Part shown: positions 1 to 64,000 of the stretch, piece by piece
Layout: every line of letters begins with the position of its first letter
Position numbering within the stretch: the first letter of the stretch is position 1
DNA from: Gemmatimonadota bacterium
GTDB lineage: Bacteria > Gemmatimonadota > Gemmatimonadetes > Palauibacterales > Palauibacteraceae
Length of the DNA: 64,000 nucleotides
Reading direction: 5' to 3'
Assembly: GCA_046757485.1 (NCBI GenBank)
Contig: JBHHYJ010000002.1
Span: 8,073 to 72,072, forward strand
The notes under the pieces: generated by a model
What the model was told of the DNA's origin: nothing
The model's input: only the letters and a program-made list of their open reading frames with translations
Databases searched by the model: none
Position numbers and translations under genes: made by a program

Positions 1-226
1 GGAGCTCGGACTCGTGTACGACATCGAGGTGGAGGACGGGAACGCCCGGGTGACCATGACTCTGACCAGCCCCGGGTGCCCGGCCGGCGGCCAGATTCTC
101 AGCGGCGCCCAGGCCGCCGCCGCCTCCGTGACGGGAGTGGAGACGGCGGAGGTGAACCTCGTGTGGAAGCCGTTCTGGACGCCGGACCGCATCGATCCGA
201 AGGTGCGGGCCGTGATGGGCTTCTGA
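1..226 (+). CDS. DUF59/MIP18-family Fe-S cluster assembly protein (SufT/PaaD-like), C-terminal part. The gene begins upstream of the window.
   Basis: The frame is open from position 2 (ELGLVYDIEV...). Motifs TMTLTSPGCP and LVWKPFWTPDRI are typical of the DUF59 family. Stop at 224-226. Confidence 0.6.
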   Translation, partial: ELGLVYDIEVEDGNARVTMTLTSPGCPAGGQILSGAQAAAASVTGVETAEVNLVWKPFWTPDRIDPKVRAVMGF

Positions 227-278
227 GACCCGGCATGCCGACGATACGACACGCGGAGCGGGCGCCTGCGCCCCGGGA

Positions 279-698
279 GTGGAGCTGAATCCGATGCTCC
301 TCCGCCTCTTCCTGCTCTTCACCCTCGTCCCTTTGGTGGAGCTTGTCGTCCTCATCCGGCTGGGAGCGCTTTTCGGATTCGGGCCGACGCTCCTCCTGGT
401 CCTCGGGACCGGGATGGCAGGGGCGTGGCTGGCCCGAAGGGAGGGACTGCGGAGCTGGCGCGCGGTCCAGGCCGAGCTCGGAGAGGGACGGTTGCCGGGC
501 GAGGAGCTGGTACACGGCCTCCTGATCCTGGGGGCCGGCATCGTCCTCATCACCCCGGGCGTCTTCACGGACCTGGCCGGGATTCTTCTGCTCGTGCGTC
601 CCGTCCGGACGGCGCTGATTCGGCGAGTGCGGACCCGGATGGAGCGAACCCTGGAGAGCGAGGCGGCCGACCGGCGGCCTCGGATCATCGAGGTGTAG
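279..698 (+). CDS. fxsA: FxsA family cytoplasmic membrane protein
   Basis: 139 aa. Two N-terminal TM helices (LLRLFLLFTLVPLVELVVLIRLG...), a conserved GxxGxxLxTPGxxTD-like core (LITPGVFTDLAGILLLV) and a basic tail. Probable true start is M at about 294. Confidence 0.65.
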   Translation: MELNPMLLRLFLLFTLVPLVELVVLIRLGALFGFGPTLLLVLGTGMAGAWLARREGLRSWRAVQAELGEGRLPGEELVHGLLILGAGIVLITPGVFTDLAGILLLVRPVRTALIRRVRTRMERTLESEAADRRPRIIEV

Positions 699-702
699 CG
701 GG

Positions 703-1347
703 ATGACGCGATGGGCCGTCAGTCGCTCCGGATGCCCGACCCGCGCCCGGAGGGAGCGGCCGCTCGCCGCGGCTCGCGCCTCGACGCGGAAGGGCTCGGT
801 CCGACGGCTCGCCGTGGCTCCGTTCGCGCTCGCCCTGGTGGCGCTCGCTCCGGCCGACTCGCGTCTGCCGTCGGCCTCGGGCGGGACTGTCCTCTCTACG
901 CCGTCCGCCGGCCTCTGGGCCTGCCCGACCGCGGACCCACAGAGGGTGCTCCTCAAAGCCACCTCCTCCACCGGCGGGGGGTCGGGCTACGTGGAGCTCA
1001 CGATGGCCACCTCGCCGTTCGGAGTCTCCGTCTCCCCGGCCGGACACTACCTGTTCGACCTCAAGGTGGCGGTTCAGCAGCTCCGTCGGCGACCCGGCCT
1101 CTCGTATGTCGTGTGGGTCGCCACCCCCGAGCTGGACAGGGTGAGGAAGCTCGGCGTGTTGGGAGAGGGCGGGGTCGTCTCGGGCCAGGTCGACTGGAAC
1201 AAGTTCCTCGTCTTCGTGACGGCCGAAACGAGCACGGAGGTCTCGACGTGGAAGGGCCCGATCCTCCTTACCGCTCTCTCCCCGAGCGGGCTGATGCACA
1301 CGATGCGAGGACACGGGATCTTCGAGGCACACGGCATCGGCTGCTGA
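703..1347 (+). CDS. Hypothetical secreted protein with a Met/His-rich C-terminus (possible periplasmic metal-binding protein)
   Basis: Signal-peptide-like LAVAPFALALVALAPADS. C-terminal MHTMRGHGIFEAHGIGC. The protein text is non-repetitive, whereas the overlapping frame 711-1400 is Arg/Gly low-complexity. It lies directly upstream of a multicopper oxidase. True start uncertain. Confidence 0.45.
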   Translation: MTRWAVSRSGCPTRARRERPLAAARASTRKGSVRRLAVAPFALALVALAPADSRLPSASGGTVLSTPSAGLWACPTADPQRVLLKATSSTGGGSGYVELTMATSPFGVSVSPAGHYLFDLKVAVQQLRRRPGLSYVVWVATPELDRVRKLGVLGEGGVVSGQVDWNKFLVFVTAETSTEVSTWKGPILLTALSPSGLMHTMRGHGIFEAHGIGC

Positions 1348-1416
1348 AGGCGTGGGCCGCGGCACAGCCACCCGGGAGCGTCGGTACCCGCTGCTCGTGA
1401 ACCGCTTCACCTCACC

Positions 1417-3141
1417 GTGAAGAGCCCGGGAGCCGCGTCCGCCGCTCTGCTGCTCGCCGTGCTCCCGCGCGTGACCGCGGGACAGGCCGGGGAGCGCGTG
1501 GAGACGCGGTCGGCCGGACAGGCGGAAGAGGAGGCTCTGGCCGCCCGCTGGCGGATGCCCCCCATGGAGATGGCGATGCCGATGCTCCCGGGGCTGCGGG
1601 ACCTCGTGCCCGATGTCTCCCCGTTCCTTCCCGGGCTGGGGGCAGACCTGACCGAGCTCCCGGAGGCGCGCCCTCCGTCCGTCGTCCGGCTGACCGACGG
1701 AGACACGCTCGACCTCGAGGCGGCCCTCCTGCGTCGCACGCTCGGGGACCGGGCCGTCAAGCTCTACGGTTTCAACGGAGAGCAGCCCGGCCCCCTGATT
1801 CGGGTTCGCCGGGGAGCCACCATCGTCGTCCGCTTCAGGAACCGGATCGAGCTTCCCATCACGCTCCGGTGGCACGGCGTCCGGCTGGAGAACCGTTACG
1901 ACGGCGTGCCCGGCCTGACCCAGAAGCCGGTCAGCCCCGGGGAGTCCTTCGTGTACCGGGTCCGGTTCGACGATCCCGGGCTTTTCTGGTATCACCCTCA
2001 TCAGCACGGGGAGATCGCCCAGGACCTCGGCCTGTACGGAAACATCCTCGTCGAGCCCGACCGGACGGACTACTACGCCCCGGTGAACCGGGAGGCGTTC
2101 CTCCTGCTCGACGACCTGCAGGTGGATGAGAAAGGGCTGCTGCCGTACGGGTTCGAGGCGCCGAACAACGCCCTCATGGGGCGGTTCGGCAATCTCCGCC
2201 TGGTGAACGGCGAGCCGGCGTACTCCCTCGAGGTCCACAGGGGAGAGGTCGTCCGGTTCTACGTCACCAACGCCTCGAACACGCGCACCTTCAACCTTTC
2301 CATGGGCCAGGCGCCGATGAAGCTGGTGGCCGCCGACCTGAGCAAGTACGAGCGGGAGGTCCGGGTGCCGAACGTGCCGGTCGCCCCGGGGCAGCGCTAC
2401 GTGATCGATGTCCACTTCCCCACCCCGGGCCGGGTGGCGATCACCAGCCACATCCAGGCGATGAACCATTTCGCCGGCGTGTTCGAGCCGCGGGTGGACA
2501 CGCTCGGAGCGGTGGTCGTGGACGAGAAGGCGGTGCAGGAGGAGTACGCCGAGGAGTTCGAGGAGCTCCGCGAGAACGAGGATGTGCGGGCCGACGTGGA
2601 GGGCCTGCGTGATTCCTTCGATCGACCCGTGGACCGGGAGCTGGTGCTCTCCGCCCGGGTAGGGGCCCTTCCCACCGTGGTCCTCGCGGTCATGGCGATG
2701 GACACGCTCTACTACCCACCGATCGAGTGGAACGACGCCATGCCGATGATGAACTGGCTCTCCACGGGTCGGGAGGTGCGGTGGATCGTGCACGAACCCG
2801 TCGCCGGCGGAGGGACGGCGGAGCTCCGACCGGCGGTCGGCTGGCGGTTTCGGCAGCACGACATCGTGAAGCTGCGGATTCGGAACCCCGCGCGCGGGTT
2901 CCATCCGATGCAACACCCGATTCATCTGCACGGACAGCGCTTCCTCGTCCTCGAGAGGGACGGAGTGCGGCAGTCCAACTTCGTGTGGCGGGACACGGTG
3001 CTCCTTCCGGTGGGGGCCACGGTGGATCTCCTGGTGGAGATGTCGAATCCGGGCCGCTGGATGCTGAACTGCCAGATTCCCGAGCACCTGGGATCCGGGA
3101 TGGCGATCACCTTCACGGTGCTTCCCTCTCCCGCCCGGTGA
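1417..3141 (+). CDS. Multicopper oxidase family protein (three-domain, laccase/CueO-like) with a non-canonical trinuclear copper site
   Basis: 574 aa with a Sec signal peptide. Cupredoxin motifs LRWHG, WYHPHQHG, HPIHLHG and C-terminal LNCQIPEHLGSGM. The T1 ligands Cys, His and Met are present, but the flanking T3 His residues are N and Q. GTG start. Confidence 0.85.
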   Translation: MKSPGAASAALLLAVLPRVTAGQAGERVETRSAGQAEEEALAARWRMPPMEMAMPMLPGLRDLVPDVSPFLPGLGADLTELPEARPPSVVRLTDGDTLDLEAALLRRTLGDRAVKLYGFNGEQPGPLIRVRRGATIVVRFRNRIELPITLRWHGVRLENRYDGVPGLTQKPVSPGESFVYRVRFDDPGLFWYHPHQHGEIAQDLGLYGNILVEPDRTDYYAPVNREAFLLLDDLQVDEKGLLPYGFEAPNNALMGRFGNLRLVNGEPAYSLEVHRGEVVRFYVTNASNTRTFNLSMGQAPMKLVAADLSKYEREVRVPNVPVAPGQRYVIDVHFPTPGRVAITSHIQAMNHFAGVFEPRVDTLGAVVVDEKAVQEEYAEEFEELRENEDVRADVEGLRDSFDRPVDRELVLSARVGALPTVVLAVMAMDTLYYPPIEWNDAMPMMNWLSTGREVRWIVHEPVAGGGTAELRPAVGWRFRQHDIVKLRIRNPARGFHPMQHPIHLHGQRFLVLERDGVRQSNFVWRDTVLLPVGATVDLLVEMSNPGRWMLNCQIPEHLGSGMAITFTVLPSPAR

Positions 3142-3830
3142 AGGAGAGCCCGGGCGTCGGACGGAGGTCCGCTCGTCGGCTCGCCCTCGCGGCGGCCCTG
3201 TGGGCCGGGATCGCCTGGATTCCGGCGGACGTCGCCCCGGCGAGCGGGGCAGGCGGTCCGCACGAGGCCAGGGGCCGGCTCGAAGGCCGGGTCTCCTGGA
3301 GTGGCGGCCCACTCCCCGAGTGGGAGAGCGTCACCGATGTCGTCGTGTACCTCCTCGGAGGTGACCTCGAGGACGCCACGCACACTCCGGCCGTGCCGGC
3401 CGTGCTCGCGCAGAAGGACTTCACGTACGTGCCGCACGTCCTCCCGATCGCCGTGCGCGCGGCGCTCACGATCACGAACGGCGACACGGCTCTGCACAAC
3501 ATTCACACATACAGCAAGGGCCGGCGCCGGAATCCGTCCTTCAACCGCGCCCAGCGGGCCCACACCACGCTGACGACGGCGTTCCGCGCCCCCGACAGCC
3601 TCCTCGTCCTGTGCGACATCCACCCGCAGATGGAGGCCCACATCATGGTCCTCCCGAACCCGTACTTCGCGAAGCCCGACGAGAAAGGCGCTTACACGAT
3701 CACGGAGATCCCGGCCGGCCGATACGAGCTGGTGGCCTGGCATCCGAGCTACACCTCGGTGCGAGACACGGTGGAGGTCGAGGCGGGGCGCACCACGCGG
3801 ACGGACCTCGTCTTCGCGGCCCAGCCATGA
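3138..3830 (+). CDS. Cupredoxin-like (type-1 copper) protein, secreted
   Basis: GTG start at 3138 overlaps the oxidase stop as GTGA. N-terminal GRRSARRLALAAALWAGIAW signal. His (ALHNIH) plus CDIHPQM (C-x2-H-x2-M) form a blue-copper ligand set. Confidence 0.6.
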   Translation: MKESPGVGRRSARRLALAAALWAGIAWIPADVAPASGAGGPHEARGRLEGRVSWSGGPLPEWESVTDVVVYLLGGDLEDATHTPAVPAVLAQKDFTYVPHVLPIAVRAALTITNGDTALHNIHTYSKGRRRNPSFNRAQRAHTTLTTAFRAPDSLLVLCDIHPQMEAHIMVLPNPYFAKPDEKGAYTITEIPAGRYELVAWHPSYTSVRDTVEVEAGRTTRTDLVFAAQP

Positions 3831-4068
3831 TCACGCCGCCGGCTCCCACCCCGGTCGCCCTTCGGCCTCGCCGCCGGCCATCGCCCCCCGTCCAGGTGCC
3901 GCCGCCATGGCCGCCGCACACGTGCGCGGACGGACCACGGCGAAGTACCTTCCGGTGCCAGGAGCCGGTCCGAGTCATGTCGCGGCCGCGCGCAGGGGTC
4001 TTTGGGTGCGCTCAGCCGCGACCGTGGGCCTCGAGTTCATCGTGACGACGTCGCAGCAGGAGGAAGAG

Positions 4069-5487
4069 ATGAGGCGAAGATTCCCGTCGGCTAAGAACCC
4101 TTTCACCTCGGCATGTGCCGGCGCCCTCCTCGTGGCGGCGGGTCCGGCGATCCTCGCCCACCCCGCTCTCGCCCAGCCGAGCCAGCCCGTGGTGACGCGC
4201 GGGACTCCCAACATCGAGGTCCTCGGGCACCGCCCGCTCGGGCCGGCGCTCAGCGTGGCAGACCTCGACGTCGAGCAGGAGCTTTCCCGGCCGTACGCCT
4301 ACGTCGCCCGGATGGCGTTCGGCCCGACGGGCACCAAGGGCACCGACATCATCGACATCAGCGATCCCTCGAGTCCGCGGGTGGTTTACCGGTGGCGGAT
4401 CGAGAACCAGGAGCTTCACCAACGGACGGGCGGGATGGACGTGAAGCACTTCAAGTGGAAGAACCGCTACTACGTCGTCCAATCCCTCCAGTTCGGCCAG
4501 GGAGGCCCGGACACGGACCTGGGGGCGGTCGTCCTCGACGTCACCGGACTCCCCGACGCCGCGAAGGTCAAGGAGGTGGCCCGCATCCGGGAGCCGGAGC
4601 ACCCCGGGGGTTTTCACAACATCTTCATCTACCGGCACTCCGACGGGCGGGTGTACCTCTTCACCACGATCCGGGGCCCGGGCGCCAACGTCTACGATCT
4701 GGGCAACGTCGTGGAGGGAAAGCCGGAGTCCGACTGGCGGGTGGCGAACGTCCCCGTGCCGCCGAGCCCGGAGTCCGCGGCCCTGCCGGTCCCCGGCGGG
4801 TTCTACCACGACTTCTACGTCGGCTTCCACCCGGCGACCGGCCAGGACCGTTTCTACGGGGGCGGGTCGGGCGGCTACTACATCTACGACGTGACCGACC
4901 TCCAGAGCCCGACGCTCCTCACCTCGATCACCGGCGTCTCCGGCGTCCGCTGGGGCCATACCTTCACCCCGACGCCCGATGGCAACTACGCCGTCGGCGA
5001 GACGGAGTACCAGTACGCCCCGCTCCGCATCTACGATCTCCGGCCCGGCCTGAACGGCGAGGTGCCGACGATCCGCGCCCCGATCGGCGCCTGGACAGCG
5101 AACTGGAAGAACCTGGCCCACAACCACGAGGTCCGTTGGCCGTACGTCTTCGTCTCCGGCTACCTGGACGGGCTCCAGGTGTTCGACATGCAGGACCCCG
5201 CGAACCCGATCACGGTGGGCTACTACGACACGTACCTCGGACCGTCGGCCGACCCCAGCAATCCCTCCTCCATCTTCAACGGGGCGTTCGGAGTGGACGT
5301 GCGGAACGCCGACGGCCTCATCGTCGTGAGCGACATGACGACCGGCTTCTGGACCTTCCGCATGGAGGGGTTCCAGGGGTGGAACGGCCACGACTGGGGA
5401 ATGCCGAACGTCTCCAGCGCCCAGGACTGGGAGAACGGTCCAGAGGGCGCCGTCCGGATGACGACCGACGAGGACAGCGGAGACTGA
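4069..5487 (+). CDS. Secreted LVIVD-repeat beta-propeller protein, tandem paralogue 1
   Basis: ATG at 4069 preceded by AGGAGGAAG. Signal peptide MRRRFPSAKNPFTSACAGALLVAAGPAILAHPALA. It has GLIVVSD-type LVIVD repeats. About 75-80% identity to the next two ORFs. Confidence 0.7.
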   Translation: MRRRFPSAKNPFTSACAGALLVAAGPAILAHPALAQPSQPVVTRGTPNIEVLGHRPLGPALSVADLDVEQELSRPYAYVARMAFGPTGTKGTDIIDISDPSSPRVVYRWRIENQELHQRTGGMDVKHFKWKNRYYVVQSLQFGQGGPDTDLGAVVLDVTGLPDAAKVKEVARIREPEHPGGFHNIFIYRHSDGRVYLFTTIRGPGANVYDLGNVVEGKPESDWRVANVPVPPSPESAALPVPGGFYHDFYVGFHPATGQDRFYGGGSGGYYIYDVTDLQSPTLLTSITGVSGVRWGHTFTPTPDGNYAVGETEYQYAPLRIYDLRPGLNGEVPTIRAPIGAWTANWKNLAHNHEVRWPYVFVSGYLDGLQVFDMQDPANPITVGYYDTYLGPSADPSNPSSIFNGAFGVDVRNADGLIVVSDMTTGFWTFRMEGFQGWNGHDWGMPNVSSAQDWENGPEGAVRMTTDEDSGD

Positions 5488-5494
5488 GAGGACC

Positions 5495-6892
5495 ATGAGA
5501 CACGGAACGGTGCGGGCGTGGGTGCCGGTTCTCCTGGCCGGGGGCGCCCTCGGGGCGCTCCCGCCGGCTCCGCTGGGAGCCCAGCAGGCGTACCTGGAGC
5601 GCCGGGGGGGCGGCATCGAGGTTCTCGGCCACCTGCCGCTGGGACCCGCTCTCAGCGTGGCCGACGTGGAGATCGAGCAGGATCTCTCCCGGCCGTTCGC
5701 CTACGTGGCCCGCATGCAGTATCGGGACGTCGGGGAGAAGGGGCTGGACGTCATCGACATCAGCGATCCCTCGAGTCCGCGGGTGATCTACCGGTGGCGG
5801 ATCGAGAACCAGGAGCTCCACCAGCGGACGGGCGGGATGGACGTGAAGCAGTTCAAGTGGAAGAGACGCTACTACGTCGTCCAGTCCCTCCAGTTCGGCC
5901 AGGGAGGGCCGGACCCGGATCTGGGGGCGGTCGTGCTCGACGTCACCGGGCTCCCTGATCCCGCGAAGGTGAAGGAGGTGGCCCGGATCCGGGAGCCCGA
6001 GCTGCCCGGGGGCTTCCACAACATCTTCGTGTACCGGCACTCCGACGGGCGGGTCTACCTCCTCTCCACCGTCTCCGGCCCGTTCGCCCACGTCTACGAT
6101 CTGGGGAACGTCGTGGAGGGGAAGGCCCGTGAAAGCTGGCTCGCGGCGCGGGTCCCCGTGCCCCCGGCGGCGGAGGAGCAGGGGCGTCGCACGGGCCGGC
6201 TGCGCGGCTACCACGACTTCTACGTCGGCTTCCACCCGGCCAGCGGCCAGGACCGCTTCTACGGGGGCGGCACCGGGGGATACTACGTGTACGACATCAC
6301 CGACCTGCGGAGCCCTCGCCTGCTCACCTCCATCGTGGGGGTGGCCGGCGTTCGCGGCGGACACACCTTCACGCCGACGCCCGACGGCCGCTATGCGGTC
6401 GGCGAGACGGAGTACCAGTACGCCCCGCTCCGCATCTACGATCTCCAGCCCGGCCTGAACGGCGAGCTGCCCGCGATCCGTCGCTCGATCGGCGCCTGGA
6501 CGGCGGACTGGAAGCACCTGTCCCACAACCACGAGGTCCGCTGGCCGTACGTCTTCGTCTCCGGTTACGAGGACGGGCTCCAGGTCTTCAGCCTCCTGGA
6601 TCCCGCGAACCCGGTGACCGTCGGGTACTACGACACGTACCCCGGCCCTCACAAGGTCGGGGCGTGCCGGGACCGGGTCTGCAACGGGGCGTTCGGGGTG
6701 GACGTGCGGAACGCCGACGGCCTCATCGTGGTCAGCGACTCGAGCACGGGCTTCTGGAGCTTCCGCATGGAGGGGTTCCAGGGGTGGAACGGCCGCGACT
6801 GGGGAGTGCCGAACATCTCCAGCGCCCAGGATTGGGAGAACGGTCCCGAGGGGGCCACCCGGGTCGCCGACGACGAGGATGCCGGAGGCTGA
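5495..6892 (+). CDS. Secreted LVIVD-repeat beta-propeller protein, tandem paralogue 2
   Basis: 465 aa. Signal peptide MRHGTVRAWVPVLLAGGALGAL. Long blocks of identity with paralogue 1 (IEVLGHxPLGPALSVAD, YVVQSLQFGQGGPD, WPYVFVSGY, GLIVVSD). Confidence 0.7.
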   Translation: MRHGTVRAWVPVLLAGGALGALPPAPLGAQQAYLERRGGGIEVLGHLPLGPALSVADVEIEQDLSRPFAYVARMQYRDVGEKGLDVIDISDPSSPRVIYRWRIENQELHQRTGGMDVKQFKWKRRYYVVQSLQFGQGGPDPDLGAVVLDVTGLPDPAKVKEVARIREPELPGGFHNIFVYRHSDGRVYLLSTVSGPFAHVYDLGNVVEGKARESWLAARVPVPPAAEEQGRRTGRLRGYHDFYVGFHPASGQDRFYGGGTGGYYVYDITDLRSPRLLTSIVGVAGVRGGHTFTPTPDGRYAVGETEYQYAPLRIYDLQPGLNGELPAIRRSIGAWTADWKHLSHNHEVRWPYVFVSGYEDGLQVFSLLDPANPVTVGYYDTYPGPHKVGACRDRVCNGAFGVDVRNADGLIVVSDSSTGFWSFRMEGFQGWNGRDWGVPNISSAQDWENGPEGATRVADDEDAGG

Positions 6893-6936
6893 ACCGACCT
6901 CCCAACAGACCAGCTTCCGGAGCCACAGAGGAGCCG

Positions 6937-8337
6937 ATGAAGCAGACTCGCCTTCCGAGACCGATTCCGATCTCCGCCCTTGCCCTGACCGCGACGCTCG
7001 GCGCGGGCCCGATCCCCGGCCACGGGCTTCGAGCCCAGGAGCGGGAGGGGTACCTGAGGAGGGGCACCGACAACGTCGAGGTGCTCAGCCATCTGCCTCT
7101 GGGCCCGGCGCTCAGCGTGGGCGACCTCGACATCGAGCAGGAGCTCTCGCGGCCGTTCGTCTACATCGCCCGCACCGCGGTCGGCCAGGTGGGCGAGCGG
7201 GGGATGGACGTCATCGACGTCGGCGACCCGCGCCATCCGAAGGTCATCTACCGGTGGCGGATCGAGAACCAGGAGCTCCACCAGGGTCGCGGCGGTCGGG
7301 ACCAGAAGCACTTCAAGTGGAAGGGACGCTACTACCATGCGATCTCGCTGCAGTTCGGGCAGGGCGGGCCGGACGCGGACCTGGGGGCGGTGATCCTCGA
7401 CGTGACCGGGCTCCCGGACCCGAAGAAGGTAAAGGAGGTGGCTCGCATCCGGGAGCCGGAGCTGCCCGGCGGGTTCCACAACATCTTCGTCTACCGGCAC
7501 TCCGACGGCCGGGTGTATCTGTTCACCACGCTCCGGGGGCCGGGCGCCAACGTCTACGATCTGGGGAGCCTCGTCGAGGGGAGGCCCGAGGCGGAGTGGA
7601 AGGTGGCCAACGTCCCCGTCCCGCCCGGGCCGGCGACGGGGGGCGGTCCCGGACAGGCGTTCTACCACGACTTCTACGTGGGCTTTCACCCGGCCAGCGG
7701 TCAGGACCGCTTCTACGGGGGCGGAGCGGGGGGCTACTACGTCTACGACGTCACCGACCTCCGGGAGCCGAAGCTCCTCACCTCGATCACGGGCGTCGCG
7801 GGGGTCCGCTGGGGCCACACCTTCACCCCGAGCCCCGACGGACGCTACGCGGTCGGCGAGACGGAGTACCAGTACGCCCCGCTTCGCGTCTACGATCTCA
7901 AGCCGGGCCTGGACGGTGAGGTGCCGACGATCCGCTCCTCGATCGGAGCCTGGACGGCGAACTGGCGGAACCTGGCCCACAACCACGAGGTCCGCTGGCC
8001 GTACGTCTTCGTCTCCGCCTACGAGGACGGTCTCCAGGTCTTCGGCCTGATGGACCCGAAGAATCCCGTCACCGTGGGCTACTACGACACGTACATCGGC
8101 CCCCACAAGGTGGGGCTGTGCGGCGACCGGATCTGCAACGGGGCGTTCGGGGTGGACGTGCGGAACGCCGACGGCCTCATCGTGGTGGGCGACATGAGCT
8201 CGGGCTTCTGGGCGTTTCGCCTGGAGGGTTTCGACGGCTGGAACGGGCACGACTGGGGGATGCCGAACATCTCCAGCGCCCAGGACTGGGAGCACGGCCC
8301 GGAGGACGCGGCGGCCGGGATGGAGGGCGGCCGCTAA
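6937..8337 (+). CDS. Secreted LVIVD-repeat beta-propeller protein, tandem paralogue 3
   Basis: ATG at 6937 with AGGAGC upstream. Signal peptide MKQTRLPRPIPISALALTATLGA. Same conserved blocks as paralogues 1 and 2. The upstream part of track ORF 6664-8337 is a spurious extension. Confidence 0.7.
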   Translation: MKQTRLPRPIPISALALTATLGAGPIPGHGLRAQEREGYLRRGTDNVEVLSHLPLGPALSVGDLDIEQELSRPFVYIARTAVGQVGERGMDVIDVGDPRHPKVIYRWRIENQELHQGRGGRDQKHFKWKGRYYHAISLQFGQGGPDADLGAVILDVTGLPDPKKVKEVARIREPELPGGFHNIFVYRHSDGRVYLFTTLRGPGANVYDLGSLVEGRPEAEWKVANVPVPPGPATGGGPGQAFYHDFYVGFHPASGQDRFYGGGAGGYYVYDVTDLREPKLLTSITGVAGVRWGHTFTPSPDGRYAVGETEYQYAPLRVYDLKPGLDGEVPTIRSSIGAWTANWRNLAHNHEVRWPYVFVSAYEDGLQVFGLMDPKNPVTVGYYDTYIGPHKVGLCGDRICNGAFGVDVRNADGLIVVGDMSSGFWAFRLEGFDGWNGHDWGMPNISSAQDWEHGPEDAAAGMEGGR

Positions 8338-8440
8338 GCCGGTCCGGCCCGTCCGGTCTGACTTCCTCTCAACGAGCTGCACCGTAACCGACCGTCCGCG
8401 GCGTCAAGCGGAGGCGGGAACCCGCGGCGAACCGCAAGCG

Positions 8441-9148
8441 TTGACGGTCAACAACCTGGCGCCGAACGACAGCCTGGCTTCGGCGATCAACGCGGCCACC
8501 TTCGTGCTCAAAGCGGACGTGATCAGCGCCAGCTGGGGGATCGGTCCGGCACCCGACCCCGCGATCGCCCAACAGCTCGAGTGGGCCGTCAAGGACGGAC
8601 GGAAGCCCGACCTGCCCTTCTTTCCCCCTCTGGGCACGCCCGTGGTCTTCTCGGCCGGCAACACGAGGGGTTCCGTCGCCTTCCCTGCCAGCGACTCGAA
8701 CGCGATCGCTGTGAGCGGGCTGGACCGCACGGGGGCCTTGTGGGAAGACCCCGACCCAACCCGCGGCAGCAACTTCGGGGCCGAGATCGAGATCGCCGCC
8801 TTCAGCGGCAGCGGCGCGGCGTGCTTCGGGGAGATCACGACGACGGACCTCTCGGGGGCGGAGGGGTGCAACAACGGGCCGGGGGGCAACGTGAACTACA
8901 CCACAGGGTTCAGCGGGACCTCGGCAGCGGCCCCGCAGGTGGCCGGCGCCATCGCGCTGCTCCTGCAGAGCGAGCCAGGCCTCACGGTCGCACAGGTCCG
9001 CCAGCGGCTGGCGAGCTCGGCGGACAAGGGGAATACAGGCTTCTGGAACAATTCCCTCAGGTTCGGCGCGGGGAAGCTGAACGTGGGCGCCCTGCTCGGC
9101 GTGTGGCCGCCGCCCGGGAGCTGTGCCCCGAACCAGGTCGTCTGCTGA
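8441..9148 (+). pseudogene. 5'-truncated subtilisin-like serine protease (peptidase S8) remnant
   Basis: Contains the S8 oxyanion-hole region VVFSAGN and the catalytic Ser motif GTSAAAPQVAGAIALL. It lacks the N-terminal signal/propeptide, the Asp (DTG) and the His (HGT) blocks. The only start is TTG at 8441, and the frame stays open upstream into paralogue 3 without a start codon. Confidence 0.55.
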
Positions 9149-9222
9149 GGGTGGAGGCGACGCTCGAGCGCTGCCGTCGCGTGTATAGAACGCCAGCCTG
9201 TGACGGGCACGGTAGCCGGCGC

Positions 9223-10419
9223 ATGCGCTTCACCGGACGGCCTGGGTCCGGGCGAGGGAGGCTCCCTCTGACCGTGATGGTTCTCGGCCTGTCGCTTCCC
9301 GGCTGCTCGGACTCGACCGGCCCCGACGAGCCCATCGGACCCGAGGGTCCGTGGCTTTCGGTCCGCGTGGCGAAAGGCGGGGCGTTCACCTGCGGCCTGA
9401 CCGCCGAGCGGGAAGCCTTCTGTTGGGGAGGGAACGCGGATGGGCAGCTGGGGAACGGGACCCGCGAGGGAAGCCTCAGTCCGGGGCCGGTGGTCGGCGG
9501 GCTCACCTTCGAGCAGATCAGCCCGGGGATTGCGCACACCTGCGCCGTGACGCCGGAGGGGAAGGCGTTCTGCTGGGGAAGGAACGACCGCACCGGCGCG
9601 CTGGGGGACGGAACGACGATGGACCGGCTGGCGCCGACCCCCGTGGCCGGCGGGCTCAGCTTCCGACAGATCAGTGCCGGGAGCGCTCACACCTGCGCGC
9701 TGACGCCGGCGGGGGAGGCGTTCTGCTGGGGGAACGACGCGCACGGCCAGCTCGGAGATGGACAGAGCAACGGCGGCCCGAACCCGCTCCCGGCTCCGGT
9801 GGCCGGTGGCCTCACCTTCCAGCAGATCAGTGCGGGCCAGTTCGGGACCTGCGGCCTGACACGTGAGGGGAAGGCGTTCTGCTGGGGCGCCAACCACAAG
9901 GGCACGCTCGGGGACGGGACGATGACGGACCGGGCCACCCCCGGCCCCGTGGCGGGAGGTTTGAGCTTCGCCCGGATCAGCGCAGGGCTCCGCCACGTGT
10001 GTGGCGTGACCCCAGAGGGGGAAGCTTATTGCTGGGGTAGGAACAGCTTAGGTGCCCTGGGCGATGGCGCGATGGTCGATCGCCCGGTACCCACCCGCGT
10101 GGCCACCGAGCTACGGTTCCAACAGATCAGTGCGGGCGAGCAGAGCTGTGCGCTGACGCGCGAGGGTCAAGCCTTCTGCTGGGGGGACAACAGCTTCGGC
10201 GAGCTGGGCGACGGCACGACGATGCATCGGCTCACGCCGACGCCGGTGGCCGGCGGGCTCAGCTTCCACGAGATCAGCACCGGCTTCAGCAGCAGCTGTG
10301 GAGTGACCCTCGACGGAGAGGCGTTCTGTTGGGGCGCTCGTGGGCTCGTCGGTGACGGGACCAACATGGATCGCCTCGTGCCCACCCGAATCCCGCCACC
10401 GCAGACCCGGCAGGGTTAG
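9223..10419 (+). CDS. RCC1-repeat (regulator of chromosome condensation-like) beta-propeller lipoprotein
   Basis: About seven repeats of the form GxxHTCALT(x)G(x)AFCWGxNxxGQLGDG. N-terminal MRFTGRPGSGRGRLPLTVMVLGLSLPGC ends in a lipobox. The upstream part of track ORF 8581-10419 overlaps the S8 remnant in another frame and is rejected. Confidence 0.75.
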   Translation: MRFTGRPGSGRGRLPLTVMVLGLSLPGCSDSTGPDEPIGPEGPWLSVRVAKGGAFTCGLTAEREAFCWGGNADGQLGNGTREGSLSPGPVVGGLTFEQISPGIAHTCAVTPEGKAFCWGRNDRTGALGDGTTMDRLAPTPVAGGLSFRQISAGSAHTCALTPAGEAFCWGNDAHGQLGDGQSNGGPNPLPAPVAGGLTFQQISAGQFGTCGLTREGKAFCWGANHKGTLGDGTMTDRATPGPVAGGLSFARISAGLRHVCGVTPEGEAYCWGRNSLGALGDGAMVDRPVPTRVATELRFQQISAGEQSCALTREGQAFCWGDNSFGELGDGTTMHRLTPTPVAGGLSFHEISTGFSSSCGVTLDGEAFCWGARGLVGDGTNMDRLVPTRIPPPQTRQG

Positions 10420-10438
10420 GATGGCTTCGATGCGACCG

Positions 10439-12505
10439 TCATGATTTCGACGTTCTATCCCCGTCCCCGGCCGCTTCCTTCGGCTTCACCTGGATGAGCC
10501 GGTCGATGAGGAGTCGGCCGGCCCCGCTCCTTACCTCCAGGTGCAGCTCCCCGGGCCGCCGCGGCGTGATCTCGAAGTCGAACGTCTCCCCGATGCTCAC
10601 CGTCCGCTCCGCGGGCACCAGCGCTCGCTGGTGGGCCGGCAGGTCCCAGCCGTCCTCGGCCACCGGCCGCCACAGGACCGGGGCGCCGCCCCGGACGAGA
10701 CGCACCCGCAGGTTGCCGTTTCCCAACGTGATGTTCATGAGCCGCAGTCGGTAGGTCGTTCCGACCCGAAACTCCGTCGGCCCGGGCTTGGACGTCCCGT
10801 TCAACTGAGGTCCCTGGCCCGTCGGGGAGAGCCCGAGCAGCAGGATCCGATCCGTCTCGGGGTCCCACTCCTCGCCCTCGTCCAGCACCACGAAGGCCCC
10901 GTACAGCCCCGAGCCCTGCTGGCGCAGGTCGCTCACGTGGGTGTGGTACATGTAGCTTCCGGCCCTGGGCGGCGTGATCCGCATCTCGAAGGAGTCTCCC
11001 GGCATGATCGCCGGGGTCAGCTTCTTCGGGTAGCCGCTCGCCCCCGCCACCCCGTCGAAGTAGCTCTCGATCTCCAGCCCGTGCCAGTGGACCTGGGTGG
11101 GCTCCGGGGTCCGGTTGATCACCGTCACGCTGGTGGGTTCTCCCTTCCACAGGACGATGGGGGAGCCGGGCAGGCGCACGGAGTCCGGGGGCGGCTCCCG
11201 CTCCCCCTCCTGGAGGACGTAGGCGTAGCGTTTCTGGAACGGCTTCTGGAGGAACGCGCGGGTCGCGGAGTCGGCCGGCACGGAGTCCGCCTGCACGAAG
11301 AGGCGCAGCCGCCGGCGCCGCGGCTCCCGGGGAACCCATCCCTCGGGCGGCCGGATGTAGGTGAAGAGGAGGAGGCCTCCCATGCCAGTCTCCGCGTGGT
11401 GCTCGGCGTCCCCCTCGTGCCCGACGAAGATCTTCCGGAAGCGGACCGCCTCCGTCTCCTCCTCCCCCGGCCGGAGAGAGGGGTTGGGGACGACGTGGAA
11501 GCTGTTGTGGCAGTGGAAGATCCACCCTCCTGGCCGGTCCGGCGACCAGACGATCTTCATCGTGGTCCCCGGCGCCATCCGCTCGGTGACCGCCATGCGC
11601 CGCTGGGCCAGCCAGTAGATCGTGTCCCGGCCGATGTCGCCGCGGGAGTCCACCCGGTAGAAGAAGCCGTGCAGGTGCATCGGGTGGACCGCACCCGAGG
11701 CGTTGATCAGTCGCCAGCGGATCGAGTCTCCGAGCGCGTAGGTGAAGCGCTCGGTGAGCGGCCACGGCCGCCCGTTGATCGTCAGGAACTCCTTGCCGAA
11801 ATCGGGCTCGCCGTTCGGGTGCTTGCCGGGGATCCAGATCTGCATCACGAAAACGCGGTCCGTGGGCGGGCCCGCGGCGTCCGGTGGATCCACGATGAGC
11901 GCGCCGGCCAGGGGGGCGTCCTCGGCGATCCGGATCGCCGTGGGCGAGCCCTTCAGACGCCCCCGGTAGTAGTAGGTCCCCTCGGCGTCGGCCGGAAAGC
12001 GAACCTCCCGGCTCTCCCCCGGCCGCACGACGAGGCTGTCCATCGCCGCCACCCGGCGGGCCGCGAGCCCCCACACGACGAGATCCGCATCCAGCGGGTT
12101 CCGCACCGTCGCCCGGATCTCGGTCCCCAGGGGAACGCGGATCATCGGGCCGGGAATCTGGAGCTCCTTCCCGGCCTCCCCGAACGCCAGGACCTCGCCT
12201 CCCGGCTCTTCCTCGCCCAGCAGGTGCCACACGCCGCGCCGCACCTCGAGCTCCAGGGTCAGCACGCCGTCTCGTAGCGTGCCGGCCGGCGTCTGGTTGT
12301 CGTTCCACCCCACGCTCGGAAGGCGACCGACCGACGAGAGCTCGCCTCCCGCGGCGTTTCCTCGCACATCGGAGAGCGCGGGGGGCGCCGACGGCCAATC
12401 CGAGCCGGGGCCCGACGGCCCCGGGCCGGGGAGCCACACCCAGAGACCCGCGAGCCCCGCCAAGCTCAACCAGGTGAAACGCTGTCCAAGGCTTTCGCCC
12501 CTCAT
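10439..12505 (-). CDS. Multicopper oxidase family protein, four cupredoxin-like domains with unusual motif order
   Basis: 688 aa with signal peptide. HPMHLHG and HCHNSFH (T1/T3 set) at about aa 265-330 precede VHWHG and YMYHTHV (T2/T3 set) at about aa 470-520. The first and last cupredoxin-like domains lack copper ligands (LVVWGLAARR in place of HWHG). Confidence 0.85.
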   Translation of the reverse strand: MRGESLGQRFTWLSLAGLAGLWVWLPGPGPSGPGSDWPSAPPALSDVRGNAAGGELSSVGRLPSVGWNDNQTPAGTLRDGVLTLELEVRRGVWHLLGEEEPGGEVLAFGEAGKELQIPGPMIRVPLGTEIRATVRNPLDADLVVWGLAARRVAAMDSLVVRPGESREVRFPADAEGTYYYRGRLKGSPTAIRIAEDAPLAGALIVDPPDAAGPPTDRVFVMQIWIPGKHPNGEPDFGKEFLTINGRPWPLTERFTYALGDSIRWRLINASGAVHPMHLHGFFYRVDSRGDIGRDTIYWLAQRRMAVTERMAPGTTMKIVWSPDRPGGWIFHCHNSFHVVPNPSLRPGEEETEAVRFRKIFVGHEGDAEHHAETGMGGLLLFTYIRPPEGWVPREPRRRRLRLFVQADSVPADSATRAFLQKPFQKRYAYVLQEGEREPPPDSVRLPGSPIVLWKGEPTSVTVINRTPEPTQVHWHGLEIESYFDGVAGASGYPKKLTPAIMPGDSFEMRITPPRAGSYMYHTHVSDLRQQGSGLYGAFVVLDEGEEWDPETDRILLLGLSPTGQGPQLNGTSKPGPTEFRVGTTYRLRLMNITLGNGNLRVRLVRGGAPVLWRPVAEDGWDLPAHQRALVPAERTVSIGETFDFEITPRRPGELHLEVRSGAGRLLIDRLIQVKPKEAAGDGDRTSKS

Positions 12506-13110
12506 CGGTCCTCCCCCGCGCCGACGTCAGGAAGGATCATGATGTGGGAGAAGAGCTGTCCGGAGTTCATCATCCACGGCGCGCCGTCGCGTCGCTCCTT
12601 CGAGAGACCGACCGCCTCGGCCGTCGCGTACGGCGTGACGAGGATGTAGAGGCGCTCCACCTCATCGCTCAACGCGTTTGTGCCCGCGTCATAGCCGTCG
12701 GCGGGGCCGCTGAGCACGTAGAGTGCCGCCGGGCCATCCGGAAGGTCGAGGTCGCCGGCCTTCGCCTCCGCATTCAACCTGGCCGTGACGTCGCTCGCCT
12801 CCAGCCCGAGTCGCCGAAGCTCGCGCCGCCGCTCGAGGAGAGGTCGCAAGGACTCTGCATAGCACAGGGACCGAAACCGGTCATCGTCCGGATCGTCCGC
12901 CTCGCACACGATTCCGTTGGTGCCGCGCCGGAGCTCGACGAGGGGCTGGCCGTCTCGGTATCCGAGCACGGTCGCCTCCTCGCGCAGCGCCTCGGGCAGG
13001 GGAAGGACCGCCGAGGCCAGCTGTTGCGAGAGCGGCGGCTGCTGGCCCGTCAGGAGAGGAGGCAGGCAGAGCAGCAGAAAGCTCGGGATGGCAAGCGTCC
13101 ATCGTCGCAT
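12502..13110 (-). CDS. Hypothetical secreted protein, first gene of the oxidase operon
   Basis: 202 aa. Signal peptide MRRWTLAIPSFLLLCLPPLLTG. Its stop overlaps the downstream oxidase start by 4 nt. No recognisable family. Confidence 0.5.
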   Translation of the reverse strand: MRRWTLAIPSFLLLCLPPLLTGQQPPLSQQLASAVLPLPEALREEATVLGYRDGQPLVELRRGTNGIVCEADDPDDDRFRSLCYAESLRPLLERRRELRRLGLEASDVTARLNAEAKAGDLDLPDGPAALYVLSGPADGYDAGTNALSDEVERLYILVTPYATAEAVGLSKERRDGAPWMMNSGQLFSHIMILPDVGAGEDR

Positions 13111-13264
13111 GAGGTCCTCCCTATGTCCCGGTCAGCTGTCGCCCCCGGAGTGGCGGAGAACGGAGGCTACGAGGAGGTCCGCCCGCCGCGGGCGGCCGGA
13201 CGCACACCGCGGTTATCGGATCGAGCGACCTCGGCACAAGCTTGGCGAGCCGTCGTCTCCCCGT

Positions 13265-13283
13265 CGTTAGCTTCGCGCTAACG
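13265..13283. promoter_or_regulatory. Palindrome CGTTAGC-TTCGC-GCTAACG between the SARP gene 3' end and the promoter region of the hypothetical-protein/oxidase operon. An extra GCTAACG half-site lies at 13324-13330.
   Basis: Read directly from sequence. It lies about 155 nt upstream of the operon start codon (13110, minus strand). Confidence 0.5.
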
Positions 13284-13343
13284 CAGGCCGAAGCGCCTCC
13301 GACGACCCGCTCCGAGCCGGCGCGCTAACGGCTCCGGCCTGCA

Positions 13344-16300
13344 TCAGCGGAGCTCGGCCAGGCGGTGGCGGGCAGCGGCCACGGTGCTCTCGAGCTCCGG
13401 CTCGGCGGCTGTCCACAGCTCGACGAAGCGAGCGTAGTGAGTGGCGGCCTGTGGACCGTTGCCCAGCACGTCGAGGATCTGGGCGCGACGGAGGTGGGAG
13501 GGGGCCAGGAAAGGCAGATCGTGCCCGGCGGGATCCGGAAAGGTCGAGTACCAGCGCATTGCCTCGGTCGCTCGCCCCAGCTCCTGATTCACGACTCCGC
13601 GCAGGTAGCGCTCGTAGCCGCGAGGATAGTCCAGCAGGTGCTCGTAGGACGCCCGTGGAGGAAGGGGGAGGCCGTCGAGAATCACGCGGGCCTTCTCCGG
13701 ATTCCCTTCCCGCCGGGCGGCTTCCGCCCGAAGCACCCCCGCCAGCCGCCGCGCCAATCGGGACCCCGGACCTTCCTCCACCGCCAGGGTGTCGATGAGC
13801 CGGCGCGCCGTCCGCGCGTCCCCCATGCGCAGGGAGAGCAACCCCTCCAGGTAATACCGGCGAGGCCGGTACAGGCCAGGCCACAGGATCGGGGGAAACT
13901 CCGCGCTCTGCCACCAGATCGGGTCACTCCGCGGGGGGAGCGGCCGGTTCCGCTCCAGCGCGTCCAGGGCCCCCCACAGGCTGTCCCGCGACTCCAGCGA
14001 GTGGGGAGCGAGCGGAAGCACAGCCGCCATGGCTCGATACTCCAGCACCCGGGCCCTCGGCAGAGACCCCGATCTCCGCAACAGCTCCCCGGCTTCCCGA
14101 AACCGCCCCTGAGCCAGGAGGAGCTGGCCAAGGAGCAGCTGGAGCTTCGCCCGTTCCGCTCGGGGGAGCTCCCCCGCGAGCACGTAGCGGGCCATCCGGA
14201 CGGCACCTTCCAGATTGTTCGTGTTCGAGGCGACGCTCGCGAGGACGTGTCGGGCGCGAACCGGGGCCGCCGCGACAGCTCGAATCGCTCGTTCCTGCCG
14301 AGCGAGATCTCCGGAGAGAAACGCCCGCAGGGCTTCAAGCTCCAGGGCCCACCGGCCCGTGGCACGGTATGCGTGAGCGAGGAGGGTGAGAGAGTCCAGC
14401 TCGGCGACGTTCCTTTCGCGAGCCGCCAGCCGGGCCAGATGGACGATCGGCTCGACGCGCGAGGGCTCCAGGGCTACGGCCCGCTCGAGCGCCTCCCGCG
14501 CTTCCAGCGACGCATGGCCGAGGCTGGGTCCCCAGTGGAAGCGAAGCTCGCCGAGCTGTTCCCAGGCCTCCGCGTGGCTCGGTCGCAGCGTGACCGCCTC
14601 CCGATAGTACTCCTCGGCCGAGTCCACGACACCTGCCAGGTGATACCGCCACGCCGCGACGAGCAGGCTGTCGTCCCGGGAGAGCCGGTCCGCATGGCGC
14701 AGGGCCGCTCTGGCGGCGGGGACGGGGATCCCCGAGCGTCCGCCCGCGTACGCCGCGCTGCTCAGACGATAATGGGCCAGCGCGAAGGCCGAGTCCTCGC
14801 GCACGGCTTCCTGGTACTCCCGGACCGCTTCCTCGTAGCGGCCGGCGCGCAGGGCTTCCTCTCCACGCAGGAACTCCTTGAGCGCATTCAGGTTCTCGGT
14901 CGCTCGCGTCGCCCGCCGCGCGACCTGGGTGACGCTCCGCAGACCCAGGAGCTGCGCCGCGAGCCGATCGGCCAGCGTGAATACGTCAGCCGTGGAAGCT
15001 TCCACGACTGCCTCCGTGGGACCGCCGAGGCCGAAGTGGTCGCGCCCGTACAACGCGGCACGCACCCGGAGCCTGCCGCCCACCTCGGTGATCTCTCCCA
15101 GAACGAAGGAGCCGGCTCCGAACCGGCGTGCCACCGCGGCCGCGGCGTCCGGCTCCCATCGGGGCTCGGAGCCGCCATCCAGGAAGCCGAGCAGGGAGCG
15201 AGAATCCACGCTCCGAAGAGCTCCGGCTCCATCCAGGTTAGCGGACAGGAGGCCGACCATCCCCTCCCGCAGGAACGCGAACTCCTCGTCCCCCTGGTAG
15301 GCGAACGGAAAGACGGCGACCACGCCCTCGGACCACGTCTCGGAGGAAGACTCGGTCCGGCCGACCAGCAGCCCGATCGCCAGCAGAGCGAGCGCACTCG
15401 CCGACAGCCCACTCATGACGGCCCACCGGCGCAAACCCCGCCAGGATCGCCGGGCGGCTGCCCGCGGGGGTCCCGCCTCCGACTCTCGTCGGCCGGGGGA
15501 CGCCGTCCCGTCGGTCGGCACCGGGCCATCGGTCGAACCGCTCTCGGGCGACCGCGACGCCACCGAGGCCCCCGCCACGGCGGCCCCTGCCACCGGCTCC
15601 GTGGCGGCGTCACCCCGAGAGCGGAGGCCGACGCCGGCCCGGGCCCCGGCCCGGGCGGGCCCCGACCGTTTCACCTCCGCCACCACGGCCCGGGTCTGCG
15701 GTGAGGGCTCCACCCCGTACGCCGCCGAGACCCGAGCCGCGAACTCCTCGTACGCCCGGACCGCCCCCGTCCGGTCGCCGGCGCTCACGAGCAGAGAGAG
15801 CAGACGGCGCGCGACGACCTCATCGTCCCGCGACAGCACGAGGGCACGCCGAACGTAGTGTACGGCCAGATCATGGTTTCCGTCCGCCTCGGCCGCCGCC
15901 GCGAGCCGGCCGGCGACGGCCACCGCCCGGTGGCAGAGGCGACCCCGCTCCGCCTCCAACCAGCGCTCGAACTCGAACGCCTCCCCGATGAAGAAGCCCT
16001 CCAGAAGGTCTCCCCGATACAGCTCCAGGGCATCCGCCTCTCGACCCGCTTCCAGGCAGCGCTCGAACTCGACCGCGTCACACTGCACCCGGGCGAGATC
16101 CACGCGCAGTTCCCCATCGCCTCGGGAGAGGATCGTCTCGGCACCCAGGGCGCGGCGCAGGTAGTGGATCGCGTTCCGCAGCGCTCCGCGGGCGCGCGCC
16201 TCGTCCGACTCCGGCCAGAAGACGCCGAGGAGCGCGTCCCGGCGCTCCGGGCCACGGGCGCTCCGCAGCGTCAGGTAGGCGAACAGGGCCAACCGGCGCG

Positions 16301-16382
16301 GCTGCGCGAGCACGGAACGGATCTCTTGGCCGCCCAGATGACGCAACTCGACGGCACCCAGGAGGCGAAACTCGATCGTCAT
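13344..16382 (-). CDS. SARP/AfsR-family (BTAD) transcriptional regulator with a transmembrane segment and C-terminal TPR-repeat region
   Basis: 1012 aa. N-terminal OmpR-type winged helix plus bacterial transcriptional activation domain (LLGAVELRHLGGQ...LALFAYLTL..., RGDLLEGFF, ERWLEAER). One TM helix (WAVMSGLSASALALLAIGLLVG) follows, then about 600 aa of TPR-like repeats. Confidence 0.8.
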   Translation of the reverse strand: MTIEFRLLGAVELRHLGGQEIRSVLAQPRRLALFAYLTLRSARGPERRDALLGVFWPESDEARARGALRNAIHYLRRALGAETILSRGDGELRVDLARVQCDAVEFERCLEAGREADALELYRGDLLEGFFIGEAFEFERWLEAERGRLCHRAVAVAGRLAAAAEADGNHDLAVHYVRRALVLSRDDEVVARRLLSLLVSAGDRTGAVRAYEEFAARVSAAYGVEPSPQTRAVVAEVKRSGPARAGARAGVGLRSRGDAATEPVAGAAVAGASVASRSPESGSTDGPVPTDGTASPGRRESEAGPPRAAARRSWRGLRRWAVMSGLSASALALLAIGLLVGRTESSSETWSEGVVAVFPFAYQGDEEFAFLREGMVGLLSANLDGAGALRSVDSRSLLGFLDGGSEPRWEPDAAAAVARRFGAGSFVLGEITEVGGRLRVRAALYGRDHFGLGGPTEAVVEASTADVFTLADRLAAQLLGLRSVTQVARRATRATENLNALKEFLRGEEALRAGRYEEAVREYQEAVREDSAFALAHYRLSSAAYAGGRSGIPVPAARAALRHADRLSRDDSLLVAAWRYHLAGVVDSAEEYYREAVTLRPSHAEAWEQLGELRFHWGPSLGHASLEAREALERAVALEPSRVEPIVHLARLAARERNVAELDSLTLLAHAYRATGRWALELEALRAFLSGDLARQERAIRAVAAAPVRARHVLASVASNTNNLEGAVRMARYVLAGELPRAERAKLQLLLGQLLLAQGRFREAGELLRRSGSLPRARVLEYRAMAAVLPLAPHSLESRDSLWGALDALERNRPLPPRSDPIWWQSAEFPPILWPGLYRPRRYYLEGLLSLRMGDARTARRLIDTLAVEEGPGSRLARRLAGVLRAEAARREGNPEKARVILDGLPLPPRASYEHLLDYPRGYERYLRGVVNQELGRATEAMRWYSTFPDPAGHDLPFLAPSHLRRAQILDVLGNGPQAATHYARFVELWTAAEPELESTVAAARHRLAELR

Positions 16383-16413
16383 GCGAAGAGCCCGACCTCG
16401 GAAAGGAAGAGGG

Positions 16414-16432
16414 CGTTAGCTGACAGCTAACG
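16414..16432. promoter_or_regulatory. Perfect palindrome CGTTAGCTG-A-CAGCTAACG (half-site CGTTAGC, N5 spacer), about 32-50 nt upstream of the SARP regulator start
   Basis: Read directly from sequence. Same half-sites and spacing as the palindrome at 13265-13283. Confidence 0.5.
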
Positions 16433-16652
16433 ACACACAAACGGGGCCGCGGGAGATTGTCAAGCACTGGAGCGGAGGGTCTCCCTCCCCACGCGGCCGC
16501 ACCCCGGTCAGTGGCTGTTCCACTGTTATGTAGCTGACCACCTGAGGAACGGAATGTCCTCTACCTACACCGTGATCCCCCGGGGACGCCGGCCGGGTGG
16601 CCGAGTCGTCCCGTTGACCGCAGCACGACCCGAAACCGATGGAGGAGCTTCG

Positions 16653-17120
16653 ATGCGAACCGCACACCTCATCCCGACGCTCGCGTGTCTGGCCGGCCTG
16701 GCACTCCCCGCGACCCTCCGTGCCCAGGACCAGGAAGAGGCACCGCCGGAGACGCGGGTTCTCACCGTCACCACCTTCCAGCTCCCCTCGGGCGAGGACG
16801 GACAGAAGGTGATGCAGTTCATCGATCGGGTGGTTGCCCCGCAGGCTCGAAACAACCCGAACATCCTCAGCTACCGGATCGCCCAGCACTACTGGGGCTC
16901 GAACTCCGCCGAGGTGAAGATCATCGCGGAGTACGCGAACTGGGCGGCGGTCGAGGCGCCGTGCGGCACTCCGTGCCAGGAGTGGGCGGAGGCCAACACC
17001 CCGGAGGAGGGAACACCGGAGCGCGAGGAGTTCGACGACCTCGCCCAGGCGTGGCAGCGCGCCTTCTTCCAGGGACACTCGGACGAGATCTACAGCGTAA
17101 ACATGAGTCGAGCGAAGTAG
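16653..17120 (+). CDS. Hypothetical secreted protein
   Basis: ATG at 16653 preceded by GGAGGAG. Signal peptide MRTAHLIPTLACLAGLALPATLRAQ. About 155 aa with two Cys (CGTPC). No family recognised. Confidence 0.45.
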   Translation: MRTAHLIPTLACLAGLALPATLRAQDQEEAPPETRVLTVTTFQLPSGEDGQKVMQFIDRVVAPQARNNPNILSYRIAQHYWGSNSAEVKIIAEYANWAAVEAPCGTPCQEWAEANTPEEGTPEREEFDDLAQAWQRAFFQGHSDEIYSVNMSRAK

Positions 17121-17276
17121 GAGACGGCCGGAGGGACTCGGAGGGGGCCCGGCGCCCCGGAGCCCTCTCCGAAGCCCGACCTGCCGTCCGGAGGTGAGGG
17201 GGACGAGGGGCTCGAGACTCTCGTCGAGCGGGGTGGCCGGGCCATAACTTGTTCCGATGACCCAGGGACCCGCCGC

Positions 17277-18083
17277 GTGACGCCCACCTCCCGGGACCGG
17301 CCGCCGACCCGGCGGATCCCGGAGCTCACCCTGGCCGTTCTGGTGGGAGTGTACCTGGCCGTCTCCATCGTGGCCTACACGGATCATCCACGTCACGGAT
17401 CCGACCCACCGCTGACCGACCTCGAGCGACGCGGCCTCGGCGTATGGCGTAGCCACGACTGCCAGGCGTGCCACCAGCTCTACGGCTTCGGCGGATTCCT
17501 GGGCCCCGACCTCACGAATCGGGTCACCGACGGGACACCGGATGCGGAGCTCCGCTCCATCCTCGAGGAGGGGGCCCGAGCCATGCCGGCCTTCCACCTC
17601 TCGCCAGCGGAGCGGCGCGCGGTCCTCGCGTTCCTGCGGGCCGTCGACCGCACGGGCCAGTCGCAGCCCACGCCGGTCGCGGCCCGCCGCCGAGTAAACC
17701 CGACCGAGCAGCTCGAGCGCCTGGCCGGCGCATGGTTGGAGAGCGGAGCTCCGGATCTGACCCGCGGCGAGCGTCACGGGCTCCAGGCATGGAGCCGCTT
17801 CGGCTGCGGTGCCTGCCACACGCCGTTCACTCTCGGTCGGCTGAGGGCGCCGGATCTGTCGCGCGCCGCCGTGGACCGTTCCGTTTCGGGCCTGCGCCGG
17901 GTCCTCCGGCACGGACGGCGAAACATGCCCCCCTACCCTCGGGCGGCGGAGCAGGCGGAGGAGCTGAGCGCCTTCCTCACGTGGGTCTCCTTGAATCGGG
18001 CCGAGCTGAGGGCTCTGAACGACCGCATGCTGGAGCGGGAGGCGTTTTCCTGGAGTGCCGTGCCATGGTGGGAGTACCGGTGA
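17277..18083 (+). CDS. Membrane-anchored di-haem c-type cytochrome
   Basis: Two CxxCH motifs (CQACH, CGACH). N-terminal TM helix LTLAVLVGVYLAVSIV. Met residues consistent with axial ligands. Confidence 0.75.
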   Translation: MTPTSRDRPPTRRIPELTLAVLVGVYLAVSIVAYTDHPRHGSDPPLTDLERRGLGVWRSHDCQACHQLYGFGGFLGPDLTNRVTDGTPDAELRSILEEGARAMPAFHLSPAERRAVLAFLRAVDRTGQSQPTPVAARRRVNPTEQLERLAGAWLESGAPDLTRGERHGLQAWSRFGCGACHTPFTLGRLRAPDLSRAAVDRSVSGLRRVLRHGRRNMPPYPRAAEQAEELSAFLTWVSLNRAELRALNDRMLEREAFSWSAVPWWEYR

Positions 18084-19468
18084 CGGCGGCCGACGAAGGA
18101 CGCCCTCTCGCCTGGGCCGCCCTTCTGGCCCTCGGCGCGTGCGCCGGGACGCTCGTCGCCGGTGTGGGAGCCGCGCTCGCCTACACCAGGTGGGAAGCGC
18201 TCCTGCGAGGCGCTCACCTGACGTTGCCGCAGCTCCGATCCGTTCACGAATCGTTCGCCTTCGCGTGGGTGTTTCTGGGTGGCGTCGCCGTGGTGTATCT
18301 CTACCTCTTCCGCGACTGTCGCCCCCCCGCCCGGTGGGCCAGGCGACGCCTCCTGTGGCACGTGGGGCTGTGGGCGACCGCGGGCATCGGCATACTCGGG
18401 ACGCTCCTGGCGGGGCGCTTCACGGGGCGGGAGTACTTCGGCTACGACCCCGCTTTCTCCGTCCTCATCGGGCTCGGGTGGCTCTTGTTCGCCTGGAACT
18501 TCTTCGGACGGGGCGGGGCGTCCCTCCGTGGTCAGCCGGTGTACGTCTACATGTGGTCGGTGGCGATTCCGCTCTTCCTCGTCACCTTCGCGGAGGGGCA
18601 CCTCTACCTGCTGGAGCTCGTGAGCCGACGGCCGGTGCGGGATATCGCCATCCAGTGGAAGTCCAACGGCACGCTGGTCGGATCCTTCAACCTGCTCGCC
18701 TACGGCTCGTTGATGTACGTTTCCGCCTGTATCCAGGGGAGCGGGCGGTACGCTCGCTCCCGCACCGCGTTCAGCCTCTTCTTCGTCAGCCTCCTGAACA
18801 CGTTCACCAACTACGGACACCACACGTACCATCTCCCCCAGAGCTCCTGGATCCACTGGATCAGCTTCCTCGCCAGCATGCTCGAGGCGATCATCCTGGC
18901 CAAGGTGTTCCTGGATCTCATCGGGATGCTGAAGACCCGTCGAGCGGTGGCCGACCGGTCGGTGCCCGGGCGGCTCATCCGGTGGGGGACGGTATGGACG
19001 TTTCTGATGTTGCTCCTCGCGGTGGCCCTCGCGATTCCTCCTCTCAACGCGTTGGTCCACGGGACACACGTGGTCGTCGCTCATTCGATGGGGAGCATGA
19101 TCGGCATCGACTCCCTGATCCTGTGGGCCGGCCTCGCGTACCTGATCGGGCACCTGCTGGGCCCGCAACATCCCGCCCTGAACGGTGGACGGGTTCGGAT
19201 GGCGCTCCCCCTCCTCAGCGTCTGCCTCCTCGTGTTCCTGCTCGCCTACCTCGTCCGCGGCGCCGCCGCCGGGTGGGTCCGGTACATGGGACCGTCCGCC
19301 CCCGACCCTTCCCGGGTGTTCGAGCTCTTTCCCCTCGTCATGCTCGTCTCCGGCATCGGGCTGGCGGGGACCGCGCTGTGGGTCATCGGCCCATGGATGA
19401 TCGCCCTGGCGCCGGTGGCGATCGGGAGCCGTCGAGAACGCCGGCCGATACGGCCACCCGCACGGTGA
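18065..19468 (+). CDS. Haem-copper oxidase superfamily subunit I-like protein (NorB/CcoN-like, divergent)
   Basis: About 467 aa with about 12 predicted TM helices. Conserved His in helix II (SVHESF), EGH, an HH pair (NYGHHTYH), and an atypical helix-X pattern LVHGTHVVVAHSMGSM instead of HxH. The start overlaps the cytochrome c gene by 19 nt. Confidence 0.55.
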   Translation: MVGVPVTAADEGRPLAWAALLALGACAGTLVAGVGAALAYTRWEALLRGAHLTLPQLRSVHESFAFAWVFLGGVAVVYLYLFRDCRPPARWARRRLLWHVGLWATAGIGILGTLLAGRFTGREYFGYDPAFSVLIGLGWLLFAWNFFGRGGASLRGQPVYVYMWSVAIPLFLVTFAEGHLYLLELVSRRPVRDIAIQWKSNGTLVGSFNLLAYGSLMYVSACIQGSGRYARSRTAFSLFFVSLLNTFTNYGHHTYHLPQSSWIHWISFLASMLEAIILAKVFLDLIGMLKTRRAVADRSVPGRLIRWGTVWTFLMLLLAVALAIPPLNALVHGTHVVVAHSMGSMIGIDSLILWAGLAYLIGHLLGPQHPALNGGRVRMALPLLSVCLLVFLLAYLVRGAAAGWVRYMGPSAPDPSRVFELFPLVMLVSGIGLAGTALWVIGPWMIALAPVAIGSRRERRPIRPPAR

Positions 19469-19642
19469 CGAGCGCCGATCCTCTCTTCGCCACCCGCGGT
19501 TCGGAGGCACGCCGCGGTTGGGGCGTCGTGCCGCGGCACGCACCCGCAACGGGACAGGCCGAAACCGTTCCACCAGGTAGGTCGTACGGAATCCCGCTCC
19601 CGTTCCTTACAGCTTTCGCCCTCGACGCGAGGAGAGATACAG

Positions 19643-19975
19643 ATGGGGTTCCTGGTTCATATCCTGGTGACGGCGGTCCTTCTCCTGCTCATCGCCAAGC
19701 TCGTCTCCGGCTTCGAGCTGGACGGGTTCGGGGCGGCGGTGCTGGCGGCTCTCGGTCTCGGCCTGGTGAACGCCTTCCTGCGACCTCTGGCCCTCGTCCT
19801 GTCGCTCCCGGTGACCTTCCTGACCCTGGGCCTGTTCATCCTGGTCATCAACGCGCTGATGTTGTGGCTGGCCGCGGCGCTCGTCCCCGGCTTCCGGATC
19901 CGGGGCTTCGGGGCGGCGTTCACGGGCGCCCTCCTCCTCAGCGTGTTCAACTGGGTGGTGGGCCGGATCTTCTAG
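19643..19975 (+). CDS. Phage-holin-4_2 / DUF360 family small membrane protein
   Basis: 110 aa with four TM helices. Matches the DUF360 consensus ...LVNAFLRPLALVLSLPVTFLTLGLFILVINALMLWLAAALVPGF.I.GF.... Confidence 0.7.
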   Translation: MGFLVHILVTAVLLLLIAKLVSGFELDGFGAAVLAALGLGLVNAFLRPLALVLSLPVTFLTLGLFILVINALMLWLAAALVPGFRIRGFGAAFTGALLLSVFNWVVGRIF

Positions 19976-20074
19976 GAGCTCTTCCCGGGCAGCTAGAAGC
20001 CAGACGTCGCCGATCCCGGCCACGCCCGGGGTGATCGAGGTGAAGACGATCGGCACGACGGTCGCGGGCCGTCC

Positions 20075-20635
20075 TCAGACGAAGAGCCGGGCGAGCCATT
20101 CCGCCACGCGACCGAGCTCGCGCACGTCGTGCTCCGTGAAGGCGGCCGGCCGATCGCTGTCCAGGTCCAGCTGCCCGTGGATCTCCCCCGACTCGGGATC
20201 CCGGATCAGGACGACGAGCTCGGAGCGCGTCTCCAGGCTACAGGCGAGATAGTTGTCGAGCGCGCGCACGTCCGGGACGTTGATGTCGCGGCCTTCGGCG
20301 ACCGCCGTCCCGCACACCCCCACCCCTACGGGGATCCGGACGTGGTCCGTGGGCCGGCCGACGTAGTTGTGGAGGACGAGCTCCCCGGCGGGAGGCGTCG
20401 GAGGTCCGGGCCGCGGCGGCCCCCCTTCGCCCCCGACCCGCGCCGGCTCCGCTTGGCCCCCGGACCTCGTCGAGGGCTCCAGCAGGTAGACGCCCACCCA
20501 GTGGAAGCGCTCCTCGGCCGCTTCGATGAGGCAGACCGCCTCCCGCAGCAGGTCATCCCGGTCGCCTCCCGCCGCGCGCCGCGAGGCGAGCGCACGGATC
20601 ACTTCCTCCGCGCTCAGCACCGATCGATCAGCCAA
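20075..20635 (-). CDS. GAF-domain protein (free methionine-(R)-sulfoxide reductase fRMsr/MsrC-like)
   Basis: 186 aa. HWVGVYLLE...VCGTAVAEG...SELVVLIRDPESGEIHGQLDLDS is typical of single-domain GAF/fRMsr proteins. Confidence 0.65.
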   Translation of the reverse strand: MADRSVLSAEEVIRALASRRAAGGDRDDLLREAVCLIEAAEERFHWVGVYLLEPSTRSGGQAEPARVGGEGGPPRPGPPTPPAGELVLHNYVGRPTDHVRIPVGVGVCGTAVAEGRDINVPDVRALDNYLACSLETRSELVVLIRDPESGEIHGQLDLDSDRPAAFTEHDVRELGRVAEWLARLFV

Positions 20636-20659
20636 AGAGGCGTCGGCGCGGGGTACGCA

Positions 20660-21175
20660 TCATCCGCTTGAAGGCCTGTCCGGGGCCGCCCCCTGGGAGG
20701 CAGCCGACGGCCCGTCCCACGGGCCCTCCGCGGGGAGCTCCACCCCCTTCGGCTCCGCCACGGCCTCGGTTCCCCTGAGCCGATCCACCGCGGCGATCCC
20801 CGGGCCCGCGAAGACGAGGGTGAGAAGGGCGGCGATGAGCACGACGTTGAACTCCACCCCATCGTGCCCGGGGCCGATCACATACCACCCGCCGGCCGCG
20901 TGCACGAGCACGATCCCGAGGAACATCTCCACGCACAGGAGGAGCGCGATCGGGGTGACGAGGAACCCGACGATGAGGAGGAGCCCGCCGAAGAACTCCA
21001 GGACCGTGATGAGCCACGCCCAGTAGAGCGGCGCCGGGAAGCCGAGCTCGCCCAGCATCTGCGTCGTGAAGCCGACGCCGCCGATCAGCTTCGGGGCGCC
21101 ATGGGCGAGGTAGGTCACCCCGAGCACGACACGGAGAATCGCCAGCCCCAGCTGCGGATGCAGTCCTCTTCTCAT
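20660..21175 (-). CDS. DoxX family membrane protein
   Basis: 171 aa with four TM helices. LRVVLGVTYLAHGAPKL and GLLLIVGFLT match the DoxX pattern. Confidence 0.7.
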   Translation of the reverse strand: MRRGLHPQLGLAILRVVLGVTYLAHGAPKLIGGVGFTTQMLGELGFPAPLYWAWLITVLEFFGGLLLIVGFLVTPIALLLCVEMFLGIVLVHAAGGWYVIGPGHDGVEFNVVLIAALLTLVFAGPGIAAVDRLRGTEAVAEPKGVELPAEGPWDGPSAASQGAAPDRPSSG

Positions 21176-21247
21176 CGGCCGCCGTCATCGGTGAGCCCGG
21201 GCCCGAGACCGGGGCGCAACCGAGCCGCTCGACGGCCGGATCCCGCC

Positions 21248-22432
21248 TCAGGCCACGACCAACAGCGCCGTACCGTACATGAGGAGGAGGCCGAGCGCCA
21301 ATCCCCCGGCGTTCAACGGCTCGAAGATGCCCTGGGGCCACTCCCGGTGCACGAGCTTCCCGACGACCCACACGACCTGGAAGATGGCCCCCGCGCCGAG
21401 CGCCAGGAAGAGTGTGGCGGCGATCGGCGAGTACGAGAAGCCGCCGATCCACGCGCCGCCGATGGTGGGCAGGCCGGCCGTGGCGCCCATCCCGGCCAGC
21501 TTCCGAAGACCCGGTCGATCGCCCGCCACGGGCGCGACGATCGCCAGGCCCTCCGTCGTGTTGTGGAGCGCGAAGCCGATCACCAGAAAGCTCCCCAGGG
21601 CGATCTCGCCGACCGAGTACGCGGCGCCGATCGCCAGCCCTTCTCCCAGGTTGTGGAGACCGATCCCCACGGCGATCAGATAGGCGATGCGGAGCCGAGA
21701 GACGGCCCTCGTGGGCGCCCTGTCTCCCGCTTCCCCGAGAGCGCGGAGCGCGAGGACCGCCACGCTGACCCCGATCAGGGTGAGGCCCACCCCCTGAAAC
21801 GCCCCCGGGACCCGCTCCGCCGTCTCCAGCGCTTCCTCCAGGGCATCCACGCCCAGGAAGATGAGGAGCCCCAGGGTGAGACTCAGGAAGAAGTGGAGCC
21901 ACCGCCGATCCACGCGCCGGAGGAAAGGAAACCACAGGAGGCCGAGGAGAACCGGGACCACCCCGGCGTACAGGCCCAAAAGGGTGAACGTCCCCAGGTA
22001 GCGGGCGTTCGGCCGCGGCGTCAGGGTCGCCACCTCGACCACCCGGGTGAAGGTGAGCCCCGTGGAAGTCACGATGGTAACCTGGTGCGGCTCACCCTCC
22101 AGCCACGGATAGGCCACGGTGAGGGTTCTCCGCCCGAGACGTGGGATCGTGAGGCTCCCGTCGATCTCGAACAGCCGGTAGGCCACGTCCACCTGGAGCT
22201 GGGCGATGGTCGACGCTTCCGGTCCACCGTTCACGAGGTGAACCTCCATCGTGCCCGGCTCCGGGAAGGTGACCCGCTCGATCGTCAGCTCTTCGAGCGG
22301 CGGGAAAGCGGCCCGGAACGGCCCCGTCGGGTCGAACCGCACGAAGAGGCCTATCAGCCCCGCCAGCAGGAAGAGGGGCAGCAACCCCCATACCCACCGA
22401 CGCCCCGAGGCCACCCCTCGCCTCTCAGCCAT
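21248..22432 (-). CDS. ZIP family metal (Zn/Fe) transporter with an N-terminal extracytoplasmic extension
   Basis: C-terminal GLHNLGEGLAIGAAY and ALHNTTEGLAI are ZIP signature helices. The probable start is M29 of the track ORF (MAERRGVASGRRWVWGLLPLF), overlapping the upstream gene stop by 8 nt. Confidence 0.8.
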   Translation of the reverse strand: MAERRGVASGRRWVWGLLPLFLLAGLIGLFVRFDPTGPFRAAFPPLEELTIERVTFPEPGTMEVHLVNGGPEASTIAQLQVDVAYRLFEIDGSLTIPRLGRRTLTVAYPWLEGEPHQVTIVTSTGLTFTRVVEVATLTPRPNARYLGTFTLLGLYAGVVPVLLGLLWFPFLRRVDRRWLHFFLSLTLGLLIFLGVDALEEALETAERVPGAFQGVGLTLIGVSVAVLALRALGEAGDRAPTRAVSRLRIAYLIAVGIGLHNLGEGLAIGAAYSVGEIALGSFLVIGFALHNTTEGLAIVAPVAGDRPGLRKLAGMGATAGLPTIGGAWIGGFSYSPIAATLFLALGAGAIFQVVWVVGKLVHREWPQGIFEPLNAGGLALGLLLMYGTALLVVA

Positions 22433-23543
22433 ACTTGTACACCGGCACCCCGTCGTTGGCGGCCAGCGCGGGCACGGCGTCGAAGAATCCCAGCCAACCC
22501 AGCTCTGCGAACTCACTTTGGTGGGCGTGAAACAGGTGGAGGCCCGGATGCTCGAGCTCCATCTCCAGAATGTGCCGCTCGCCCTGGCAGAGCATCACGG
22601 TGTCGGTGAGCTCGTACTGGTCGGTCCGCGTGCCCGTCCGGTATACCCGGAACATCCCGGCGTGTAGGTGCAGGGAGTTCACCGGATCGAACTCGGTGAT
22701 GTTGACCAGGTAGATGCGAACAGGCTCGCCCACTCCGACCCGGATCGGGTGGGTCTGATAGTAGAAGGCCGCGGTGTTGACCGCGTACACCTCGTTCTCC
22801 TCGTCGAAATTCGTGTCGAAGCCGTTCATCACCATCACGAGCTCGCGGGCGGGTGGGCGACCCTCCGCCGGATCCACGATGAAGGCCCCGTACAGGCCTC
22901 TGTGGATGTGCCGCTTGAGGGGCAAGGTGTGGCAGTGATACAGGTGGAGGCCGAACGGCTTCGCCTCGAACTCGTAGGTGAACTTCTCCCCTGGCTCCAC
23001 GACCGGCTCCAGTCCGTCCATCTCCGGTGGGTGGGTCCCGTGGAAGTGGATCGTGTGGGGGTGGGATCCGGCGTTCACGAAGTGAACCCGCAGAAGGTCT
23101 CCCTCCGTGCAGCGGATGGTCGGGCCGGGAACCTGGCCGTTGTAGGTGTAGGCCGGAAACCATACTCCCGGGGCCACCTCGATCTCCCGGTCGAGGGCGA
23201 CCATCTGGAACTCGCGGACCGTTCGCCCACCGCCCGTGCGACTCACCTGGCCGAAGTCGAAGTCGGTGAGGAACGTCTCCGGGTCGAAGCCGTCCCGAGG
23301 CTTTCCGTCCCCGATCACTCCCATCCGGAGCTGGTGGCTCCCGGGCGAACCTCCCTGTGGCCCGCTCAGCTCGTGCAGCGCCTCCTCTTCCTGCAGGCCG
23401 GCAGTCGGGACTCCGGCCGCCGCCAAGGAGGCGGAGGCACCGCTTCGCGAAGCGAGACGCAAGACCGCCGTGCCGGAGAGCCCGGCCACACCGGCCGCCC
23501 CCAGCTTCAGCCAATCCCGTCGCGTCAGCTCCTGCGGCTTCAT
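22425..23543 (-). CDS. Two-domain multicopper oxidase (small laccase/NirK-like fold), Tat-secreted
   Basis: 372 aa. Tat motif TRRDWLKLGAAGVAG. His-rich copper motifs HPHTIHFHG, LYHCH...HIH, HLHAGM and LFHAHQ. Confidence 0.75.
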   Translation of the reverse strand: MKPQELTRRDWLKLGAAGVAGLSGTAVLRLASRSGASASLAAAGVPTAGLQEEEALHELSGPQGGSPGSHQLRMGVIGDGKPRDGFDPETFLTDFDFGQVSRTGGGRTVREFQMVALDREIEVAPGVWFPAYTYNGQVPGPTIRCTEGDLLRVHFVNAGSHPHTIHFHGTHPPEMDGLEPVVEPGEKFTYEFEAKPFGLHLYHCHTLPLKRHIHRGLYGAFIVDPAEGRPPARELVMVMNGFDTNFDEENEVYAVNTAAFYYQTHPIRVGVGEPVRIYLVNITEFDPVNSLHLHAGMFRVYRTGTRTDQYELTDTVMLCQGERHILEMELEHPGLHLFHAHQSEFAELGWLGFFDAVPALAANDGVPVYKYG

Positions 23544-23802
23544 GTCCCGCTCCGCGTGTTTTAGACTCGCCTAAAAAATCTTGCGCAATATCTCTCCCTC
23601 GTCGCCGGGCGTCAAGGGTGAGGCCCGGCGGCGTGGATGGATCCGTGCGGTTCCCGGTTCGAAACAGAGCCGCTTTCGGAGACTCCGCTCGACCGGGTAT
23701 CTTGGTGGCCGACCGTATCGAGAGGCAGCTACGACCGTGTCCGCCGCATCCCGCACCCTCCGACCGTTTCCGCGGACCTCGCCTTCCGACCTTCCCGAGC
23801 AG

Positions 23803-24486
23803 ATGGATGCGCCGGCGTGTGACCCGGCGGCGCTCTGGCGAGCGTTCGCGGTGATCACGCTCTGGAACCGCTGGTCCGGCGGTGACCGGCTTCTGTTTCG
23901 GCAGGTCGAACGGATCGTCGGAACGGGCGCACCGGGGCCGCTCCGGCTCCTGGACGTGGGGGCCGGGGCCGGCCACGCGTCGGTGCGCCTCGCGCGGAGG
24001 CTGGGGCGCGGCGGGCGGCGACCCCATCTCGTCCTGGCCGACCTCCACGAGGCCGCCCTGGAGATCGCCCGGAACCGGGCGCGAAGGAATCCGTTCTTGG
24101 TCAGGGGGGTCGAGCGCCTCGACTACGTTCGGTTGACCGGCCCCCGGCTCCCGTTCGGCGATCGGAGCTTCGACGTGGCGTTCTCCTCTACGACCCTGCA
24201 CCATATGGAGCGGCCCCAGGCGGTCGCTTTCCTCCGGGAGATGGCCCGCGTCTCCCGGCTCGGCTGGGTGGTGGCCGATCTTCGGCGTTCCCGAACGGCG
24301 TACGTTGGGGTGCGGCTGCTGGCCGCTCTCCTCCCCCGGGACGCCTTGCCTCGCCGCGACGGCCCCGTGTCGGTGCGCCGGGCGTTCACCCCGCGGGAGG
24401 TGGAGGAGCTGTGCGTGGACGCGGGGATCCGGCCCGCGACTGTCTCGAGTCGGCTGTTTCGCCTCGCCATTCGGGGCACGCCGTGA
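23803..24486 (+). CDS. Class I SAM-dependent methyltransferase
   Basis: LDVGAGAGHASVRLA (motif I) and VAFSSTTLHHM. ATG at 23803. The upstream part of the track ORF is a likely spurious extension. Confidence 0.7.
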   Translation: MDAPACDPAALWRAFAVITLWNRWSGGDRLLFRQVERIVGTGAPGPLRLLDVGAGAGHASVRLARRLGRGGRRPHLVLADLHEAALEIARNRARRNPFLVRGVERLDYVRLTGPRLPFGDRSFDVAFSSTTLHHMERPQAVAFLREMARVSRLGWVVADLRRSRTAYVGVRLLAALLPRDALPRRDGPVSVRRAFTPREVEELCVDAGIRPATVSSRLFRLAIRGTP

Positions 24487-25853
24487 CCGCGAGCGGCAGG
24501 CGCCGGGAGGTGGAGGTGGTGGTCGTGGGTGGCGGGCCCGCGGGTAGCTCGCTCGCCTGGCACCTCGCCCGACACGGGATCCCGACCCGGGTCCTCGACG
24601 CGCGCGGCTTCCCCCGCTCCAAACCGTGTGGTGATGCCCTCAGCCCGGGTGCCCAGCCGCTCCTGGAGGAGCTCGGGGTCCTCGGCGCGCTCGAGGAGGC
24701 CGGCGCCGCGCGCATCCGCGGCTGGAAGCTCCGGGCTCCGAACGGAACGTGGTTCGCCGGCACGTTCGGGCCCGGAGCGGGGAGTGGGCCGCCGTACGGC
24801 TTGTGTCTCCAGCGGGATCGGCTGGACTCCCTGCTGCTGGAGGCCGCGCTGCGGGCAGGTGCAGAGTTCCTCCCCCGCCGCCGGGTCTTCGGTCTCCTCC
24901 GCTCGACGGCCTCCCCCGGGGACACGCCGTCCGGGAGCGGAGCCCGGCGGGCGAGCGGAACCCGAGGTGCGGGCGCAGGATTGCCGGGTGGCACCGCGCG
25001 GCCCGCGGGGCGGATCGCCGGCGTGGTCGCCCGAGGGGCCGATGGGCGAGAGGAGTGCTTTCCGGCGCGCGTCGTCGTCGGCGCCGACGGGCTTCGGTCT
25101 CGCGTCGCGCGGCTGTTCGGCGGCGTCCGTCAGGGTGCCCGCGAGCGGCTGGCGCTCGTGGGTCGCTTCGAGGGAGCGGAAGGCCCCCGAGGGCTAGGAG
25201 CCATGCGGATCAGCGCCGAGGGCGTTCTGGGATGGGCGCCGATCGGGCCGGGACGGAGCAACCTCACGCTCGTCGTCCCGCGGCGGCGGGCCGGGGAGAT
25301 CGCTGCCGACCCGCGGGCGTTCTACCGATCCCGCCTACAACGCTACGGGGTGTGGGACCGCGTGGCGGGCGCCCGGCCACTCGGCGACCTCGCCGTGACC
25401 GGGCCGTTCGACGTGCGTCCCCGGCGGACGTCGGTCCCCGGCGGGATGCTGATCGGCGATGCGGCGGGCTACTTCGACCCGTTCACCGGTCAGGGGATTC
25501 ACCGCGCCCTCGCCACGGGACGCCTGGCCTCCGTCGCGATCCGGGCGTTACTCGAGCACCCCGAGGAGGAGCCCGAGATCCGGCGGGACTACGACCGGGC
25601 GCTCGCGCGGCTTCTCCGTCCGGGCCGCCGGGTCCAGCGACTCGTGGACGCCTGCATCTCCTCGCCCGCCGTCCTGAACCCGCTGGCCGGTCTTCTCGCC
25701 CGACGCCCCGGGCTCGTCGACCTTCTCCTGGAGGTGACGGGGGACCGGCTTCCGCCCGCCGCCCTGCTGGACCCGCGGCTCCTGTGGCGAGCTTTCCAGG
25801 GCAGGTCCGGGAGCTCCCCCCCGACCCGGAGCGAGGAGCATGCACACGCGTAA
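24483..25853 (+). CDS. FAD-dependent oxidoreductase, geranylgeranyl-reductase / halogenase-like family
   Basis: GTG start overlaps the methyltransferase stop as GTGA. Rossmann motif VVVVGGGPAGSSLAWHLAR. GADGLRS and GDAAG motifs. Confidence 0.75.
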   Translation: MTASGRRREVEVVVVGGGPAGSSLAWHLARHGIPTRVLDARGFPRSKPCGDALSPGAQPLLEELGVLGALEEAGAARIRGWKLRAPNGTWFAGTFGPGAGSGPPYGLCLQRDRLDSLLLEAALRAGAEFLPRRRVFGLLRSTASPGDTPSGSGARRASGTRGAGAGLPGGTARPAGRIAGVVARGADGREECFPARVVVGADGLRSRVARLFGGVRQGARERLALVGRFEGAEGPRGLGAMRISAEGVLGWAPIGPGRSNLTLVVPRRRAGEIAADPRAFYRSRLQRYGVWDRVAGARPLGDLAVTGPFDVRPRRTSVPGGMLIGDAAGYFDPFTGQGIHRALATGRLASVAIRALLEHPEEEPEIRRDYDRALARLLRPGRRVQRLVDACISSPAVLNPLAGLLARRPGLVDLLLEVTGDRLPPAALLDPRLLWRAFQGRSGSSPPTRSEEHAHA

Positions 25854-26361
25854 CGAAATCCTGATCAGAGGACCGCTGGAGACGTGTCTCCGGGCCGGAA
25901 TGGAGGTCGAGCGGTGGCCGGACATCCTTCCTCACTACCGCGAGGTCCGCTTCCTTCGCCGGGATGGTCCCGGGGCGGGGCGGGTACGGATGGCGGCCTC
26001 CCGGGACTTCGGGCCCGTTCCGTATCCCGTCTGGTGGGTCTCGGAGATGGTGACGGACGGGGCCCGGGCGGAGATTCGCTATCGACACGTGGAGGGGATC
26101 ACCCGCGGGATGGAGGTGAGCTGGCGGCTTCAGGAGGCGGGCGACGGCACTCGTATCGTCATCCTCCACGACTGGGATGGCCCCCGGTGGCCCGCCCTGG
26201 GAGGTGTGGCCGCGAGTCTCGTCATCGGGCCGGGCTTCATCCGCGTCGTCGCCGACAGAACCCTGAAGGGGATTCGCCGCCACGTCGAATCGGGCGGCCG
26301 TCCCGGCACGCGGGCGCGGGCAGCCGCCGGTGCCCTCCACGGGGAGGAGACGCGTGGCTGA
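25840..26361 (+). CDS. SRPBCC (START/Bet v1-like, polyketide cyclase/dehydrase-like) family protein
   Basis: 173 aa. Overlaps the upstream gene by 14 nt and the downstream gene by 8 nt. Helix-grip fold pattern (WPDILPHY..., ...RIVILHDW). Confidence 0.55.
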   Translation: MHTRNEILIRGPLETCLRAGMEVERWPDILPHYREVRFLRRDGPGAGRVRMAASRDFGPVPYPVWWVSEMVTDGARAEIRYRHVEGITRGMEVSWRLQEAGDGTRIVILHDWDGPRWPALGGVAASLVIGPGFIRVVADRTLKGIRRHVESGGRPGTRARAAAGALHGEETRG

Positions 26362-27601
26362 GAGACGGCGAGTCGTCGTGACCGGGATCGGCTCTGTTTC
26401 CGCCGCCGGCGAGGGGGTCGAGGGGCTGTGGAGAGGCCTGCGCCGGGGCCGCTCCGGTGTCGGCTTGATCACTCGCTTCGACGCGACGCCGTTCCGGACG
26501 AGAATCGCCGCGGAGGTCCCCGGTTTTCGCGCTGAGGAACGGCTCGGAGCCAAGCGGGCCCGCCGCGTGGACCGGTACAGTGCCCTGGCCCTCTGCTCGG
26601 CGGCGCGCGCCCTGGAGGACGCGGAGCTCCGGCCCGAGAGGGTCGACCGGGATCGGGTCGCCGTCCAGCTGGGCTCGGCGCTGGGAGGGGTGGCCTACGC
26701 GGAGGAACAGCACGCGCGCTTCGTCTCTCAGGGTCCACGCCGCGTGAACCCGATGCTGGCCCTGTCCGTCTTCGGGGGAGCGGCGAGCTGCAACCTGGCG
26801 ATCGAATTCGGCTTCACCGGGCCCAACTCCACGAACGCGATGAGTTGCGCTTCCGGAACGATCGCGATCGGCAACGCTTTCCGCCTCATTCGCGCGGGTG
26901 AGGCGGATGTGGCGCTCGCGGGCGGCGCCGAAGCCCCGCTGGCACCGCTCACCTTCGGAGCGTTCGCGCTCATCCGGGCCATGTCGACGAGGAACGCGGA
27001 TCCGGCCACCGCCTGCCGCCCGTTCGACGCGGCGCGGGACGGGTTCGTGATGGGCGAGGGCGCGGCCGTCCTGGTGCTGGAAGAGCTGGGTCACGCGTTG
27101 CGCCGGGACGCGCCGGTGTACGCCGAGCTGTGCGGTTTCGGGACGACGAACGACGCCCACCACATGACCGCTCCGCTCCCGGGAGGCGTACAGGCGGCCC
27201 GGGCCATGAGGTTGGCCCTCGCCGACGCGGGGGTCGGCTCTGGAAGCGTGGATTACGTGAACGCCCACGGCTCTTCCACGCCCCTGAACGACGCGACGGA
27301 GGCCGTGGCGATTCGGTCGATCTTCGATGGGCGGGCGGGCGAGGTCCGCGTGAGCGGCACGAAGGCGTACTACGGGCACGCACTGGGTGCGTCCGGCGCC
27401 ATCGAGACGGCGATCGCGTGCCTCGGGCTGGCGCGGGACTGGCTGGCCCCATCGCTCAACCTCGAACGCCCGGGCGAGGGGTGCGACCTGCGCTTCGTGC
27501 CGCCGCCGGGGGAGTCGTTTCAGGCGGAGTACGCCCTGAGCAACTCCTTCGGCTTCGGGGGGATCAACGCGGTGCTTCTTCTCCGGCGCTTCGACGGGTA
27601 A
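26354..27601 (+). CDS. Beta-ketoacyl-[ACP] synthase (FabF/KAS II-like)
   Basis: GGAGGAG then GTG at 26354. Active-site Cys motif (NAMSCASGTIAIG), His motifs (NAHGSSTPLNDATE, YYGHALGASGAIE) and C-terminal NSFGFGGINAVLLL. Confidence 0.85.
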   Translation: MAERRRVVVTGIGSVSAAGEGVEGLWRGLRRGRSGVGLITRFDATPFRTRIAAEVPGFRAEERLGAKRARRVDRYSALALCSAARALEDAELRPERVDRDRVAVQLGSALGGVAYAEEQHARFVSQGPRRVNPMLALSVFGGAASCNLAIEFGFTGPNSTNAMSCASGTIAIGNAFRLIRAGEADVALAGGAEAPLAPLTFGAFALIRAMSTRNADPATACRPFDAARDGFVMGEGAAVLVLEELGHALRRDAPVYAELCGFGTTNDAHHMTAPLPGGVQAARAMRLALADAGVGSGSVDYVNAHGSSTPLNDATEAVAIRSIFDGRAGEVRVSGTKAYYGHALGASGAIETAIACLGLARDWLAPSLNLERPGEGCDLRFVPPPGESFQAEYALSNSFGFGGINAVLLLRRFDG

Positions 27602-27690
27602 GCCCACGGGGACGCCGGGTGCGCAGCGGGCCGGCACGCGCCCGCGCTCGGGCCATGCGGGGCGGGCCCGGACAGGCCGCGCCGGCCAGG

Positions 27691-28800
27691 CTAGGCGGAC
27701 GCCGCGCGCTCCCGCAGCCGTTCCAGCGCCCAGGCGGCGTGCTCGCGGACGAGAGGCGACGGGTCGCGCCGAGCCCGCCGCAGCACCTCCACCGCCGCCG
27801 CGTGCCCGCTGTTCCCGAGGCCCACGCACAGGTTGCGGAGCAGCCCGTCGCGGCCCGGGCGATAGAAGACGCTCCTCCGGTAGCGGGCTCTGAAGCTGTC
27901 GGCATCGAGGCCCAGGAGCTCCTCCGCCCACTCGATCATCGTCGACGGAGCGACGGGGGACCCCGGGCGGACCCGTCCGCCCGGCGACGCGTCGTCTGGA
28001 GCGGTGGGGTCGGCGTTCCACGGGCAAACCTCCTGGCAGATGTCGCACCCGAAGATGCGGTTGCCCAGGAGGGGGCGCAGCTCCGCGGGGATCGAGCCCC
28101 GCAGCTCGATCGTCAGGTACGAGATGCACAACCGGGCGTCCAGCTCCCGGGGTCCCCGGATCGCGCCCGTGGGGCACGCCTCCAGACACCGGGTGCACGT
28201 GCCGCACCGGTCAGGCTCGAACGGGCCGTCCGGCGGCAGCTCCAGGGTCGTGAGGAGCTCCCCGAGCAGGAGGTAGGAGCCCAGCTCGGGATGAATCAAC
28301 AGGGTGTTCTTCCCGATCCAGCCGAGTCCCGCCCGCTGGGCGTGGTCGCGCTCCAGGACGGGACCGTAGTCCACGTACGGCAGCGTGCGGGTCCCGGGTG
28401 CCAGCTCCTCGATCCGCTCCGCCAGGCGGCCGAGGCGCTCCTCGAAGACCGCGTGGTAGTCCCGGTCCGCCGCGTAGCGGGCCACGACGGGAAAGAGCGG
28501 ATCGCCGGCACCCTCGGGAGCCCGACCCGCAGCCTCTGGCGCGTAGCTCAGCGACACGACGATCACGCTGCGGCACCCCGGCAGGGACTCCTGCAGCGAG
28601 AGCCGGCGGCGGACGGCATCCTCCCGGACCAGGTATCCCATCTCTCCGTGCCAGCCCCGGCGCAGCCACTCCCGATAGAACCCCGCGTGGGCCGGGGGCT
28701 CGGCGGGCGCGAACCCTACCTGGCAGAAGCCCAGCCCGAGGCCGGCGGCGCGGAGCCGCTCCCTCAGCTCAGCCGGGCCGGTATCGGGCACCGAACGCAT
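27691..28800 (-). CDS. queG: tRNA epoxyqueuosine(34) reductase QueG
   Basis: Two 4Fe-4S ferredoxin motifs, CGTCTRCLEACP and CDICQEVCPWN. HEAT-like C-terminus. Start at M51 of the track ORF (MRSVPDTGPAELRERL). Confidence 0.8.
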   Translation of the reverse strand: MRSVPDTGPAELRERLRAAGLGLGFCQVGFAPAEPPAHAGFYREWLRRGWHGEMGYLVREDAVRRRLSLQESLPGCRSVIVVSLSYAPEAAGRAPEGAGDPLFPVVARYAADRDYHAVFEERLGRLAERIEELAPGTRTLPYVDYGPVLERDHAQRAGLGWIGKNTLLIHPELGSYLLLGELLTTLELPPDGPFEPDRCGTCTRCLEACPTGAIRGPRELDARLCISYLTIELRGSIPAELRPLLGNRIFGCDICQEVCPWNADPTAPDDASPGGRVRPGSPVAPSTMIEWAEELLGLDADSFRARYRRSVFYRPGRDGLLRNLCVGLGNSGHAAAVEVLRRARRDPSPLVREHAAWALERLRERAASA

Positions 28801-29151
28801 CCAGACGGCGGAAGTGGACGGGCAACCGCGCCACGAAGCCGTCCCACGCTCGAGCGTTCGCCGGGGACCACCCGACTTCGGCGAGCGCCAGCATCCGGGA
28901 AGGAGCATGTACTCCACCTGGCTCGGCTCCGCCATGTACTCCGTCCACACGTTGCCCTGGGCACCGAGGATGTGCTTCGCCTCCCCCTGCGACAGCTCGG
29001 CCGGAACCGTGGCTCGGCGACGGAGCCGCGCACCCGGCGAGCATCGCGGCCGTCAGCGATCCGACGAACGCGGCGGGGCTTCGTCGCCTCCGGCTCGGTC
29101 TCACGCGGGCGGCCCACGGTGGTTCTTCCACGGGCCTCCAGGGCCCGTCGA

Positions 29152-29883
29152 TCAGCCGAAGCTGTGCGCGCTGGGACACAGCTCCGCCAAGGAACACCGC
29201 TCGCAGGCCGGCTTTCGCGCCGAGCACACGAGCCGCCCGTGCAGGATCAGCCGCCAGGCGAACTCCCTCCACTGCTCGCGAGGGAGGACCTCCATCAGCT
29301 CCCGCTCGATCTTCACCGGGTCCGTCTCGTCGGTGAGTCCGAGGCGGCCCGCGACCCGCCTCACGTGGGTGTCCACCACCACGCCCTCGACCTTCCCGAA
29401 TGCGTTGGAGAGCACGACGTTCGCCGTCTTCCGGGCCACCCCGGGGAGCTCGAGCAGCGCCTCCATCGTCTCCGGCACGACCCCCTCGTGCTCCTCGACG
29501 ATCTTTCGGGCCATCTCCTGAATGTGCTTCGCCTTGTTCCGGTAGAAGCCCGTGGGTCGCACGGCCTCCTCCAGCTCGGCCCGATCCGTCACGGCGTAAT
29601 CGCGCGCCGTTCGATACTGCCGGAAGAGCTCCTTCGTCACCCGATTCACCCGCTCGTCCGTACACTGCGCGGACAGGATCGTGGCCACCAGAAGCTCCAG
29701 CGGGTCGTTGAAGTTCAGGCTGATCGTCGTGTTCGGGTACTCCGCGGCCAGAATCGGGGCCAGCTTGGCGGCCCGCTCGGGGGGGTCGCCTCTCACCACG
29801 GGGCGGGTCCCGCTCACCCCGCCCCCGGCCACCGGCTCCCCGACCTCGTCCGCCGCATCTCCCGTCGGATCTCCCGCCGACAC
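29152..29883 (-). CDS. nth: Endonuclease III (DNA-(apurinic or apyrimidinic site) lyase)
   Basis: HhH-GPD motif LPGVARKTANVVL. 4Fe-4S cluster loop CSARKPACERCSLAELC. Confidence 0.85.
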   Translation of the reverse strand: MSAGDPTGDAADEVGEPVAGGGVSGTRPVVRGDPPERAAKLAPILAAEYPNTTISLNFNDPLELLVATILSAQCTDERVNRVTKELFRQYRTARDYAVTDRAELEEAVRPTGFYRNKAKHIQEMARKIVEEHEGVVPETMEALLELPGVARKTANVVLSNAFGKVEGVVVDTHVRRVAGRLGLTDETDPVKIERELMEVLPREQWREFAWRLILHGRLVCSARKPACERCSLAELCPSAHSFG

Positions 29884-29887
29884 GGGC

Positions 29888-31015
29888 TCACGTCACTCCT
29901 AGCTCGCGGGCACGCTTCACCCACTCGCCGATCTGCTCGAGAGTGAGGATCCCCACCAGCCGCCCGTCCTCCACCACCACGGCCTGCTCTTCCTTTCCGG
30001 GGCTGAGCCTCGCCAGGACCCGGTCCAGCGTCTCCCCGCGGTCGGTGACCGGCACCTCGTCCAGAGGCCGCATCACGTGCCGGACGGAGGTCGTGCGTCG
30101 CTCGACGGCCCCGAGCTTCGCCACGTCCTCCACCCCCACCAGGCCCAGCACGGCGCCGTCCTCGACGACCGGGTAAGCCCGGTGGGGATGCCCGAGGAAG
30201 TACTCCTCGATGAGCCGCTGCACCGATGTCTCCGGAGACACGGCGGGCGGTTGCGTCACCATTACCCGGGCGACGGATACCCGGGAGAGCATCTGGCGAA
30301 CCGTGAACTGCCGGTAACTCGTCGCCGCGGCGTTAGCGAGGAACCAGCCGATGAACCCGGACCACAGGCCCGGAATGAGCGCCTGGAAATGGAAGATCTC
30401 GATCGCGCCGAACGCGATGAGGAGGGCCCCGAAAGCTCGCCCTCCCATGGTGGCCCAACGGGTCGCTCTCTCCAGGTTCCCGGTGACGTACCACACGACG
30501 GAGCGGAAGATGCGCCCGCCGTCGAGCGGGAATCCCGGGAACATGTTGAAGATCGCCAGCACGAGGTTCAGCAGGGCCAGGAAGCCGAGGACGGTCCGGA
30601 CGGGGCCTGCCCAGCCGAGCGCACCCCCTACCCTGGCGAGCCCGAAGAAGGCGCCGGCCAGCAGCACGCTGGTGAGGGGGCCGGCGGCGGTGAGAAGAAA
30701 CTCGTCCGACGCCTTCTTCGCCTCCATGCGGGTCTGGGCCACCCCGCCGAACAGGAAGAGGGTGATCCCCTCCACCTCGATGCCGCGCGTGCGTGCCACC
30801 GCCGAGTGGGCAAGTTCGTGGAGGAGCACGGAGAGGAAGAAGAGAAGTCCCGCCGCCGTGCTCATCCCGTAGTAGGTCGGCGGGGCGTACCCCGGGAGCT
30901 GGTGGGAGAACTCCGCTCCGAACGTCCACACGACGAGCGCGAAGACGAGGAACCAGGAGTAGTCGATTCGGACCGGGAACCCGAACCAGCGACCGATGCC
31001 GAACCCCCCGAGCAT
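29888..31015 (-). CDS. Site-2 protease family (M50) zinc metalloprotease with tandem CBS domains
   Basis: HELAHS zinc motif. FPGFPLDGGR (LDG) motif. C-terminal CBS pair. Start at M69 of the track ORF with an AAGGGG RBS. Confidence 0.8.
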   Translation of the reverse strand: MLGGFGIGRWFGFPVRIDYSWFLVFALVVWTFGAEFSHQLPGYAPPTYYGMSTAAGLLFFLSVLLHELAHSAVARTRGIEVEGITLFLFGGVAQTRMEAKKASDEFLLTAAGPLTSVLLAGAFFGLARVGGALGWAGPVRTVLGFLALLNLVLAIFNMFPGFPLDGGRIFRSVVWYVTGNLERATRWATMGGRAFGALLIAFGAIEIFHFQALIPGLWSGFIGWFLANAAATSYRQFTVRQMLSRVSVARVMVTQPPAVSPETSVQRLIEEYFLGHPHRAYPVVEDGAVLGLVGVEDVAKLGAVERRTTSVRHVMRPLDEVPVTDRGETLDRVLARLSPGKEEQAVVVEDGRLVGILTLEQIGEWVKRARELGVT

Positions 31016-31023
31016 TCGCCCCT

Positions 31024-31722
31024 TCAGTCCGCCGGGGCCGGCAGGGCCCGGCACTCCACCTCGACGGGGGCCCGGGGGTGGGGGGCACCCCATACCTTCC
31101 ACCACGGCCGAGTCTCGCGGACGACCACCCACAGCCTTCCGTGCGCCAGGTTGCGAACCCGCACGAAGGCGCTCCGGGTGTCCCGAGGCAGCCGAAGCCC
31201 GTAGGTCTCTCCGCGCCAACCGAAGCGCGCCTCTCCACCGCGGTGCATCCGGGCCTCCACGAAGATGTCCGACTCCAGCCGCACCGTTCCGTCCGGTCCC
31301 GGCGGAACGGCCCGGTAGAAGGCGGGATCGAACGACTGGCCCGCATGGCGGCGCTGGTTCTGCTCCACCGCCCAGTCGTACTCCTCCAGGCCCCGTTCTC
31401 CCGCCGCCGCCTCACGGTGATGGAGCAGCTCGTGGAGAACCGTCTCCCACAGCTCCCGTTCCCAGTCGAAGCTCCCGTCCAGCCTCGCCAGCGCCTGGAA
31501 GGAACCGTAGTACAGGACGAGGCGGGAACGGGTCTCTCCCTGCCCCCCGTACTGGCTCGGCCACTCCTCCGTGAAGCACTCCCCCAGGGTGTGCACCCCC
31601 TTCAGTCCCGGGTGAGGCTTGACCACGTCCTCGACGGCCAGGGCCTGCACCCCCTCGCGCAGCTCCGAGGGGATCTCCTCCCACCCCTCCGCCGCGCGCT
31701 CACGAAAGCGCTCCAGCCTCAT
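31024..31722 (-). CDS. Zincin-like metallopeptidase family protein (DUF1025/Zincin_1-like) with an additional C-terminal region
   Basis: Only the last 232 codons of track ORF 31024-33627 are used. The start ATG overlaps the flavin-reductase stop as ATGA. HELLHH motif and WPSQ block. Confidence 0.5.
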   Translation of the reverse strand: MRLERFRERAAEGWEEIPSELREGVQALAVEDVVKPHPGLKGVHTLGECFTEEWPSQYGGQGETRSRLVLYYGSFQALARLDGSFDWERELWETVLHELLHHREAAAGERGLEEYDWAVEQNQRRHAGQSFDPAFYRAVPPGPDGTVRLESDIFVEARMHRGGEARFGWRGETYGLRLPRDTRSAFVRVRNLAHGRLWVVVRETRPWWKVWGAPHPRAPVEVECRALPAPAD

Positions 31723-32240
31723 GGACGAACGCTCGAGGCGCCCGGATCCGGCCCGCCTGCCAGGGTGCCGTACGCTCCCCGGAAGTGGACGAGCGGGGCT
31801 CTCGCAGGCTCCTCCGAGGCAGCGGAAGCCGCCCGCACCTGTCCCACGAAGATCGTGTGGTCGCCGGCCGGCACCGCCTGCACGACGGCGCACTCGCAGT
31901 AGGCCAGGGTCCGCGCGAGGAGCGGGGCTCCCGTGACCCCGGGGGTGGCCTCCGCTCCGTCGAACTTGGTCTCCCCCGTCTCGGCGAAGCGCCGGGCCAG
32001 GACCTCCTGCTCCCCGGCCAGCACGTTGATCGCGAAGATGCCGGAGACCTGGATCGCTCGATGGGTGTTCCGCTCGATCTCCAGGCAGGCGAGCACGAGC
32101 GGAGGTGTGAGCGACACGGAGCACACGGCCGTGGCGGTCATTCCGCACGGTACGCCGTCCCCGTCGCGGGAGGTGACCACCACCACACCCCCGGCCAGGT
32201 GGCCCAGAACGCGCCGAAAGCGCTCCGAGGAGATGGACAT
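31719..32240 (-). CDS. Flavin reductase family protein (FMN-binding split barrel)
   Basis: 173 aa. LAGGVVVVTSRDGDGVPCGMTATAVCSVSLTPPLVLACL is the classic flavin-reductase-like domain. Confidence 0.75.
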   Translation of the reverse strand: MSISSERFRRVLGHLAGGVVVVTSRDGDGVPCGMTATAVCSVSLTPPLVLACLEIERNTHRAIQVSGIFAINVLAGEQEVLARRFAETGETKFDGAEATPGVTGAPLLARTLAYCECAVVQAVPAGDHTIFVGQVRAASAASEEPARAPLVHFRGAYGTLAGGPDPGASSVRP

Positions 32241-32309
32241 GCCGCAATCTACCCAAGACGCCGGAACCGCACACGAGGCCGGGGCCTCGCCTCTCCCGGA
32301 GTCCCTCCC

Positions 32310-33776
32310 TCAGCCCGCCTCGCCCGCCTCCTCCCCCGCGGCCGCCGCCCGGCGCGCGAGCCAGCCGTTCAGGAACAGGAACGCGGCCAGGGCCAGGGTC
32401 CACTGGATGAGGACGGTGCCCACGTTGAAGGAGGAGAAGAGCGTGAAGCTCCCCGCCAGGTCGGTCCAATCCACCGCCTGCCACAACCACCATCCCATGA
32501 GGACGACCGCCTCCACGATCACGAGACGGATCGCCCAGTTCCACCAGCGGCCCACCCGGAGATCCGCCCCCTCGCCGTTGACGAGCCGTCGCCGGAAGCG
32601 ATCCACGCCGTGCTTCAGCACCAGGAAGGCGAAGAAGAACCCGCACAGCATGAGGCCCACCCCCCACACCCAGTCCTGATTCCGGAAGACCTCCATGAAG
32701 AGGGCGGACGGGAGACCGAGCAGGAACCCGAGGAGGCCCACGGCGAGAATGGCTCGCCGCCGCCCCACCCCCGCGTCCACCAGCACACGCGAGGCAAGCT
32801 CCAGCATGGCGATCAGGCTGCTCCACGCCGCGAAGACGAGCGCCAGAAAGAAGAGGACCATAAAGAACGGTCCGCCCGGCATGTGTCCGAACAGTTGGGG
32901 CACCCACACGAAGGTGAGCCCCTCGTTCCCCGCGCCCACGATCGTGTCGGCCGCGTCCGGCATCAGCGCGAAGACCGTGCACAGCACCATGATCCCGGCG
33001 AGGAGCGAGACCGAGTTGTTCCCGAAGCCGAGGAGGAAGCCGTTGAGCGTCGTGTCCTCCCGCCGACGCAGGTAGATGGCGTACGCCACGATCAGCCCCC
33101 AGCCCGCCCCCGTGTCCCAGGCGTTCTGGGTCAGAGCCTCCAGCCACACGCGGGCGGAGAGCAGATCGCGCCACTCCGGGGTGAAGAGGAACGCGAGCCC
33201 GCGGGAAGCTCCGTCCAGCGTCACGGCCCGGGCGGCCAGAACGATGACCAGAAGAAAGAGGCTGGGGATGAGTATCCGCGTGGCCCGCTCGATCCCCCGG
33301 ACCCCTCGGGCCACCACGGCGACGCCGAGCCCGATCGCGACCGCGTGCGTCCCGACCGCCCATCCGGAGCCCACGTAGCCATCCCAGAACTGCTGGGCCC
33401 GTTCCGGGGAGTGCATCGGAACGCTGCCCAGCAGGGAGCCGGCGAGGTAGCGGATCGTCCATCCCATGACGACCGAGTAGTAGAACATGATCGCGGTCGC
33501 GGTGAAGGCGATCCACGCCCCCATCCAGGCGAACCGGGGGCCCGCCAGCTTCACGAAGACCCCGATCGGGCCGGCACGCGCTCCCTTCCCGGCCGCGAAC
33601 TCGACCAGGATGAGCGGAACGGACCACAGCAGGAGGAAGACGGCCCAGGCGACGAGGAAGGAGCCGCCGCCGTTGGAGGCGGCCACCCGCGGAAACCGCC
33701 AGATGTTCCCCGTTCCCACCGCCATCCCCAGCATGGCGATCATCGTCGCCGATCGCGAAGAGAACCGTTGGCTCAT
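32310..33776 (-). CDS. Sodium-dependent transporter, SNF (neurotransmitter:sodium symporter) family
   Basis: Signature GTGNIWRFP near the N-terminus. About 12 TM helices. Start at M108 of the track ORF, overlapping the upstream stop as ATGA. Confidence 0.85.
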   Translation of the reverse strand: MSQRFSSRSATMIAMLGMAVGTGNIWRFPRVAASNGGGSFLVAWAVFLLLWSVPLILVEFAAGKGARAGPIGVFVKLAGPRFAWMGAWIAFTATAIMFYYSVVMGWTIRYLAGSLLGSVPMHSPERAQQFWDGYVGSGWAVGTHAVAIGLGVAVVARGVRGIERATRILIPSLFLLVIVLAARAVTLDGASRGLAFLFTPEWRDLLSARVWLEALTQNAWDTGAGWGLIVAYAIYLRRREDTTLNGFLLGFGNNSVSLLAGIMVLCTVFALMPDAADTIVGAGNEGLTFVWVPQLFGHMPGGPFFMVLFFLALVFAAWSSLIAMLELASRVLVDAGVGRRRAILAVGLLGFLLGLPSALFMEVFRNQDWVWGVGLMLCGFFFAFLVLKHGVDRFRRRLVNGEGADLRVGRWWNWAIRLVIVEAVVLMGWWLWQAVDWTDLAGSFTLFSSFNVGTVLIQWTLALAAFLFLNGWLARRAAAAGEEAGEAG

Positions 33777-34744
33777 GCGCTGCCCGCCTCGTTCGTAGGT
33801 ACCGAACCCGGGCTCGCCGAGAGCTTGTCGAGCCACGAGGAGAGAATCCGGTTGAACTCTTCCGACATCGAGATGTGGGCGCAGTGGCCGCCGCGGGGCA
33901 TGGGGACGTAGCGGGCTCCCGGAATCCCGGCCGCGATCTCCAGCGACCACTCCGCGGGACAGTAGCTGTCCTCCGATCCCTTGACGACCAGGGTGGGAGC
34001 GGAGATGGAACTCAGCTCCGGCCGCAGGTCCCTGCCTTTCAGGAGATTCACCCGGGCGGTGGAGACGCTCGCCGGCACGGTTCGCGGGCCCGTCCACAGC
34101 GCGTACTCCACCAGCCTCGCCCGGCCGGGAGAATCATCGTAGATCCAAACCGCGAGCCGGCTCCACACGGCCGCGGCCGCGGCGGCGAGGGAGGTGGGAA
34201 GGTAGCGGGTCGTGCCGATCGCCAGGGGCACGAGTGCCGTTCGGTTCAACCCCACGTGGTCGTACGCGACCCTCGCCAGGCTGTTGCACACCACGAGGGC
34301 CCGCACGCGCTCGGGGAAGCGGTACGCGAAGCGCAGAGCGATGGCGCCCCCCAGGCTCTGCCCGACCAGGACGACGGGGCCCGTCTCCAGCCGGTCCATG
34401 AGCTCGGCCAGATCCTCCGTCAGGCGATCGAACGTATGTGTCGGGGTGATCCGCCGTCGAAGGTCGGGGGCGACCGTTCGGTACCGGGCGGCAAAGAGGG
34501 GAAGCTGGAACCGCCACGTTTCCTTCACCCCGTCGGCGCCCGGCACCCACAGGATGGGCGTCCCCTCTCCCGCGTCCACGTAGGCGACGCGCTCTCCATC
34601 GGACAGCTCCAGCTCACCGCCGGGCAGGGGCGTGCGGTCCGCCCAAAGGACGGGCGGCGGAACCAGCGAGCGGTTGCGCCGCAGGATCGTCTTCCCGTAC
34701 GCCACGGCGCTCGCGGCGAGCGCGGCCTTCGTCCAGAGCCTCAA
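33773..34744 (-). CDS. Alpha/beta hydrolase fold protein
   Basis: Nucleophile elbow GQSLGG. The probable TTG start at 34742-34744 is preceded by GGAGG. Upstream codons of the track ORF overlap the M3-like peptidase gene and are rejected. Confidence 0.6.
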   Translation of the reverse strand: MRLWTKAALAASAVAYGKTILRRNRSLVPPPVLWADRTPLPGGELELSDGERVAYVDAGEGTPILWVPGADGVKETWRFQLPLFAARYRTVAPDLRRRITPTHTFDRLTEDLAELMDRLETGPVVLVGQSLGGAIALRFAYRFPERVRALVVCNSLARVAYDHVGLNRTALVPLAIGTTRYLPTSLAAAAAAVWSRLAVWIYDDSPGRARLVEYALWTGPRTVPASVSTARVNLLKGRDLRPELSSISAPTLVVKGSEDSYCPAEWSLEIAAGIPGARYVPMPRGGHCAHISMSEEFNRILSSWLDKLSASPGSVPTNEAGSA

Positions 34745-34752
34745 CGGGCCTC

Positions 34753-36246
34753 CTACGGCAGCCAGCGCCGTACGGCTTCGACCACCGGTTGGACGGCGAG
34801 GCGCTCCGCGCCCAGCTCCCTTGCCAGCAGGGTCGCATCCTCCCGCTGGCCTCCCGAGAAGAGCTCGAAGAGGAAGCGCCCGGCGGCGGGATTCCGGAAC
34901 CAGTCCTCGTCGAAGCGGTCCCGCACCACCCGCCACAGCGTGGCCCACAACATCCAGGCGCGCAGCTGCCGGGCCACCCAGAACCTTCGGTCCGTTCCCT
35001 CCAGATAGGTCCGGCCGTCGTACCGGAAGCCGGTCGCTTCGCTCATGATCTCGGCGTACGCGTCCGCCAGCTCCGACGGCCGGTCGCTCCTCCACACCTC
35101 CAGCTCGTACAGGAGCTTCCCGGCCTGGCGGCGGAGCTCGACGACGCGGAGCAGACCGGTCAGCAGAAGGTACTCCTCCAACTCCTCCCCCCCCAGTCGG
35201 GCCGCGCGCTGCACCCAGCAGCGCTCCTGGGAGAGGAGCTCGAAGAGGAGGGCGTACGCCTCCGTCACCGCCGTGTCGCCCAGGGCCCGGAACTCCCACG
35301 GGAGGCTTCTCTCCGTGTGGGCGAAGTGCAGCCCGTGTCCCACCTCGTGGAGCAACGCCCGGGTGTCGGGCCACCCGCCGGTGGACGAGACTCCGAGCAC
35401 GACCTCATCCGGTACGCTCAGCGGAACGCAGAAGGAGCCCGACCAGCGGAGGGGCCGCTCCTCCAGGTCGAGGCGCAGCTTCCCTCCCGCCTCGAGCGGG
35501 AGCCCCGCGGCGGCCAGATCCTCACGAACCCGCTCCAGCGTCCGGGAGAGGCCGAAGCGGCCGTTCAGCCAGGGCATCCGCCGCAGCCAGGCGGCATCGG
35601 ACCGTGCCGCCTGCTCCCGGGTCACGCCCAGGTGTCGCTCGAGCTGCCGGGCCAGATGAGCGGCGTGCGCCTCCCGCGTGGCGGCCAGGATCTCGACCGC
35701 CTGATGTTCCAGGGCGCCGACGTTCAGCCCGGAAAGCCGCCCCCGTGCCTCCACGTACGAGCCGAAGCCGAGATCGGCGATCGCCTCCCGTTCCCGATAC
35801 AACAGATCGATCTGGAGGGAGCGGGCCTCCTCGAACCGCTCGTTCCGCGCCCTCTCCAGGGCGATGCGGGTCCCGCGGTTCGGCTCGTTCTCCAGGGTGC
35901 GGGCGACCCGGCGGATCGGCAGCTCACGGCGCCCCAGCCGCACCGTCACGGTGGACTGCCAGGCGCGCAGCTCGTCCTCCAGCGGAGCCACCGCCGCCTC
36001 GACGCGCTGTTCCGCCACCCAGGCGAGTAGATACCGAAGCCGCCGCTGCTCCTCGCCCGTGGCCTGGGCCAGTTCCCGCTGGATGGCGGGGATCGCCTCC
36101 TCCCCGAGGAGAAGCTCGTGAGACGCGTATCGGTCCGAGAGGTTGGGTCGCTCCTTGAGGCCGGCCTTCGTCTCGTAGCGCTCTCGGGCGATCTCTCTCT
36201 TCAGGCGCTCGGCCCTGGCGCGAAGCTCCGGGACCCGGGGGCCCAT
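34753..36246 (-). CDS. Zinc metallopeptidase, M3-like (HExxH, oligoendopeptidase-like)
   Basis: HEVGHGLH zinc motif with a downstream Glu (TEAYALLFE). About 497 aa. Start at M45 of the track ORF. Confidence 0.5.
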   Translation of the reverse strand: MGPRVPELRARAERLKREIARERYETKAGLKERPNLSDRYASHELLLGEEAIPAIQRELAQATGEEQRRLRYLLAWVAEQRVEAAVAPLEDELRAWQSTVTVRLGRRELPIRRVARTLENEPNRGTRIALERARNERFEEARSLQIDLLYREREAIADLGFGSYVEARGRLSGLNVGALEHQAVEILAATREAHAAHLARQLERHLGVTREQAARSDAAWLRRMPWLNGRFGLSRTLERVREDLAAAGLPLEAGGKLRLDLEERPLRWSGSFCVPLSVPDEVVLGVSSTGGWPDTRALLHEVGHGLHFAHTERSLPWEFRALGDTAVTEAYALLFELLSQERCWVQRAARLGGEELEEYLLLTGLLRVVELRRQAGKLLYELEVWRSDRPSELADAYAEIMSEATGFRYDGRTYLEGTDRRFWVARQLRAWMLWATLWRVVRDRFDEDWFRNPAAGRFLFELFSGGQREDATLLARELGAERLAVQPVVEAVRRWLP

Positions 36247-36268
36247 TCCGCAACGCCCTCGCCCGCCC

Positions 36269-37636
36269 TCAGGCGGAGGAACGGGAGAGGATGGCCCCCT
36301 CCAGGTGTTCGCCGAGCTCCTCGATCGACACGCGGACCTGCTGGAGCGTGTCCCGGTCGCGCACGGTGACCGTCTCATCCTCTAGGGACTGGCCATCCAC
36401 CGTGACGCAGAACGGCGTCCCGGCCTCATCCTGGCGGCGGTAGCGACGACCGATGGAGCCGGACTCGTCGTAGAAGGCGGGCAGACGCGACCGGAGCCGC
36501 TCGACGACGCGCCGCGCCACGTCGGGCATTCCGTCCTTCTTGACCAGTGGAAAGACGGCGACCTTGATCGGCGCCAGGCGAGGCAGCAGGCGCAGCACCA
36601 CCCGCGTCTCGCCGGCCACCTCCTCCTCGTGGTAGGCGTCGGTCAGCAGAACGAGCAGCGTACGGTCGAGGCCGGCAGACGTCTCGATGACGTACGGCAC
36701 GTAGCGCTCTCCGCTCGCCGTGTCGAAGTACTCCAGCTTCTTGCCGGAGCTCTCCTGGTGGCGGGAGAGGTCGAAGTCCGTGCGGTTGTGGATTCCCTCG
36801 AACTCCTGCCAGCCGAACGGGAACCGGTACTGGATGTCGTACGCGGCCTTCGCGTAGTGGGCCAGCTCGTCGGGGCCGTGCTCGTGGAAGCGGAGGCGGT
36901 CCGGCCGGATCCCCAGTGAGAGGAGCCACTCCATGCGGCTCTGGCGCCACCGTTCGAGCCACTCCTCATCCGTGCCCGGCTTCACGAAGTACTGCATCTC
37001 CATCTGCTCGAACTCACGTGTTCGAAAGATGAAGTTCCCGGGGGTGATCTCGTTGCGGAACGCCTTGCCCACCTGCGCGATCCCGAACGGGATCTTCTGG
37101 CGGGAGCTGTCCAGCACGTTGCGGAAGTTCACGTAAATCCCCTGCGCCGTCTCGGGCCGCAGGTAGACGACCGCGGCTTCCTCCTCCACCGGTCCCATGA
37201 ACGTCCGGAACATGAGGTTGAACTGCCGGGGATCGGTGAACTGCCCCTTCGTTCCGCACACGGGGCACTGCTGCGCCGCGGTCTCTCCCGCCTCCACCTC
37301 GGGGAGATCGTCGGCGCGGAAGCGGCGGTGGCAGCTCCGACATTCCACCAACGGGTCGGAGAACCCCTCCACGTGCCCGCTGGCCTCCCAGACCCCCGGG
37401 TGCATCAGGATGCCGGCGTCCAGACCCTCCACATCCTCCCGCCGGTGGACCATCTCCTCCCACCAGGCCTTCCGGATGTTCCTCTTCAGCTCCACGCCCA
37501 GCGGACCGTAGTCGTAGACAGAGCCCAGTCCGCCGTAGATCTCGGAGGACTGGAAGGCGTACCCCCTCCGCTTGCACAGGGAGACCAGTCGTTCCATCAG
37601 GTCCGGGGGTCGCCGATCCTGGGTGTCGCCCGCCAT
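36269..37636 (-). CDS. glyQS: Glycine--tRNA ligase (class II, homodimeric GlyQS type)
   Basis: YAFQSSEIYGGLGSVYDYGPLG, FRNEITPGNFIFRTREFEQME (motif 2) and CPVCG zinc knuckle. Start at M78 of the track ORF. Confidence 0.9.
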   Translation of the reverse strand: MAGDTQDRRPPDLMERLVSLCKRRGYAFQSSEIYGGLGSVYDYGPLGVELKRNIRKAWWEEMVHRREDVEGLDAGILMHPGVWEASGHVEGFSDPLVECRSCHRRFRADDLPEVEAGETAAQQCPVCGTKGQFTDPRQFNLMFRTFMGPVEEEAAVVYLRPETAQGIYVNFRNVLDSSRQKIPFGIAQVGKAFRNEITPGNFIFRTREFEQMEMQYFVKPGTDEEWLERWRQSRMEWLLSLGIRPDRLRFHEHGPDELAHYAKAAYDIQYRFPFGWQEFEGIHNRTDFDLSRHQESSGKKLEYFDTASGERYVPYVIETSAGLDRTLLVLLTDAYHEEEVAGETRVVLRLLPRLAPIKVAVFPLVKKDGMPDVARRVVERLRSRLPAFYDESGSIGRRYRRQDEAGTPFCVTVDGQSLEDETVTVRDRDTLQQVRVSIEELGEHLEGAILSRSSA

Positions 37637-37853
37637 CGGCCGCTCACTCGCGCTCGTCTGCACGCCTCTCCTCGTCCGTCGGGTCGCGCCCGCGTGCGGA
37701 CGCCTCGGCAAGGCAAGAGCCGGAGCCTCTCCTCGGCCCCGGCCCTTGCGTACTGAAGGATAGCCCGGGGCCAGAAGAGGCGGCAACCGAGGGCCCGCCC
37801 TCGCCGGACGGCCCGACCGCCTCCTACTTTGTGGCATCCCCACGGAGGCACGC

Positions 37854-38675
37854 ATGGCGTTCGACACATCCCGAGTTCCGGAGGAGGCTTTCGGACCCGG
37901 CTCTCCCCTTCGGGTGATCGGTCACCGGGGAGCCGCCGGGGTGGCGCCCGAGAACACTCTTCTCTCCTTCCGCCGGGCCTTGGAGGCGGGCGCTCACGCC
38001 GTCGAGCTGGACGTGCACTGCACGCGCTGCGGCCACCTCGTGGTGATCCACGACGAGACGGTGGAACGCACGACCGAGGGATCCGGGCGCGTCACGGGAA
38101 TGGATCTGACGGAGCTGAAAGAGCTGGACGCCGGGTACCGCTTCACGCGGGACGGGGGGGACAGCTTCCCGTACCGGGGCCACGGGCTCCGGATCCCGAC
38201 GCTGGACGAGGTCATGGCCGACATTCCGGATCTGCCGGTGATCGTGGAGATCAAGTCCGCCCGGGCGGGAGTCTCCCTCGGGAACTGGCTGCTGGAGAGT
38301 CCCGACGCGGACCGCATTCTCGTCGGGGGGTTCAACCGGGCTCACGTCGAGCCGGCCGGGCGGCGGGCCCGGTGGCGGTGCGCCTACACGGATGAGCTCC
38401 GGAGCTACGTGCTTCTCGGCAAGCTCGGGCTCGGCTCCCTGGCCACGCCACGGGTGGATGCCGTCATGGTTCCCGAGCGACGCGGCTGGCTTCGAATCGT
38501 GACGCCGCGCTTCGTTCGGCAGGCCCACGGGGACCGGCTTGGAGTCTTCGTGTGGACGGTAAACGAGGCCCCGGAGATGCGACGCCTCCTGGAGTGGGGG
38601 GTGGACGGCCTGGTGAGCGACTACCCGGCCACGCTCCGCCGCGTCGTCGAGGAGCGGAGGGCGGAGGGACGGTGA
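37854..38675 (+). CDS. Glycerophosphodiester phosphodiesterase (GDPD family)
   Basis: VIGHRGAAGVAPENTLLSF and HCTRCGHLVVIHDET are GDPD catalytic motifs. Confidence 0.85.
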   Translation: MAFDTSRVPEEAFGPGSPLRVIGHRGAAGVAPENTLLSFRRALEAGAHAVELDVHCTRCGHLVVIHDETVERTTEGSGRVTGMDLTELKELDAGYRFTRDGGDSFPYRGHGLRIPTLDEVMADIPDLPVIVEIKSARAGVSLGNWLLESPDADRILVGGFNRAHVEPAGRRARWRCAYTDELRSYVLLGKLGLGSLATPRVDAVMVPERRGWLRIVTPRFVRQAHGDRLGVFVWTVNEAPEMRRLLEWGVDGLVSDYPATLRRVVEERRAEGR

Positions 38676-39916
38676 GCCAACCACCGTCGGCACCCCGGGC
38701 GACGACGTTCCCGGCTCGAGGGGCGGGCCGTCCGGATCGAACGATCCTCCACGTGGACATGGACGCCTTCTACGCGGCCGTGGAGGTGCGCGAGAACCCG
38801 GAGCTCCGCGGCCGGCCGGTGGTCGTGGGGGCCGATCCTCGGGAGGGTCGGGGGAGAGGGGTGGTGGCCGCTGCCAGCTACGAGGCTCGGGCGTACGGCA
38901 TCCACTCCGCGATGCCGATCTCCCAGGCGTATCGCCGGTGTCCCCGTGCCGCCTTTCTGCGACCCCGCCTTCGCCTGTACGCATCGGTCTCCGGGCGCAT
39001 CTTCGAGATCCTCCGGAGCTACACGGACCAGGTGGAGCCGCTCAGCCTCGACGAGGCGTTCCTGGACGTCACCGGGAGCCGGGAACTTTTCGGGGACGGG
39101 GCACAGATCGCCCGCGGGGTGAAGGAGGAGATCCGTCGCCGGGAGAGCCTGACCGCCTCGGTGGGCGTGGCGGCATCCAAGTTCGTGGCCAAGCTGGCAA
39201 GCGATCTCGAGAAGCCGGACGGCCTCGTGGTCGTGCCATCCGGACGCGAGCGCGAGCTCCTGGAGCCCCTGGACATCTCCCGGCTGGGGGGCGCCGGCCC
39301 CCGGACCCGGGAGAAGCTTCGCCGCATCGGAGTCCGCACGATCGGGGATGTGGCGCGTCTTCCGCTCGCGGAGCTCGTGCGAACGTTCGGGGAGCTCCGG
39401 GGGCGCTTGTTTGCCGAGCTGGCCCGGGGAATCGACGAGCGCCCGGTCATCCCGGACCGGCGGCGCAAGTCGCTGGGACGCGAAACGACCTTTCCGACCG
39501 ACGTCGGCGACCGCCGAACGGTGGAAGCGGCTCTGCTGGCCCTGTGCGACGAGGTGGCGCGGCATCTGCGGCGGAGGGGGCTCGCGGGAACGACCGTGAC
39601 CGTCAAGCTCCGCTGGGAACCGTTCGATACGGTCACCCGCCAGGCGACCCTGGCGGATCCCATCAACACGCCCGAACGCCTGTGGCCCGTGGCCCGCCGC
39701 CTGCTGGCGGAGGCGGATCGGCCGGAGCGCCGGGTCCGACTCGTCGGCGTGACGGTCTCCGGCTTCACCACCGATGCCCAGCTCTCCCTCTTCCCCGACC
39801 GGAAGTCCGCGCTCGATACCCGGGTGGCGCGAGCCATCGATGAGCTGACGGAGCGGTTCGGAGAGGGGACGATCACCCGGGCCGCGCTCCTCCAGCGCGC
39901 CGAGGCGAGCTCGTGA
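38672..39916 (+). CDS. dinB: DNA polymerase IV (Y-family translesion polymerase)
   Basis: ILHVDMDAFYAAVE, SLDEAFLDVTG and ASKFVAKLASDLEKPDG are conserved. The GTG start overlaps the GDPD stop as GTGA. Confidence 0.85.
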   Translation: MSQPPSAPRATTFPARGAGRPDRTILHVDMDAFYAAVEVRENPELRGRPVVVGADPREGRGRGVVAAASYEARAYGIHSAMPISQAYRRCPRAAFLRPRLRLYASVSGRIFEILRSYTDQVEPLSLDEAFLDVTGSRELFGDGAQIARGVKEEIRRRESLTASVGVAASKFVAKLASDLEKPDGLVVVPSGRERELLEPLDISRLGGAGPRTREKLRRIGVRTIGDVARLPLAELVRTFGELRGRLFAELARGIDERPVIPDRRRKSLGRETTFPTDVGDRRTVEAALLALCDEVARHLRRRGLAGTTVTVKLRWEPFDTVTRQATLADPINTPERLWPVARRLLAEADRPERRVRLVGVTVSGFTTDAQLSLFPDRKSALDTRVARAIDELTERFGEGTITRAALLQRAEASS

Positions 39917-39926
39917 GCCCGGCACG

Positions 39927-40970
39927 ATGAGACTCCGGCCATCGCCGCGAGCGGCCGAGGATCGCCGGGGCTCCGAAGAGGGGGGGGAGCCGCCGAACGC
40001 CGCCCCGAGTCTCCTGGACGAGGTCCGGGCCCGTTGCGCCGACGTGGCCCGCCGCGCCCGCCACGTCCGGGTGGAACCGCGGCGCGTTCCCGGATACGCC
40101 GCGGAGCTCGCCCAGGCCGCGCTCGCCGGGGGGCGGCCGGAGGTGGATCCCGACAGTCACCACCTGGACCGAGGAGAGGAGACGGTGGCCTTCTTCCTCA
40201 CCCTGGATGCCGTGAACTTCGGCTCCGGCTACTTCCCCCATCTCCGCAAGCGACCCGGTCTCTCCGGCTACTTCACCGTGGCCACCTCCCTCAAGGAGCA
40301 GTTCGAGGAGCACGGGGCGTTCACGGCGGAAGAGCTCACCCGAATCACCGCCGAGGAGTGTGGCCGGATCTTCGGTCAGGCCGGGGCCTCCGGGCCGGTG
40401 GCGGAGCTGATGCGCCTGTTCGCCAACGCTCTCAACGACCTCGGCGTCTGGCTGCTGGACGGCTTCGGGGGAGATTTCATCGGGCCGGTGGCGGCGGCGG
40501 GCGGAAGCGCGGAGCGACTCGTCGAACGCCTGATCGAGATGCCCTACTTCCGGGACGTGTCCCGCCACGACGGATCGGAGGTGCCGTTCTACAAGCGGGC
40601 CCAGATCACCGCCGCCGACCTCCACTTCGCCTTCGGGGGAGAGGGAGCGGGCGAGTTCACGGATCTGGACCGCCTCACGATCTTCGCCGACAACCTCGTC
40701 CCGCACGTGCTGCGGGTGGACGGACTGCTCACGTATGCCCCGGCGCTGGCCGCGCGGGTGGACGCGGAGGAGCTGATCCCTCCCGGGTCCTCCGAGGAGA
40801 TCGAGATCCGGGCCTGCGCGCTCCACGCGGTCGAGCTCCTCGTGCGCGAGCTCGACGGCGGGTCGGACCCTGTGAACGCCATGCGGCTCGACTACCTTCT
40901 GTGGAACCGGGGCCAGGGGGCCGGCTACAAGGCACGCCCCCGCCACCGGACGCGCACCGTCTATTACTGA
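39927..40970 (+). CDS. DUF2419-like protein (possible queuosine-salvage Qng1-family hydrolase), low-confidence family call
   Basis: 347 aa, cytoplasmic. Blocks FFLTLDAVNFGSGYFP and FYKRAQITAADLHFAF and a C-terminal ...TRTVYY recall the DUF2419 family. I cannot confirm without a search. Confidence 0.4.
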   Translation: MRLRPSPRAAEDRRGSEEGGEPPNAAPSLLDEVRARCADVARRARHVRVEPRRVPGYAAELAQAALAGGRPEVDPDSHHLDRGEETVAFFLTLDAVNFGSGYFPHLRKRPGLSGYFTVATSLKEQFEEHGAFTAEELTRITAEECGRIFGQAGASGPVAELMRLFANALNDLGVWLLDGFGGDFIGPVAAAGGSAERLVERLIEMPYFRDVSRHDGSEVPFYKRAQITAADLHFAFGGEGAGEFTDLDRLTIFADNLVPHVLRVDGLLTYAPALAARVDAEELIPPGSSEEIEIRACALHAVELLVRELDGGSDPVNAMRLDYLLWNRGQGAGYKARPRHRTRTVYY

Positions 40971-41017
40971 ATGCCGCCGAGCGGAATCGGCCGAAGATAC
41001 CACGGGGAGGAGCTCGA

Positions 41018-41623
41018 ATGTCGAAGGTCCCGTCGCGCGAGGAGGCGCTCGCCCTCGTCCACGAGTACACGGAGAGCCCGAACCTCCGGAAGCACATGTA
41101 CGCCGTGGAGGCGGCGATGCGCGCCTACGCCGAGAAGTACGGAGAGGATCCCGAGCTGTGGGGCGTGACGGGCCTGCTGCACGACTTCGACTACGAGCGC
41201 TGGCCGAACGACGAGCACCGCCCCGACGCGGAGCACCCGTCGACCGGGGTGGCGATTCTCCGCGAGCGGGGCGTCTCCGAGGGGATCTGCCGGGCGATCC
41301 TCGCTCACGCGGACTACACGGGGGTCCCCGCGGAGTCGCGCATGGCCAAGGCCCTGCGGGCGGTGGACGAGCTCACCGGCTTCCTGGTCGCCTGCTCGCT
41401 CGTGCGACCGAACGGCATCTCGGACCTGAAGCCGAAGTCGGTCAAGAAGAAGATGAAGGACCGCTCCTTCGCCGCGGCCGTCGATCGGGAGGAGATGCGG
41501 GCAGCGTGCGAGGCCCTGGGTGTGGAGTTCACCGACCACCTGGCGTTTGTCATACAGGCGATGAGGGAGATCGCCCCGGAGCTGGGGCTCGAGGGCACCG
41601 AGTCGGGCTCACCCCAAGGCTGA
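41018..41623 (+). CDS. HD-domain metal-dependent phosphohydrolase (HDIG-like)
   Basis: ATG at 41018 with GGAGG upstream. HxxxLLHD pattern (GVTGLLHDFD), HPSTGVAIL and AILAHADY. Confidence 0.7.
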   Translation: MSKVPSREEALALVHEYTESPNLRKHMYAVEAAMRAYAEKYGEDPELWGVTGLLHDFDYERWPNDEHRPDAEHPSTGVAILRERGVSEGICRAILAHADYTGVPAESRMAKALRAVDELTGFLVACSLVRPNGISDLKPKSVKKKMKDRSFAAAVDREEMRAACEALGVEFTDHLAFVIQAMREIAPELGLEGTESGSPQG

Positions 41624-41673
41624 CTCTGGCCGGAGATTCGGGGCGCCCCCGCGCCGGACCGTCGTGATCCGAG

Positions 41674-43053
41674 ATGGCTGCCATGAAGACGATCATCGAG
41701 CCGTTCCGAATCAAGAGCGTCGAGCCGATCCGCATGACCTCGCGGGAGGACCGCGAGGCGCTGATTCGTGGAGCCGATTACAACGTTTTCCGGCTGCCCG
41801 CCCGCGACGTGATCATCGACTTCCTCACCGACAGCGGCACGGGGGCGATGAGCGCCAACCAGTGGGCGGCGGTCATGCGAGGTGATGAGTCGTACGCGGG
41901 CAGCGAGAGCTTCTATCGTTTCGAGGCCGCGGTCCGGGAGATCTTCGGCTTCAAGCACGTGATCCCCACCCACCAGGGCCGGGCCGCCGAGCGGATCCTC
42001 TTCAGCACGGTGTGCCGGGCCGGCGATGTCGTCCCGAACAACACGCACTTCGACACCACGAGGGCCAACATCGAGTTCACGGGTGCGGAAGCTCTCGACC
42101 TGCCCTGCCCGGAGGCCAGGGAGATCGGAACGCCCCACCCGTTCAAGGGGAACATCGATCTGGAGGGGCTCGAGGCGACGATCCGGGAACGACGGGAGAG
42201 AATCCCGCTCGTCATGCTGACGATCACGAACAACTCCGGCGGCGGGCAGCCCGTCTCGCTGGCGAACGTCCGGGCCACGGCCGAGCTGTGTCACGCCCAC
42301 GACATCCCGCTGTACATCGACGCCTGTCGCTTCGCGGAGAACGCCTACTTCATCCGCCGGCGGGAGGACGGATACGGAGAGAAAAGCTACCTCCAAATCG
42401 CCCGGGAGATCTTCTCCCACGCGGACGGCTGCACGATGTCCGCCAAGAAGGACGGGCTGGCGAACATCGGGGGCTTCCTGGCCACCAACGACGACCGCCT
42501 GGCGCGCCGGGAGGAGGAGCTGCTCATCCTGACCGAGGGTTTCCCCACCTACGGGGGGATGGCGGGGCGCGATCTGGAGGCGATCGCCGTGGGGCTCTAC
42601 GAGGTGCTGGAGCCAGACTATCTGGAGTATCGGGCCGCCTCCTCCCACTACCTGGGACGTCACATCGCCGAGGGGGGAGTCCCGATCGTCCAACCGCCGG
42701 GCGGTCACGCCATCTACATAGACGCCGCCGCCTTCTGTCCCCAGATCCGTCCGCTCCACTTCCCCGGCATCGCGCTCACGGTGGAGCTCTACCGGGAAGC
42801 CGGAATCCGGAGCGTGGAGATCGGGAGCGTGATGTTCGGCTCGGCGGACCCGGAGACCGGGGAGGCCGTCCCGGCCCGCCAGGAGCTCGTGCGCCTGGCG
42901 ATCCCCCGCCGCGTCTACACCCAGAGCCACGTGGACTACGCCGTGGAGGCGATCCTGTCCGTGTACGGGCGCCACGACGCCCTCCGGGGCTTCCGCCTCG
43001 TGGAGGCGCCCCCGGTCCTCCGGCACTTCACCGCTCGCTTCGAGCCGCTGTAG
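41674..43053 (+). CDS. Tryptophanase / tyrosine phenol-lyase family beta-eliminating lyase (PLP-dependent)
   Basis: 459 aa, collinear with E. coli TnaA. EPFRIKSVEPI, DLLTDSGTGAMS, IPTHQGRAAE and SAKKDGLANIGGFL (PLP-Lys). Confidence 0.85.
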   Translation: MAAMKTIIEPFRIKSVEPIRMTSREDREALIRGADYNVFRLPARDVIIDFLTDSGTGAMSANQWAAVMRGDESYAGSESFYRFEAAVREIFGFKHVIPTHQGRAAERILFSTVCRAGDVVPNNTHFDTTRANIEFTGAEALDLPCPEAREIGTPHPFKGNIDLEGLEATIRERRERIPLVMLTITNNSGGGQPVSLANVRATAELCHAHDIPLYIDACRFAENAYFIRRREDGYGEKSYLQIAREIFSHADGCTMSAKKDGLANIGGFLATNDDRLARREEELLILTEGFPTYGGMAGRDLEAIAVGLYEVLEPDYLEYRAASSHYLGRHIAEGGVPIVQPPGGHAIYIDAAAFCPQIRPLHFPGIALTVELYREAGIRSVEIGSVMFGSADPETGEAVPARQELVRLAIPRRVYTQSHVDYAVEAILSVYGRHDALRGFRLVEAPPVLRHFTARFEPL

Positions 43054-43145
43054 GCCGCTTCGGGTTCGGTTGCGGCGGGGCCGCGAGTCCCATGTGGCGC
43101 CGGACCGGCCTACCAAGCGAGGGGCCTCATTCGGGGGTGCCGCCG

Positions 43146-44444
43146 TCAGCCGCGGCTCAGCGCCCCGACGACCTCGCCCAGCGCCGCCATCGCCTCCCGG
43201 AGCTGGTCGTCGCACAGATACGGCGCCGGCCCGAGACGCAGGAGCTCGCCCCGGTGATCGGTTCGGACGTCCCGCTCGCGAAGGAGCCGGGAGATCTCCG
43301 CGGCCCGGGGGCTCCGGAGGGCCAGGAAGCCGCCGAGCTCCCCGAGATCCATTGAGCGGTCGCGGCGGATGAGGCGGGGGTCGGCGTCCAGCTCATCGAA
43401 CCGCTCGGCGAGGAGCCCCACCTGGTGCTGGCTCACCTCGCGCAGGAACTCCGGTGCGAGTCCCTCCTCCTCGCAGAAGGCGAACACCTCGGCGGCCCGG
43501 TAGTGGCTCGTCGGATCGTACGTGCTCCCGGCGAACCGGTCCGGTCCGCGGCCGTACACGACGGGGGTCGGGCCCTGGTCGGCCCCCTCCTCCCGCTCCG
43601 TGCTCGTCCCGCGCTCCAGGGCGCCGTCGGGGCCGGAGGGGGGACGCCCACGGCCTGCCAGCGGCGCTCCGCGCGTCCCTTCCAGGGCGCCGAACTCGCT
43701 GAACCAGCCGGTGATCGCGGGGCGGAACTCCCGGCCGGTCGGAAAGCGGAGGAAGCAGTTCCCCTCTCCGAGCTGGCAGTACTTGTAGCCCCCGCCCACC
43801 ACGAACGCGCCCTCCAGGCCCTCCCCCCCGAGCGACAGGGGCACGGCGTTCAGGGAGTGGTAGGCGTCCATCAGCAGCTCCGCCCCCCTCCGCTCGCACG
43901 CCCGGGCGACCTCGCCCAGGCCCCGCACGATGCGGGCGTCCTCGTAGAAGACGGAGGAGACGAGGGCGGCCGCCGTCCGGTCGTCGATCCGCTCGGCGAG
44001 GCGGGTGGCGACCGTGCTTACCGGATCGCGGCTCACCCTGACCACCTCGAGGCCCTCCTCCGCCAGCCGGTCGAGCTGGCGCCGAATCGTGTGGAACTCC
44101 CCGTCCGTCGTGACGAGCCTCGGCCGCTCCCGGAGGGGGCAGGCGGAGAGGAAGCGGACCACGAGGTCGTGCGTGCTGGAGGCGAGCGCGATCCGGTCCG
44201 CCGAATCGCCCAGCAGGCGGGCGAACCCGGCGCGCACCCGGGCCGCCCGCTCGAACGCCCGCTCCCACTTCTCGTCCACGCACTCCGCCGCGTCCTCCCA
44301 TGCCCGCCGCTGGCCCTCGAACCCCCGGTCGGGCCACGCCTGGTGGGAATGGCCCGTCAGCAGCAGCCGCTCCTGCACCCGGAAGGCGGAGTAGTGGGGC
44401 GCCAGCGCGTTCGGACGCCGATAGAGATCCTCCGGGCTCCGCAC
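43146..44444 (-). CDS. kynU: Kynureninase (aminotransferase class V fold)
   Basis: Collinear with Pseudomonas kynureninase (LMDAYHSLNAVPLSL, GGYKYCQLGEG, C-terminal ...LRLGPAPY...). The GTG start at about 44444 is preceded by GAGG. The upstream 300 codons of the track ORF overlap the TDO gene and are rejected. Confidence 0.75.
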   Translation of the reverse strand: MRSPEDLYRRPNALAPHYSAFRVQERLLLTGHSHQAWPDRGFEGQRRAWEDAAECVDEKWERAFERAARVRAGFARLLGDSADRIALASSTHDLVVRFLSACPLRERPRLVTTDGEFHTIRRQLDRLAEEGLEVVRVSRDPVSTVATRLAERIDDRTAAALVSSVFYEDARIVRGLGEVARACERRGAELLMDAYHSLNAVPLSLGGEGLEGAFVVGGGYKYCQLGEGNCFLRFPTGREFRPAITGWFSEFGALEGTRGAPLAGRGRPPSGPDGALERGTSTEREEGADQGPTPVVYGRGPDRFAGSTYDPTSHYRAAEVFAFCEEEGLAPEFLREVSQHQVGLLAERFDELDADPRLIRRDRSMDLGELGGFLALRSPRAAEISRLLRERDVRTDHRGELLRLGPAPYLCDDQLREAMAALGEVVGALSRG

Positions 44445-44455
44445 GGCATCCCGCC

Positions 44456-45295
44456 TCACAGCTGGGTGCGAATCTCCCACAGGTCCGGGAAGAGGGGGCG
44501 GAAGATCCGCCTCTTCAGGTACTCGACGCCGCTCGTCCCGCCCGTTCCCCGCTTCGCGCCGATCGTCCGCTCCACCATCTTCACGTGCCGGTAGCGCCAC
44601 TCCTGAAGGCCCTCGTCCAGGTCCACCAGCCGCTCGCACAGCTCGGCGGCCGCGGGGTTCTCCCGGTACACGTCGATGAGCACGCCCTGCAAGCCGGGCG
44701 ACGGCTCGACGGGGCGGGTCACGTCGCGGCCCAGGAGCTCCTCCGGGACCGCGTACCCCTCGCCCGCCAGGTAGTGGAGGAAGGCGTCCCACAGGGTCGG
44801 CTCCTCCAAGCGGCGCTCGAGCACCGCCCGGGCCTCGCCCCCCTCGGGGTAGCGCTCGAAGACCCTCTTGTCCTTCAGGCCGAGGAGGAACTCGAGCTCC
44901 CGGAACTGCCGGGACTCCAGCCCGCTGGCCGCCTCCAGCCGCTCCCGGAAGGCGAGGAACTCCAGCGGCGTCATCGTCTCCAGGATGTCGAGCTGCGAGA
45001 CGAGGACCTTCAGGATCGTCAGGACTCGCTTCATCGTGTGGAGGGCCGGGGCCGTCGCATCCCCTTCCAGGAGGCGGCAGGCGTACTCCAGCTCGTGCAG
45101 CAGCTCCTTGAACCACAGCTCGTACACCTGATGGATCACGATGAACAGCATCTCGTCGTGATCCCGGCCTCCGGAGCGCGGCTGCTGGAGGGCGAGGAGC
45201 TCGTCCAGCTTCAGGTAGCCGGAGTAGGTCAAATACTTCGAGCCGCCTCCGCCGTCCGTCTCGTCTCGACCGGCCATCTCCGTCTCCCCGCTCAT
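44456..45295 (-). CDS. kynA: Tryptophan 2,3-dioxygenase
   Basis: YLKLDELLALQ, EMLFIVIHQVYELWFK and RLLEGD blocks. Start at M39 of the track ORF (MSGETEM...), overlapping the upstream stop by 1 nt (TGATG). Confidence 0.8.
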   Translation of the reverse strand: MSGETEMAGRDETDGGGGSKYLTYSGYLKLDELLALQQPRSGGRDHDEMLFIVIHQVYELWFKELLHELEYACRLLEGDATAPALHTMKRVLTILKVLVSQLDILETMTPLEFLAFRERLEAASGLESRQFRELEFLLGLKDKRVFERYPEGGEARAVLERRLEEPTLWDAFLHYLAGEGYAVPEELLGRDVTRPVEPSPGLQGVLIDVYRENPAAAELCERLVDLDEGLQEWRYRHVKMVERTIGAKRGTGGTSGVEYLKRRIFRPLFPDLWEIRTQL

Positions 45296-47574
45296 CAGTA
45301 TCCCCACTCGAAGCGAGGCGTGTAGTCGTCCAGCACGGAGTAGGGGAGGGGCCACGGGAGGTCGTAGCCCAGCGCGTACGCCGCATGGCGCGTCCAGTAG
45401 GGATCCCACAGGTGGGCGCGCGCCAGGCAGCAGAGGTCCGCCCGCCCGGCCGCCAGGATCGTGTTCACGTCCATGAAGGAGGAGATGTTGCCCACCGCCA
45501 TCGTGTGGATCTCCGCCTCGTGCCGGATCCGATCGCTGAACGGCGTCTGAAACTGCCGTCCGTAGCGTGGCTTCGCGTACGGTACCGTCTGGCCGGCCGA
45601 GACGTCCACGATGTCACACCCGTGCGCCTTGAGCATCCGGGCGACCTCGACCGCGTCCTCCGCCTCCATCCCACCCGGAGCCCAATCCACGGCGGAGATG
45701 CGTACGGAGAGCGGCTTGCGCGCCGGCCACACCGTCCGAACGGCGTCCAGAACCTCCAGCGGAAACCGCATCCGGTTCTCCAGGGGGCCGCCGTACTCGT
45801 CCGTGCGGATGTTGGTGAGGGGGGAGATGAAGCTCGCGAACAGGTAGCCGTGCGCGAAGTGGATCTCGACGAGATCGAAGCCCGCCTCCTCCGCCATGCG
45901 GGTGGCCCGAACGAACTCCTCCCGCACGCCCTCCATGTCGTCCCGGTCCATCTCTCGCGGAACGGGGCTGTGGGGATAGTATGGCACGGGCGAGGCGGCG
46001 ATGATCGGCCAGCCCCCTACCTCCAACGGCTCGTCGATCCCCTCCCAGGCGAGTCTCGTCGAGCCCTTCCGGCCCGCGTGCCCGAGCTGGAGGCCGATCT
46101 TGGCATAGCTGTTCTCGTGGACGAAGCCGACGATGCGGCGCCATGCTTCCACGTGCTCGGGTCGATACATGCCGGCGCACCCGGGCGAGATCCGGCCTTC
46201 CCGACTCACGTCCGTCATCTCGGTGCACACGAGGCCCGCGCCCCCGATCGCCCGGCTGGCGAGGTGGACGAAGTGCCATTCGTTCGGCAGCCCGTCCTCG
46301 GCCAGATACTGGCACATCGGCGAGACGACGACCCGGTTGGCCAGCACGAGATCCCGGAGCTTGAATGGGGTGAAGAGCGGCGGGGGCGGAGGGTTCTCGG
46401 GCCCGGCCACCCCCGTCTGCTCGCTCGCACGACGGGCCACCCACTCGTCCACGCTCGCGGTGAAGGCCGGATCCCGGAGCTGGAGGTTCGAGTGGGTGAT
46501 CCGCAGGCTGCGGGTGAGGATGTTGAAGGCGAACTGGGTCGGCTCGGTCTGCATGTAGCGCTCCGTCCCCTCGAACCACTGAAGGCTCGCGTGGGCGGCG
46601 CGCTGCAGGCTCTCCACGCCAGGCCGACGTTCCTCCTCGTAGGAGGCGAGGGCGGCCGGCACGTCGTGACGGTGTTCGGCGAGCGCCTCCGCGAGCGCGA
46701 TCGCGTCGAGCATTGCCATGCGCGTGCCGGAACCCACGGAGAAGTGCGCCGTGTGGGCCGCGTCCCCCACCAGCACGACGTTGCCGTGCGACCAGCGCTC
46801 CGTGGAGACGGTGGGAAACTGCCGCCAGATGGACCGGTTCGCGATCAGATCGTGCCCCTCGAGCTCCGCGGCGCACAGGGCCTCGCAGAAAGCGAGCGTC
46901 TCCGTCTCGTCGGCCTCGCCCAGCCCGGCCGAGCGCCACGTTTCCTCTCGAGCCTCGACGATGAGGGTGGAGCTCGCCTCCCCGTCGCGGGCCGGCTCGT
47001 ACTGGTAACAGTGCACCCGCCACAGCCCGTGGGCGTCTTCCTTGAAGTAGAAGGTGAAGGCGGGAAACGGCTTCGTAGTCCCGAGCCACACGAACCGGTT
47101 CGGCCGCCGGTCGATCACGGGCCGGAACTCCACGCGGTACAGCTCCCGAACGGCGCTGTTCACGCCGTCGGCGCCCAGGATGAGGTCCGCATCGGCAAAC
47201 GGAGCCAGCTCCGTGACCTCTGTCTCGAAACGGAGCTCGACCCCCAGCTCCTCGCACCGCCGGTTCAGAATCTCGAGCAGCGTGAGGCGCGCCAGGCCGG
47301 CGAAGCCGTGGCCCGTGGAGCTGAGCACCCGGCCCCGATAGTGGATGTCGATGTCGTCCCAGTGGTAGAACTCCCGGGTGATCGCCTCGAAGGTGGGCGA
47401 ATCCGCCTCCTTCAGCTCCTCCAGGGTGGCGTCGGAGAAGACGACCCCGAAGCCGTACGTGTCGTCCCGGGCGTTTCGCTCCAGGACGAGGATCTCGTGG
47501 GACGGGTCCGCCTTCTTCATCAGGATCGCGAAGTAGAGCCCGGCAGGCCCTCCGCCCACGCTGACGATCCTCAC
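45295..47574 (-). CDS. Bifunctional FAD-monooxygenase / Old-Yellow-Enzyme reductase fusion (2-aminobenzoyl-CoA monooxygenase/reductase-like, also annotated in databases as salicylyl-CoA 5-hydroxylase/oxidoreductase)
   Basis: 759 aa. N-terminal [18 protein letters not shown] and GDAAHT flavin-monooxygenase motifs. C-terminal OYE TIM barrel ([51 protein letters not shown]). Confidence 0.8.
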
Positions 47575-48821
47575 GGCCGCTCTCCGGCCTCCGTGCCGTC
47601 GGGGCTCTGGGGCCGAACGGTGCCACCCCGGGCAGGCTCCGTGCCTCCGGCCGCCTCGTCATCCTCCCGATCCGCGGCCGCCGCCTCGATCAGCCCCTTG
47701 GCGATGATGAGCCGCTGGATCTCCGTCGTGCCTTCGTAAATCCGGAGGGCGCGGACGGAGCGGTACAGACGGTCGAGGGGGTTCTCCTTCAGCACCCCCC
47801 TCCCCCCCAGGATCTGCACCGCGTCATCCACGATCCGCTGGGCCGCCTCCGTGGCGAACGCCTTCGCCATGGAGGCCTCCGTCGCGGTTCGGTCGGCCCC
47901 GGCGTCCGTCTCCCAGGCCGCCCTGTAGACGAGGAGACGCGCGGCGGCCAGCTCGGTGGCCATCCGTGCGAGCTTCTCCTGCACGATCTGGAAGCGGGCC
48001 AGGGGGCGGCCGAACTGCTCGCGGCGCGAGGCGTGGCGCACGGCTTCCCGCAGAGCCCGAGCCGCCATCCCGCACGCGGCGGCCCCGACGGTGGGCCGCA
48101 GGCGCTCCAGGGTGAGGATCCCGATCCCGAACCCCTCTCCCTCCGCGCCCAGCCGGTCCGAGGCAGCCACCCGGCACCCATCCAGCTCGATCTCTCCGAG
48201 AGGGTGGGGCGCGGAGAGGACCTGTGCCTTCACGAAGCGCAGACCGGGCGCGTCCGCGGGGACGACGAAGCAGGTGATGCCCCGTCGACCGTCGTCGGGG
48301 TCCGTGGTGGCGAACGTCACGTAGAAGTCGGCGATCCCGGCGTTGGAGATGAGCGTCTTCCGCCCCGAGAGAACGTACTCGTTCCCGTCGCGGCGCGCCG
48401 TCATCCGAAGAGAGGCGACGTCGGATCCGGCCTCCGGCTCCGTCATCGCGAAGGCGGCCATCAGCGTCCCCTCCAGGAGCCCGGGAAGCCAGCGGTCTCG
48501 CAGGGCTTCGTTCCCAGCCAGCAGGAGCGGCGTTCCTCCGAGGGTCTGAAGCGCGAAGACGGCGTCGGCGAGCGGCGAGGCGGCGGCCAGCGCCTCCCGG
48601 ATGAGGCAGCAGGCCCGGAAGTCCTGCTCCGCGATCGGGGCGTACCAGCCGCCCGCGCCCAGCCGGCTCAGGATCTCCCGGGCCTGGCGGCGGGCCTCGG
48701 CGTCGTCGGCCGGCTCCGGACGGCCCGCGAGCTCCTGGCTGACGAGCTCGCCGATCCGCTCCGCGAGCTCCACGTGGCGTGGCTCCAGGAAGGCGCGCAC
48801 CGGCCGGATCGAGGGAACCAC
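47571..48821 (-). CDS. Acyl-CoA dehydrogenase
   Basis: [33 protein letters not shown] and [18 protein letters not shown] start at 48819-48821 preceded by GGAAGGAG. ATGA overlap with the downstream gene. Confidence 0.85.
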
Positions 48822-48844
48822 GGACGTCTCCTTCCCGGGCGGCG

Positions 48845-49714
48845 TCAGACGAACTCCGCGTCCCGCTTCGTCACGAACGCCTCGTATGCCTCCCGGAAGT
48901 TCTGGTTCTGCATGCAGATGGCCTGGACCTGCGCCTCCGCCTCCAGGGCGCTGGCCAGATCCATCGAGGCCTCCCGGTTCAGCGCGTCCTTCGTGATCTC
49001 CAGGGCGAAGGAGGGGCCGCGGGCCAGCTTTTCCGCCAGGGACCGCGCCTCCTCCTGAAGCCGCTCCGCCGGTACCACCCGGTTGTAGAGGCCGATCCTC
49101 AGCGCCTCGGCGGCGTCGATGAAGTCGCCCGACATGAGGAGCTCCGTAGCGCGGCCCAGCCCGACGATGCGGGGGAGGAGCCAGGAGGCGCCCATGTCGG
49201 CCCCCGAGAGCCCGACGCGGGTGAACAGGTAGGCGATCTTCGCCGTCTCCGCGGCGATCCGCACGTCGCACGCCGTGGCGATCACCGCCCCCGCGCCTGC
49301 CACCGTGCCGTTCAGGGCCGCCACCACCGGGCGTCGGCAGCGGCGGATCGCGAGGATCAGGTCGCAGGTCAGCCGGGTGAACTCCAGGAGCCCCTCGTAG
49401 TCCCGCTCGAAGAGGGGGCCGATGATCTCCTCCACGTCGCCGCCGGAGCAGAACGCCCGACCCGCGCCCGTGATCACGACTGCCCGTACGCCGGGCTCCG
49501 TGTCCAGGGCGCGGAAGGTGTCCCGGAGCTCCGCGTAGACCTCGAAGGTCAGCGCGTTCAGCCGCTCCGGGCGGTTCAGGGTGATCGTCGCCACGGAGCT
49601 GTCGGGGTCCTTTTCGTACAGGAAAGAGCGGGGTGTCAGCACGTTCCCTCTCCGTTGGTTCGCCGGCTCTCTTCCGGCGCCGGCCTCTCGCGCCGGTCTC
49701 GTTCGCGTCCTCAC
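48845..49714 (-). CDS. Enoyl-CoA hydratase/isomerase (crotonase) family protein
   Basis: ITGAGRAFCSGGDV and AALNGTVAGAGAVIATACDVRIA are crotonase oxyanion-hole motifs. Confidence 0.85.
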   Translation of the reverse strand: MRTRTRPAREAGAGREPANQRRGNVLTPRSFLYEKDPDSSVATITLNRPERLNALTFEVYAELRDTFRALDTEPGVRAVVITGAGRAFCSGGDVEEIIGPLFERDYEGLLEFTRLTCDLILAIRRCRRPVVAALNGTVAGAGAVIATACDVRIAAETAKIAYLFTRVGLSGADMGASWLLPRIVGLGRATELLMSGDFIDAAEALRIGLYNRVVPAERLQEEARSLAEKLARGPSFALEITKDALNREASMDLASALEAEAQVQAICMQNQNFREAYEAFVTKRDAEFV

Positions 49715-49787
49715 GTGCCCGGCGGCCGGCGGGCCGCGTCCGCCGGGCCCTCCTCCCTCCCGGGCGAGCTGGCGAAGGACTCCGGCG

Positions 49788-50189
49788 CTACGGCACGACC
49801 GCGGTCGCCTCGATCTCCAGCAACGCCTCCTCGTCTGCCAGCCCCTTCACCTCCACGAGCGCCATGGTGGGGTAGTGCCGATCCATCAGCCGGCGGTAGG
49901 CTACGCCCAGCGCCCTGCGGTTCCCCAGGTACTCCTCCAGGTCCGTGACGTACAGCGTGAGGCGCCCGATGTCCGCCGGTTCCCCGCCCGCCTCTCGGAC
50001 GACGGCCACGACCTTCGAGAGAGCCCGCTCGAACTGCTCCACCAGGCCGAAGGTGCGGACGACGCCGTCCGCGTCGCTCGCCGTCTGCCCGGCGACGAAC
50101 AGGAGGCGCCCGGGCGCCGTCGTCAGGAGACCGTGGTTCCAGCCGCGGGGGGTCCCCAGCGGTTCCGGGTTGATGATGCGGTATCTCAC
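49788..50189 (-). CDS. RidA/YjgF family enamine/imine deaminase
   Basis: 133 aa. LLFVAGQTA...VVRTF...RLTLYVTD...VEVKGLA is the RidA fold signature. Confidence 0.8.
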   Translation of the reverse strand: MRYRIINPEPLGTPRGWNHGLLTTAPGRLLFVAGQTASDADGVVRTFGLVEQFERALSKVVAVVREAGGEPADIGRLTLYVTDLEEYLGNRRALGVAYRRLMDRHYPTMALVEVKGLADEEALLEIEATAVVP

Positions 50190-50247
50190 TCGAGCCTCGC
50201 TTCCTGGACGGGGTCTCCCGCCGGTCGACCGGGGTGACGCGGCTCCC

Positions 50248-51078
50248 TCACTCGTCCGGCGCCACCCCGCCGTCCGGTCCGGCCGCCGATCCGTCTCCCA
50301 TGACGATGGCCTCCCCGTTCGTTCGGCCGCCCTCCTCGCCGCACAGGGCGAGGACCGCCCTGGCGACCTCCGCCGGGGAGAGGAGCCGGGACTGGCCCGC
50401 GGCCCGCAGGATCGCCTCCCGCGCCTCCTCCTCCGTCCTCCCGGTCTTCCGCACGATGCGGCGGACGGACTCTCGGGTCATCTCCGTGTCCACGTAGCCC
50501 GGGCACACGGCGTTCACGGTCACCCCGGTTCCCTCGACCTCCGCCGCGGCGCAGCGCGTGAGGCCGACGACGGCGTGCTTCGAGGCGGCGTACGCCGCGA
50601 TGTAGGGCGCCCCCCCGAGACCCGCCACGGACGCCACGTTCACGATCCGCCCCCGGCCCCGCTCCACCATGCGGGGCAGGAAGGCGCGGAGGACGAGGAA
50701 CGTCCCCGTCGCGTTCACCGCGAGCGTCCGGTTCCACTCCTCGAGCGTCAGACCCGTCACCGGGGCGGAGCCCGCCACCCCGTGGCTGTTCACCAGGATC
50801 TCCACCCGGCCCACGAGCTCGGCCGCCTCCCCCGCCAGGCTCCGCACGCTGGCCGGGTCCGTCACGTCGCAGCGGACCGCCGCCGCTACGTCACCGCGCT
50901 CGCGCAGCTCGGCGGCCACCCGCTCGATCTCCTCCTCCGTGCGGGCCGCGACCACGACCGCGGCTCCGGCGCCGGCCAGCTCCCGGGCGACCGCCGCACC
51001 GATCCCCCGGCCCCCGCCGGTGACAACGGCCCCGCGCCCCGCGAGCCTCCCGTCGAGGGCTCCGCGCGCCCCGCTCAC
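50248..51078 (-). CDS. SDR family oxidoreductase (3-hydroxyacyl-CoA/3-oxoacyl reductase-like)
   Basis: TGGGRGIGAAVA (cofactor motif), NSHGV and YAASKHAV (YxxxK). ATGA overlap with the upstream gene. Confidence 0.85.
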   Translation of the reverse strand: MSGARGALDGRLAGRGAVVTGGGRGIGAAVARELAGAGAAVVVAARTEEEIERVAAELRERGDVAAAVRCDVTDPASVRSLAGEAAELVGRVEILVNSHGVAGSAPVTGLTLEEWNRTLAVNATGTFLVLRAFLPRMVERGRGRIVNVASVAGLGGAPYIAAYAASKHAVVGLTRCAAAEVEGTGVTVNAVCPGYVDTEMTRESVRRIVRKTGRTEEEAREAILRAAGQSRLLSPAEVARAVLALCGEEGGRTNGEAIVMGDGSAAGPDGGVAPDE

Positions 51079-51884
51079 GGCCCCCCTCCCGCTCCCCCCT
51101 TCCGTCTCCCTTCGCCTCCGCCTCCCACGGAACGATCGATCTCCGCCCGCACGGCCTCCGCCAGGATCTCGCCCAGCCGCTCGATCGTGCGCCGGCCCTC
51201 CGCCTCCGTGGCCTCGGCCGGAGCGCCGAAGTACGCGCGCGGGCCGCCCGCCTCCTCGAAGCTCGCCTTCCCGTCCCGAATCGCCTCGGAGAGAGAGACC
51301 GGGTTAGGGGGAAGCTCCCGGCACACCGCCTCCCGCACGAGCTCCGGCCGCCGGGCGAGGACGATCGAGGTCTCGTACCGACCGGCGTGGCAGGCTCCGC
51401 TCCGGAACTCCTCCGTCAGCCGGAGCGCCCACGGCTTCCGGGTGAGGTCGGGGAAGACGACCCGCGCTCCGGCCTCCCGCCGCGCCTCCTCGGCGCCCGT
51501 CCGGAGCGCCGCGAGGTGGGCCGGGTCCAGGTGCGCGTTGGCGATCGCCAGGTGCCCGATCCCGTGCCGGGCGAGCCCGCGGGCGACCTCGGCCACGAGG
51601 GCACTCACCGTCGCGGGGCGCGCCGAGATCGTCCCGGGGAACCCGGCGCCGAACTCCGCCGCCGTGTACGCCAGCGGGGGGAGAAGGAGCGGCTCGAATC
51701 CCTCGCCGGCCAGTCGCTCCGCCGCCGCCTCGGCCATCGCCTCGGCGATCAGGACGTCCGTGCCCAGGGGGAGGTGCGGGCCGTGGGCCTCTACCGCTCC
51801 CACGGGCAGGACCGCCACCGCCCGCGACCGATCCCGGTCCCGGAGCTCCTCCCAGGTCATCTCGAACAGCCTCGACACCGGCAT
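51075..51884 (-). CDS. Creatininase / ArfB-family amidohydrolase (candidate formamidase)
   Basis: VLPVGAVEAHGPHLPLGTDVLIAEA and GHLAIANAH..RYETS are creatinine-amidohydrolase-fold motifs. First gene of the minus-strand catabolic operon. Confidence 0.75.
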   Translation of the reverse strand: MPVSRLFEMTWEELRDRDRSRAVAVLPVGAVEAHGPHLPLGTDVLIAEAMAEAAAERLAGEGFEPLLLPPLAYTAAEFGAGFPGTISARPATVSALVAEVARGLARHGIGHLAIANAHLDPAHLAALRTGAEEARREAGARVVFPDLTRKPWALRLTEEFRSGACHAGRYETSIVLARRPELVREAVCRELPPNPVSLSEAIRDGKASFEEAGGPRAYFGAPAEATEAEGRRTIERLGEILAEAVRAEIDRSVGGGGEGRRKGGAGGGP

Positions 51885-51942
51885 CGCGCGGCCCCCGTCT
51901 CCCGTTGCCCGTCATTCTAGCCGCGGAGTATCATCCGGCACC

Positions 51943-53547
51943 ATGCCGTTCTCGCCACCCCCAGCGTTCAACATCGCCGACCACTTCCTCGACGCCCGCA
52001 TCCGCGAGGGCCGGGGCGGCCGGACGGCGATCCTGACGGACGACGGCCGCCTCACGTACGCCGACGTCCAGGCGCTCGCCCACCGGTTCGGGAACCTCCT
52101 GCGCGCGGCCGGCGTGGCCCCGGAGCAGCGGGTCCTCCTCGCCCTGCCGGACGGCCCGGCGTTCGTCGGCGCGCTTTTCGGCGCGCTGAAGATCGGCGCG
52201 GTGGCCGTGATGCTGAACCCGGAGCTCAGGCCCGCGGAGATCGAGCAAGTGTGCGGCTACACGCGGGCCGTGGCCGTGGTCACGTGGCCCGGGGGCCGGG
52301 AGGCGTTCGAGGCGGCCGCGCGCGGGTCCGGGCCGCGGACGATCCTGGTGGCGGGGGACGCCGGGTTCGAAGCCGATCTCGCTGCCGCGTCCCCCGAGCT
52401 CGAGGGCTTCCCGACCCACCGGGACGACGCGGCGATCTGGCTCTTCTCCGGCGGCACGACGGGCCGTCCCAAGGCGGTCATCCAGTCTCACGCCTCCTTC
52501 GCGAACACGACGGAATGCTACGCGAAAGGCGTGATCGGGTACGGCGAGGAGGACATCACCCTCTCCGTTCCGAAGCTGTACTTCGGCTACGCCACCGGCT
52601 CGAACCTCTTCTTCCCGTTCGCCGTCGGCGGGGCGACCGTCCTCTTTCCCGAGCGGTGCACGGCGGAAGGCCTGTTCGACAGGATCGAGCGTTTTCGGCC
52701 GACGATCCTGGTGAACGTACCGACCATGGTCCAGCGGATGGTCGGCCACCCGGACGCCGCGGGCCGCGACCTCTCCTCCCTGCGGCTGGCCACCTCCGCC
52801 GGCGAGGCGCTGGCGGCGGATCTCCACCGCCGCTGGGCGGAGACGTTCGGCGTGGAGCTCCTGGACGGGCTCGGGACGGCCGAGATGTGGCACATCTTCC
52901 TCTCCAACCGGCCGGACGAGGTCCGTCCGGGCACCCTGGGGCGGGCGGTCCCCGGCTTCGACGTGCGGGTCCGGGATGAGGAGGGGCGGGACCTCCCCCC
53001 GGGCGAGGTCGGGTGGCTGTGGGTGCGGGGCCGGTCGCGGGCCATCGGCTACTGGCAACGGATGGAGCAGACGATGGAGGCGTTCCGGGGCGAGTGGTAC
53101 GTCTCCGGCGATATGGTCCGGCGGGATGCGGACGGGTACTTCACCTACTGCGGCCGGGGGGACGACATGCTGAAGGTCTCCGGCAAGTGGCTCTCCCCCG
53201 TGGAGGTGGAGGAGTGTCTCCTCGAGCACCCGGCCGTCCGGGAGGTCGCGGTGGTCGGCGTCGTCGGTCCGGACGGGCTCACGAAGCCGCACGCCTACGT
53301 CGTCCCGGCTGTGTCGCGGGAGGAGGGCAGTGGAGCGTCGGGGGAAGCCGGAGGCGTGCGGGAGGAGGCCCGGGAGGCGCTCGAGGGGGCCGGCGCGGAG
53401 CTCGAGGAGGAGCTCCAGGCGTTCGTCAGGGAGCGATTGGCCCCGTACAAGTACCCCCGCCGGGTGATCTTCGTGGAGGCGCTCCCGCGGACCCACCTGG
53501 GCAAGGTGGACCGGGGGCGCATCCGGAGGACGGGCGGGCCGGCGTAG
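51943..53547 (+). CDS. Benzoate-CoA ligase family protein (AMP-forming; candidate 2-aminobenzoate-CoA ligase)
   Basis: ATG at 51943. N-terminal FNIADHFLD...GRTAI...TYADVQ is typical of the benzoate-CoA ligase family. AMP-binding motifs (FSGGTTGRPKAV, YRTGD-like WYVSGD, PRTHLGKV). Divergent from the catabolic operon. The upstream 660 codons of the track ORF are rejected. Confidence 0.85.
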   Translation: MPFSPPPAFNIADHFLDARIREGRGGRTAILTDDGRLTYADVQALAHRFGNLLRAAGVAPEQRVLLALPDGPAFVGALFGALKIGAVAVMLNPELRPAEIEQVCGYTRAVAVVTWPGGREAFEAAARGSGPRTILVAGDAGFEADLAAASPELEGFPTHRDDAAIWLFSGGTTGRPKAVIQSHASFANTTECYAKGVIGYGEEDITLSVPKLYFGYATGSNLFFPFAVGGATVLFPERCTAEGLFDRIERFRPTILVNVPTMVQRMVGHPDAAGRDLSSLRLATSAGEALAADLHRRWAETFGVELLDGLGTAEMWHIFLSNRPDEVRPGTLGRAVPGFDVRVRDEEGRDLPPGEVGWLWVRGRSRAIGYWQRMEQTMEAFRGEWYVSGDMVRRDADGYFTYCGRGDDMLKVSGKWLSPVEVEECLLEHPAVREVAVVGVVGPDGLTKPHAYVVPAVSREEGSGASGEAGGVREEAREALEGAGAELEEELQAFVRERLAPYKYPRRVIFVEALPRTHLGKVDRGRIRRTGGPA

Positions 53548-53690
53548 GGGGCCCCGCCGGGCATCGGGAGCGAATCGGACACCTCTGCCCTCGATGGCTG
53601 ACCACGGCCCCGGAGCTTCCGGATCCGTGCTCCCGCCCGGTCGTTCCTTTAGATTCTCCCCGCACGCGGCCCGAGCCGGAGGGAGATCCC

Positions 53691-53822
53691 GTGTCCGCCA
53701 CCGCCATCGTCGTCATGGTCATGATCCTCGCGTTCGTGTGGGGAGGCTTCCTCCTCATCCTGGCGACCGCCATGCGAAAGGAGCGGCGGAAGGGGGAACC
53801 CGCCTCGCCGGGCGGGACGTGA
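53691..53822 (+). CDS. Small single-TM membrane protein (43 aa), hypothetical
   Basis: A strong GGAGGGAG RBS lies 5 nt before GTG at 53691. Peptide VSATAIVVMVMILAFVWGGFLLILATAMRKERRKGEPASPGGT has a hydrophobic helix then a basic tail. The stop overlaps the next start as GTGA. Not called in the ORF track as an independent gene. Confidence 0.3.
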   Translation: MSATAIVVMVMILAFVWGGFLLILATAMRKERRKGEPASPGGT

Positions 53823-54439
53823 GGCGAAGCGCTCCGCCCACCCACCGCGCGCACTCGGCCCGGCCGGGACCCGCCCGGGCCGTCCGTCTCCCGTTGCTTC
53901 TTCCGGTCCTTCTGATCGCCGCTCTTTCGGCGGCCGGTTGCTTCCGCACTCCTCCCCCTCAGCCGCGGCCTCGCGGCCAGCCGGGCCAGACCGCCGAGCC
54001 AGGCCAGACCGCCGAGCCAGGCCAGACCGCCGAGACCGCCCCGGCCCGCGACGGAGCCGAGGCCGCCGGGCCCGCGAGATCCCCCGAGACGGCCCGGATC
54101 GAGGTGGAGCGCCTCAAGGCGCTCGGCCCGATCTACACCCCGTACGAGGTGAGCCCGCGTCTCCGGTGGGACGAGGACACGCAGCGGCTCCTGGTGGAGA
54201 CCCTGGCTCCCGTGCTGGAGGAGAACGAGCTTCCAGTCGGAACGCATGCGCTGGTCTGGGTGCTGATCGGGGCGGACGGAGCGGTGGCCGACGCGGTGAT
54301 CCAGACGACCTCCGAGTCGGAGGCGTTCGACGAGGCGGCCCTGAAGGTGGCGAAAGGACTCCGGTTCTTGCCGGCCGGCGTCGGCGGACAGCCCGTCGCC
54401 GTGTGGGTGATCCGGGAAATCTCCCTGACGATGGAATGA
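53819..54439 (+). CDS. TonB C-terminal-domain lipoprotein with a Pro/Gln-rich linker
   Basis: Lipobox LSAAGC. GQTAEP x3 linker. C-terminal TonB_C-like VWVLIGADGAVADAVIQTTSESEAFDEAALKVAKGLRFLPA. The GTG start is uncertain (the alternative TTG is about 55 nt downstream). Confidence 0.5.
   Translation: MRRSAPPTHRAHSARPGPARAVRLPLLLPVLLIAALSAAGCFRTPPPQPRPRGQPGQTAEPGQTAEPGQTAETAPARDGAEAAGPARSPETARIEVERLKALGPIYTPYEVSPRLRWDEDTQRLLVETLAPVLEENELPVGTHALVWVLIGADGAVADAVIQTTSESEAFDEAALKVAKGLRFLPAGVGGQPVAVWVIREISLTME
53985..54038 (+). repeat. Three tandem copies of an 18-nt unit GGCCAGACCGCCGAGCCA (encoding GQTAEP) inside the TonB-C lipoprotein gene
   Basis: Read directly from sequence. The third copy has one substitution (..GAGACC). 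Confidence 0.8.
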
Positions 54440-54455
54440 GAAAGAGGCCGGAGCG

Positions 54456-56261
54456 ATGATGAGACGACGGACCCGATCCCGGCACCGTACCGCAACCACC
54501 CCGCTCGAGGATGGGGTCGACCGCCAGGGCCGCCGGAAGGGCCGGGTGGGCTCCGCGGGAGTCCCTCTCCTCGTGGCCCTCGCCGCGTGCGGAAGCGAGC
54601 AAACCGTGAAGGAGAGCGCCCCCGGTGTGAGCCCCGGAGGAGAGGTCCAGCTCGCGGAGGGGGTCGATGCCTCCGCCCTCGCCCGACGGGTGGAGCAGTT
54701 CGCCCCGGTCACCTTGACGTTCGACGCCTCGCTGCTGGACGTGCGCCAGAAGGGCGTCCTCAAGAAGCTGGTCGAGGCCTCCGACCGCCTCCAGCGCGTC
54801 TTCCTCCGCCAGGTGTGGCGGAAGAACCCGGCCCTGGCGGACGCCCTGGCGGACGCCACGGGCCCGGGCGCGGAGCCCGCCCGCCGCTACTACGAGATCA
54901 TGGCCGGGCCGTGGGACCGGCTGGCCGAGGACGAGCCGTTCCTGGCCGTCGGCCCGAAGCCGCCCGGCGCCGGCTACTACCCGGAGGACGCGACGAAGGA
55001 GGAGATCGAGGCGTGGCTCGACGCCCGCCCCGAGGACCGGGAGGCGTTCACCTCCTACTACACGGTGATCGAGCGGACGGAGGACGGGGGGCTCCGGGCC
55101 GTCCCGTACAGCGAGGCGTACGGGGAGGAGCTGGCGGCGGCGGCCGGCCTGTTGAGGGAGGCAGCGGAGCTGGCCGAGAATCCATCGCTCAAGCTCTTCC
55201 TCGAGACCCGGGCCGACGCGCTCCTCTCCAACGACTACTTCGAGAGCGAGGTCGCCTGGATGCGCCTGAAGGAGAACCTCCTCGACCCGACGATCGGCCC
55301 GTACGAGGTGTACGAGGACAACCTCTTCGGCTACAAGGCGGCGTTCGAGTCCTTCCTAGCGATCCGAGATCCCGAGGAGAGCCGGAAGCTGGCCGCGCTC
55401 GTGAGCCACCTGCCCGAGCTCGAGCGGGCCCTGCCGATCCCCGACGAGCACAAGAACCTGGACCGCCCCTTCACCTCCCCCATCTCCGTGGTGACCGAGG
55501 TGTACACGGCCGGCGACACGCGGGCCGGGGTCCAGACGCTCGCCTTCAACCTGCCGAACGACCCCCGGGTACGGGAGCAGGAGGGCTCGAAGAAGGTGAT
55601 GCTGAAGAACGTGGTGGAGGCGAAGTTCGAGAAGATCCTCCGGCCGATCGCCGGGCAGGTGATGGACGGCGGCCAGGCCGAGGAGATCACCTTCGAGCCG
55701 TACTTCACCCGCATCGTGATGCACGAGCTGGCCCACGGGCTGGGGCCCGACTACGTGACCGGCCGGCCCGACCTCACGGTGAACAAGGCGCTCCAGGACC
55801 GCTACTCCGCCATCGAGGAGGCGAAGGCCGACGTGGTGGGCACTCACAGCCTCGGCGTGCTGGGGAAGCGGGGCGTGTACGACGCGGAGTTCGTCCGGCA
55901 GGTGCATCTCAGCCACGCGGCCGACCTCTTCCGCTGCGTGCGCTTCGGCGTGAGCGAGGCGCACGGCAAGGGCTGCCTCATGCAGTTCAACTACCTCGTG
56001 GACCGCGGGGCGCTGGAGTACGAGCCCGACGGGGGCACGTTCCGGCTGGAGGTGGAGAGGATGTCCGCGGCGATCGCGACCCTGGCCCGGGAGTTCCTCC
56101 TGCTGGAGGCCACCGGAGACTACGAGGCCACCGGCGCCTTCCTGCAGCGCTACGGGGGAGAGATCCCCGAGAGCCTCCGGGCCGCCCTCGACAAGCTCGC
56201 CTCCGTCCCGGTGGACATCGCCCCCCGCTACGCCGTCAGGGAGCTGATGTCGGAGTGGTAA
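54456..56261 (+). CDS. Zinc metallopeptidase lipoprotein, DPP III (M49)-like
   Basis: Lipobox [19 protein letters not shown] followed 28 aa later by EEAKADVVG resembles the M49 HExxGH...EExxAE arrangement. 601 aa. Confidence 0.45.
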
Positions 56262-56322
56262 GGCGCGGTGCCGGGCGCGAAGCTTCCCACTGACGATCAC
56301 GCCCGATAGCTTCCCTCCCCCG

Positions 56323-59586
<3,264 letters not shown>

Positions 59587-59779
59587 CCGGAGGCTCCGGA
59601 CGGGCTGTCGGGCCCGGCCCCGCGAGATCCCGAAGGGTGGTTGGATCGTTGCGCGGCAGGCTCGCTCAGCCGCGCGGGCGGAAGTCGGTCTCGCAACCCC
59701 TACTCGGAAGCGCTATTCTGGGGTCGTTCCTTTCGCCCCGGAGCCGCGACCGCGGCCTACTCCAGCACCGGAGGCCCCC

Positions 59780-60286
59780 ATGTGGAGAAGCATCCGAAGG
59801 CTCTCGTTCCTGTCGCTCGCCGCTGCCCCGCTCGCCGCCTGCTATGGGGAAGAAGGCGAACCGGCCGTGGACGTGGAGGCCGAGGCACAGACCATACGCA
59901 CGATTTCGCAGCAGTGGCTGGAGTACCAGCGCGCGCGCGACGCCGCCTCCATTGCGGGCCTCTTCGCCGAGGACGGAGTCGGCCTGTACCCGGACAATGA
60001 CCCGTGGGAGGGGCCGTCGGGCGTCCAGGCGGGTCAGGAGGAGGAGTTCGCCGAGTTCCCCGCCGTCGAGTGCGATTGGTCCACCGTCTCCGTGGAGGTC
60101 GACCCCGGCGGCCGAATGGCCTGGGAGCGCGGCGAGTTCACCTGCGACCCGGACGGGCCGGGGGCTCTCGGAGCCGACTCCGGCAGCTACCTCACGGTCT
60201 ACAAGAAGATCGGCGGAGAGTGGAAGGTCGCCGCCGACATCTCCACGACCCACCACCCGGGAACCCCGGCCGAGAGCGAGGGCTAG
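59780..60286 (+). CDS. NTF2-like (SnoaL/DUF4440-type) lipoprotein
   Basis: Lipobox LAACYG. IRTISQQWLEYQRARDAASIAGLFAEDGV...YLTVYKKIGGEWKVAADISTT is the DUF4440/SnoaL-like pattern. GGAGG RBS. Confidence 0.6.
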   Translation: MWRSIRRLSFLSLAAAPLAACYGEEGEPAVDVEAEAQTIRTISQQWLEYQRARDAASIAGLFAEDGVGLYPDNDPWEGPSGVQAGQEEEFAEFPAVECDWSTVSVEVDPGGRMAWERGEFTCDPDGPGALGADSGSYLTVYKKIGGEWKVAADISTTHHPGTPAESEG

Positions 60287-60448
60287 CCGCTGTTGACAAG
60301 CACGTTCCCGCCGGGCGCTCTCCGCAGGCTGGCGCCCGGCCGGTAGACGCGGGGCCCGCGCTCGATCCGTGACTCGCCGGCCCTCTCCCTGTCCCAGAGC
60401 TGCGACCTCCTGTTTTGTAAACTGTCCTTGCCAGTATGACAAGTCTGC

Positions 60449-60477
60449 TTGACATCATGTGAAGGTAGCATTACATT
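60449..60477 (+). promoter_or_regulatory. Sigma70-like promoter: TTGACA, 17-nt spacer, TACATT, in a locally AT-rich (~45% GC) intergenic stretch upstream of the membrane-protein/XRE locus
   Basis: Read directly from sequence. A second TTGACA-like copy (tgacaa) lies about 15 nt upstream, and an imperfect inverted repeat CTTGCCAgtatGACAAG is at about 60429-60445. Confidence 0.45.
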
Positions 60478-60553
60478 CCCGCTGCGGATTAAGAGAGCGG
60501 GCGACCTTCACGTCGTCCCTGCCCTGCTAGCAACGACCGGACGGAGGAGGAAG

Positions 60554-60958
60554 ATGACCGTGTGCGCGGAAGGGGACCGCCGGGCCGTCGCCGCGAGGGC
60601 GGCGCGGACGCTCGGCGCTGCCTGCGTGGCCGCCCTGATTATTCTGGTGGCCTCCTGGTTCGAGAAGGGTGAGCCGACGGGCACGACCCTGCGCTACCTC
60701 CTCGCCGGCGTCCAGATCGCGGCCGGCGTCCTGGCCGTGATCGCCATGGCGCGCTGGAGCCCGTGCGGGGATGAGCTCCAGCGCCGCATCCGGCTCGAGG
60801 CGCTCTCCTTCGCCTTCTGGAGCACGGCGGTGGCCACCTTCAGCTACAGCTTCCTGCACGACGCGGGGCTCCCGGAGGTGGACTATGCCATGATCTTCCC
60901 GGCGATGATGCTCCTCTACGCTCTGGGGACCGGGGTCGCCTGGCGGCGCTACCGATGA
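60554..60958 (+). CDS. Small integral membrane protein (DUF2975-like), paralogue A
   Basis: GGAGGAGGAAG then ATG at 60554. Four predicted TM helices. Shares DELQRRIRLEALSFAF with the ORF at 61377-61808. Confidence 0.5.
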   Translation: MTVCAEGDRRAVAARAARTLGAACVAALIILVASWFEKGEPTGTTLRYLLAGVQIAAGVLAVIAMARWSPCGDELQRRIRLEALSFAFWSTAVATFSYSFLHDAGLPEVDYAMIFPAMMLLYALGTGVAWRRYR

Positions 60959-61031
60959 GCACCGGTCCCCGACAGCGGTACGGCCGGCAGCGGCAGGGCT
61001 GCGCCGAGCAGCGGAGCGGGCGCGCCCGGCC

Positions 61032-61274
61032 ATGGAGCAGGACCTCGCGATGCCGGAGCGGGCGGCGGGGCCGGTGAAAAACCGCCTCCGAGTCCTGCGG
61101 GCGGAGAGGGAGTGGACCCAGGAGGAGCTGGCGGCGCGGCTGGGTGTCTCCCGTCAGACGGTCCACGCGATCGAGGCGCGGAAGTACGACCCGAGCCTTC
61201 CCCTGGCGTTCAAGATCGCCGAGACGTTCGAGCGGCCGATCGAGGAGATCTTCGAACCGGATCGTGCAAGGTAG
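61032..61274 (+). CDS. Short XRE-family helix-turn-helix transcriptional regulator (YozG-like)
   Basis: 80 aa. LRVLRAEREWTQEELAARLGVSRQTVHAIEARKYDPSLPLAFKIAETF is a canonical Cro/C1-type HTH. Confidence 0.8.
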   Translation: MEQDLAMPERAAGPVKNRLRVLRAEREWTQEELAARLGVSRQTVHAIEARKYDPSLPLAFKIAETFERPIEEIFEPDRAR

Positions 61275-61376
61275 CCCGCCCGCGGTCGACGACCGCGTCG
61301 ATCGCGACAGCGACCGGGACAGACGGTGCGAGACAGGGAAAGACGAGACACGGAAAAGCGACGAGGAGTTCTTCCG

Positions 61377-61808
61377 ATGCAGACCGACGCACTCGAGTCC
61401 GGCAAGCCGAGTGAGCTGCCCCTCCTGGTGGCCGCCGGAATGCTCATCGTACTGTATATGGTCGTGAAGCTGGCCATCGCAGCGGGCGATCTGCCCGGCC
61501 CGGTCCGGCTGGCGCGAGGACTGCTTCCGGCCACCGCGATAGGCCTCGGGATCCTGGCCGAGCTCCGCCTCGTCCGTCGGCTGGACGAGCTTCAGAGGCG
61601 GATCCAGCTCGAGGCGCTGGCGTTCGGATACCCGACGGCCCTGCTCATCTTCGTGGCGATCCGCTTCCTACAGGCGGACGGGTTCCTGGCCGGCTGGGAG
61701 CTCGGCGACGTGTGGCCTTTCATCCCGTTTCCGTACGCGCTCGGGCTCTGGCTGGCCGTGCGGCGATACACTCCCACCACACACGCGAACGACGAGGAAG
61801 AGAGATGA
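61377..61808 (+). CDS. Small integral membrane protein (DUF2975-like), paralogue B
   Basis: GAGGAG then ATG at 61377 (the track ORF starts at 61326 with a charged 17-aa extension). DELQRRIQLEALAFGY is shared with paralogue A. Its stop overlaps the next gene as ATGA. Confidence 0.5.
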   Translation: MQTDALESGKPSELPLLVAAGMLIVLYMVVKLAIAAGDLPGPVRLARGLLPATAIGLGILAELRLVRRLDELQRRIQLEALAFGYPTALLIFVAIRFLQADGFLAGWELGDVWPFIPFPYALGLWLAVRRYTPTTHANDEEER

Positions 61809-63388
61809 GTCAGAGGAACACGATGAAGAGGAAGTCGATGGAGCTCGCACCGGCCTCGGCGGCACGAGCGGGGCTGCTCGCCGCCGGGTGGCTGGCCGCC
61901 GCCGGGTGGCTGGCCGCTCCCGACCCTTTGGCCGCCGCCGCACTGCGTGCCGCTCCCGGCCCGCTGGCCGCCCAATCCGCCCGGGGGGCGTCCGACCAGG
62001 AGATCCCGCCGCAGATCGTCGGCACGTGGCTGGGAACGCTCACCGTCCAGGCGGGGATCGAGCTCCGAATCGTCTTCCACATCGACGCGGGGGAGGAGGA
62101 CGGCTTCACGGCCACCCTCGACAGCCCCGACCAGGGAGCCACGGGGATTCCCGTCGACAGCGTGGAGTTCGACGGAACCACCGTCCACCTCACCCTCGCC
62201 GCGATTCGCGGCGCCTACGAGGGAACTCTGCAGCCCGACGGTGAGCACCTGGAGGGAGAGTGGACCCAGGGAGGCGCTTCGCTTCCGCTGGACCTGGAGA
62301 GGGTGGAGAAGGTCGAGGCGGCCCGGCGCCCGCAGGAGCCGAAGCCTCCGTTTCCGTACGCCTCCGAGGAGGTGCGCTTCCCGAACCCGGAGGCGGGAAT
62401 CGAGCTCGCCGGCACCCTGACGCTCCCCGAGGGAGAGGGTCCGTTCCCCGCCGCCGTGCTCATCTCGGGCTCCGGACCGCAGGACCGCGACGAGGCTCTC
62501 CTCGGACACAGGCCGTTCCTCGTCCTCTCCGACTACCTCACCCGGCACGGGATCGCGGTGCTCCGGTTCGACGACCGGGGGGTGGGAGAGTCCGGCGGCC
62601 GTTTCGCGGATGCCACCACGGAGGACTTCGCCGGCGATGCGCTGGCGGCCGCCGCTCATCTCCGGAGCGTTCCGCGAGTGGACCCGGAGGGTATCGGGCT
62701 CATCGGACACAGCGAGGGAGGTCTCATCGCTCCGCTGGCTGCCGCGAGATCGGATTCCATCGCCTACGTCGTCCTGATGGCGGGGCCGGGCCTGCCGGGC
62801 GAGGAGATCCTCTACCTCCAGGGGGAGGCGATTCTCCGGGCGAACGGAGTGAGCGAAGAGATGATCGCGGGACAGCGCAGCGTACAGGAGGGGATGTTCG
62901 CCATCGTGCGGGAGGAGACGGACGCCGAGGCGCGGAACGCGCATCTCCGCGAGTACCTGGCGATGCGCCTCGCGGAGCTGACCCCGGAGGAGAAGGCCGC
63001 CGCCCAGATCCCGGATGACGTCGAGGGCTGGATCACCGCCCAGGTGGCGCGAGTGGGAACCGAGTGGTTCCGCTTCTTCCTGACCCACGACCCACGGCCG
63101 GTGCTCCGGCGGGTCGCCGTGCCGGTGCTGGCGATCAACGGCGAGCTGGACCTCCAGGTGCCGGTCGCCGAGAACCTCCCTGCCGTGGAGGCGGCGCTCC
63201 GAGACGGCGGCAATCCGGACGTCACCGCCCTCGAGCTGGAGGGCCTGAACCACCTCTTCCAGCACGCGCAAACCGGCTCGCCCGCCGAGTACGGCCGCAT
63301 CGAGGAGACGTTCGCGCCGGAGGCGATGCAGGCGATCGCCGACTGGATCTCGGCGCGCTTTGCAACCCCCGGCGCCCCCGGCTCGTAG
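61805..63388 (+). CDS. Secreted alpha/beta hydrolase (dienelactone hydrolase/S9-like)
   Basis: Signal peptide with a repeated AAGWLAA segment. Nucleophile elbow GHSEGG. Upstream codons of the track ORF are rejected. Confidence 0.75.
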   Translation: MSQRNTMKRKSMELAPASAARAGLLAAGWLAAAGWLAAPDPLAAAALRAAPGPLAAQSARGASDQEIPPQIVGTWLGTLTVQAGIELRIVFHIDAGEEDGFTATLDSPDQGATGIPVDSVEFDGTTVHLTLAAIRGAYEGTLQPDGEHLEGEWTQGGASLPLDLERVEKVEAARRPQEPKPPFPYASEEVRFPNPEAGIELAGTLTLPEGEGPFPAAVLISGSGPQDRDEALLGHRPFLVLSDYLTRHGIAVLRFDDRGVGESGGRFADATTEDFAGDALAAAAHLRSVPRVDPEGIGLIGHSEGGLIAPLAAARSDSIAYVVLMAGPGLPGEEILYLQGEAILRANGVSEEMIAGQRSVQEGMFAIVREETDAEARNAHLREYLAMRLAELTPEEKAAAQIPDDVEGWITAQVARVGTEWFRFFLTHDPRPVLRRVAVPVLAINGELDLQVPVAENLPAVEAALRDGGNPDVTALELEGLNHLFQHAQTGSPAEYGRIEETFAPEAMQAIADWISARFATPGAPGS

Positions 63389-63437
63389 GGATGCCCGTGC
63401 CGACGCCCGAAACCGATCTCCCGAACCGCGAACCCGC

Positions 63438-64000
63438 GAGGCAACCGTGAAGACCCATCGGATCCGACCAACGAAGTCCCGTCCCCCCGCGCGACCGGCG
63501 GCCCGGGTCGGGATCCTTTCCGCCCTCCCCCCGCTCGCGCTGCTCGGCGTCACCGCGTGCGGCGGAGAATCGCGCACCGACTCCGGAGAGATCGCCGAGG
63601 CGATCCCGCCCGTGATCCCGGTTCAGCAGTTCTTCGACAACCCGGAGATCGCAGGGGCCCAGATCTCGCCGGACGGCGAACGGGTCTCCTACCTGAAGCC
63701 GTACCGGGGGAAGTTGAACATCTTCCTCCGCCCCGCGGGGGGCGAGGAGGAGCGCCGCATGACGTCGGACACGATCCGGCCCGTCGTCGGCTACTTCTGG
63801 TCGGCGGACGCGAGCCGTCTGCTGTACGTACAGGACAAGGGCGGCAACGAGAACTATCACGTGTACGGCGTGCCCGTCGCCGGCTCCGAGGAGGCGCCGC
63901 AAGCGACCGACCTCACCCCGTTCGAGGGGGCGCGGGCCATCATCTTCGATGTGCCCCGGGAGACGCCGGAGAAGATCCTCATCGGCCTGAACCGGCGCGA
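63438..64000 (+). CDS. S9 family peptidase (prolyl oligopeptidase/dipeptidyl aminopeptidase-like), N-terminal beta-propeller part. The gene continues past the window end.
   Basis: GTG start at 63438. Lipoprotein-like LLGVTACGG. PVIPVQQFFDNPEIAGAQISPDGERVSYLKPYRGKLNIF is the typical start of the S9 N-terminal domain. Confidence 0.55.

Follow-up and report, generated by a model that had tools for sequence, protein, structure and literature searches.

Multicopper oxidases (MCOs) are defined by a coupled reaction, in which substrate oxidation at the T1 copper site is linked to O2 reduction at a trinuclear cluster (TNC). The His-Cys-His tripeptide is the path along which electrons move from T1 to the TNC, and the canonical four-electron reduction of O2 requires all eight His ligands of the cluster. 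MCO-like proteins without oxidase function have been described, such as FtsP/SufI (PMC2661564) and the insect MCORP (PMC4203857). The locus reported here is carried by a 64,000-nucleotide stretch of DNA from a Gemmatimonadota bacterium, referred to as the window. It encodes an MCO in which the T1 site is complete and three of the eight TNC histidines are replaced, followed immediately by the gene of a small blue copper protein.

Copper ligands of the variant MCO

The MCO gene and the segments relevant to copper binding are as follows.

1417..3141, + strand: variant three-domain MCO, 574 aa, GTG start, N-terminal signal peptide
1549..1596, + strand: conserved Met-rich N-terminal motif WRMPPMEMAMPMLPGL (aa 45-60), with W[RK]xPP in 89/120 homologues
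1867..1878, + strand: motif 1, RWHG (aa 151-154), R151 in place of the T2 His, H153 (T3) retained
1993..2001, + strand: motif 2, HPH (aa 193-195), T3 His H193 and H195 both retained
2914..2931, + strand: motif 3, HPIHLH (aa 500-505), T1 His500, T2 His503 and T3 His505 all retained
3067..3102, + strand: motif 4, NCQIPEHLGSGM (aa 551-562), N551 and Q553 in place of two T3 His, Cys552, His557 and Met562 retained

The ORF is identical to the NCBI protein [quoted passage not shown]. It features the Pfam domains Cu-oxidase_3, Cu-oxidase and Cu-oxidase_2 (104.8, 48.8 and 103.4 bits, each exceeding its cut-off) in the order that identifies the three-domain MCO superfamily, and matches 183 MCO chains in the PDB. 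Its nearest named families are CueO, the best NCBIfam match, and CopA. The NCBIfam scores fall below the equivalog cut-offs of both CueO (NF008205, 133.3 versus 525 bits) and CopA-PcoA (TIGR01480, 116.8 versus 479 bits). The protein is likewise outside the FtsP/SufI family (NF008135, 78.1 versus 581 bits), as it possesses T1 ligands, and outside the NirK family (TIGR02376, 48.2 versus 296.3 bits), as it has three domains and an Asn before the Cys. Domains 2 and 3 are separated by an insert of about 130 aa. The 55-aa segment around the W[RK]xPP motif contains 14-17% Met, compared with 3.5-3.9% elsewhere in the protein.

Ligand columns were set by HMMER alignments to the solved MCOs 6vow, 4f7k and 6vox, in which the window sequence "tlRwHgvrl" is paired with "tiHwHgirl", and "wmlNCQipeHlgsgM" with "wmfHCHvidHmetgl". 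The original prediction held that RWHG replaces HWHG and that Asn and Gln replace the T3 His pair, and proposed that a shifted motif assignment would overturn this view. Such a shift is ruled out, because R, N and Q fall exactly on the His columns of the solved MCOs. The prediction that T1 and HxxHxH are intact also holds, as all their ligands are retained. The TNC has therefore lost three of its eight His, replaced by R151 (T2) and by N551 and Q553 (the T3 pair flanking the T1 Cys), and keeps H153, H193, H195, H503 and H505. The T1 site, consisting of H500, C552, H557 and the axial M562, has the His, Cys, His and axial Met composition of laccase/CueO-type MCOs. Blue MCOs feature ten His and one Cys, distributed in the motifs HxHG, HxH, HxxHxH and HCHxxxHxxxxM; the window MCO has seven His and the Cys, and Asn-Cys-Gln (NCQ) in place of the His-Cys-His tripeptide.

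Conservation and phylogeny of the NCQ clade

Among the 120 closest homologues, the R, N and Q triplet is found in 30 proteins and is invariant in all of them (30/30), while H, H and H occupy the same positions in the other 90 (90/90), which feature all ten His. The three substitutions thus co-occur perfectly in this set. Although the pairwise identity of the R/N/Q variants ranges from 51 to 99%, the 30 top-ranked variants share without exception the T1 ligands, the five remaining TNC His, and Asp162 and Glu556, two further conserved residues; in all, 139 of 549 columns are invariant among the variants. In neighbour-joining trees, which carry no bootstrap support, the NCQ proteins are monophyletic, and L089, an intermediate that combines HWHG with NCQ, is basal within them. 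The NCQ MCO is hence no single case, and belongs to a conserved monophyletic clade nested in an uncharacterised MCO family of Gemmatimonadota and Rhodothermales.

Unusual motifs, taken by themselves, could stem from a sequencing or assembly error or from a decaying pseudogene. This explanation is vanishingly improbable and was discarded, since the ORF is intact, the same triplet recurs in 30 independent clusters and, across different assemblies, in more than 20 loci, and 139 of 549 columns are invariant.

The invariance of the five TNC His in the 30 top-ranked variants suggests that the cluster site, instead of just standing empty, may have been remodelled; some metal may still bind, and a residual or altered O2 chemistry is conceivable. 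Along this line, the NCQ proteins could still reduce O2 at a non-canonical cluster, with Asn and Gln amide oxygens and water standing in for the missing His, and the cupredoxin described below would be a mere electron donor. The conservation of the five His, Asp162 and Glu556 fits this explanation, as does the fact that the T3 replacements are always Asn and Gln, polar and potentially coordinating residues, and never hydrophobic ones. However, the cluster lacks three of its eight ligands, among them the two bridge His and one T2 ligand out of only two. Moreover, an Arg at the T2 position presumably cannot ligate Cu, and would either occupy the site or repel the metal. A fourth His is lost in one clade member, P0263 (HPIHLQG). 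We know of no natural precedent for an O2-reducing MCO with such a cluster, and none was found in our literature search. Continued O2 reduction therefore appears unlikely.

The downstream cupredoxin gene

The gene next to the MCO encodes a small secreted protein.

3138..3830, + strand: secreted type-1 cupredoxin with a C-terminal CarboxypepD_reg beta-sandwich, ligands H120, C159, H162 and M165 (nt 3495-3632)
3138..3141, + strand: GTGA start/stop overlap of the MCO and cupredoxin genes, 4 nt

The original prediction placed the start of a blue-copper protein gene inside the oxidase stop codon. The overlap at 3138-3141 is real: GTG 3138 is the sole start that preserves the cupredoxin signal peptide, and the protein translated from it is exactly equal to a 230-aa NCBI protein. 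At E <= 0.01, the single sequence matched none of the Pfam cupredoxin models, and a single-sequence PDB search returned nothing useful. A profile search succeeded, identifying 5fc9 (E 6.5e-8) as well as amicyanin, pseudoazurin and plastocyanin (1e-4 to 1e-2), with the ligands aligned. In alignment A1, all 21 homologues share H120, N121, C159, H162 and M165. Both the ligand pattern and the homology to solved blue copper proteins mark the product of 3138-3830 as a genuine type-1 cupredoxin. Further profile matches are the cupredoxin domains at the C-terminus of the NirK structures 6hbe and 9cck. The CarboxypepD_reg domain (PF13620, 35.1 versus a gathering threshold of 32.3 bits) spans aa 167-225.

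Linkage of the MCO and cupredoxin genes

In an unbiased scan of genome loci, a cupredoxin gene is adjacent to the MCO in 4/14 variant and 0/69 canonical loci (Fisher p = 5e-4). No cupredoxin lies beside the MCO in the 70 canonical metagenome loci. Overall, adjacency is observed in 4 of about 20 variant loci, compared with 0 of about 139 canonical loci. In the reciprocal direction, all four cupredoxin homologues that were looked up (4/4) map directly downstream of an NCQ-type MCO. The genomic context of P0141, a distant cupredoxin homologue, is uninformative. A 4-nt overlap, either ATGA or GTGA, joins the two genes in 6/8 pairs (the window locus, L007, L011, L088, L089 and L091). The coupled gene pair, originally proposed for this locus alone, is therefore conserved, tightly coupled and confined to the NCQ form, as evidenced by the locus scans and the overlaps.

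Two loci continue into further redox genes. Both L091 and the basal locus L089 encode a second cupredoxin, accompanied in L089 by a Cyt_bd_oxida_I-like protein and three c-type cytochromes, and in L091 by a cytochrome-c/propeller protein. NCQ loci without an adjacent cupredoxin resemble canonical loci, as they feature a propeller and the accessory protein. Since adjacency is limited to about one fifth of the unbiased NCQ loci, the partner may not be universal within the clade. As a partner of the entire family the cupredoxin was rejected, being absent from all canonical and most NCQ loci.

A copper protein paired with its own electron carrier recalls the logic of NirK and pseudoazurin. This arrangement is compatible with a new catalytic metal site, formed by the remnant five-His pocket and Arg151 and supplied with electrons through the cupredoxin and T1, for instance for the reduction of an anionic oxidant such as nitrite or superoxide. 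The strict conservation of the five His and of the introduced Arg across sequences 51-99% identical also points in this direction. Nonetheless, the loss of both His flanking the Cys removes the covalent path that connects T1 to the second site in NirK and in MCOs, P0263 dispenses with a fourth His, and conserved substrate-related genes are not found nearby. We regard a new site of this kind as distinctly improbable.

The accessory protein and beta-propeller genes

Four additional genes surround the pair.

703..1347, + strand: accessory protein up214, 214 aa, start uncertain, beta-sandwich core at aa ~78-200, Met/His tail "LMHTMRGHG"
4069..5487, + strand: beta-propeller paralogue 1 (LVIVD / choice-of-anchor-B related), start 4069 likelier than 3907
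5495..6892, + strand: beta-propeller paralogue 2, 465 aa, seven-bladed, LVIVD 25.7 versus 20.2 bits (Pfam)
6937..8337, + strand: beta-propeller paralogue 3, 466 aa, identical to P0144

The window MCO is part of a larger conserved module, which includes the upstream 214-aa protein and the three downstream propeller genes. In this family, the MCO is normally found in a module with an eight-His beta-propeller and a small beta-sandwich protein. A homologue of up214 immediately precedes the MCO gene in 58/69 canonical and 8/14 variant loci, and in some NCQ-type proteins (P0028, P0068, P0078 and P0118) the accessory protein is fused to the NH2 terminus of the MCO. Its tail is conserved as "SRSGxMHTMAGHGPF" (alignment A3). 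No Pfam or NCBIfam model matches up214. An AF2 model, moderate overall and built from a shallow alignment (A4), predicts an all-beta core (pLDDT 80-94) and has no significant fold match.

The Pfam LVIVD cut-off is exceeded by propeller paralogue 2 only, and the propellers score 36-61 against a TIGR04312 cut-off of 100. Paralogue 2 features eight invariant His (H46, H109, H175, H182, H240, H290, H344 and H346; alignment A2, 65 sequences). Its AF2 model is seven-bladed (pLDDT 85), and the best fold match is 5hrm, a binuclear-metal propeller. Neither single-sequence nor profile searches of the PDB with the propeller gave useful matches. ORF clustering of the flanks, confounded by antisense ORFs (70% GC) and single linkage, revealed no useful further conserved neighbours, and a promoter/terminator scan found nothing above shuffle expectation. 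Literature searches retrieved no paper in which LVIVD and multicopper oxidases are treated together, no relevant paper on Gemmatimonadota MCOs, and nothing on a propeller, beta-sandwich and MCO module; a search on Fet3p T3-His mutants returned unrelated work. The LVIVD papers retrieved propose adhesion roles only. The propeller, the beta-sandwich protein with the MHTMAGHG tail and the MCO make up a widespread, uncharacterised three-gene module in Gemmatimonadota and Rhodothermales.

As the propeller and accessory genes are retained in most NCQ loci, as they are in canonical loci, the NCQ protein could have a non-redox role, either binding or sequestering copper or acting as a structural partner of the propeller module. 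Precedents are FtsP/SufI (PMC2661564) and insect MCORP (PMC4203857), and binding of Cu(I) might be all that the Met-rich segments do. In contrast with FtsP and MCORP, however, the four T1 ligands are invariant in the NCQ proteins. In addition, the specific, translationally coupled link to an electron-carrier cupredoxin, joined by cytochromes in L089, indicates a redox function. A purely structural or copper-storing protein is, accordingly, not a probable outcome.

Proposed mechanism and significance

The MCO and the cupredoxin would seem to form a copper-handling or electron-transfer pair, as initially suggested. Because T1 is kept, three of the eight TNC His are lost, and the cupredoxin is encoded directly downstream, electrons are probably passed to the partner and not to oxygen. 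On balance, we favour the view that the NCQ MCO is an O2-reducing oxidase turned into a T1-based electron-transfer enzyme, which exchanges electrons with its own cupredoxin.

The NCQ clade would derive from a canonical O2-reducing MCO family, in which both His of the His-Cys-His bridge (now N551 and Q553) may have been lost first and the T2 His (now R151) later, while the blue T1 site and the Met-rich NH2 terminus would have been kept in a periplasmic protein. Single electrons could still be taken or given at T1, and four-electron delivery to O2 at a canonical trinuclear cluster would no longer be possible. T1 would trade electrons with the type-1 cupredoxin, whose adjoining downstream gene is co-translated with that of the MCO, and this cupredoxin may in turn connect the MCO to other periplasmic or membrane redox proteins. 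Given the Met-rich segments and the CueO-like relatives, Cu(I) or another metal ion is a reasonable candidate for the reducing substrate; its use would amount to O2-independent metal oxidation.

A broader reading of all these features is tentative, and we hold it to be possible rather than probable. The oxidase may have become a dehydrogenase, with the substrate still oxidised at T1 and the electrons flowing from there to the cupredoxin and then to cytochrome bd-like or cytochrome c proteins in place of O2, within an undescribed periplasmic copper-redox system that also includes the propeller and accessory proteins; or the pocket of five His plus Arg may be a new copper active site. A possible role of such a copper-redox system is the O2-independent oxidation of Cu(I) or other metals.

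The NCQ clade is a natural, conserved lineage that has dispensed with precisely the His-Cys-His bridge and one T2 ligand while retaining T1. If the proposed function is confirmed, its members would provide bioinorganic chemistry with a naturally occurring MCO that is "T1-only" or has a perturbed cluster, a model for the rewiring of an oxidase into an electron-transfer chain, and possibly a route for O2-free periplasmic metal oxidation. In databases, all such MCOs are named just "multicopper oxidase family protein", a label that would mislead metabolic inference, for instance when laccase potential or the oxidation of Mn, Fe or Cu is deduced in MAG surveys.

Comparison with known systems

Metallo-oxidases of the CueO and Thermus thermophilus MCO type, with 2xu9 and 1kv7 among the PDB matches of the window MCO, share with it the three cupredoxin domains, the four motif positions, a T1 site with an axial Met and Met-rich segments. 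The window MCO differs from this type in the replacement of three of the eight TNC His, the insert of about 130 aa, the dedicated cupredoxin and the propeller/accessory module. The canonical sister family, exemplified by the uncharacterised proteins of Rhodocaloribacter litoris (P0104) and Rubrivirga (L083), is about 54% identical to the window MCO over the full length and has the same insert, Met-rich NH2 terminus and propeller-accessory-MCO module. In contrast, its members feature all ten His and the Cys, and a cupredoxin is never adjacent (0 of about 139 loci).

FtsP/SufI, insect MCORP and the plant SKU5-like proteins likewise combine the MCO fold with a loss of copper ligands and, presumably, of oxidase activity. 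In those proteins few or no copper ligands remain, and T1 is lost as well, whereas in the window MCO T1 is complete and only the O2 site is degraded. NirK and its partners pseudoazurin or azurin represent a cupredoxin-fold T1 enzyme exchanging electrons with a small type-1 cupredoxin, as predicted for the window pair. NirK, however, is a two-domain trimer in which a His-Cys bridge leads to a T2 site of three His, while the window MCO has three domains and has lost the bridge His. The window cupredoxin shares the His...Cys-x2-His-x2-Met ligands and the His-Asn dipeptide with amicyanin, plastocyanin, pseudoazurin and 5fc9, and differs from all of them in carrying an extra C-terminal CarboxypepD_reg beta-sandwich.

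Copper ligands of the multicopper oxidase

The window has a G+C content of ~70%. It encodes an accessory protein, a multicopper oxidase (MCO) and a cupredoxin in succession:

703-1347, + strand: accessory protein, 214 aa (~190 aa in the family)
1417-3141, + strand: MCO, 574 aa, with Pfam domains Cu-oxidase_3, Cu-oxidase and Cu-oxidase_2
3138-3830, + strand: cupredoxin

The MCO is identical to the NCBI entry 'multicopper oxidase family protein [Gemmatimonadota bacterium]', encoded on an 84-kb MAG contig. HMMER alignments to the solved MCOs 6vow, 4f7k and 6vox pair RWHG with HWHG and NCQIPEHLGSGM with HCHVIDHMETGL, so the motif assignment of the original prediction is not shifted. T1 (blue copper), T2 and T3 roles are those of the established CueO/laccase assignment, as listed for the T1 site and the trinuclear copper cluster (TNC):

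Lost TNC ligands: T2 His, now R151; T3 His, now N551; T3 His, now Q553
Retained TNC ligands: H153, H193, H195 and H505 (T3); H503 (T2)
Retained T1 site: H500, C552, H557 and M562

Of the eight TNC ligands three are gone, among them both residues joining the T1 Cys to the T3 coppers, and the predicted combination of a degenerate TNC and an intact T1 site is borne out. The N-terminal segment is Met-rich (14-17% Met) and the protein carries a conserved 'EWNDAMPMMN' insert, features that recall the Met-rich regions by which CueO recruits Cu(I) (PMC11494321). Because of the Met-rich segments and CueO-like relatives, one might guess by analogy that Cu(I) or another metal is the substrate.

Conservation and origin of the NCQ clade

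Arg, Asn and Gln occur together at the three altered positions in 30 of the 120 best homologues, the three His in the other 90, and mixed cases are absent from this set. Identity is 51-99% among the variants and ~54% between them and the canonical group. The T1 ligands, the five remaining TNC His, Asp162 and Glu556 are invariant in the 30 variants, which have a two-residue insertion at 472-473 in common as well. NJ trees, which carry no support values, were built from the MCOs of 80 genome loci plus additional metagenome loci; in them, sequences with Asn-Cys-Gln for His-Cys-His (NCQ) form a single clade. The recurrence of the triplet excludes an artefact. NCQ proteins make up a conserved clade, and the altered ligands are no accident.

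Canonical four-electron O2 reduction would be lost in NCQ proteins. Judged from sequence, the pocket is unlikely to be empty, given that five TNC His never vary among the 30 top-ranked variants. The same invariance speaks for two live alternatives, residual non-canonical O2 chemistry and a new catalytic site in the TNC pocket.

The L089 MCO, which branches at the clade base, combines HWHG (T2 His retained) with NCQ, suggesting that loss of the bridge His preceded that of the T2 His. In P0263, a 50%-identity cluster representative of the NCQ clade, a fourth His, the last of motif 3, is also gone (HPIHLQG). P0309, a separate relative, shows a single loss (QCH, HWHG intact). TNC-ligand erosion may have occurred more than once. 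Clustering of 1.84 billion proteins at 50% leaves essentially a single representative of the clade, so the lineage is young and narrow; named carriers are Gemmatimonadota (Longimicrobiales and Gemmatimonadales).

Three Longimicrobiales assemblies carry two NCQ-type loci each (L009/L013, L012/L016 and L015/L018). Within each pair, one locus has a fused accessory protein and a propeller gene directly upstream, and the other is unfused and close to several propeller paralogues. None of the best 80 loci was a canonical copy from these assemblies, in which the NCQ form may therefore have taken the place of the canonical one.

The downstream cupredoxin

The cupredoxin gene had been predicted to start inside the oxidase stop, and the GTGA overlap was confirmed at 3138-3141. 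GTG 3138 is the sole in-frame start that keeps the signal peptide and yields the 230-aa NCBI protein exactly. With the single sequence, no Pfam cupredoxin model matched at E <= 0.01; CarboxypepD_reg alone did. Residues H120, N121, C159, H162 and M165, which make up a His-Asn...Cys-x2-His-x2-Met signature, are invariant in 21 homologues. Among PDB entries, the family profile hits 5fc9, 'Blue (Type 1) copper domain protein' (E 6.5e-8); amicyanin, pseudoazurin, plastocyanin and, in two NirK structures, the C-terminal cupredoxin domain are matched too, with ligands aligned. By the invariant ligands and the 5fc9 match, the predicted blue-copper protein is a type-1 cupredoxin.

Cupredoxin genes directly downstream of MCO genes
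Genome scan: variant 4/14 (window, L007, L008, L011); canonical 0/69; Fisher p = 5e-4
Metagenome scan: variant 0/7; canonical 0/70
Pooled (our arithmetic): variant 4/~20; canonical 0/~139; p about 2e-4

By reciprocal exact-sequence look-up, 4/4 cupredoxin homologues lie immediately downstream of an NCQ-type MCO, and six of eight MCO-cupredoxin pairs feature a 4-nt start/stop overlap (ATGA or GTGA). In the loci scanned the cupredoxin is found only with the NCQ form, of which it is a specific partner. Cupredoxin-linked members are scattered over the clade, including its two most basal branches (in trees without support values), a distribution consistent with an ancestral link that some lineages later lost or moved elsewhere.

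At two of the cupredoxin-linked loci, further redox genes follow:

L089, operon at 372-8863: intermediate MCO (HWHG, HCH to NCQ), cupredoxin, second cupredoxin, Cyt_bd_oxida_I-like membrane protein and three c-type cytochromes, one with an EB_dh domain; both cupredoxins are cupredoxin-CarboxypepD_reg proteins
L091: MCO, cupredoxin, cytochrome-c/propeller protein and second cupredoxin

We propose that the T1 site of the NCQ MCO exchanges electrons with the co-translated cupredoxin. In this periplasmic electron-transfer chain the MCO would serve as the oxidising half, or possibly as the reducing one. The intact T1 site and the electron-carrier nature of the partner make a solely structural or Cu-binding function less probable.

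Genomic context

A three-part module (beta-propeller, accessory protein and MCO) is the usual setting of both canonical and NCQ MCOs; no literature on it was found. The propeller, the most constant neighbour of the MCO family, lies within 3 kb of the MCO in 57/69 canonical and 9/14 variant loci. The accessory protein, directly upstream in the window, adjoins the MCO in 58/69 and 8/14, respectively. The window carries three tandem propeller paralogues (74-77% mutual identity):

4069-5487, + strand: beta-propeller
5495-6892, + strand: beta-propeller
6937-8337, + strand: beta-propeller

A search at E <= 1e-5 gave 2786 homologues of these highly conserved proteins (440-470 aa, about 55-75% identity across phyla), and their only annotations are 'LVIVD repeat-containing' or hypothetical. 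The AF2 model has seven blades (pLDDT 85); its best fold match is 5hrm, a binuclear-metal phosphotriesterase, and the remaining matches are generic WD40 proteins. Eight invariant His are kept by all three paralogues (alignment A2), and the propeller looks like an uncharacterised metalloprotein.

The accessory protein consists of a beta-sandwich core and a conserved C-terminal Met/His tail, 'SRSGxMHTMAGHGPF' (alignment A3). In some NCQ proteins (P0028/P0068/P0078/P0118) it is fused, without this tail, to the MCO N-terminus. Fold searches with it gave no significant match; the weak top hits (E 0.025-0.09), the periplasmic Cu-binding proteins HftA and FetP, are a lead only.

Other genes in the window include:

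8441-9148, + strand: Peptidase_S8 fragment (within 8441-10419; provisional boundaries), overlapping a long ORF in another frame whose C-terminal part is an RCC1-repeat propeller (WD40_RLD, 322 bits)
10439-12505, - strand: second, distant MCO-family gene, 688 aa, with unusual Pfam domain order
17277-19468, + strand: c-type cytochrome ORF with two CxxCH motifs (Cytochrome_CBB3 domains), overlapping the start of a COX1-family ORF (haem-copper oxidase or NOR-like; provisional boundaries)
22425-23543, - strand: third MCO-family gene, two-domain, 372 aa

In the 688-aa protein, Cu-oxidase_2 (aa 241-338) precedes Cu-oxidase_3 (aa 445-543), and the HCH and HPMHLHG motifs come before HWHG and YHTH. The 372-aa product scores best in NCBIfam against copper nitrite reductase (97 bits vs a cut-off of 296) and is thus either NirK-like or a two-domain MCO. 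Copper and haem redox genes abound around 17277-19468, three MCO genes being close by.

Comparison with known families

The original observation is confirmed, and its interpretation as a copper-handling or electron-transfer pair is supported and extended at the sequence level. The NCQ form is relevant to bioinorganic chemistry and to the annotation of metagenomic MCOs. By fold and domains the window protein belongs to the MCO superfamily; it lacks the full complement of ligands that defines functional blue oxidases and scores far under the equivalog cut-offs of CueO, CopA, FtsP and NirK. FtsP/SufI and insect MCORP are devoid of most or all copper ligands, T1 included, whereas the NCQ MCO keeps T1, and its degeneration is therefore of a different kind. 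The closest functional resemblance of the NCQ MCO and its cupredoxin would be, by analogy, to the NirK-pseudoazurin enzyme/carrier pair, although NirK retains the His-Cys bridge that the NCQ MCO lacks.

Follow-up and report, generated by a model that had tools for sequence, protein, structure and literature searches.

A divergent tandem triplet of seven-bladed propeller genes in a multicopper oxidase module of a Gemmatimonadota bacterium

We analysed a stretch of 64,000 nucleotides from a Gemmatimonadota bacterium (GCA_046757485.1 JBHHYJ010000002.1:8073-72072), hereafter the window, in which all positions are counted from the first letter. The following genes are considered here:

703-1347, plus strand: orf703, small conserved protein, first gene of the module (by homology in related loci)
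1417-3141, plus strand: three-domain multicopper oxidase, second gene of the module (Pfam Cu-oxidase_3, Cu-oxidase, Cu-oxidase_2)
3138-3830, plus strand: accessory gene with a cupredoxin-like copper-ligand pattern followed by CarboxypepD_reg (Pfam CarboxypepD_reg, 35 bits)
4069-5487, plus strand: propeller copy 1, ORF of 472 aa, the most conservative copy
5495-6892, plus strand: propeller copy 2, ORF of 465 aa
6937-8337, plus strand: propeller copy 3, ORF of 466 aa, the most derived copy
8441-9148, plus strand: S8 subtilase remnant (Pfam Peptidase_S8 profile positions 99-288 of 288 only, E = 2.9e-22)
9223-10419, plus strand: RCC1-repeat putative lipoprotein, 7-bladed (Pfam WD40_RLD, RCC1_2, RCC1)
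10439-12505, minus strand: second, larger multicopper oxidase of 688 aa (Pfam Cu-oxidase_3 and Cu-oxidase_2, two matches each)

Each of the three propeller genes is preceded by a Shine-Dalgarno-like sequence and encodes a hydrophobic N-terminus that closes with A-x-A/Q; the spacers between the copies are 7 and 44 nt, and the DNA repeat unit has a period of 1402-1460 nt. Pairwise identity of the copies is 72-77% for protein and 80-83% for DNA, with 90% in the best 300-nt block, and the longest exact DNA runs between copies are 32-55 nt. The synonymous divergence dS is 0.44-0.51, despite a GC3 of 92%, dN is 0.17, and omega is 0.33-0.38. The variable sites among the three copies split 127/111/106, a near-star pattern, and no long conversion tracts were found in the copy alignment. 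Given the DNA identity, the maximum exact run of 55 nt, the dS of about 0.45-0.5 and the lack of conversion tracts, the copies are neither near-identical nor recent. The initial annotation had described three secreted paralogues of about 465 aa and 75-80% identity that shared near-identical DNA blocks, and had interpreted them as a recent expansion and a recombination hotspot. The three ORFs and their export-like N-termini stand and the identity has to be lowered, whereas the near-identical blocks and the recent date are contradicted by the values above, and the hotspot is not supported by them.

Comparison with 83 homologues in a neighbour-joining tree shows that the three copies are monophyletic (bootstrap 77.5%), and the derived substitutions A310G and F322Y are common to all three and absent from other taxa. 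On sequence grounds, then, the propeller genes are a true tandem expansion, as had been proposed, that is, a lineage-specific triplication, but not a recent one. Of the three, copy 1 is closest to the single-copy genes in 78 of the 80 reference loci, and it deviates at 4 of the 190 columns that are conserved at a level of at least 95%; copy 2 deviates at 8 and copy 3 at 15, several of which are grouped in blade 2 (M121R, V134H, V135A, Q136I). A Cys-x-x-x-x-Cys loop (HKVGxCxDRxC) is present in copies 2 and 3 and absent from copy 1. Every family-invariant residue is kept in all three copies, with the divergence located elsewhere; together with the omega values, this retention points to purifying selection, and the fact that omega is high for so conserved a family could reflect relaxed constraint on redundant copies. 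Copy 2 is 100% identical to the NCBI protein 'LVIVD repeat-containing protein [Gemmatimonadota bacterium]', and the best match to copy 3 in the JGI metagenome collection, where no closer relative of it was found, is 73% identical.

The AF2 model of copy 1 (pLDDT 88, pTM 0.87) contains 28 strands that form 7 blades, and all its top Foldseek matches are 7-bladed propellers. The best PDB match is 5hrm (E = 2.4e-12, TM 0.58, 16% identity), with generic WD40 propellers close behind in the structural ranking; 5hrm is also the only PDB match in the sequence-profile search (E = 0.018). One strand-turn motif per blade, a hydrophobic strand followed by D-x-S/T-x-P, is visible in the alignment (IIDISDP, VVLDVTGLPDP, YIYDVTDLQSP, LQVFDMQDPANP). 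The earlier label of LVIVD beta-propellers thus agrees with the modelled 7-bladed fold, the blade-wise motifs and the NCBI name, but its Pfam support is thin: against a gathering score of 20.2 bits, the LVIVD repeat (PF08309) gives one threshold-level match each in copy 2 (25.7 bits) and copy 1 (20.0 bits, just under that score) and none in copy 3. The C-terminal 90 residues of the propellers also align with the final part of the choice-of-anchor B model (TIGR04312, positions 275-363 of 364 only); with scores of 61, 43 and 37 bits, far under the curated cutoff of 100 bits, and no C-terminal sorting signal, membership in that family was rejected. No anchor or sorting domain was found in any of the three copies. 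The searchable literature yielded no function for the propeller family, in line with what had initially been stated for bacterial LVIVD propellers.

Across Gemmatimonadota, Rhodothermales and Acidobacteriota the propeller family is 65-75% identical. Homologues of both the multicopper oxidase and orf703 accompany the propeller, in either gene order, in about 65 of the 80 reference loci and in 14 of the 27 long metagenome loci. The propeller is present in one copy in 75 of the 80 reference loci and in 2 to 6 copies in 17 of 80 metagenome loci, which bears out the copy-number variation between lineages that had been anticipated; arrays of 2-6 propellers are also found next to the same oxidase pair in independent contigs. 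By these comparisons, the propeller genes do not form a young surface-protein array but belong to a very conserved module, together with genes for a multicopper oxidase and a small lipoprotein, and the propeller looks like an enzyme because of its identity across phyla, its invariant His, Asp and Glu residues and its synteny with the oxidase.

In each of five consecutive blades an invariant histidine stands at the same strand start (H117, H183, H247, H297, H351), with the invariant carboxylates D248, E311, E313 and E354 near them. Placed by their periodicity relative to the DSSP strands of the model, these histidines would lie at the mouth of the central tunnel. Three others, H54, H190 and H254, are at the opposite ends of their strands and, for that reason, are possibly not part of this site. 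H54, H117, H183, H190, H247, H297 and H351 are retained by almost every oxidase-linked paralogue with an identity of about 50% or more (one such paralogue has Leu at position 117); they are lost in the class of 36-40% identity and in most of the distant subfamilies. The protein behind 5hrm, the binuclear-Mn phosphotriesterase or haloalkylphosphorus hydrolase of Sphingobium sp. TCM1 (Sb-PTE), resembles the propellers in its 7 blades, its size (about 495 aa) and its LVIVD-like strand-turn motifs, and differs in sequence and in structural detail, as the identity and TM-score given above indicate. To our knowledge, no multicopper oxidase or orf703-like gene has been reported next to that of Sb-PTE. 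In the CuZ domain of nitrous-oxide reductase and in thiocyanate dehydrogenase, both exported 7-bladed propellers, histidines of successive blades hold a multinuclear copper centre, and such histidine-lined propeller metalloenzymes cooperate with redox domains of the cupredoxin type and with copper chaperone lipoproteins dedicated to them (such as NosL). The likeness of these two enzymes to the present module is conceptual only: neither appears among the top 50 Foldseek matches or in the PDB profile search at E ≤ 10, and nosDFYL-like genes are absent here.

The first partner protein, orf703, has an N-terminal Cys at a lipobox-like position (judged by eye) that is common to its homologues, a beta-sandwich core (AF2 residues 80-192, pLDDT > 90) and an invariant C-terminal motif, SPSGxMHTMxGHGxF...C. 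It was assigned to no family of Pfam or NCBIfam, every source calls it 'hypothetical', and its structural matches, which include Cu/Fe-binding P19, HftA and Tp34, are all weak (E of at least 0.01); we tentatively regard it as a lipoprotein that binds a metal (copper) or acts as its chaperone. The oxidase at 1417-3141 (Cu-oxidase_3 105 bits, Cu-oxidase 49 bits, Cu-oxidase_2 103 bits) most resembles CueO and CopA, though far under their cutoffs, and belongs to a family with the conserved Met-rich motifs WRMPP..MPMLPGL and EWNDAMPMMN. Scoring of the copper-ligand set HxHG, HxH, HxxHxH and HCHxxxHxxxxM shows that 3 of its 8 trinuclear-cluster histidines are gone (HWHG replaced by RWHG, and HCH by NCQ within NCQIPEH) and that the Cys, His and Met of the type-1 site are kept. 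Canonical copper motifs were found in 56 of the 58 syntenic oxidase homologues, RWHG and NCQIPEH being confined to the window and one other locus, L059. With deviations at 29 of the 200 columns conserved at a level of at least 90%, the window oxidase is, by this measure, a derived variant within its family. The accessory protein at 3138-3830, in which the pattern HN...C-x2-H-x2-M suggests cupredoxin-like copper ligands, has a homologue only in L059, the other locus with a degenerate oxidase; judging from this distribution, the gene is outside the general module. The HCH motif of the larger oxidase at 10439-12505 is canonical.

Downstream of the array, the S8 remnant begins 103 nt past propeller copy 3. 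It contains SAGN, with the oxyanion-hole Asn, and GTSAAAP, with the catalytic Ser, as expected for family S8, but has neither the catalytic Asp and His nor any of the sequence N-terminal to them, so that a complete Asp-His-Ser triad was rejected; homologues carry HGT(H/A)VAG upstream of the point where the remnant begins. It aligns to residues 368-560 of a 582-aa relative, with about 355 N-terminal residues missing, its GC3 is still 0.91, and NCBI annotates it as a 235-aa S8 peptidase. The RCC1-repeat protein (WD40_RLD 228 bits against a cutoff of 150, RCC1_2 188 bits in 7 stretches, RCC1 179 bits) has, by eye, a lipobox-like LSLPGC (L-P-G-C) after a hydrophobic stretch, and its gene contains internal DNA repeats of about 150 nt. 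The initial annotation of a truncated subtilase followed by an RCC1-repeat gene is confirmed by these profiles, including the missing N-terminal part. Its proposal that the array had disrupted the protease gene found no support: neither an S8 nor an RCC1 gene lies beside the propeller in any related reference or metagenome locus, the 64-kb window holds no N-terminal half or other piece of an S8 gene, and other Gemmatimonadota MAGs carry truncated S8 copies in S8-plus-lipoprotein cassettes that have no propeller in their vicinity. The two genes are probably unrelated neighbours of the propeller module, and would represent a separate, decayed cassette that lies downstream by chance.

Taken together, these findings lead us to favour, at somewhat better than even chances, the interpretation that the propellers are soluble periplasmic or secreted metalloenzymes of an exported module of oxidase, lipoprotein and propeller, triplicated, though not recently, into diverging isoenzymes. 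The module would consist of the small lipoprotein with the Met/His motif, the multicopper oxidase and the 7-bladed propeller, all exported. The active site of each propeller copy would be formed at the mouth of the central tunnel by H117, H183, H247, H297 and H351, with contributions from D248, E311, E313 and E354, and would hold a bi- or multinuclear metal centre to which orf703 would deliver the metal. This metal may be copper, which the gene context favours, or Mn, Zn or Fe, which the nearest solved structure favours. The co-encoded oxidase would act as the redox partner of the propeller or process its product; a simple picture in which the oxidase passes electrons to O2 fits poorly because it has lost three trinuclear-cluster histidines. 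The three copies would form a gradient from copy 1 to copy 3. A gene triplication is by itself ordinary, and the value of this one is in the nature of the gene, which shows enzyme-like conservation over several phyla and repeated tandem expansion and nearly always has genes for a multicopper oxidase and an unannotated Met/His-motif lipoprotein as companions. The module is a candidate for a new periplasmic metalloenzyme system in marine, sponge-associated and soil bacteria that are abundant yet poorly represented in culture; among them this genome, with three diverging propellers and an altered partner oxidase, is an informative outlier. A bolder extension, which we put forward as a speculation with the chances clearly against it, is that the oxidase-linked propellers are exported enzymes of a new class, with a multinuclear metal centre, possibly of copper, to which the blades contribute histidines one by one; this centre would receive its metal from the MHTMxGHG lipoprotein and be coupled to a multicopper oxidase of its own. 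The recurrent arrays of 2-6 copies, this triplet included, would then be sets of isoenzymes that differ in substrate, in Gemmatimonadota, Rhodothermales and Acidobacteriota of marine and soil habitats.

Under a different interpretation, the propellers are non-redox hydrolases of the Sb-PTE kind that act with a binuclear metal centre on phosphate, sulfate or similar esters, the link to the oxidase being metabolic, for example through oxidation of a released phenol, rather than one of electron transfer or shared copper handling. The position of 5hrm as best structural and sole profile match is consistent with such hydrolases, as are the invariant carboxylates that adjoin histidines (H247-D248, H353-E354, E311/E313), typical of Mn/Zn/Fe hydrolase sites, and the title of the Sb-PTE paper, which gives a binuclear metal centre within a 7-bladed propeller. 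The match is distant, however, at 16% identity and a TM-score of 0.58, and hydrolysis leaves the invariant Met/His-motif lipoprotein and the tight, either-order synteny across phyla unexplained, so that we consider it a minority possibility. It is less probable still that the propellers are non-enzymatic metal-buffering or scaffold proteins of a periplasmic copper-homeostasis cluster, the extra copies providing capacity under metal stress. Gene amplification is a common response to metal stress, and both the similarity of the oxidase to CueO and CopA, far below their cutoffs as it is, and the Met-rich and Met/His motifs of the partner proteins fit a buffering role. Dosage, however, predicts near-identical copies, whereas the propellers have diverged and kept only the invariant core; buffer proteins are rarely 65-75% identical over their full length across phyla, and none of the efflux or regulator genes typical of cop/cus clusters was seen beside the module.

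The initial suggestion of a recent array of secreted or surface adhesin-like LVIVD proteins, whose expansion truncated the S8 gene and created a recombination and copy-number hotspot, appears improbable. The tandem layout with its very short spacers, the S8 remnant about 100 nt past copy 3 and the differing copy number among lineages would all suit it, as would the original description of LVIVD repeats in cell-surface proteins (PMC2447325). The young age of the array is nevertheless largely refuted by a dS of about 0.5 and DNA identity of 80-83%, with no exact run beyond 55 nt and no conversion tracts. A surface array is also opposed by the lack of an anchor or sorting domain, the enzyme-like identity across phyla with invariant His, Asp and Glu, and the conserved synteny with the oxidase, and truncation by the expansion is opposed by the lack of any relative with an intact S8 gene at this place or of an N-terminal S8 half in the window, and by the truncated S8 copies elsewhere that lack propellers. 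Finally, the source is a MAG contig, the array was found on one contig only, and no independent assembly of it was found, as could be expected if orthologues of co-occurring strains had been stitched in tandem. We consider such an artefact very improbable: assemblers would not chain copies that differ by about 20% of their DNA, each junction is unique in sequence and includes a ribosome-binding site of its own, copies 2 and 3 have the Cys-loop variant in common and all three share derived residues that are absent elsewhere, and comparable arrays are found in many independent contigs.

The window has a GC content of about 70% and originates from a Gemmatimonadota metagenome-assembled genome (MAG). 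Gene calls and Pfam matches identified nine closely spaced genes on the + strand (216-10419), beyond which a second multicopper oxidase is encoded on the - strand:

216-698, +, FxsA
703-1347, +, orf703, small putative lipoprotein, 214 aa
1417-3141, +, MCO1, three-domain multicopper oxidase
3138-3830, +, 230-aa protein with a CarboxypepD_reg domain
4069-5487, +, propeller copy 1 (c1)
5495-6892, +, propeller copy 2 (c2)
6937-8337, +, propeller copy 3 (c3)
8441-9148, +, S8 peptidase fragment
9223-10419, +, RCC1-repeat protein
10439-12505, -, second multicopper oxidase, 688 aa

Each of the three propeller genes is preceded by its own Shine-Dalgarno-like sequence, and c2 matches an NCBI protein of Gemmatimonadota MAG origin at 100% identity. 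The N-termini of c1-c3 are hydrophobic and end in an A-x-A/Q-type cleavage context, and the C-termini are acidic, with no recognisable anchor. An Rfam scan of positions 1-17000 gave no match.

The initial annotation of this array was essentially correct as an observation, except that the copies are less similar than it stated. The triplet of consecutive paralogues is real: across the 64 kb of the window, tblastn recovers three copies and no more, and the DNA repeat unit has a period of 1402-1460 nt. Protein identity, given as 75-80%, was 72-74% in global and 74-77% in local or trimmed alignments, and the DNA blocks described as near-identical were 80-83% identical, with 90% in the best 300-nt block and longest exact runs of 32-55 nt. 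Among the mature parts of the copies, dS was 0.44-0.51, despite a GC3 of 92%, with dN of 0.17 and omega of 0.33-0.38. A GENECONV-style run test on c1-c3 detected no long conversion tract; the only run to reach significance, which spans 12 variable sites in 26 nt between c1 and c2, was rejected as such a tract, as it reflects a cluster of copy-3-specific changes. The high dS, the lack of long conversion tracts and the grouping of the copies in a tree (below) indicate that the expansion is lineage-specific but old and that the copies now evolve independently; at these levels of dS and DNA identity, the recent expansion that had been proposed is not supported.

In a neighbour-joining tree with 83 homologues, c1-c3 formed a clade (77.5% bootstrap), within which the grouping of c2 with c3 was weakly resolved (50%). 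All three copies have A310G and F322Y at columns that are otherwise nearly invariant, and c2 and c3 have in common a P-to-S substitution and a Cys-x4-Cys loop. This loop (HKVGxCxDRxC, residues ~393-403) contains two cysteines, where c1 and the family consensus have none, and a disulfide may staple it in these derived copies specifically. Variable sites were split 127/111/106 over the three possible pairings of c1-c3, a near-star pattern that points to two duplications in quick succession. At the 190 columns with a conservation of 95% or more in the other homologues, we counted 4 deviations in c1, 8 in c2 and 15 in c3, compared to a median of 1 in other family members; all family-invariant residues are kept in all three copies. 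This pattern is consistent with divergence in function or with a partial relaxation of constraint, but not with decay.

The Pfam LVIVD signal in the propeller copies is marginal, and the match to choice-of-anchor B is partial and below cutoff. The family is nevertheless unusually well conserved. The best 120 database matches share 64-75% identity along almost their entire length and belong to Gemmatimonadota, Acidobacteriota, Rhodothermales and one Gammaproteobacteria MAG, so that c1-c3 are barely closer to each other than to orthologues in other phyla. Our literature searches found no functional study of LVIVD proteins with multicopper oxidases, of choice-of-anchor B, or of propeller-plus-oxidase clusters, in agreement with the statement in the initial annotation that the function of bacterial LVIVD propellers is essentially unknown; in one preprint, attachment mediated by an LVIVD protein is raised as speculation only.

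Homologues of orf703 and MCO1 both adjoin the propeller in about 65 of the 80 loci from GTDB species representatives, and 14 of the 27 metagenome loci that are at least 6 kb long show this linkage too. The gene order in close Gemmatimonadota is that of the window (orf703, oxidase, propeller), and in other lineages it is propeller, orf703, oxidase; the remaining neighbours are housekeeping genes that differ from lineage to lineage. The gene orf703 falls into no Pfam or NCBIfam family, and all sources name it 'hypothetical'. In its protein, the Cys near the N-terminus is conserved, the core is predicted with confidence to be a beta-sandwich, and the C-terminus bears the invariant motif SPSGxMHTMxGHGxF...C. 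Structure searches gave only weak matches, among them the Cu/Fe-binding P19, HftA and Tp34, a modelled likeness that we treat as a lead only. In the oxidase family, canonical copper motifs are present in 56 of 58 loci, and Met-rich motifs are conserved. Together, the orf703 motif, the oxidase and the synteny define an uncharacterised exported three-gene module of metal-handling, probably copper-related, character, and literature searches found no publication describing it. The triplication as such is routine; it draws attention to a module that is widely distributed, unstudied and a candidate metalloenzyme system.

The AlphaFold2 model of c1, computed from 86 sequences, is confident (pLDDT 88, pTM 0.87) and contains 28 strands, hence seven blades. 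Its best Foldseek match in the PDB, ahead of generic WD40 propellers, is the phosphotriesterase of Sphingobium sp. TCM1 (Sb-PTE, 5hrm), a metal-dependent 7-bladed propeller (E = 2.4e-12, TM 0.58, 16% identity); 5hrm is also the sole sequence-profile match (E = 0.018), aligned at the LVIVD-like motifs. Residues invariant among the 86 homologues include the histidines H54, H117, H183, H190, H247, H297, H351 and H353 and the carboxylates D65, E69, D124, D248, E311, E313 and E354. By DSSP assignment on the c1 model, H117, H183, H247, H297 and H351/353 mark the N-terminal start of the equivalent strand, or immediately precede it, in five consecutive blades, and H54, H190 and H254 lie at opposite strand ends. 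A ring of seven or eight histidines was therefore rejected, as only five occupy equivalent strand starts. Since equivalent positions of successive blades ring the axis of a propeller, these strand positions would place a metal site where the tunnel opens.

The likeness to Sb-PTE also raises the main alternative, that the propellers are non-redox hydrolases of that kind, which we consider unlikely. Seven of the histidines (H54, H117, H183, H190, H247, H297 and H351) are kept in nearly all oxidase-linked paralogues down to ~50% identity, with Leu at 117 in one, and are lost in the 36-40% class and in the majority of the distant subfamilies; this distribution links them to the function specific to the oxidase-linked clade. 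We infer that the propeller binds metal and acts in partnership with the oxidase. On balance, the array is somewhat more probably than otherwise an old lineage-specific triplication of an enzyme-like propeller belonging to a conserved oxidase-linked module.

In the window, this module is evolving atypically in all its parts. In MCO1, HWHG is replaced by RWHG and HCHIAEH by NCQIPEH, so that three of the eight trinuclear-cluster histidines are lost; it keeps the type-1 Cys, His and Met and deviates at 29 of 200 conserved columns. MCO1 may have turned from an oxidase into a protein of electron transfer or binding. Among the other loci, these changes recur in L059 alone (oxidase at 2678-4369), which is likewise the sole locus with a homologue of the 3138-3830 gene (L059 1989-2642). 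The protein encoded by the latter gene contains HN...LCDIHPQM, read by eye as a C-x2-H-x2-M pattern suggestive of a blue-copper (cupredoxin-like) site, with the CarboxypepD_reg domain C-terminal.

The S8 gene does lack its N-terminal part, as annotated: only positions 99-288 of the 288 in the Pfam model are matched, the equivalent of the fragment within a 582-aa relative spans residues 368-560, the catalytic His motif of homologues lies upstream of the starting point of the fragment, and there is no further S8 piece in the 64-kb window. The RCC1 protein is likewise confirmed, with confidence, as a 7-repeat RCC1 propeller, and it carries a lipobox-like LPGC. The third propeller repeat unit extends to ~8353, and homology to S8 can be recognised from ~8441-8474 onwards. 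The reading of this arrangement as a young surface array that broke the protease is not supported: in none of the 160 related loci is the propeller flanked by a homologue of S8 or RCC1, and truncated S8 genes occur elsewhere without propellers. Homologues of the fragment are few and at most 50-60% identical. Two lie on other Gemmatimonadota contigs (L081 and L083) within repeated cassettes of an S8 gene (~580 aa) followed by a lipoprotein gene (~380-400 aa), which already hold truncated or split S8 copies and have no propeller nearby. In L083 (1-5910), a 274-aa S8 copy shares 66% identity with residues 321-578 of the neighbouring 582-aa copy, and in L081 (1-7837) the S8 gene is broken into parts of 440 and 192 aa. 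The cassette lipoproteins have no Pfam match but have a CS(D/E)xTGP N-terminus in common with the RCC1 protein of the window; beyond this N-terminus, BLAST found no similarity to RCC1, and they were rejected as RCC1-like. The simplest reading is that the S8 remnant and the RCC1 gene are the residue of an S8-lipoprotein cassette, and truncation of S8 seems characteristic of this family of cassettes.

In 75 of the 80 reference loci, no second copy of the propeller lies within 10 kb to either side. A truly recent tandem duplicate is found in Marinacidobacterales (L056 10001-12642), where the paired proteins are 93% identical, and in Rhodothermales a set of two or three paralogues, divergent from one another, is conserved. 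Multiple copies occur in 17 of 80 metagenome loci, among them arrays with three, four and six propellers that lead into orf703 and the oxidase; no metagenome contig carries a close relative of c3 (best match 73%). Arrays in separate lineages indicate that tandem expansion is recurrent in the family and that the window triplet is one independent instance. The suggested variation in copy number is thus supported between lineages, on an evolutionary scale, but not as an active hotspot, given the lack of long conversion tracts. In six metagenome loci (L097 1967-12350, L104 5495-11379, L111, L122, L115 and L135), the 3-6 tandem propellers are 36-71% mutually identical, and several of these arrays end in the orf703-oxidase pair; the first copy in L097, of the 36-40% class, has lost most conserved histidines.

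The second oxidase of the window (10439-12505, -) has duplicated Cu-oxidase_3 and Cu-oxidase_2 matches and a canonical HCH motif. It is preceded and overlapped by a gene for a 202-aa secreted protein of no assigned family (region 10439-13110, -), to which orf703 showed no relationship on comparison; in L047, L051 and L055, weak homologues of this protein (29-30%) lie close to the propeller module. A 1012-aa BTAD + TPR (SARP/AfsR-like) regulator (13344-16382, -) directly adjoins the copper-oxidase cluster.

Follow-up and report, generated by a model that had tools for sequence, protein, structure and literature searches.

The 688-amino-acid (aa) protein encoded within this 64,000-nt stretch of DNA (the window) is a four-domain multicopper oxidase in which the copper motifs follow one another in the order opposite to that of three-domain oxidases. 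Its domain types, internal repeat and retained ligands suggest that it probably consists of two two-domain units in tandem, D1-D2-D1-D2, with complementary ligand loss and with a copper cluster where domains 2 and 3 meet. The family of which it is a member is large, uncharacterised and known chiefly from Gemmatimonadota, and the occurrence of the four-domain form with its motif order is far beyond chance.

Genes and signals

The span 10439–13110 comprises two open reading frames (ORFs) on the minus strand, the strand on which all features described below for this span lie. The oxidase gene (10439–12505, 688 aa) was assigned from the ORF list, Pfam, the AF2 model and a 100% identical protein held at NCBI (P0001, from a Gemmatimonadota MAG). 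Upstream lies a gene that is translationally coupled to it and encodes a secreted protein of 202 aa with no known fold (12502–13110). The two ORFs share the 4 bp ATGA, and a GGAGGA Shine–Dalgarno sequence is present before each. The oxidase begins with a Sec-type signal peptide (about aa 1–27, nt 12425–12505), which was read from the pattern of a basic N terminus and a hydrophobic core, without a dedicated cleavage-site predictor. The same basic/hydrophobic pattern is present in 58/58 aligned homologues, some of which carry a lipobox; a twin-arginine motif does not recur among them. The signal peptide is followed by a Pro/Gly-rich disordered stretch that reaches to about aa 57 (pLDDT <50 for residues 1–57 of the AF2 model). 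A promoter and terminator scan around the gene was uninformative; the DNA is 70% GC.

Domain architecture

Pfam parsing and the AF2 model, which has four beta-sandwich domains (pLDDT 86.6, pTM 0.86), agree on four cupredoxin domains, the first and last of which lack copper ligands, as the preliminary description had proposed. The Pfam order is Cu-oxidase_3 (degenerate), Cu-oxidase_2, Cu-oxidase_3 and Cu-oxidase. Domain 1 (aa 62–210, nt 11876–12322) is a cupredoxin of the N-terminal type, assigned from a ligand-less Cu-oxidase_3-like match at about aa 116–208 (30 bits) and from PDB matches, the best of which are first domains, namely those of NirK (nitrite reductases), two-domain oxidases and ascorbate oxidase. 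Here VVWGL replaces HxHG and YYYRGR replaces HxH, and a relic His at position 145 is found in 142 of 232 homologues. The domain-1 segments of 25 family members matched Cu-oxidase_3 in 24 cases and Cu-oxidase in one.

Domain 2 (aa 211–392, nt 11330–11875), with a Cu-oxidase_2 match at aa 241–338 (6.9e-24), is predicted to hold the T1 copper and four histidines of the trinuclear cluster. A linker and domain 3 (together aa 393–546, nt 10868–11329) follow; this domain is again a cupredoxin of the N-terminal type, with a Cu-oxidase_3 match at aa 445–543 (1.6e-27), and is predicted to hold the other four cluster histidines. Domain 4 (aa 547–676, nt 10478–10867) shows a weak match to the middle-type Cu-oxidase at about aa 544–594; across the 25 family members, its segment matched Cu-oxidase in four and Cu-oxidase_3 in none. 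The domain-4 profile matches the middle domains of laccases in the PDB, and the domain is colinear with the second domain of a two-domain oxidase, LRVRLVRGG standing where that enzyme has HPMHIHG. RecA matches to domain 4 were dismissed as a repeat artefact.

Copper motifs and ligands

The motif set of the multicopper oxidase superfamily (HxHG, HxH, HxxHxH and HCHxxxH, plus the axial residue) is present in full. Domain 2 contains HPMHLHG (aa 274–280, nt 11666–11686) and HCHNSFH (aa 331–337, nt 11495–11515), and domain 3 contains HWHG (aa 473–476, nt 11078–11089) and YHTH (aa 520–523, nt 10937–10948), all positions having been checked by translation. The T1/T3 pair thus stands ahead of the T2/T3 pair, just as Cu-oxidase_2 stands ahead of Cu-oxidase_3, and HMM domain parsing found no conventional D1-D2-D3 order; the reversal relative to three-domain oxidases, noted in the preliminary description, is therefore upheld. 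The 12 canonical ligands are kept in 232 full-length homologues (38–100% identity), apart from one with Leu for Met375. Accordingly, H274, H277, H279, H331, C332, H333 and H337 in domain 2 and H473, H475, H521 and H523 in domain 3 are present in 232/232 homologues, and M375 in 231/232. A pseudo-oxidase reading was rejected because the ligands are all conserved, and a gene-fusion or assembly artefact was rejected on account of the 232 continuous homologues.

In the canonical T1 loop (Cys-x4-His-x4-Met/Leu/Phe), four residues separate the His from the Met. Cys332-x4-His337 fits this pattern, but Met375, the presumed axial T1 ligand by conservation (nt 11381–11383), is displaced by a family-specific insertion (aa 338–374, nt 11384–11494) that was delimited by conservation and length distribution and lies between the T1 His of HCHxxxH and Met375. 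Across the family the insertion is 25–38 aa long, and in the AF2 model it is partly helical (helices 352–361 and 367–373). Of its histidines, His370, at Met minus 5, is 95% conserved and His363 is 69% conserved. The distance from His337 to Met375 departs from the canonical spacing, which makes the assignment of the T1 ligands partly uncertain, with either His337 or His370 as the candidate ligand.

Internal repeat and proposed mechanism

Comparison of the domains with hhalign paired domain 1 with domain 3 (probability 93.9%) and domain 2 with domain 4 (88%); domains 2 and 3 also scored 95.3%, and the pairs D1–D2, D1–D4 (5.8% and 43.7%) and D3–D4 were not significant. The first half of the protein aligns with the second half colinearly and across the domain boundary. 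One two-domain copper oxidase of the cyanobacterium Chroococcidiopsis, WP_015162943.1, matches the protein twice, over residues 50–337 (31% identity, E 2e-27) and over residues 444–662 (26%, E 1e-17), and the alignment of the two-domain laccase 2zwn from the PDB is permuted likewise.

In the tandem arrangement that we favour, the first unit would keep only the domain-2 sites, that is, the T1 ligands (His274, Cys332, His337 or His370, and Met375) and the cluster histidines 277, 279, 331 and 333, and the second unit would keep only the domain-1 sites (His473, 475, 521 and 523). Such retention would place the trinuclear, O2-reducing cluster where domains 2 and 3 of a single chain adjoin. The contact between them would be the counterpart both of the inter-subunit interface in trimeric two-domain oxidases and of the domain 2/3 interface in six-domain MnxG and Fox1. 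In the mechanism that we propose, the substrate would be oxidised at T1 in domain 2, one electron each time, and the electrons would reach the cluster over the bridge formed by His331-Cys332-His333 and would there reduce O2 to water. A structural role is proposed for domains 1 and 4. As a His/acid-rich insertion adjoins T1, we tentatively prefer a metal ion as the substrate, for example Cu(I), Fe(II) or Mn(II).

Comparison with known oxidases

The best PDB folds for the oxidase model are six-domain proteins, namely factor V, ceruloplasmin and MnxG, with TMq values of 0.56–0.58 (4bxs_V, 0.58; 5n0k, 0.56; MnxG 9bxa_A, 0.56 at rank 14), compared with about 0.31 for three-domain oxidases; the four-domain heavy chain of factor VIII (4bdv_A) gave a TMt of 0.58. 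Since a TMq of about 0.57 was reached at an RMSD of 7–8 Å, the four-domain packing resembles, but differs from, the way in which four domains are arranged in a six-domain ring. The best matches in overall fold, namely ceruloplasmin, factor V and the heavy chain of factor VIII (A1-A2, with four cupredoxin domains), are eukaryotic and only 12–13% identical to the oxidase in sequence. In the six-domain multicopper blue proteins, which include the bacterial MnxG-type manganese oxidases and the algal ferroxidase Fox1, T1 lies in domain 2 and the trinuclear ligands are split over domains 2 and 3 (PMC3600357); Romano 2017 makes no statement on the domain location of the copper sites. The oxidase has the same ligand layout, with HxxHxH and HCH ahead of HxHG and HxH, and shares the alternation of odd and even domain types. 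It differs in having four domains in 688 aa rather than six in 1217–2681 aa, and, unlike MnxG, it is without MnxE- or MnxF-like partners.

This shared layout (T1 only in domain 2, cluster at 2/3), together with the ranking of six-domain folds and the JGI label 'manganese oxidase' on some family members, would also fit an oxidase that descends from a six-domain MnxG- or Fox1-type protein by loss of domains 5 and 6 rather than by independent doubling. We regard such a truncation as improbable, as the nearest solved relatives by sequence are two- and three-domain oxidases (2zwn, 3g5w and 4f7k), neither the 60 best PDB sequence matches of the oxidase nor the complete domain-4 match list includes MnxG, and no six-domain protein occurs among the best 150 cluster representatives of the family.

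Outside the family, the closest relatives in sequence are type B two-domain oxidases (the metagenomic laccase 2zwn, SLAC-like enzymes and WP_015162943.1, a plasmid-encoded 'copper oxidase'), in which the cluster lies at the interface between D2 and the next D1, as proposed for the oxidase. Two-domain oxidases form their clusters solely between the subunits of a trimer (PMC13151041). Both of their domains retain the full set of ligands, and the homotrimer is required for three clusters, whereas in the oxidase two units are fused and half of the ligands are lost in each, so that one cluster and one T1 are predicted to be left. By analogy with the trimer, the cluster might form between the chains of a homo-oligomer, or a partner might complete a six-domain-like ring, and on either account the functional unit would be more than the monomer. 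Of the six-domain ring to which the model is similar, four domains fill only two thirds, and possible partners are at hand in a second, two-domain oxidase gene in the window (22425–23543) and in the 202-aa protein, the gene for which recurs near the oxidase. There is nevertheless only a small chance that the monomer is incomplete in this way: its model (pTM 0.86) shows confident domain packing, no cupredoxin gene was found as a conserved neighbour in 66 loci, and the 202-aa gene is present in just 5/64 loci.

Three-domain oxidases (laccase, CueO, CopA and ascorbate oxidase) share with the oxidase the four copper motifs, the T1-Cys-His electron path and the cupredoxin folds, and its domains 3–4 and 2 resemble their domains 1–2 and 3, respectively. 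The oxidase differs from them in its reversed motif order and one extra N-terminal domain; their domain order of Cu-oxidase_3, Cu-oxidase and Cu-oxidase_2, in which the first and the last domain enclose the cluster, is not that of the 688-aa protein, and its NCBIfam equivalog scores are far under the cut-offs (CopA, 102 versus 479; CueO, 53 versus 525). The preliminary description had taken the motif order to imply a circularly permuted or domain-shuffled architecture, and because domains 3+4 align contiguously with laccase domains 1+2 (1hfu 59–217 and 6vow 65–226) and domain 2 aligns with laccase domain 3, domains 2, 3 and 4 can indeed be read as a cyclic reordering of D1-D2-D3; but a permutant that arose by duplication and trimming (D2-D3-D1-D2) should have a middle-type domain 1 resembling domain 4, whereas domain 1 is of the N-terminal type by its Pfam matches, has only first domains as PDB matches, is weakly similar to domain 4 and aligns jointly with domain 2, without a break, to a two-domain oxidase, so that the permutation reading is largely refuted, leaves a very slight probability and gives way to two two-domain units in tandem.

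Family and gene neighbourhood

Relatives of the oxidase are encoded at no fewer than 571 loci (at least 571) in species-representative genomes, and Gemmatimonadota account for 73 of the 80 loci kept. The best 150 cluster representatives are nearly all 600–690 aa long and align over query residues 60–670; the longer ones are hydrolase fusions. Five longer relatives (P0226, P0258, P0306, P0242 and P0321) are fused to hydrolases or stem from gene calls that were merged, and are not six-domain forms.

The conserved surroundings of the gene were not informative. Clustering of the neighbours in the 66 loci gave only Ser/Thr-kinase/TPR genes, which we judged to be background, as we expect such genes to be numerous in the phylum. 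In the window, the neighbours of the oxidase are LVIVD, subtilase, RCC1 and BTAD-TPR genes, none of which is linked to metals. The 202-aa protein has no match in Pfam or NCBIfam, and its AF2 model (pLDDT 90.7) has no PDB fold match. Cys69, Cys83, Met181, His189 and Met191 are its candidate copper-binding residues. Most of its 79 homologues are unnamed, and the named ones are Gemmatimonadota hypothetical proteins. Where its gene stands beside that of the oxidase, it does so in either gene order. Co-expression of the two proteins, as put forward in the preliminary description, is plausible given the 4-bp overlap and the recurrence of the pair, but it does not extend to the family as a whole: the 202-aa protein is a facultative partner that is confined to a subclade.

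Relation to the known structural classes

According to evolutionary schemes, the larger multicopper oxidases derived from trimeric two-domain ancestors. Reviews and the LccED database recognise two-, three- and six-domain classes of multicopper oxidase. No four-domain class was found in these published classifications, and a literature search for 'four-domain MCO' yielded nothing relevant. The ligand layout of the oxidase has already been published for MnxG and Fox1; its four-domain form is new relative to the 2/3/6-domain scheme. We tentatively suggest, as a possibility that we hold to be rather doubtful, that the family could represent an undescribed fourth structural class ('4dMCO'), a covalent pair of two-domain units with one internal cluster that would be a living 2x2 intermediate between the trimeric two-domain and the single-chain six-domain forms, and that in one subclade it could have recruited the secreted Cys/His/Met protein, either to deliver copper or to serve as an accessory subunit in the empty third of the ring.

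The multicopper oxidase scheme would gain a class from a four-domain form that is widespread and strictly conserved. Such a form would also offer a natural test of whether a single D2/D1 junction can work outside a closed six-domain ring, of how ligand loss follows duplication and of the role of ligand-less domains. In Gemmatimonadota, a phylum common in soil, the family is abundant and may take part in the oxidation of metals or phenolics. This question could be accessible to experiment, because a homologue, at 418958–420655 of NZ_CP007129.1, is carried on a plasmid by the named strain Gemmatirosa kalamazoonensis KBS708.

Organization of the gene pair and its copper motifs

The genes of the four-domain oxidase (10439–12505, − strand; 688 aa) and its 202-aa companion (12502–13110, − strand) share an ATGA overlap, and GGAGGA lies 5′ of each. 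The oxidase carries HPMHLHG at residues 274–280 and HCHNSFH at 331–337, ahead of HWHG at 473–476 and YHTH at 520–523, confirming the preliminary description, which had placed the T1/T3 motif pair before the T2/T3 pair. Pfam places Cu-oxidase_2 (241–338; 6.9e-24) before Cu-oxidase_3 (445–543; 1.6e-27), the opposite of the order in three-domain oxidases, as had also been proposed. Scanning the protein in four pieces added a degenerate Cu-oxidase_3 domain at about 116–208 (30 bits) and a weak middle-type Cu-oxidase match just past residue 544. No NCBIfam equivalog came near its cut-off for the oxidase (CopA, 102 bits versus 479).

The AlphaFold2 model, built from a 58-sequence alignment (pLDDT 86.6, pTM 0.86), comprises four β-sandwich domains (D1–D4), preceded by 57 disordered residues at the N terminus. 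In a Foldseek search of the PDB, six-domain blue copper proteins ranked first: factor V (4bxs_V, TMq 0.58), ceruloplasmin (5n0k, TMq 0.56) and a Mnx complex subunit (9bxa_A, TMq 0.56). A match at TMt 0.58 came from the four-domain heavy chain of factor VIII (4bdv_A), and three-domain oxidases reached only about 0.31.

The oxidase as two tandem two-domain units

The two-domain 'copper oxidase' of a Chroococcidiopsis plasmid aligned twice with the four-domain oxidase, to residues 50–337 (31% identity, E 2e-27) and to residues 444–662 (26%, E 1e-17). Its HWHG and YHSH are replaced in D1 and its HPMHIHG and HCH in D4; the terminal domains are thus devoid of ligands, as suspected. The two-domain laccase 2zwn from the PDB aligned in the same permuted fashion, its domain 1 to residues 444–540 and its domain 2 to 201–341. 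When the sub-alignments of the four domains were compared as profiles, D1 paired with D3 (93.9%), D2 with D4 (88%) and also D2 with D3 (95.3%), and no match was significant for D1–D2, D1–D4 or D3–D4; the two halves of the protein aligned colinearly across the domain boundary. Together, these comparisons indicate that the oxidase is, as judged from sequence, two two-domain units in tandem whose ligand losses are complementary.

The reversed motif order has a precedent in six-domain proteins. According to Vasin et al. 2013 (PMC3600357), domain 2 holds the sole mononuclear site of bacterial MnxG-like oxidases, and both these enzymes and algal Fox1 divide their trinuclear histidines between domains 2 and 3, a layout identical to that found here. 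Multicopper oxidases have been grouped as two-, three- and six-domain enzymes (2020 review, PMC7036934), and LccED, in the account given by PMC10298561, comprises 16 superfamilies, of which 11 are three-domain and one is six-domain. The literature searched yielded no description of four-domain multicopper oxidases, so within it the four-domain form itself appears undescribed, although its ligand layout is already known.

The four-domain protein might have arisen by truncation of a six-domain protein or by independent doubling of a two-domain unit. Against truncation, MnxG is missing from the 60 best PDB sequence matches listed for the oxidase and from the complete match list for D4, and the nearest 150 representatives include no six-domain relative, the longer ones being hydrolase fusions. 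Two- and three-domain oxidases are nearer to the family by sequence than MnxG, and we therefore favour independent doubling as the probable origin. The circular permutation first proposed, taken as a three-domain oxidase permuted to D2-D3-D1-D2 by duplication, was rejected, since it predicts a middle-type N-terminal domain like D4, whereas D1 is of the first-domain type and matches D4 only weakly. Among family members, 24 of 25 D1 segments matched Cu-oxidase_3 and one matched Cu-oxidase; the D1 profile matched first domains of nitrite reductases, two-domain oxidases, ascorbate oxidase and Thermus laccase, and a relic histidine of HxHG persists at position 145 in 142 of 232 members. D4 resembles laccase middle domains by profile match.

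Distribution and conservation of the family

An identical protein from a Gemmatimonadota MAG is present in NCBI, where its sole annotation is 'multicopper oxidase domain-containing protein'. The best 120 database matches listed are 52–71% identical and about 565–830 aa long, nearly all full length. Searched exhaustively with HMMER, 1.84 billion cluster representatives yielded 625 matches below 1e-30; nearly all of the best 150 are 600–690 aa long with one match across query residues 60–670. The four-domain module is also joined to amidohydrolase, peptidase S9, α/β-hydrolase or PD40 in five database proteins of 930–1670 aa (P0226, P0258, P0306, P0242 and P0321), which could be genuine fusions or, in high-GC metagenomes, merged gene calls.

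Species-representative genomes contain at least 571 loci that encode a relative. Gemmatimonadota account for 73 of the 80 loci kept, and the other seven are in MAGs labelled Bacteroidota (Parafilimonas, Chitinophagaceae), Acidobacteriota (including Terriglobales), Clostridia or Gammaproteobacteria, or unclassified. Plasmid 1 of Gemmatirosa kalamazoonensis KBS708 encodes a homologue (42% identity), making this strain a possible host for testing the family. All 58 N-termini inspected are Sec-signal-like, some with a lipobox, and no twin-arginine motif recurs among them.

In the alignment, His274, 277, 279, 331, 333, 337, 473, 475, 521 and 523 and Cys332 are invariant in 232/232 full-length members and Met375 is kept in 231, making 12 canonical ligands in all. 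Because this set is complete and conserved, we expect the protein to be an active oxidase: substrate would be oxidized at T1 in D2, electrons would pass through His331-Cys332-His333, and O2 would be reduced at the cluster common to D2 and D3. A partly helical insertion of 25–38 aa (residues 338–374; 11384–11494, − strand, from alignment and model) separates His337 of HCHxxxH from Met375, a pair canonically spaced by four residues. Within it, His370 is 95% conserved and lies exactly five residues before the methionine, the canonical HxxxxM spacing, so the second T1 histidine could be either His337 or His370. The His/acid-rich character of this insertion beside T1 is our sole reason for leaning, weakly, towards a metal-ion substrate; gene context in the window and homologous loci gave no help on this point.

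The companion protein

The companion has a signal peptide, no Pfam or NCBIfam match and 79 homologues, mostly unnamed; every named one is a hypothetical protein of a Gemmatimonadota or Longimicrobiaceae MAG. Its AlphaFold2 model is confident (pLDDT 90.7), and comparison with the PDB found no fold match (best E 0.4). Cys69, Tyr84, Met181, His189 and Met191 are invariant and Cys83 nearly so; together they could form a Cu(I)-type site. In 5/64 adequately flanked loci the companion directly adjoins the oxidase on the same strand; it precedes the oxidase in the window and L009 and follows it in L013, L015 and L021. The five oxidases all share 52% identity or more with the one in the window. Adjacency kept despite variable gene order suggests a functional link within that subclade. 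Most family members lack the companion, and its homologues also occur away from any oxidase. A paralogue, P0173, is probably in the same MAG, as it shares the NCBI locus-tag prefix.

Other oxidases and neighbouring genes

Genes for two-, three- and four-domain oxidases all lie within a 24-kb part of the window. At 1417–3141 (+), a three-domain oxidase-like protein of 574 aa, with its Pfam domains in the canonical order, has RWHG for HWHG and NCQ for HCH; its four T1 ligands look intact and 3/8 trinuclear histidines are missing. The protein is possibly a T1-only pseudo-oxidase. A 372-aa two-domain multicopper oxidase at 22425–23543 (−) has T1 in domain 1, with HTIHFHG and YHCH there, and its domain 2 carries HLH and HAH; it can be aligned to each half of the four-domain oxidase. 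The ORF beside it (21248–22516, −) has a weak ZIP-transporter match. The nearest two-domain relatives are on Chroococcidiopsis thermalis plasmid pCHRO.01 (L088; NC_019699.1, 47428–51288), where the 'copper oxidase' has a DUF4396 membrane protein on one side and a heavy-metal P-type ATPase on the other; the DUF4396 pairing recurs on other plasmids and is suggestive of a module for copper handling.

Upstream of the oxidase operon lies a 1012-aa BTAD + TPR regulator (13344–16382, −). Large Ser/Thr-kinase/TPR genes occur within two genes of the oxidase in 20/66 homologous loci (L008–L083); such genes are expected to be numerous in Gemmatimonadota and, if so, these neighbours are probably background. 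On the other side (region 8441–10419 (+), 3907–6892 (+)), a 235-aa ORF whose subtilase match covers just the C-terminal portion of that domain runs into the beginning of an RCC1-repeat ORF. The RCC1 ORF contains a lipoprotein-like signal sequence and, convergent with the oxidase gene, terminates 19 bp away from the stop codon of the oxidase. Two LVIVD-repeat genes are situated upstream.

Follow-up and report, generated by a model that had tools for sequence, protein, structure and literature searches.

A regulator gene in a Gemmatimonadota MAG lies between two palindromes of one and the same architecture, raising the question of what these elements are and which protein reads them. In the stretch of DNA that we analysed (64 kb, hereafter the window), the pattern CGTTAGC-N5-GCTAACG occurs in two perfect copies, at 13265–13283 (site 1, spacer TTCGC) and 16414–16432 (site 2, spacer TGACA), and allowing up to two mismatches yields no further match. 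A preliminary description had pointed to this pair around the SARP gene and judged it unlikely to be accidental. We confirm both points: 0.09 copies are expected by chance against the two observed, and none of 100 shuffles carried two or more. The gene-relative positions it gave also proved correct on recheck: site 2 precedes the regulator ATG (16382, minus strand) by 32–50 nt, and site 1 follows the regulator stop at a distance of 61 nt and comes 155–173 nt before the 202-aa gene begins (13110, minus strand). The extra half-site that it listed near site 1 is likewise real (GCTAACG on the plus strand) and has 10 nt in common with the right arm of site 1, CGCGCTAACG, and it has no conserved counterpart in the ortholog locus L001. 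No other hexamer pair (up to one mismatch) at 11-nt spacing was found within the window.

The genes around the sites (Table 1) encode oxidase, cytochrome and metal proteins, with no biosynthetic cluster among the window neighbours. The multicopper oxidase (MCO) is 56% identical to an MCO encoded divergently from its regulator at the related locus L147, and hyp188, the first product of the divergent operon, shows 39% identity to a protein encoded in the L002 MCO operon; Pfam and NCBIfam searches placed neither the 202-aa nor the 188-aa protein in a family. Linkage of MCO genes to the regulator and the motif is recurrent, in the window and at L001, L002, L004, L147 and L149.

Table 1. Features of the regulator locus, in order of position in the window. 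Operon and promoter assignments are putative.
Feature	Position	Strand	Remarks
Target operon 1	10439–13110	-	202-aa secreted hypothetical protein (12502–13110) and 688-aa multicopper oxidase (10439–12505)
Site 1, inferred -10 hexamer CAAGCT	13239–13244	-	9 nt after R'; putative promoter of the 202-aa/multicopper-oxidase operon
Site 1, degenerate R', GGAGACG	13254–13260	-	4/7 matches; CCGTCGT repeat, 11-nt spacing
Site 1, heptamer R, GCTAACG	13265–13271	-	
Site 1, heptamer L, CGTTAGC	13277–13283	-	
Extra L-type heptamer CGTTAGC	13324–13330	-	47 nt upstream of site 1 L, in target orientation
Regulator gene	13344–16382	-	1012 aa; SARP module (1–245), linker, predicted TM helix (about 322–340), TolB-N-like/TPR part
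Site 2, heptamer L, CGTTAGC	16414–16420	+	Inverted, upstream; left arm of the palindrome; array points to the plus-strand operon
Site 2, heptamer R, GCTAACG	16426–16432	+	Would cover the -35 position of the inferred plus-strand promoter
Site 2, degenerate R', ACAAACG	16437–16443	+	5/7 matches; 11 nt after R; identical in ortholog L001
Site 2, inferred -10 hexamer GAGATT	16453–16458	+	9 nt after R'; putative promoter of the hyp188/cytochrome c/haem-copper-oxidase-like operon
Target operon 2, whole, with first genes	16554–19975	+	hyp188 (16554–17120); c-type cytochrome (17277–18083)
Target operon 2, later genes		+	COX1-like haem-copper oxidase (start near 18080, ends 19468); 110-aa membrane protein (19643–19975)

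By profile and predicted structure, the N-terminal part of the regulator is a SARP module composed of an OmpR-type winged helix and a BTAD. The Pfam BTAD profile (PF03704) matches residues 116–237, C-terminal to the winged helix, at E = 1.2e-8; Trans_reg_C gives a weak match (E = 0.033), and a profile of the N-terminal region (residues 25–251) finds EmbR at 2.8e-7 and AfsR at about 1e-5. The AF2 model of the module has a pLDDT of 92.6, and Foldseek matches it best to EmbR (2FEZ) and the SARP domain of AfsR (8K60/8HVR), with E values of 5e-9 to 1e-7, TM scores of 0.55–0.60, and a structural alignment that spans about 260 columns of EmbR/AfsR. A single strong hydrophobic segment at residues 322–340, with an Arg-rich N-terminal flank, is the predicted TM helix, and the region after it matches TolB_N weakly (E = 0.01, below the cutoff). 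The window contains no paralogue of the regulator.

Several hundred homologues of the regulator were found, some of them in tandem triplets, and their loci reveal that the motif keeps company with the regulator gene. The heptamer adjoins this gene in 14 loci, whose regulators are 41–66% identical and whose other neighbours vary, an enrichment of roughly 150-fold. Because certain loci are closely related (L128 to L134, and more distantly to L129; L006 to L007; L002 to L003), the raw counts somewhat overstate how many observations are fully independent. Upstream of 13 independent regulator genes, 3.25 kb contain 31 motif hexamers, while the rest of those loci and the window contain 11 in 176 kb (Poisson P about 4e-56). 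The genes next to the relatives encode MCOs, kinases, or a conserved 150-aa protein accompanied by TPR proteins; this last neighbour (group B, 150–165 aa) has no Pfam family. In the ortholog L001 (66% identity) the regulator is bracketed in the same way, and both sites are present with identical heptamers and different spacers, within a downstream intergenic region that is otherwise poorly conserved against the window (69% with gaps). Most relatives have the upstream array only, so the downstream copy is not general. Taken together, the comparative data support the view that the sites are non-random, conserved cis-regulatory elements coupling the regulator gene to both flanking oxidase and cytochrome operons.

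Aligned across loci, each palindrome is, as a sequence pattern, the left two-thirds of a larger array, L-R-R', in which three heptamers follow one another every 11 bp. In 13 of 13 arrays, R and R' form a direct repeat at this period. Among the 12 anchored arrays, L is invariant, and all 14 heptamer positions reach 2.0 bits, with spacers and flanks below 0.8 bits. R' is degenerate; its final ACG is kept in 12 of 13 arrays and the A and C of that triplet in all 13, and the GGAGACG found at this position in site 1 recurs in L142. Nine base pairs after R' stands a hexamer of the form nANNNT, whose A (offset 21) and T (offset 25) are invariant in the 13 arrays and again in L002, L006, L146 and L142, making 17 of 17; the chance of this for one fixed column pair is about 2e-22. 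At the offset of the site 1 hexamer, L001 has CAGCTT. The inverted L heptamer is movable: most arrays have N5 between it and R, L006 has N6 and L002 has N18, and it is missing in L146 and L142. The distance from R to the −10-like hexamer is constant across arrays. Perfect L-L-R triplets occur in L005, L145, L147 and L148, and three loci (L135, L136 and L138) have one variant half-site each and no −10 at the expected offset.

From this geometry we infer that nANNNT is the −10 of a SARP-type promoter, and the corresponding hexamers of the window would act as promoter elements for the two operons. A consensus promoter and terminator scan called neither a sigma-70 promoter nor a terminator at either site; the promoter scanner depends on a −35 hexamer, which is missing from SARP-type promoters. 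On the regulator-sense side, a −10 sought 8–9 bp downstream of the array gave nothing consistent. An alternative placement, in which TTGACA (16463–16458, minus strand) and TTGTGT form the regulator promoter and the palindrome is a pure repressor site, is no more than a possibility; TTGACA overlaps the better-supported divergent −10, and beyond the window only the close ortholog L001 retains it.

The recognition helix of the regulator varies together with the motif. All regulators with CGTTAGC sites have in common the helix ALRNA(L/I)H(F/Y)LR, in which N70 aligns with the base-contacting residue T88 of AfsR. Where position 70 is K, R, S, T or Q, GTTAGC is absent, and the relative's own gene is instead preceded by a different periodic repeat: TCTGAC twice, 21 nt apart; CCTNTGA four times, 11 nt apart; GTTGGC-like units four times, 11–12 nt apart; GTGATCT twice, 11 nt apart; and GATCTNN three times, 11 nt apart. 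For P0023, which has the same helix, the motif was forecast in advance, and its locus L149 carries a perfect CGTTAGC-N5-GCTAACG 27 nt before the start, adjoining an MCO operon. For P0046 and P0052, absence of the motif was forecast from the helix and the motif is absent in both, so that three further loci behaved as forecast. L141/L143 has the same recognition helix yet no detectable site.

We therefore considered which reading accounts best for these patterns. On comparative sequence analysis of uncultured organisms, we put the probability at roughly three in four that the palindromes belong to a pair of SARP-type activator boxes, which the winged helix of the regulator encoded between them recognises. 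The suggestion that they are operators of a dimeric regulator thus stands in part: the conserved cis-regulatory coupling of regulator and operons is upheld, while the element is not a simple dyad, as its heptamers repeat at 11 bp and L shifts or is absent. Among the binders that had been named as candidates, the SARP-like protein itself is the one favoured by the evidence, and nothing supports a protein of the CsoR/CueR type.

Of the other readings, the one that survives best, though we regard it as unlikely, has an unlinked dimeric helix-turn-helix protein, such as a copper or redox sensor, binding the palindromes and governing the oxidase operons as well as the BTAD regulator. In its favour, both window sites form perfect 7-N5-7 dyads and adjoin copper-enzyme genes, and further copies elsewhere in these genomes, as for a global binder, are possible: a motif scan of GTDB genomes returned at least 120 blocks, and among the matches listed none adjoins a homologue of the regulator and most are in unrelated taxa. 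However, the dyad is not the unit that is conserved, given the N6 and N18 spacings and the loci lacking L, whereas R, R' and the −10 stay fixed. The motif moreover tracks the BTAD regulator through unrelated neighbourhoods and differs where that regulator's recognition helix differs, and no second candidate regulator is conserved at the loci. Of the known operator consensuses considered (IdeR, LexA, CsoR, Rex, HrcA, NsrR and others), none fits the palindromes.

A reading of the palindromes as RNA or DNA hairpins, with site 1 a terminator or 3' stabiliser directly past a stop codon and site 2 a 5'-UTR hairpin or REP-like element resembling the long TTAGC-type hairpins of other Gemmatimonadota, appears very improbable. 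Folding energies speak for it, at −18.2 kcal/mol for site 1 (z = −3.4 against shuffled sequence) and −9 to −9.8 kcal/mol for site 2 (z = −3.2 and −3.8), as do four of the six Gemmatimonadota matches listed in the genome scan, which are long hairpins with the motif at the tip, after gene ends. We reject it because the arms do not covary, with no compensatory changes in 12 arrays of invariant sequence, and because direct-repeat variants exist that are unable to fold in this way (L-L in L146, four direct repeats in L140). The window arms are also just 7 bp long without extension, there is no U-tract at either site, and no Rfam match overlaps the sites at E ≤ 1. Chance matches, or recombination boundaries of a mobile regulator cassette, are barely credible: two copies do bracket exactly one gene, in L001 as in the window, but the chance expectation is 0.09, even at up to two mismatches, the cassette reading is rejected because most relatives have the upstream array without a downstream copy, no recombinase gene is nearby, and the composition of the regulator gene is typical of the window.

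The activator-box reading suggests how the locus may work. Given the inferred −10, R would lie at about −39 to −33 and R' at about −28 to −22; the afs box bound by AfsR lies at −40 to −19. Two protomers side by side on R and R' would substitute for the missing −35 and recruit RNA polymerase, and a further protomer on L might stabilise this assembly or occlude the regulator's own promoter. Site 1 would thereby turn on the 202-aa/multicopper-oxidase operon, and site 2 the divergent hyp188/cytochrome c/haem-copper-oxidase operon. As site 2 is only 32 nt from the regulator ATG, it plausibly also feeds back on the regulator gene, an autoregulatory arrangement. The signal is probably periplasmic, since the regulator is predicted to be membrane-anchored with an extracytoplasmic TolB-N-like/TPR part; that it is copper or an oxidase substrate is a guess.

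Comparison with known systems places the locus nearest to the SARP boxes. In published SARP sites, direct repeats follow each other at 11 or 22 bp, and 8 bp separate the 3' repeat from the −10 (PMC10936776). Like AfsR and the proteins ActII-ORF4, DnrI and RedD with their targets, the window regulator has, by fold and profile, the winged helix and BTA module, and here too heptamers follow an 11-bp period in a box that would lie over the −35 region, as the afs box does. The differences are that the last repeat stands 9 bp from the −10 instead of the canonical 8, that SARP boxes as described contain no inverted heptamer whereas here an extra upstream inverted unit creates the palindrome, and that the heptamer is CGTTAGC and the phylum Gemmatimonadota. 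AfsR has a cytoplasmic NOD/TPR part, in contrast to the predicted membrane anchor and TolB-N-like/TPR part of the window regulator, and actinobacterial SARPs serve antibiotic clusters, whereas the putative targets here are multicopper-oxidase, cytochrome and other envelope genes. The source DNA belongs to a Gemmatimonadota MAG and not to an actinomycete such as Streptomyces, and the window regulator is not a SARP in the classical sense of an actinobacterial, cluster-situated controller of secondary metabolism.

Residues 1–250 find their best match, in structure as in sequence, in EmbR of Mycobacterium tuberculosis (PDB 2FEZ), but this protein is a cytoplasmic kinase substrate with a C-terminal FHA domain and has neither a TM helix nor a TPR sensor. 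With ToxR, CadC and TcpP the regulator would share its predicted topology, in which an OmpR-type winged helix at the N terminus lies in the cytoplasm and a single TM helix connects it to a C-terminal sensor outside. CadC binds a quasi-palindromic core and a second site (PMC5430869). These proteins nevertheless have no BTA domain, unrelated periplasmic domains, AT-rich sites and another promoter geometry. Dyad operators of dimeric repressors resemble the window sites in having a perfect 7-N5-7 inverted repeat in promoter regions, but here the spacing changes from one relative to the next and some relatives have no left arm at all, and what is conserved is the direct third heptamer and its distance to the −10.

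Work on SARPs has dealt almost exclusively with cytoplasmic activators of antibiotic pathways in actinomycetes. The present locus would place a SARP DNA-binding module and its promoter geometry in an understudied, mostly uncultured phylum, where it is combined with a predicted membrane anchor and a sensor that is probably periplasmic, and where its putative targets are copper-oxidase and cytochrome genes. The comparative data yield a motif for the operator, the coordinates of two predicted promoters, and a correspondence between helix and heptamer. A broader proposal, which we advance tentatively and think somewhat likelier to fail than to hold, is that Gemmatimonadota possess an extensive and so far uncharacterised set of one-component SARP-type regulators anchored in the membrane, each activating an adjacent operon through an 11-bp-periodic heptamer array whose specificity would be legible in the recognition helix, with residue 70, the counterpart of AfsR T88, tracking the heptamer; in the CGTTAGC clade, a three-heptamer array with one inverted unit would link a periplasmic signal directly to expression of multicopper and respiratory oxidases. 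For target promoters of the hundreds of metagenomic BTAD-TPR proteins, the comparative data offer an annotation rule: 11-bp-periodic heptamers, then nANNNT 9 bp on. The inverted third heptamer also poses a concrete structural question for SARP–RNA polymerase complexes, as an array of this kind implies protomers both head-to-head and side-by-side, possibly a trimer on DNA, and such an arrangement, if true, would be new relative to the actinobacterial SARP–RNA polymerase structures.

Two exact copies of CGTTAGC-N5-GCTAACG, site 1 (13265-13283) and site 2 (16414-16432), occur in the 64-kb window, and a search of the same window permitting up to two mismatches returned no further copy of this 19-bp palindrome. 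The preliminary description had judged the pair unlikely by chance and had reported an extra half-site at 13324-13330; both statements are confirmed, with 0.09 copies expected and two copies in 0 of 100 shuffles, and with the half-site present as a third GCTAACG that has 10 nt in common with the right arm of site 1. Judged from sequence, the palindromes are real, functional-looking elements. Two other palindromes lie nearby: GGAGGG-TCT-CCCTCC, in the would-be 5' UTR of the operon encoding a 188-aa hypothetical protein (hyp188) and a cytochrome, is kept in the closest ortholog (L001) and could be an RNA hairpin or an additional operator, and the GC-rich CCGCCCGC-G-GCGGGCGG sits ~70 nt before the start codon of a 202-aa protein gene, within the long predicted 5' UTR of its operon with a multicopper oxidase (MCO).

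Codon-position GC and Pfam/NCBIfam searches gave the gene layout. In it, site 2 occupies the intergenic region between divergent genes, its distance from the ATG of a SARP-like regulator being 32-50 nt, and site 1 falls after the stop codon of that regulator and ahead of the 202-aa gene. The regulator protein has an exact record from a Gemmatimonadota MAG, so the source DNA is not actinomycete. The wider segment is a cluster of copper- and metal-related genes, comprising a multi-cupredoxin MCO with a weak nitrite-reductase-like N-terminal domain, cytochrome c, a divergent haem-copper oxidase, a GAF protein, an HvfX-like (DoxX) Cu-RiPP maturation protein and a ZIP transporter, and may constitute a copper-dependent respiratory or detoxification module.

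Coordinates of genes, array elements and related features in the window and in compared loci (L numbers)
Feature	Position	Strand	Remarks
Multicopper oxidase	10439-12505	minus	688 aa
Copper/metal gene cluster	10439-22516
Hypothetical protein	12502-13110	minus	202 aa, secreted
Palindrome CCGCCCGC-G-GCGGGCGG	13179-13195
Site 1 -10-like hexamer	13244-13239	minus	CAAGCT, putative
Site 1 R'	13260-13254	minus	GGAGACG
Site 1 R	13271-13265	minus
Site 1 L	13283-13277	minus
Regulator	13344-16382	minus	1012 aa, BTAD+TPR
Site 2 L	16414-16420	plus
Site 2 R	16426-16432	plus
Site 2 R'	16437-16443	plus	ACAAACG
Site 2 -10-like hexamer	16453-16458	plus	GAGATT, putative
Palindrome GGAGGG-TCT-CCCTCC	16474-16488
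hyp188	16554-17120	plus	188 aa, divergent from regulator
c-type cytochrome	17277-18083	plus
COX1-like haem-copper oxidase	end 19468	plus
Membrane protein	19643-19975	plus	110 aa
VIDPDVTVAQLLNHASGPLPL protein	L005:6636-7142, L006:7123-7620, L145:115-621, L146:3313-3765, L147:3242-3808, L148:3266-3760
Long hairpins with 19-mer tip	L039:3649, L048:2495, L087:1023, L109:777
Nitrospinota ~60-nt sequence	L018:2491, L034:3325, L075:118, L122:3391

Anchoring 12 arrays on the inverted heptamer pair revealed 2.0 bits at 14 of 14 heptamer positions, uninformative spacers and flanks, and, offset by 11 nt on one side, a third heptamer (CGTt.Gc) whose conservation is partial. When arrays are oriented with this heptamer 3'-most (L-R-R', with L inverted and R and R' direct repeats), it always faces the operon other than the regulator's own. 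Counting from R, 13 of 13 arrays have A at offset 21 and T at offset 25, two fixed positions that mark out an nANNNT hexamer located 9 bp beyond R'; L002 (TAGAAT), L006 (TAGAGT), L146 (TAGACT) and L142 (GAACAT) also fit; R' is degenerate at both window sites. [quoted passage not shown] The anatomy of the 12 arrays and this SARP-like geometry therefore identify the palindrome as the first two units, L and R, of an array of three, in which R and R' appear to constitute a SARP-type direct-repeat box and L an extra inverted unit of variable position. In one sub-clade (L135:~205, L136:~750, L138:~3705) there is a single variant half-site, (G/A)TTAG(C/T), after which, read toward the target, come GGATACG and GAGAGAC/GGAGACG units; no -10-like hexamer was found there at the standard offset, and these loci may have a different array layout.

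The closest ortholog (L001; 66% identity, independent metagenome) carries the palindrome at the counterparts of both sites; its heptamers are the same and its spacers differ. Apart from the heptamers, its downstream intergenic region aligns poorly, so that they are islands of conservation. The further relatives listed here, at 41-52% identity, all have the heptamer directly upstream of the regulator gene, arranged as the N5 palindrome (L004, L128, L129, L134, L149), as three perfect heptamers L-L-R with hexamer starts at 0, +11 and +22 (L005, L145, L147, L148), as L-L-R with an N6 spacer (L006; L007 is the same protein), as two direct repeats only (L146), or with L and R 18 nt apart (L002; L003 is the same protein). 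Motif hexamers number 31 in the 3.25 kb upstream of 13 regulator genes and 11 in 176 kb elsewhere in these loci and the window, six of the 11 at downstream sites (Poisson P ~4e-56 for the upstream enrichment, several loci being close relatives of each other). Neighbouring genes vary by locus: they code for MCOs (adjoining six CGTTAGC-type regulators), for Ser/Thr kinases, or for a conserved protein of 150 aa accompanied by large TPR proteins, leaving the regulator as the motif's only constant partner in the loci compared.

A Pfam-less protein of 150-188 aa (...VIDPDVTVAQLLNHASGPLPL...), with no copy in the window, is 70-82% identical across six loci and thus much better conserved than the regulators are; its gene, usually first, lies in the operon divergent from L-L-R-type regulators, followed by large TPR proteins. 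Among the matches listed, the same 19-mer also forms the tip of much longer, near-perfect hairpins in other Gemmatimonadota genomes, made of contiguous TTAGC-like heptads directly after gene 3' ends (in L087, CGTCGTTAGTCGGTAGTCGTTAGC-TATTA-GCTAACGACTACCGACTAACGAC, -43.9 kcal/mol), which look like terminator or REP-like elements. Four contigs of the Nitrospinota MAG NC_groundwater_1753, likewise among the matches listed, carry an identical ~60-nt sequence, made up of the 19-mer and 40 flanking nt on one side. Each copy lies close to the end of a contig or block, and the sequence resembles the terminus of a repeated or mobile element.

The recognition helix ARGALRNA(L/I)H(F/Y)LR is common to every regulator that has CGTTAGC sites. 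In the window protein, N70 and Y74 align with the base-contacting AfsR residues T88 and R92 (PMC10936776). Relatives with residue 70 changed lack GTTAGC upstream of their own gene and carry other periodic repeats there: TCTGAC twice, 21 nt apart (L130, L133; helix ...LSK...), CCTNTGA four times, 11 nt apart (L131; ...LNR...), or GTTGGC/GTTGGC/GTTATC/GTTAAC, 11-12 nt apart (L140; ...LRS...). The motif was predicted beforehand for P0023, a relative with the same helix, and was found: in its locus, L149, a perfect palindrome precedes the start by 27 nt, the third heptamer is degenerate, and an MCO operon runs divergently. For P0046 and P0052, whose helices differ, the prediction was that the motif would be missing; it is absent from both, which instead have 11-nt repeats of their own. 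One exception to the rule is the L141:527/L143:5001 regulator, which has a CGTTAGC-type helix (ARTALRNALHFLR), yet no heptamer is detectable upstream; a LytTR-like gene lies a short distance ahead of its own gene, and the two may be co-transcribed.

Mainly because helix and motif covary, we assign the sites to the adjacent SARP-like protein, which most likely binds them itself, as one of the candidates in the preliminary description. Operators of an unlinked dimeric regulator are disfavoured by this covariation, and also because the dyad is variable among relatives while the R/R'/-10 geometry is fixed, making the dyad operator of a dimer first proposed too simple. RNA hairpins, which would fit the moderately good folding of both sites, are rejected, as the arms show no compensatory changes and direct-repeat variants exist among relatives; neither site has a U-tract, terminator call or Rfam match. 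A mobile cassette is out, most relatives being without the downstream copy, as is chance on the statistics.

Residues 1-250 of the regulator are a SARP module. Pfam finds BTAD and a weak Trans_reg_C match, an EmbR alignment covers residues 3-244, and a profile from 18 N-terminal sequences matches EmbR (2.8e-7) and AfsR (~1e-5). An AlphaFold2 model of the module (pLDDT 92.6) has as top PDB matches EmbR (2FEZ) and the AfsR SARP domain in the transcription-initiation complexes 8K60 and 8HVR (E 5e-9 to 1e-7, TM 0.55-0.60). A single strongly hydrophobic segment (residues 322-340), preceded by an Arg-rich stretch, is followed by a weak TolB_N-like region and then TPR repeats. The likely topology is a cytoplasmic DNA-binding head, one transmembrane helix and an extracytoplasmic sensor, resembling ToxR and CadC. 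Gemmatimonadota have a strongly expanded set of these BTAD-TPR proteins: at least 493 homologues at E 1e-20 or better among 8000 candidates scored. L151:81-8828 holds three such genes (~970 aa each) head to tail in one operon, with GATCTNN repeats of 11-nt period only upstream of the first.

With AfsR complexes as a model, two SARP heads would sit side by side on R and R', replace the missing -35 element and bring RNA polymerase to the nANNNT hexamer; a further protomer may bind L. Site 1 would drive the 202-aa/MCO operon and site 2 the hyp188/cytochrome c/oxidase operon. The preliminary description's idea of coordinated control is right. Between the end of the site 2 array and the regulator ATG there are 32 nt; the regulator's promoter therefore overlaps the array or sits upstream of it, and occupancy should feed back on regulator expression, an effect expected to be negative. 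The regulator probably senses its signal outside the cytoplasm, and that this signal is copper or an oxidase substrate is a reasonable guess, no more, prompted by the MCO genes at six regulators and by the HvfX-like protein and ZIP transporter. New here would be a SARP promoter architecture outside Actinobacteria, a membrane-anchored regulator and an added inverted heptamer.
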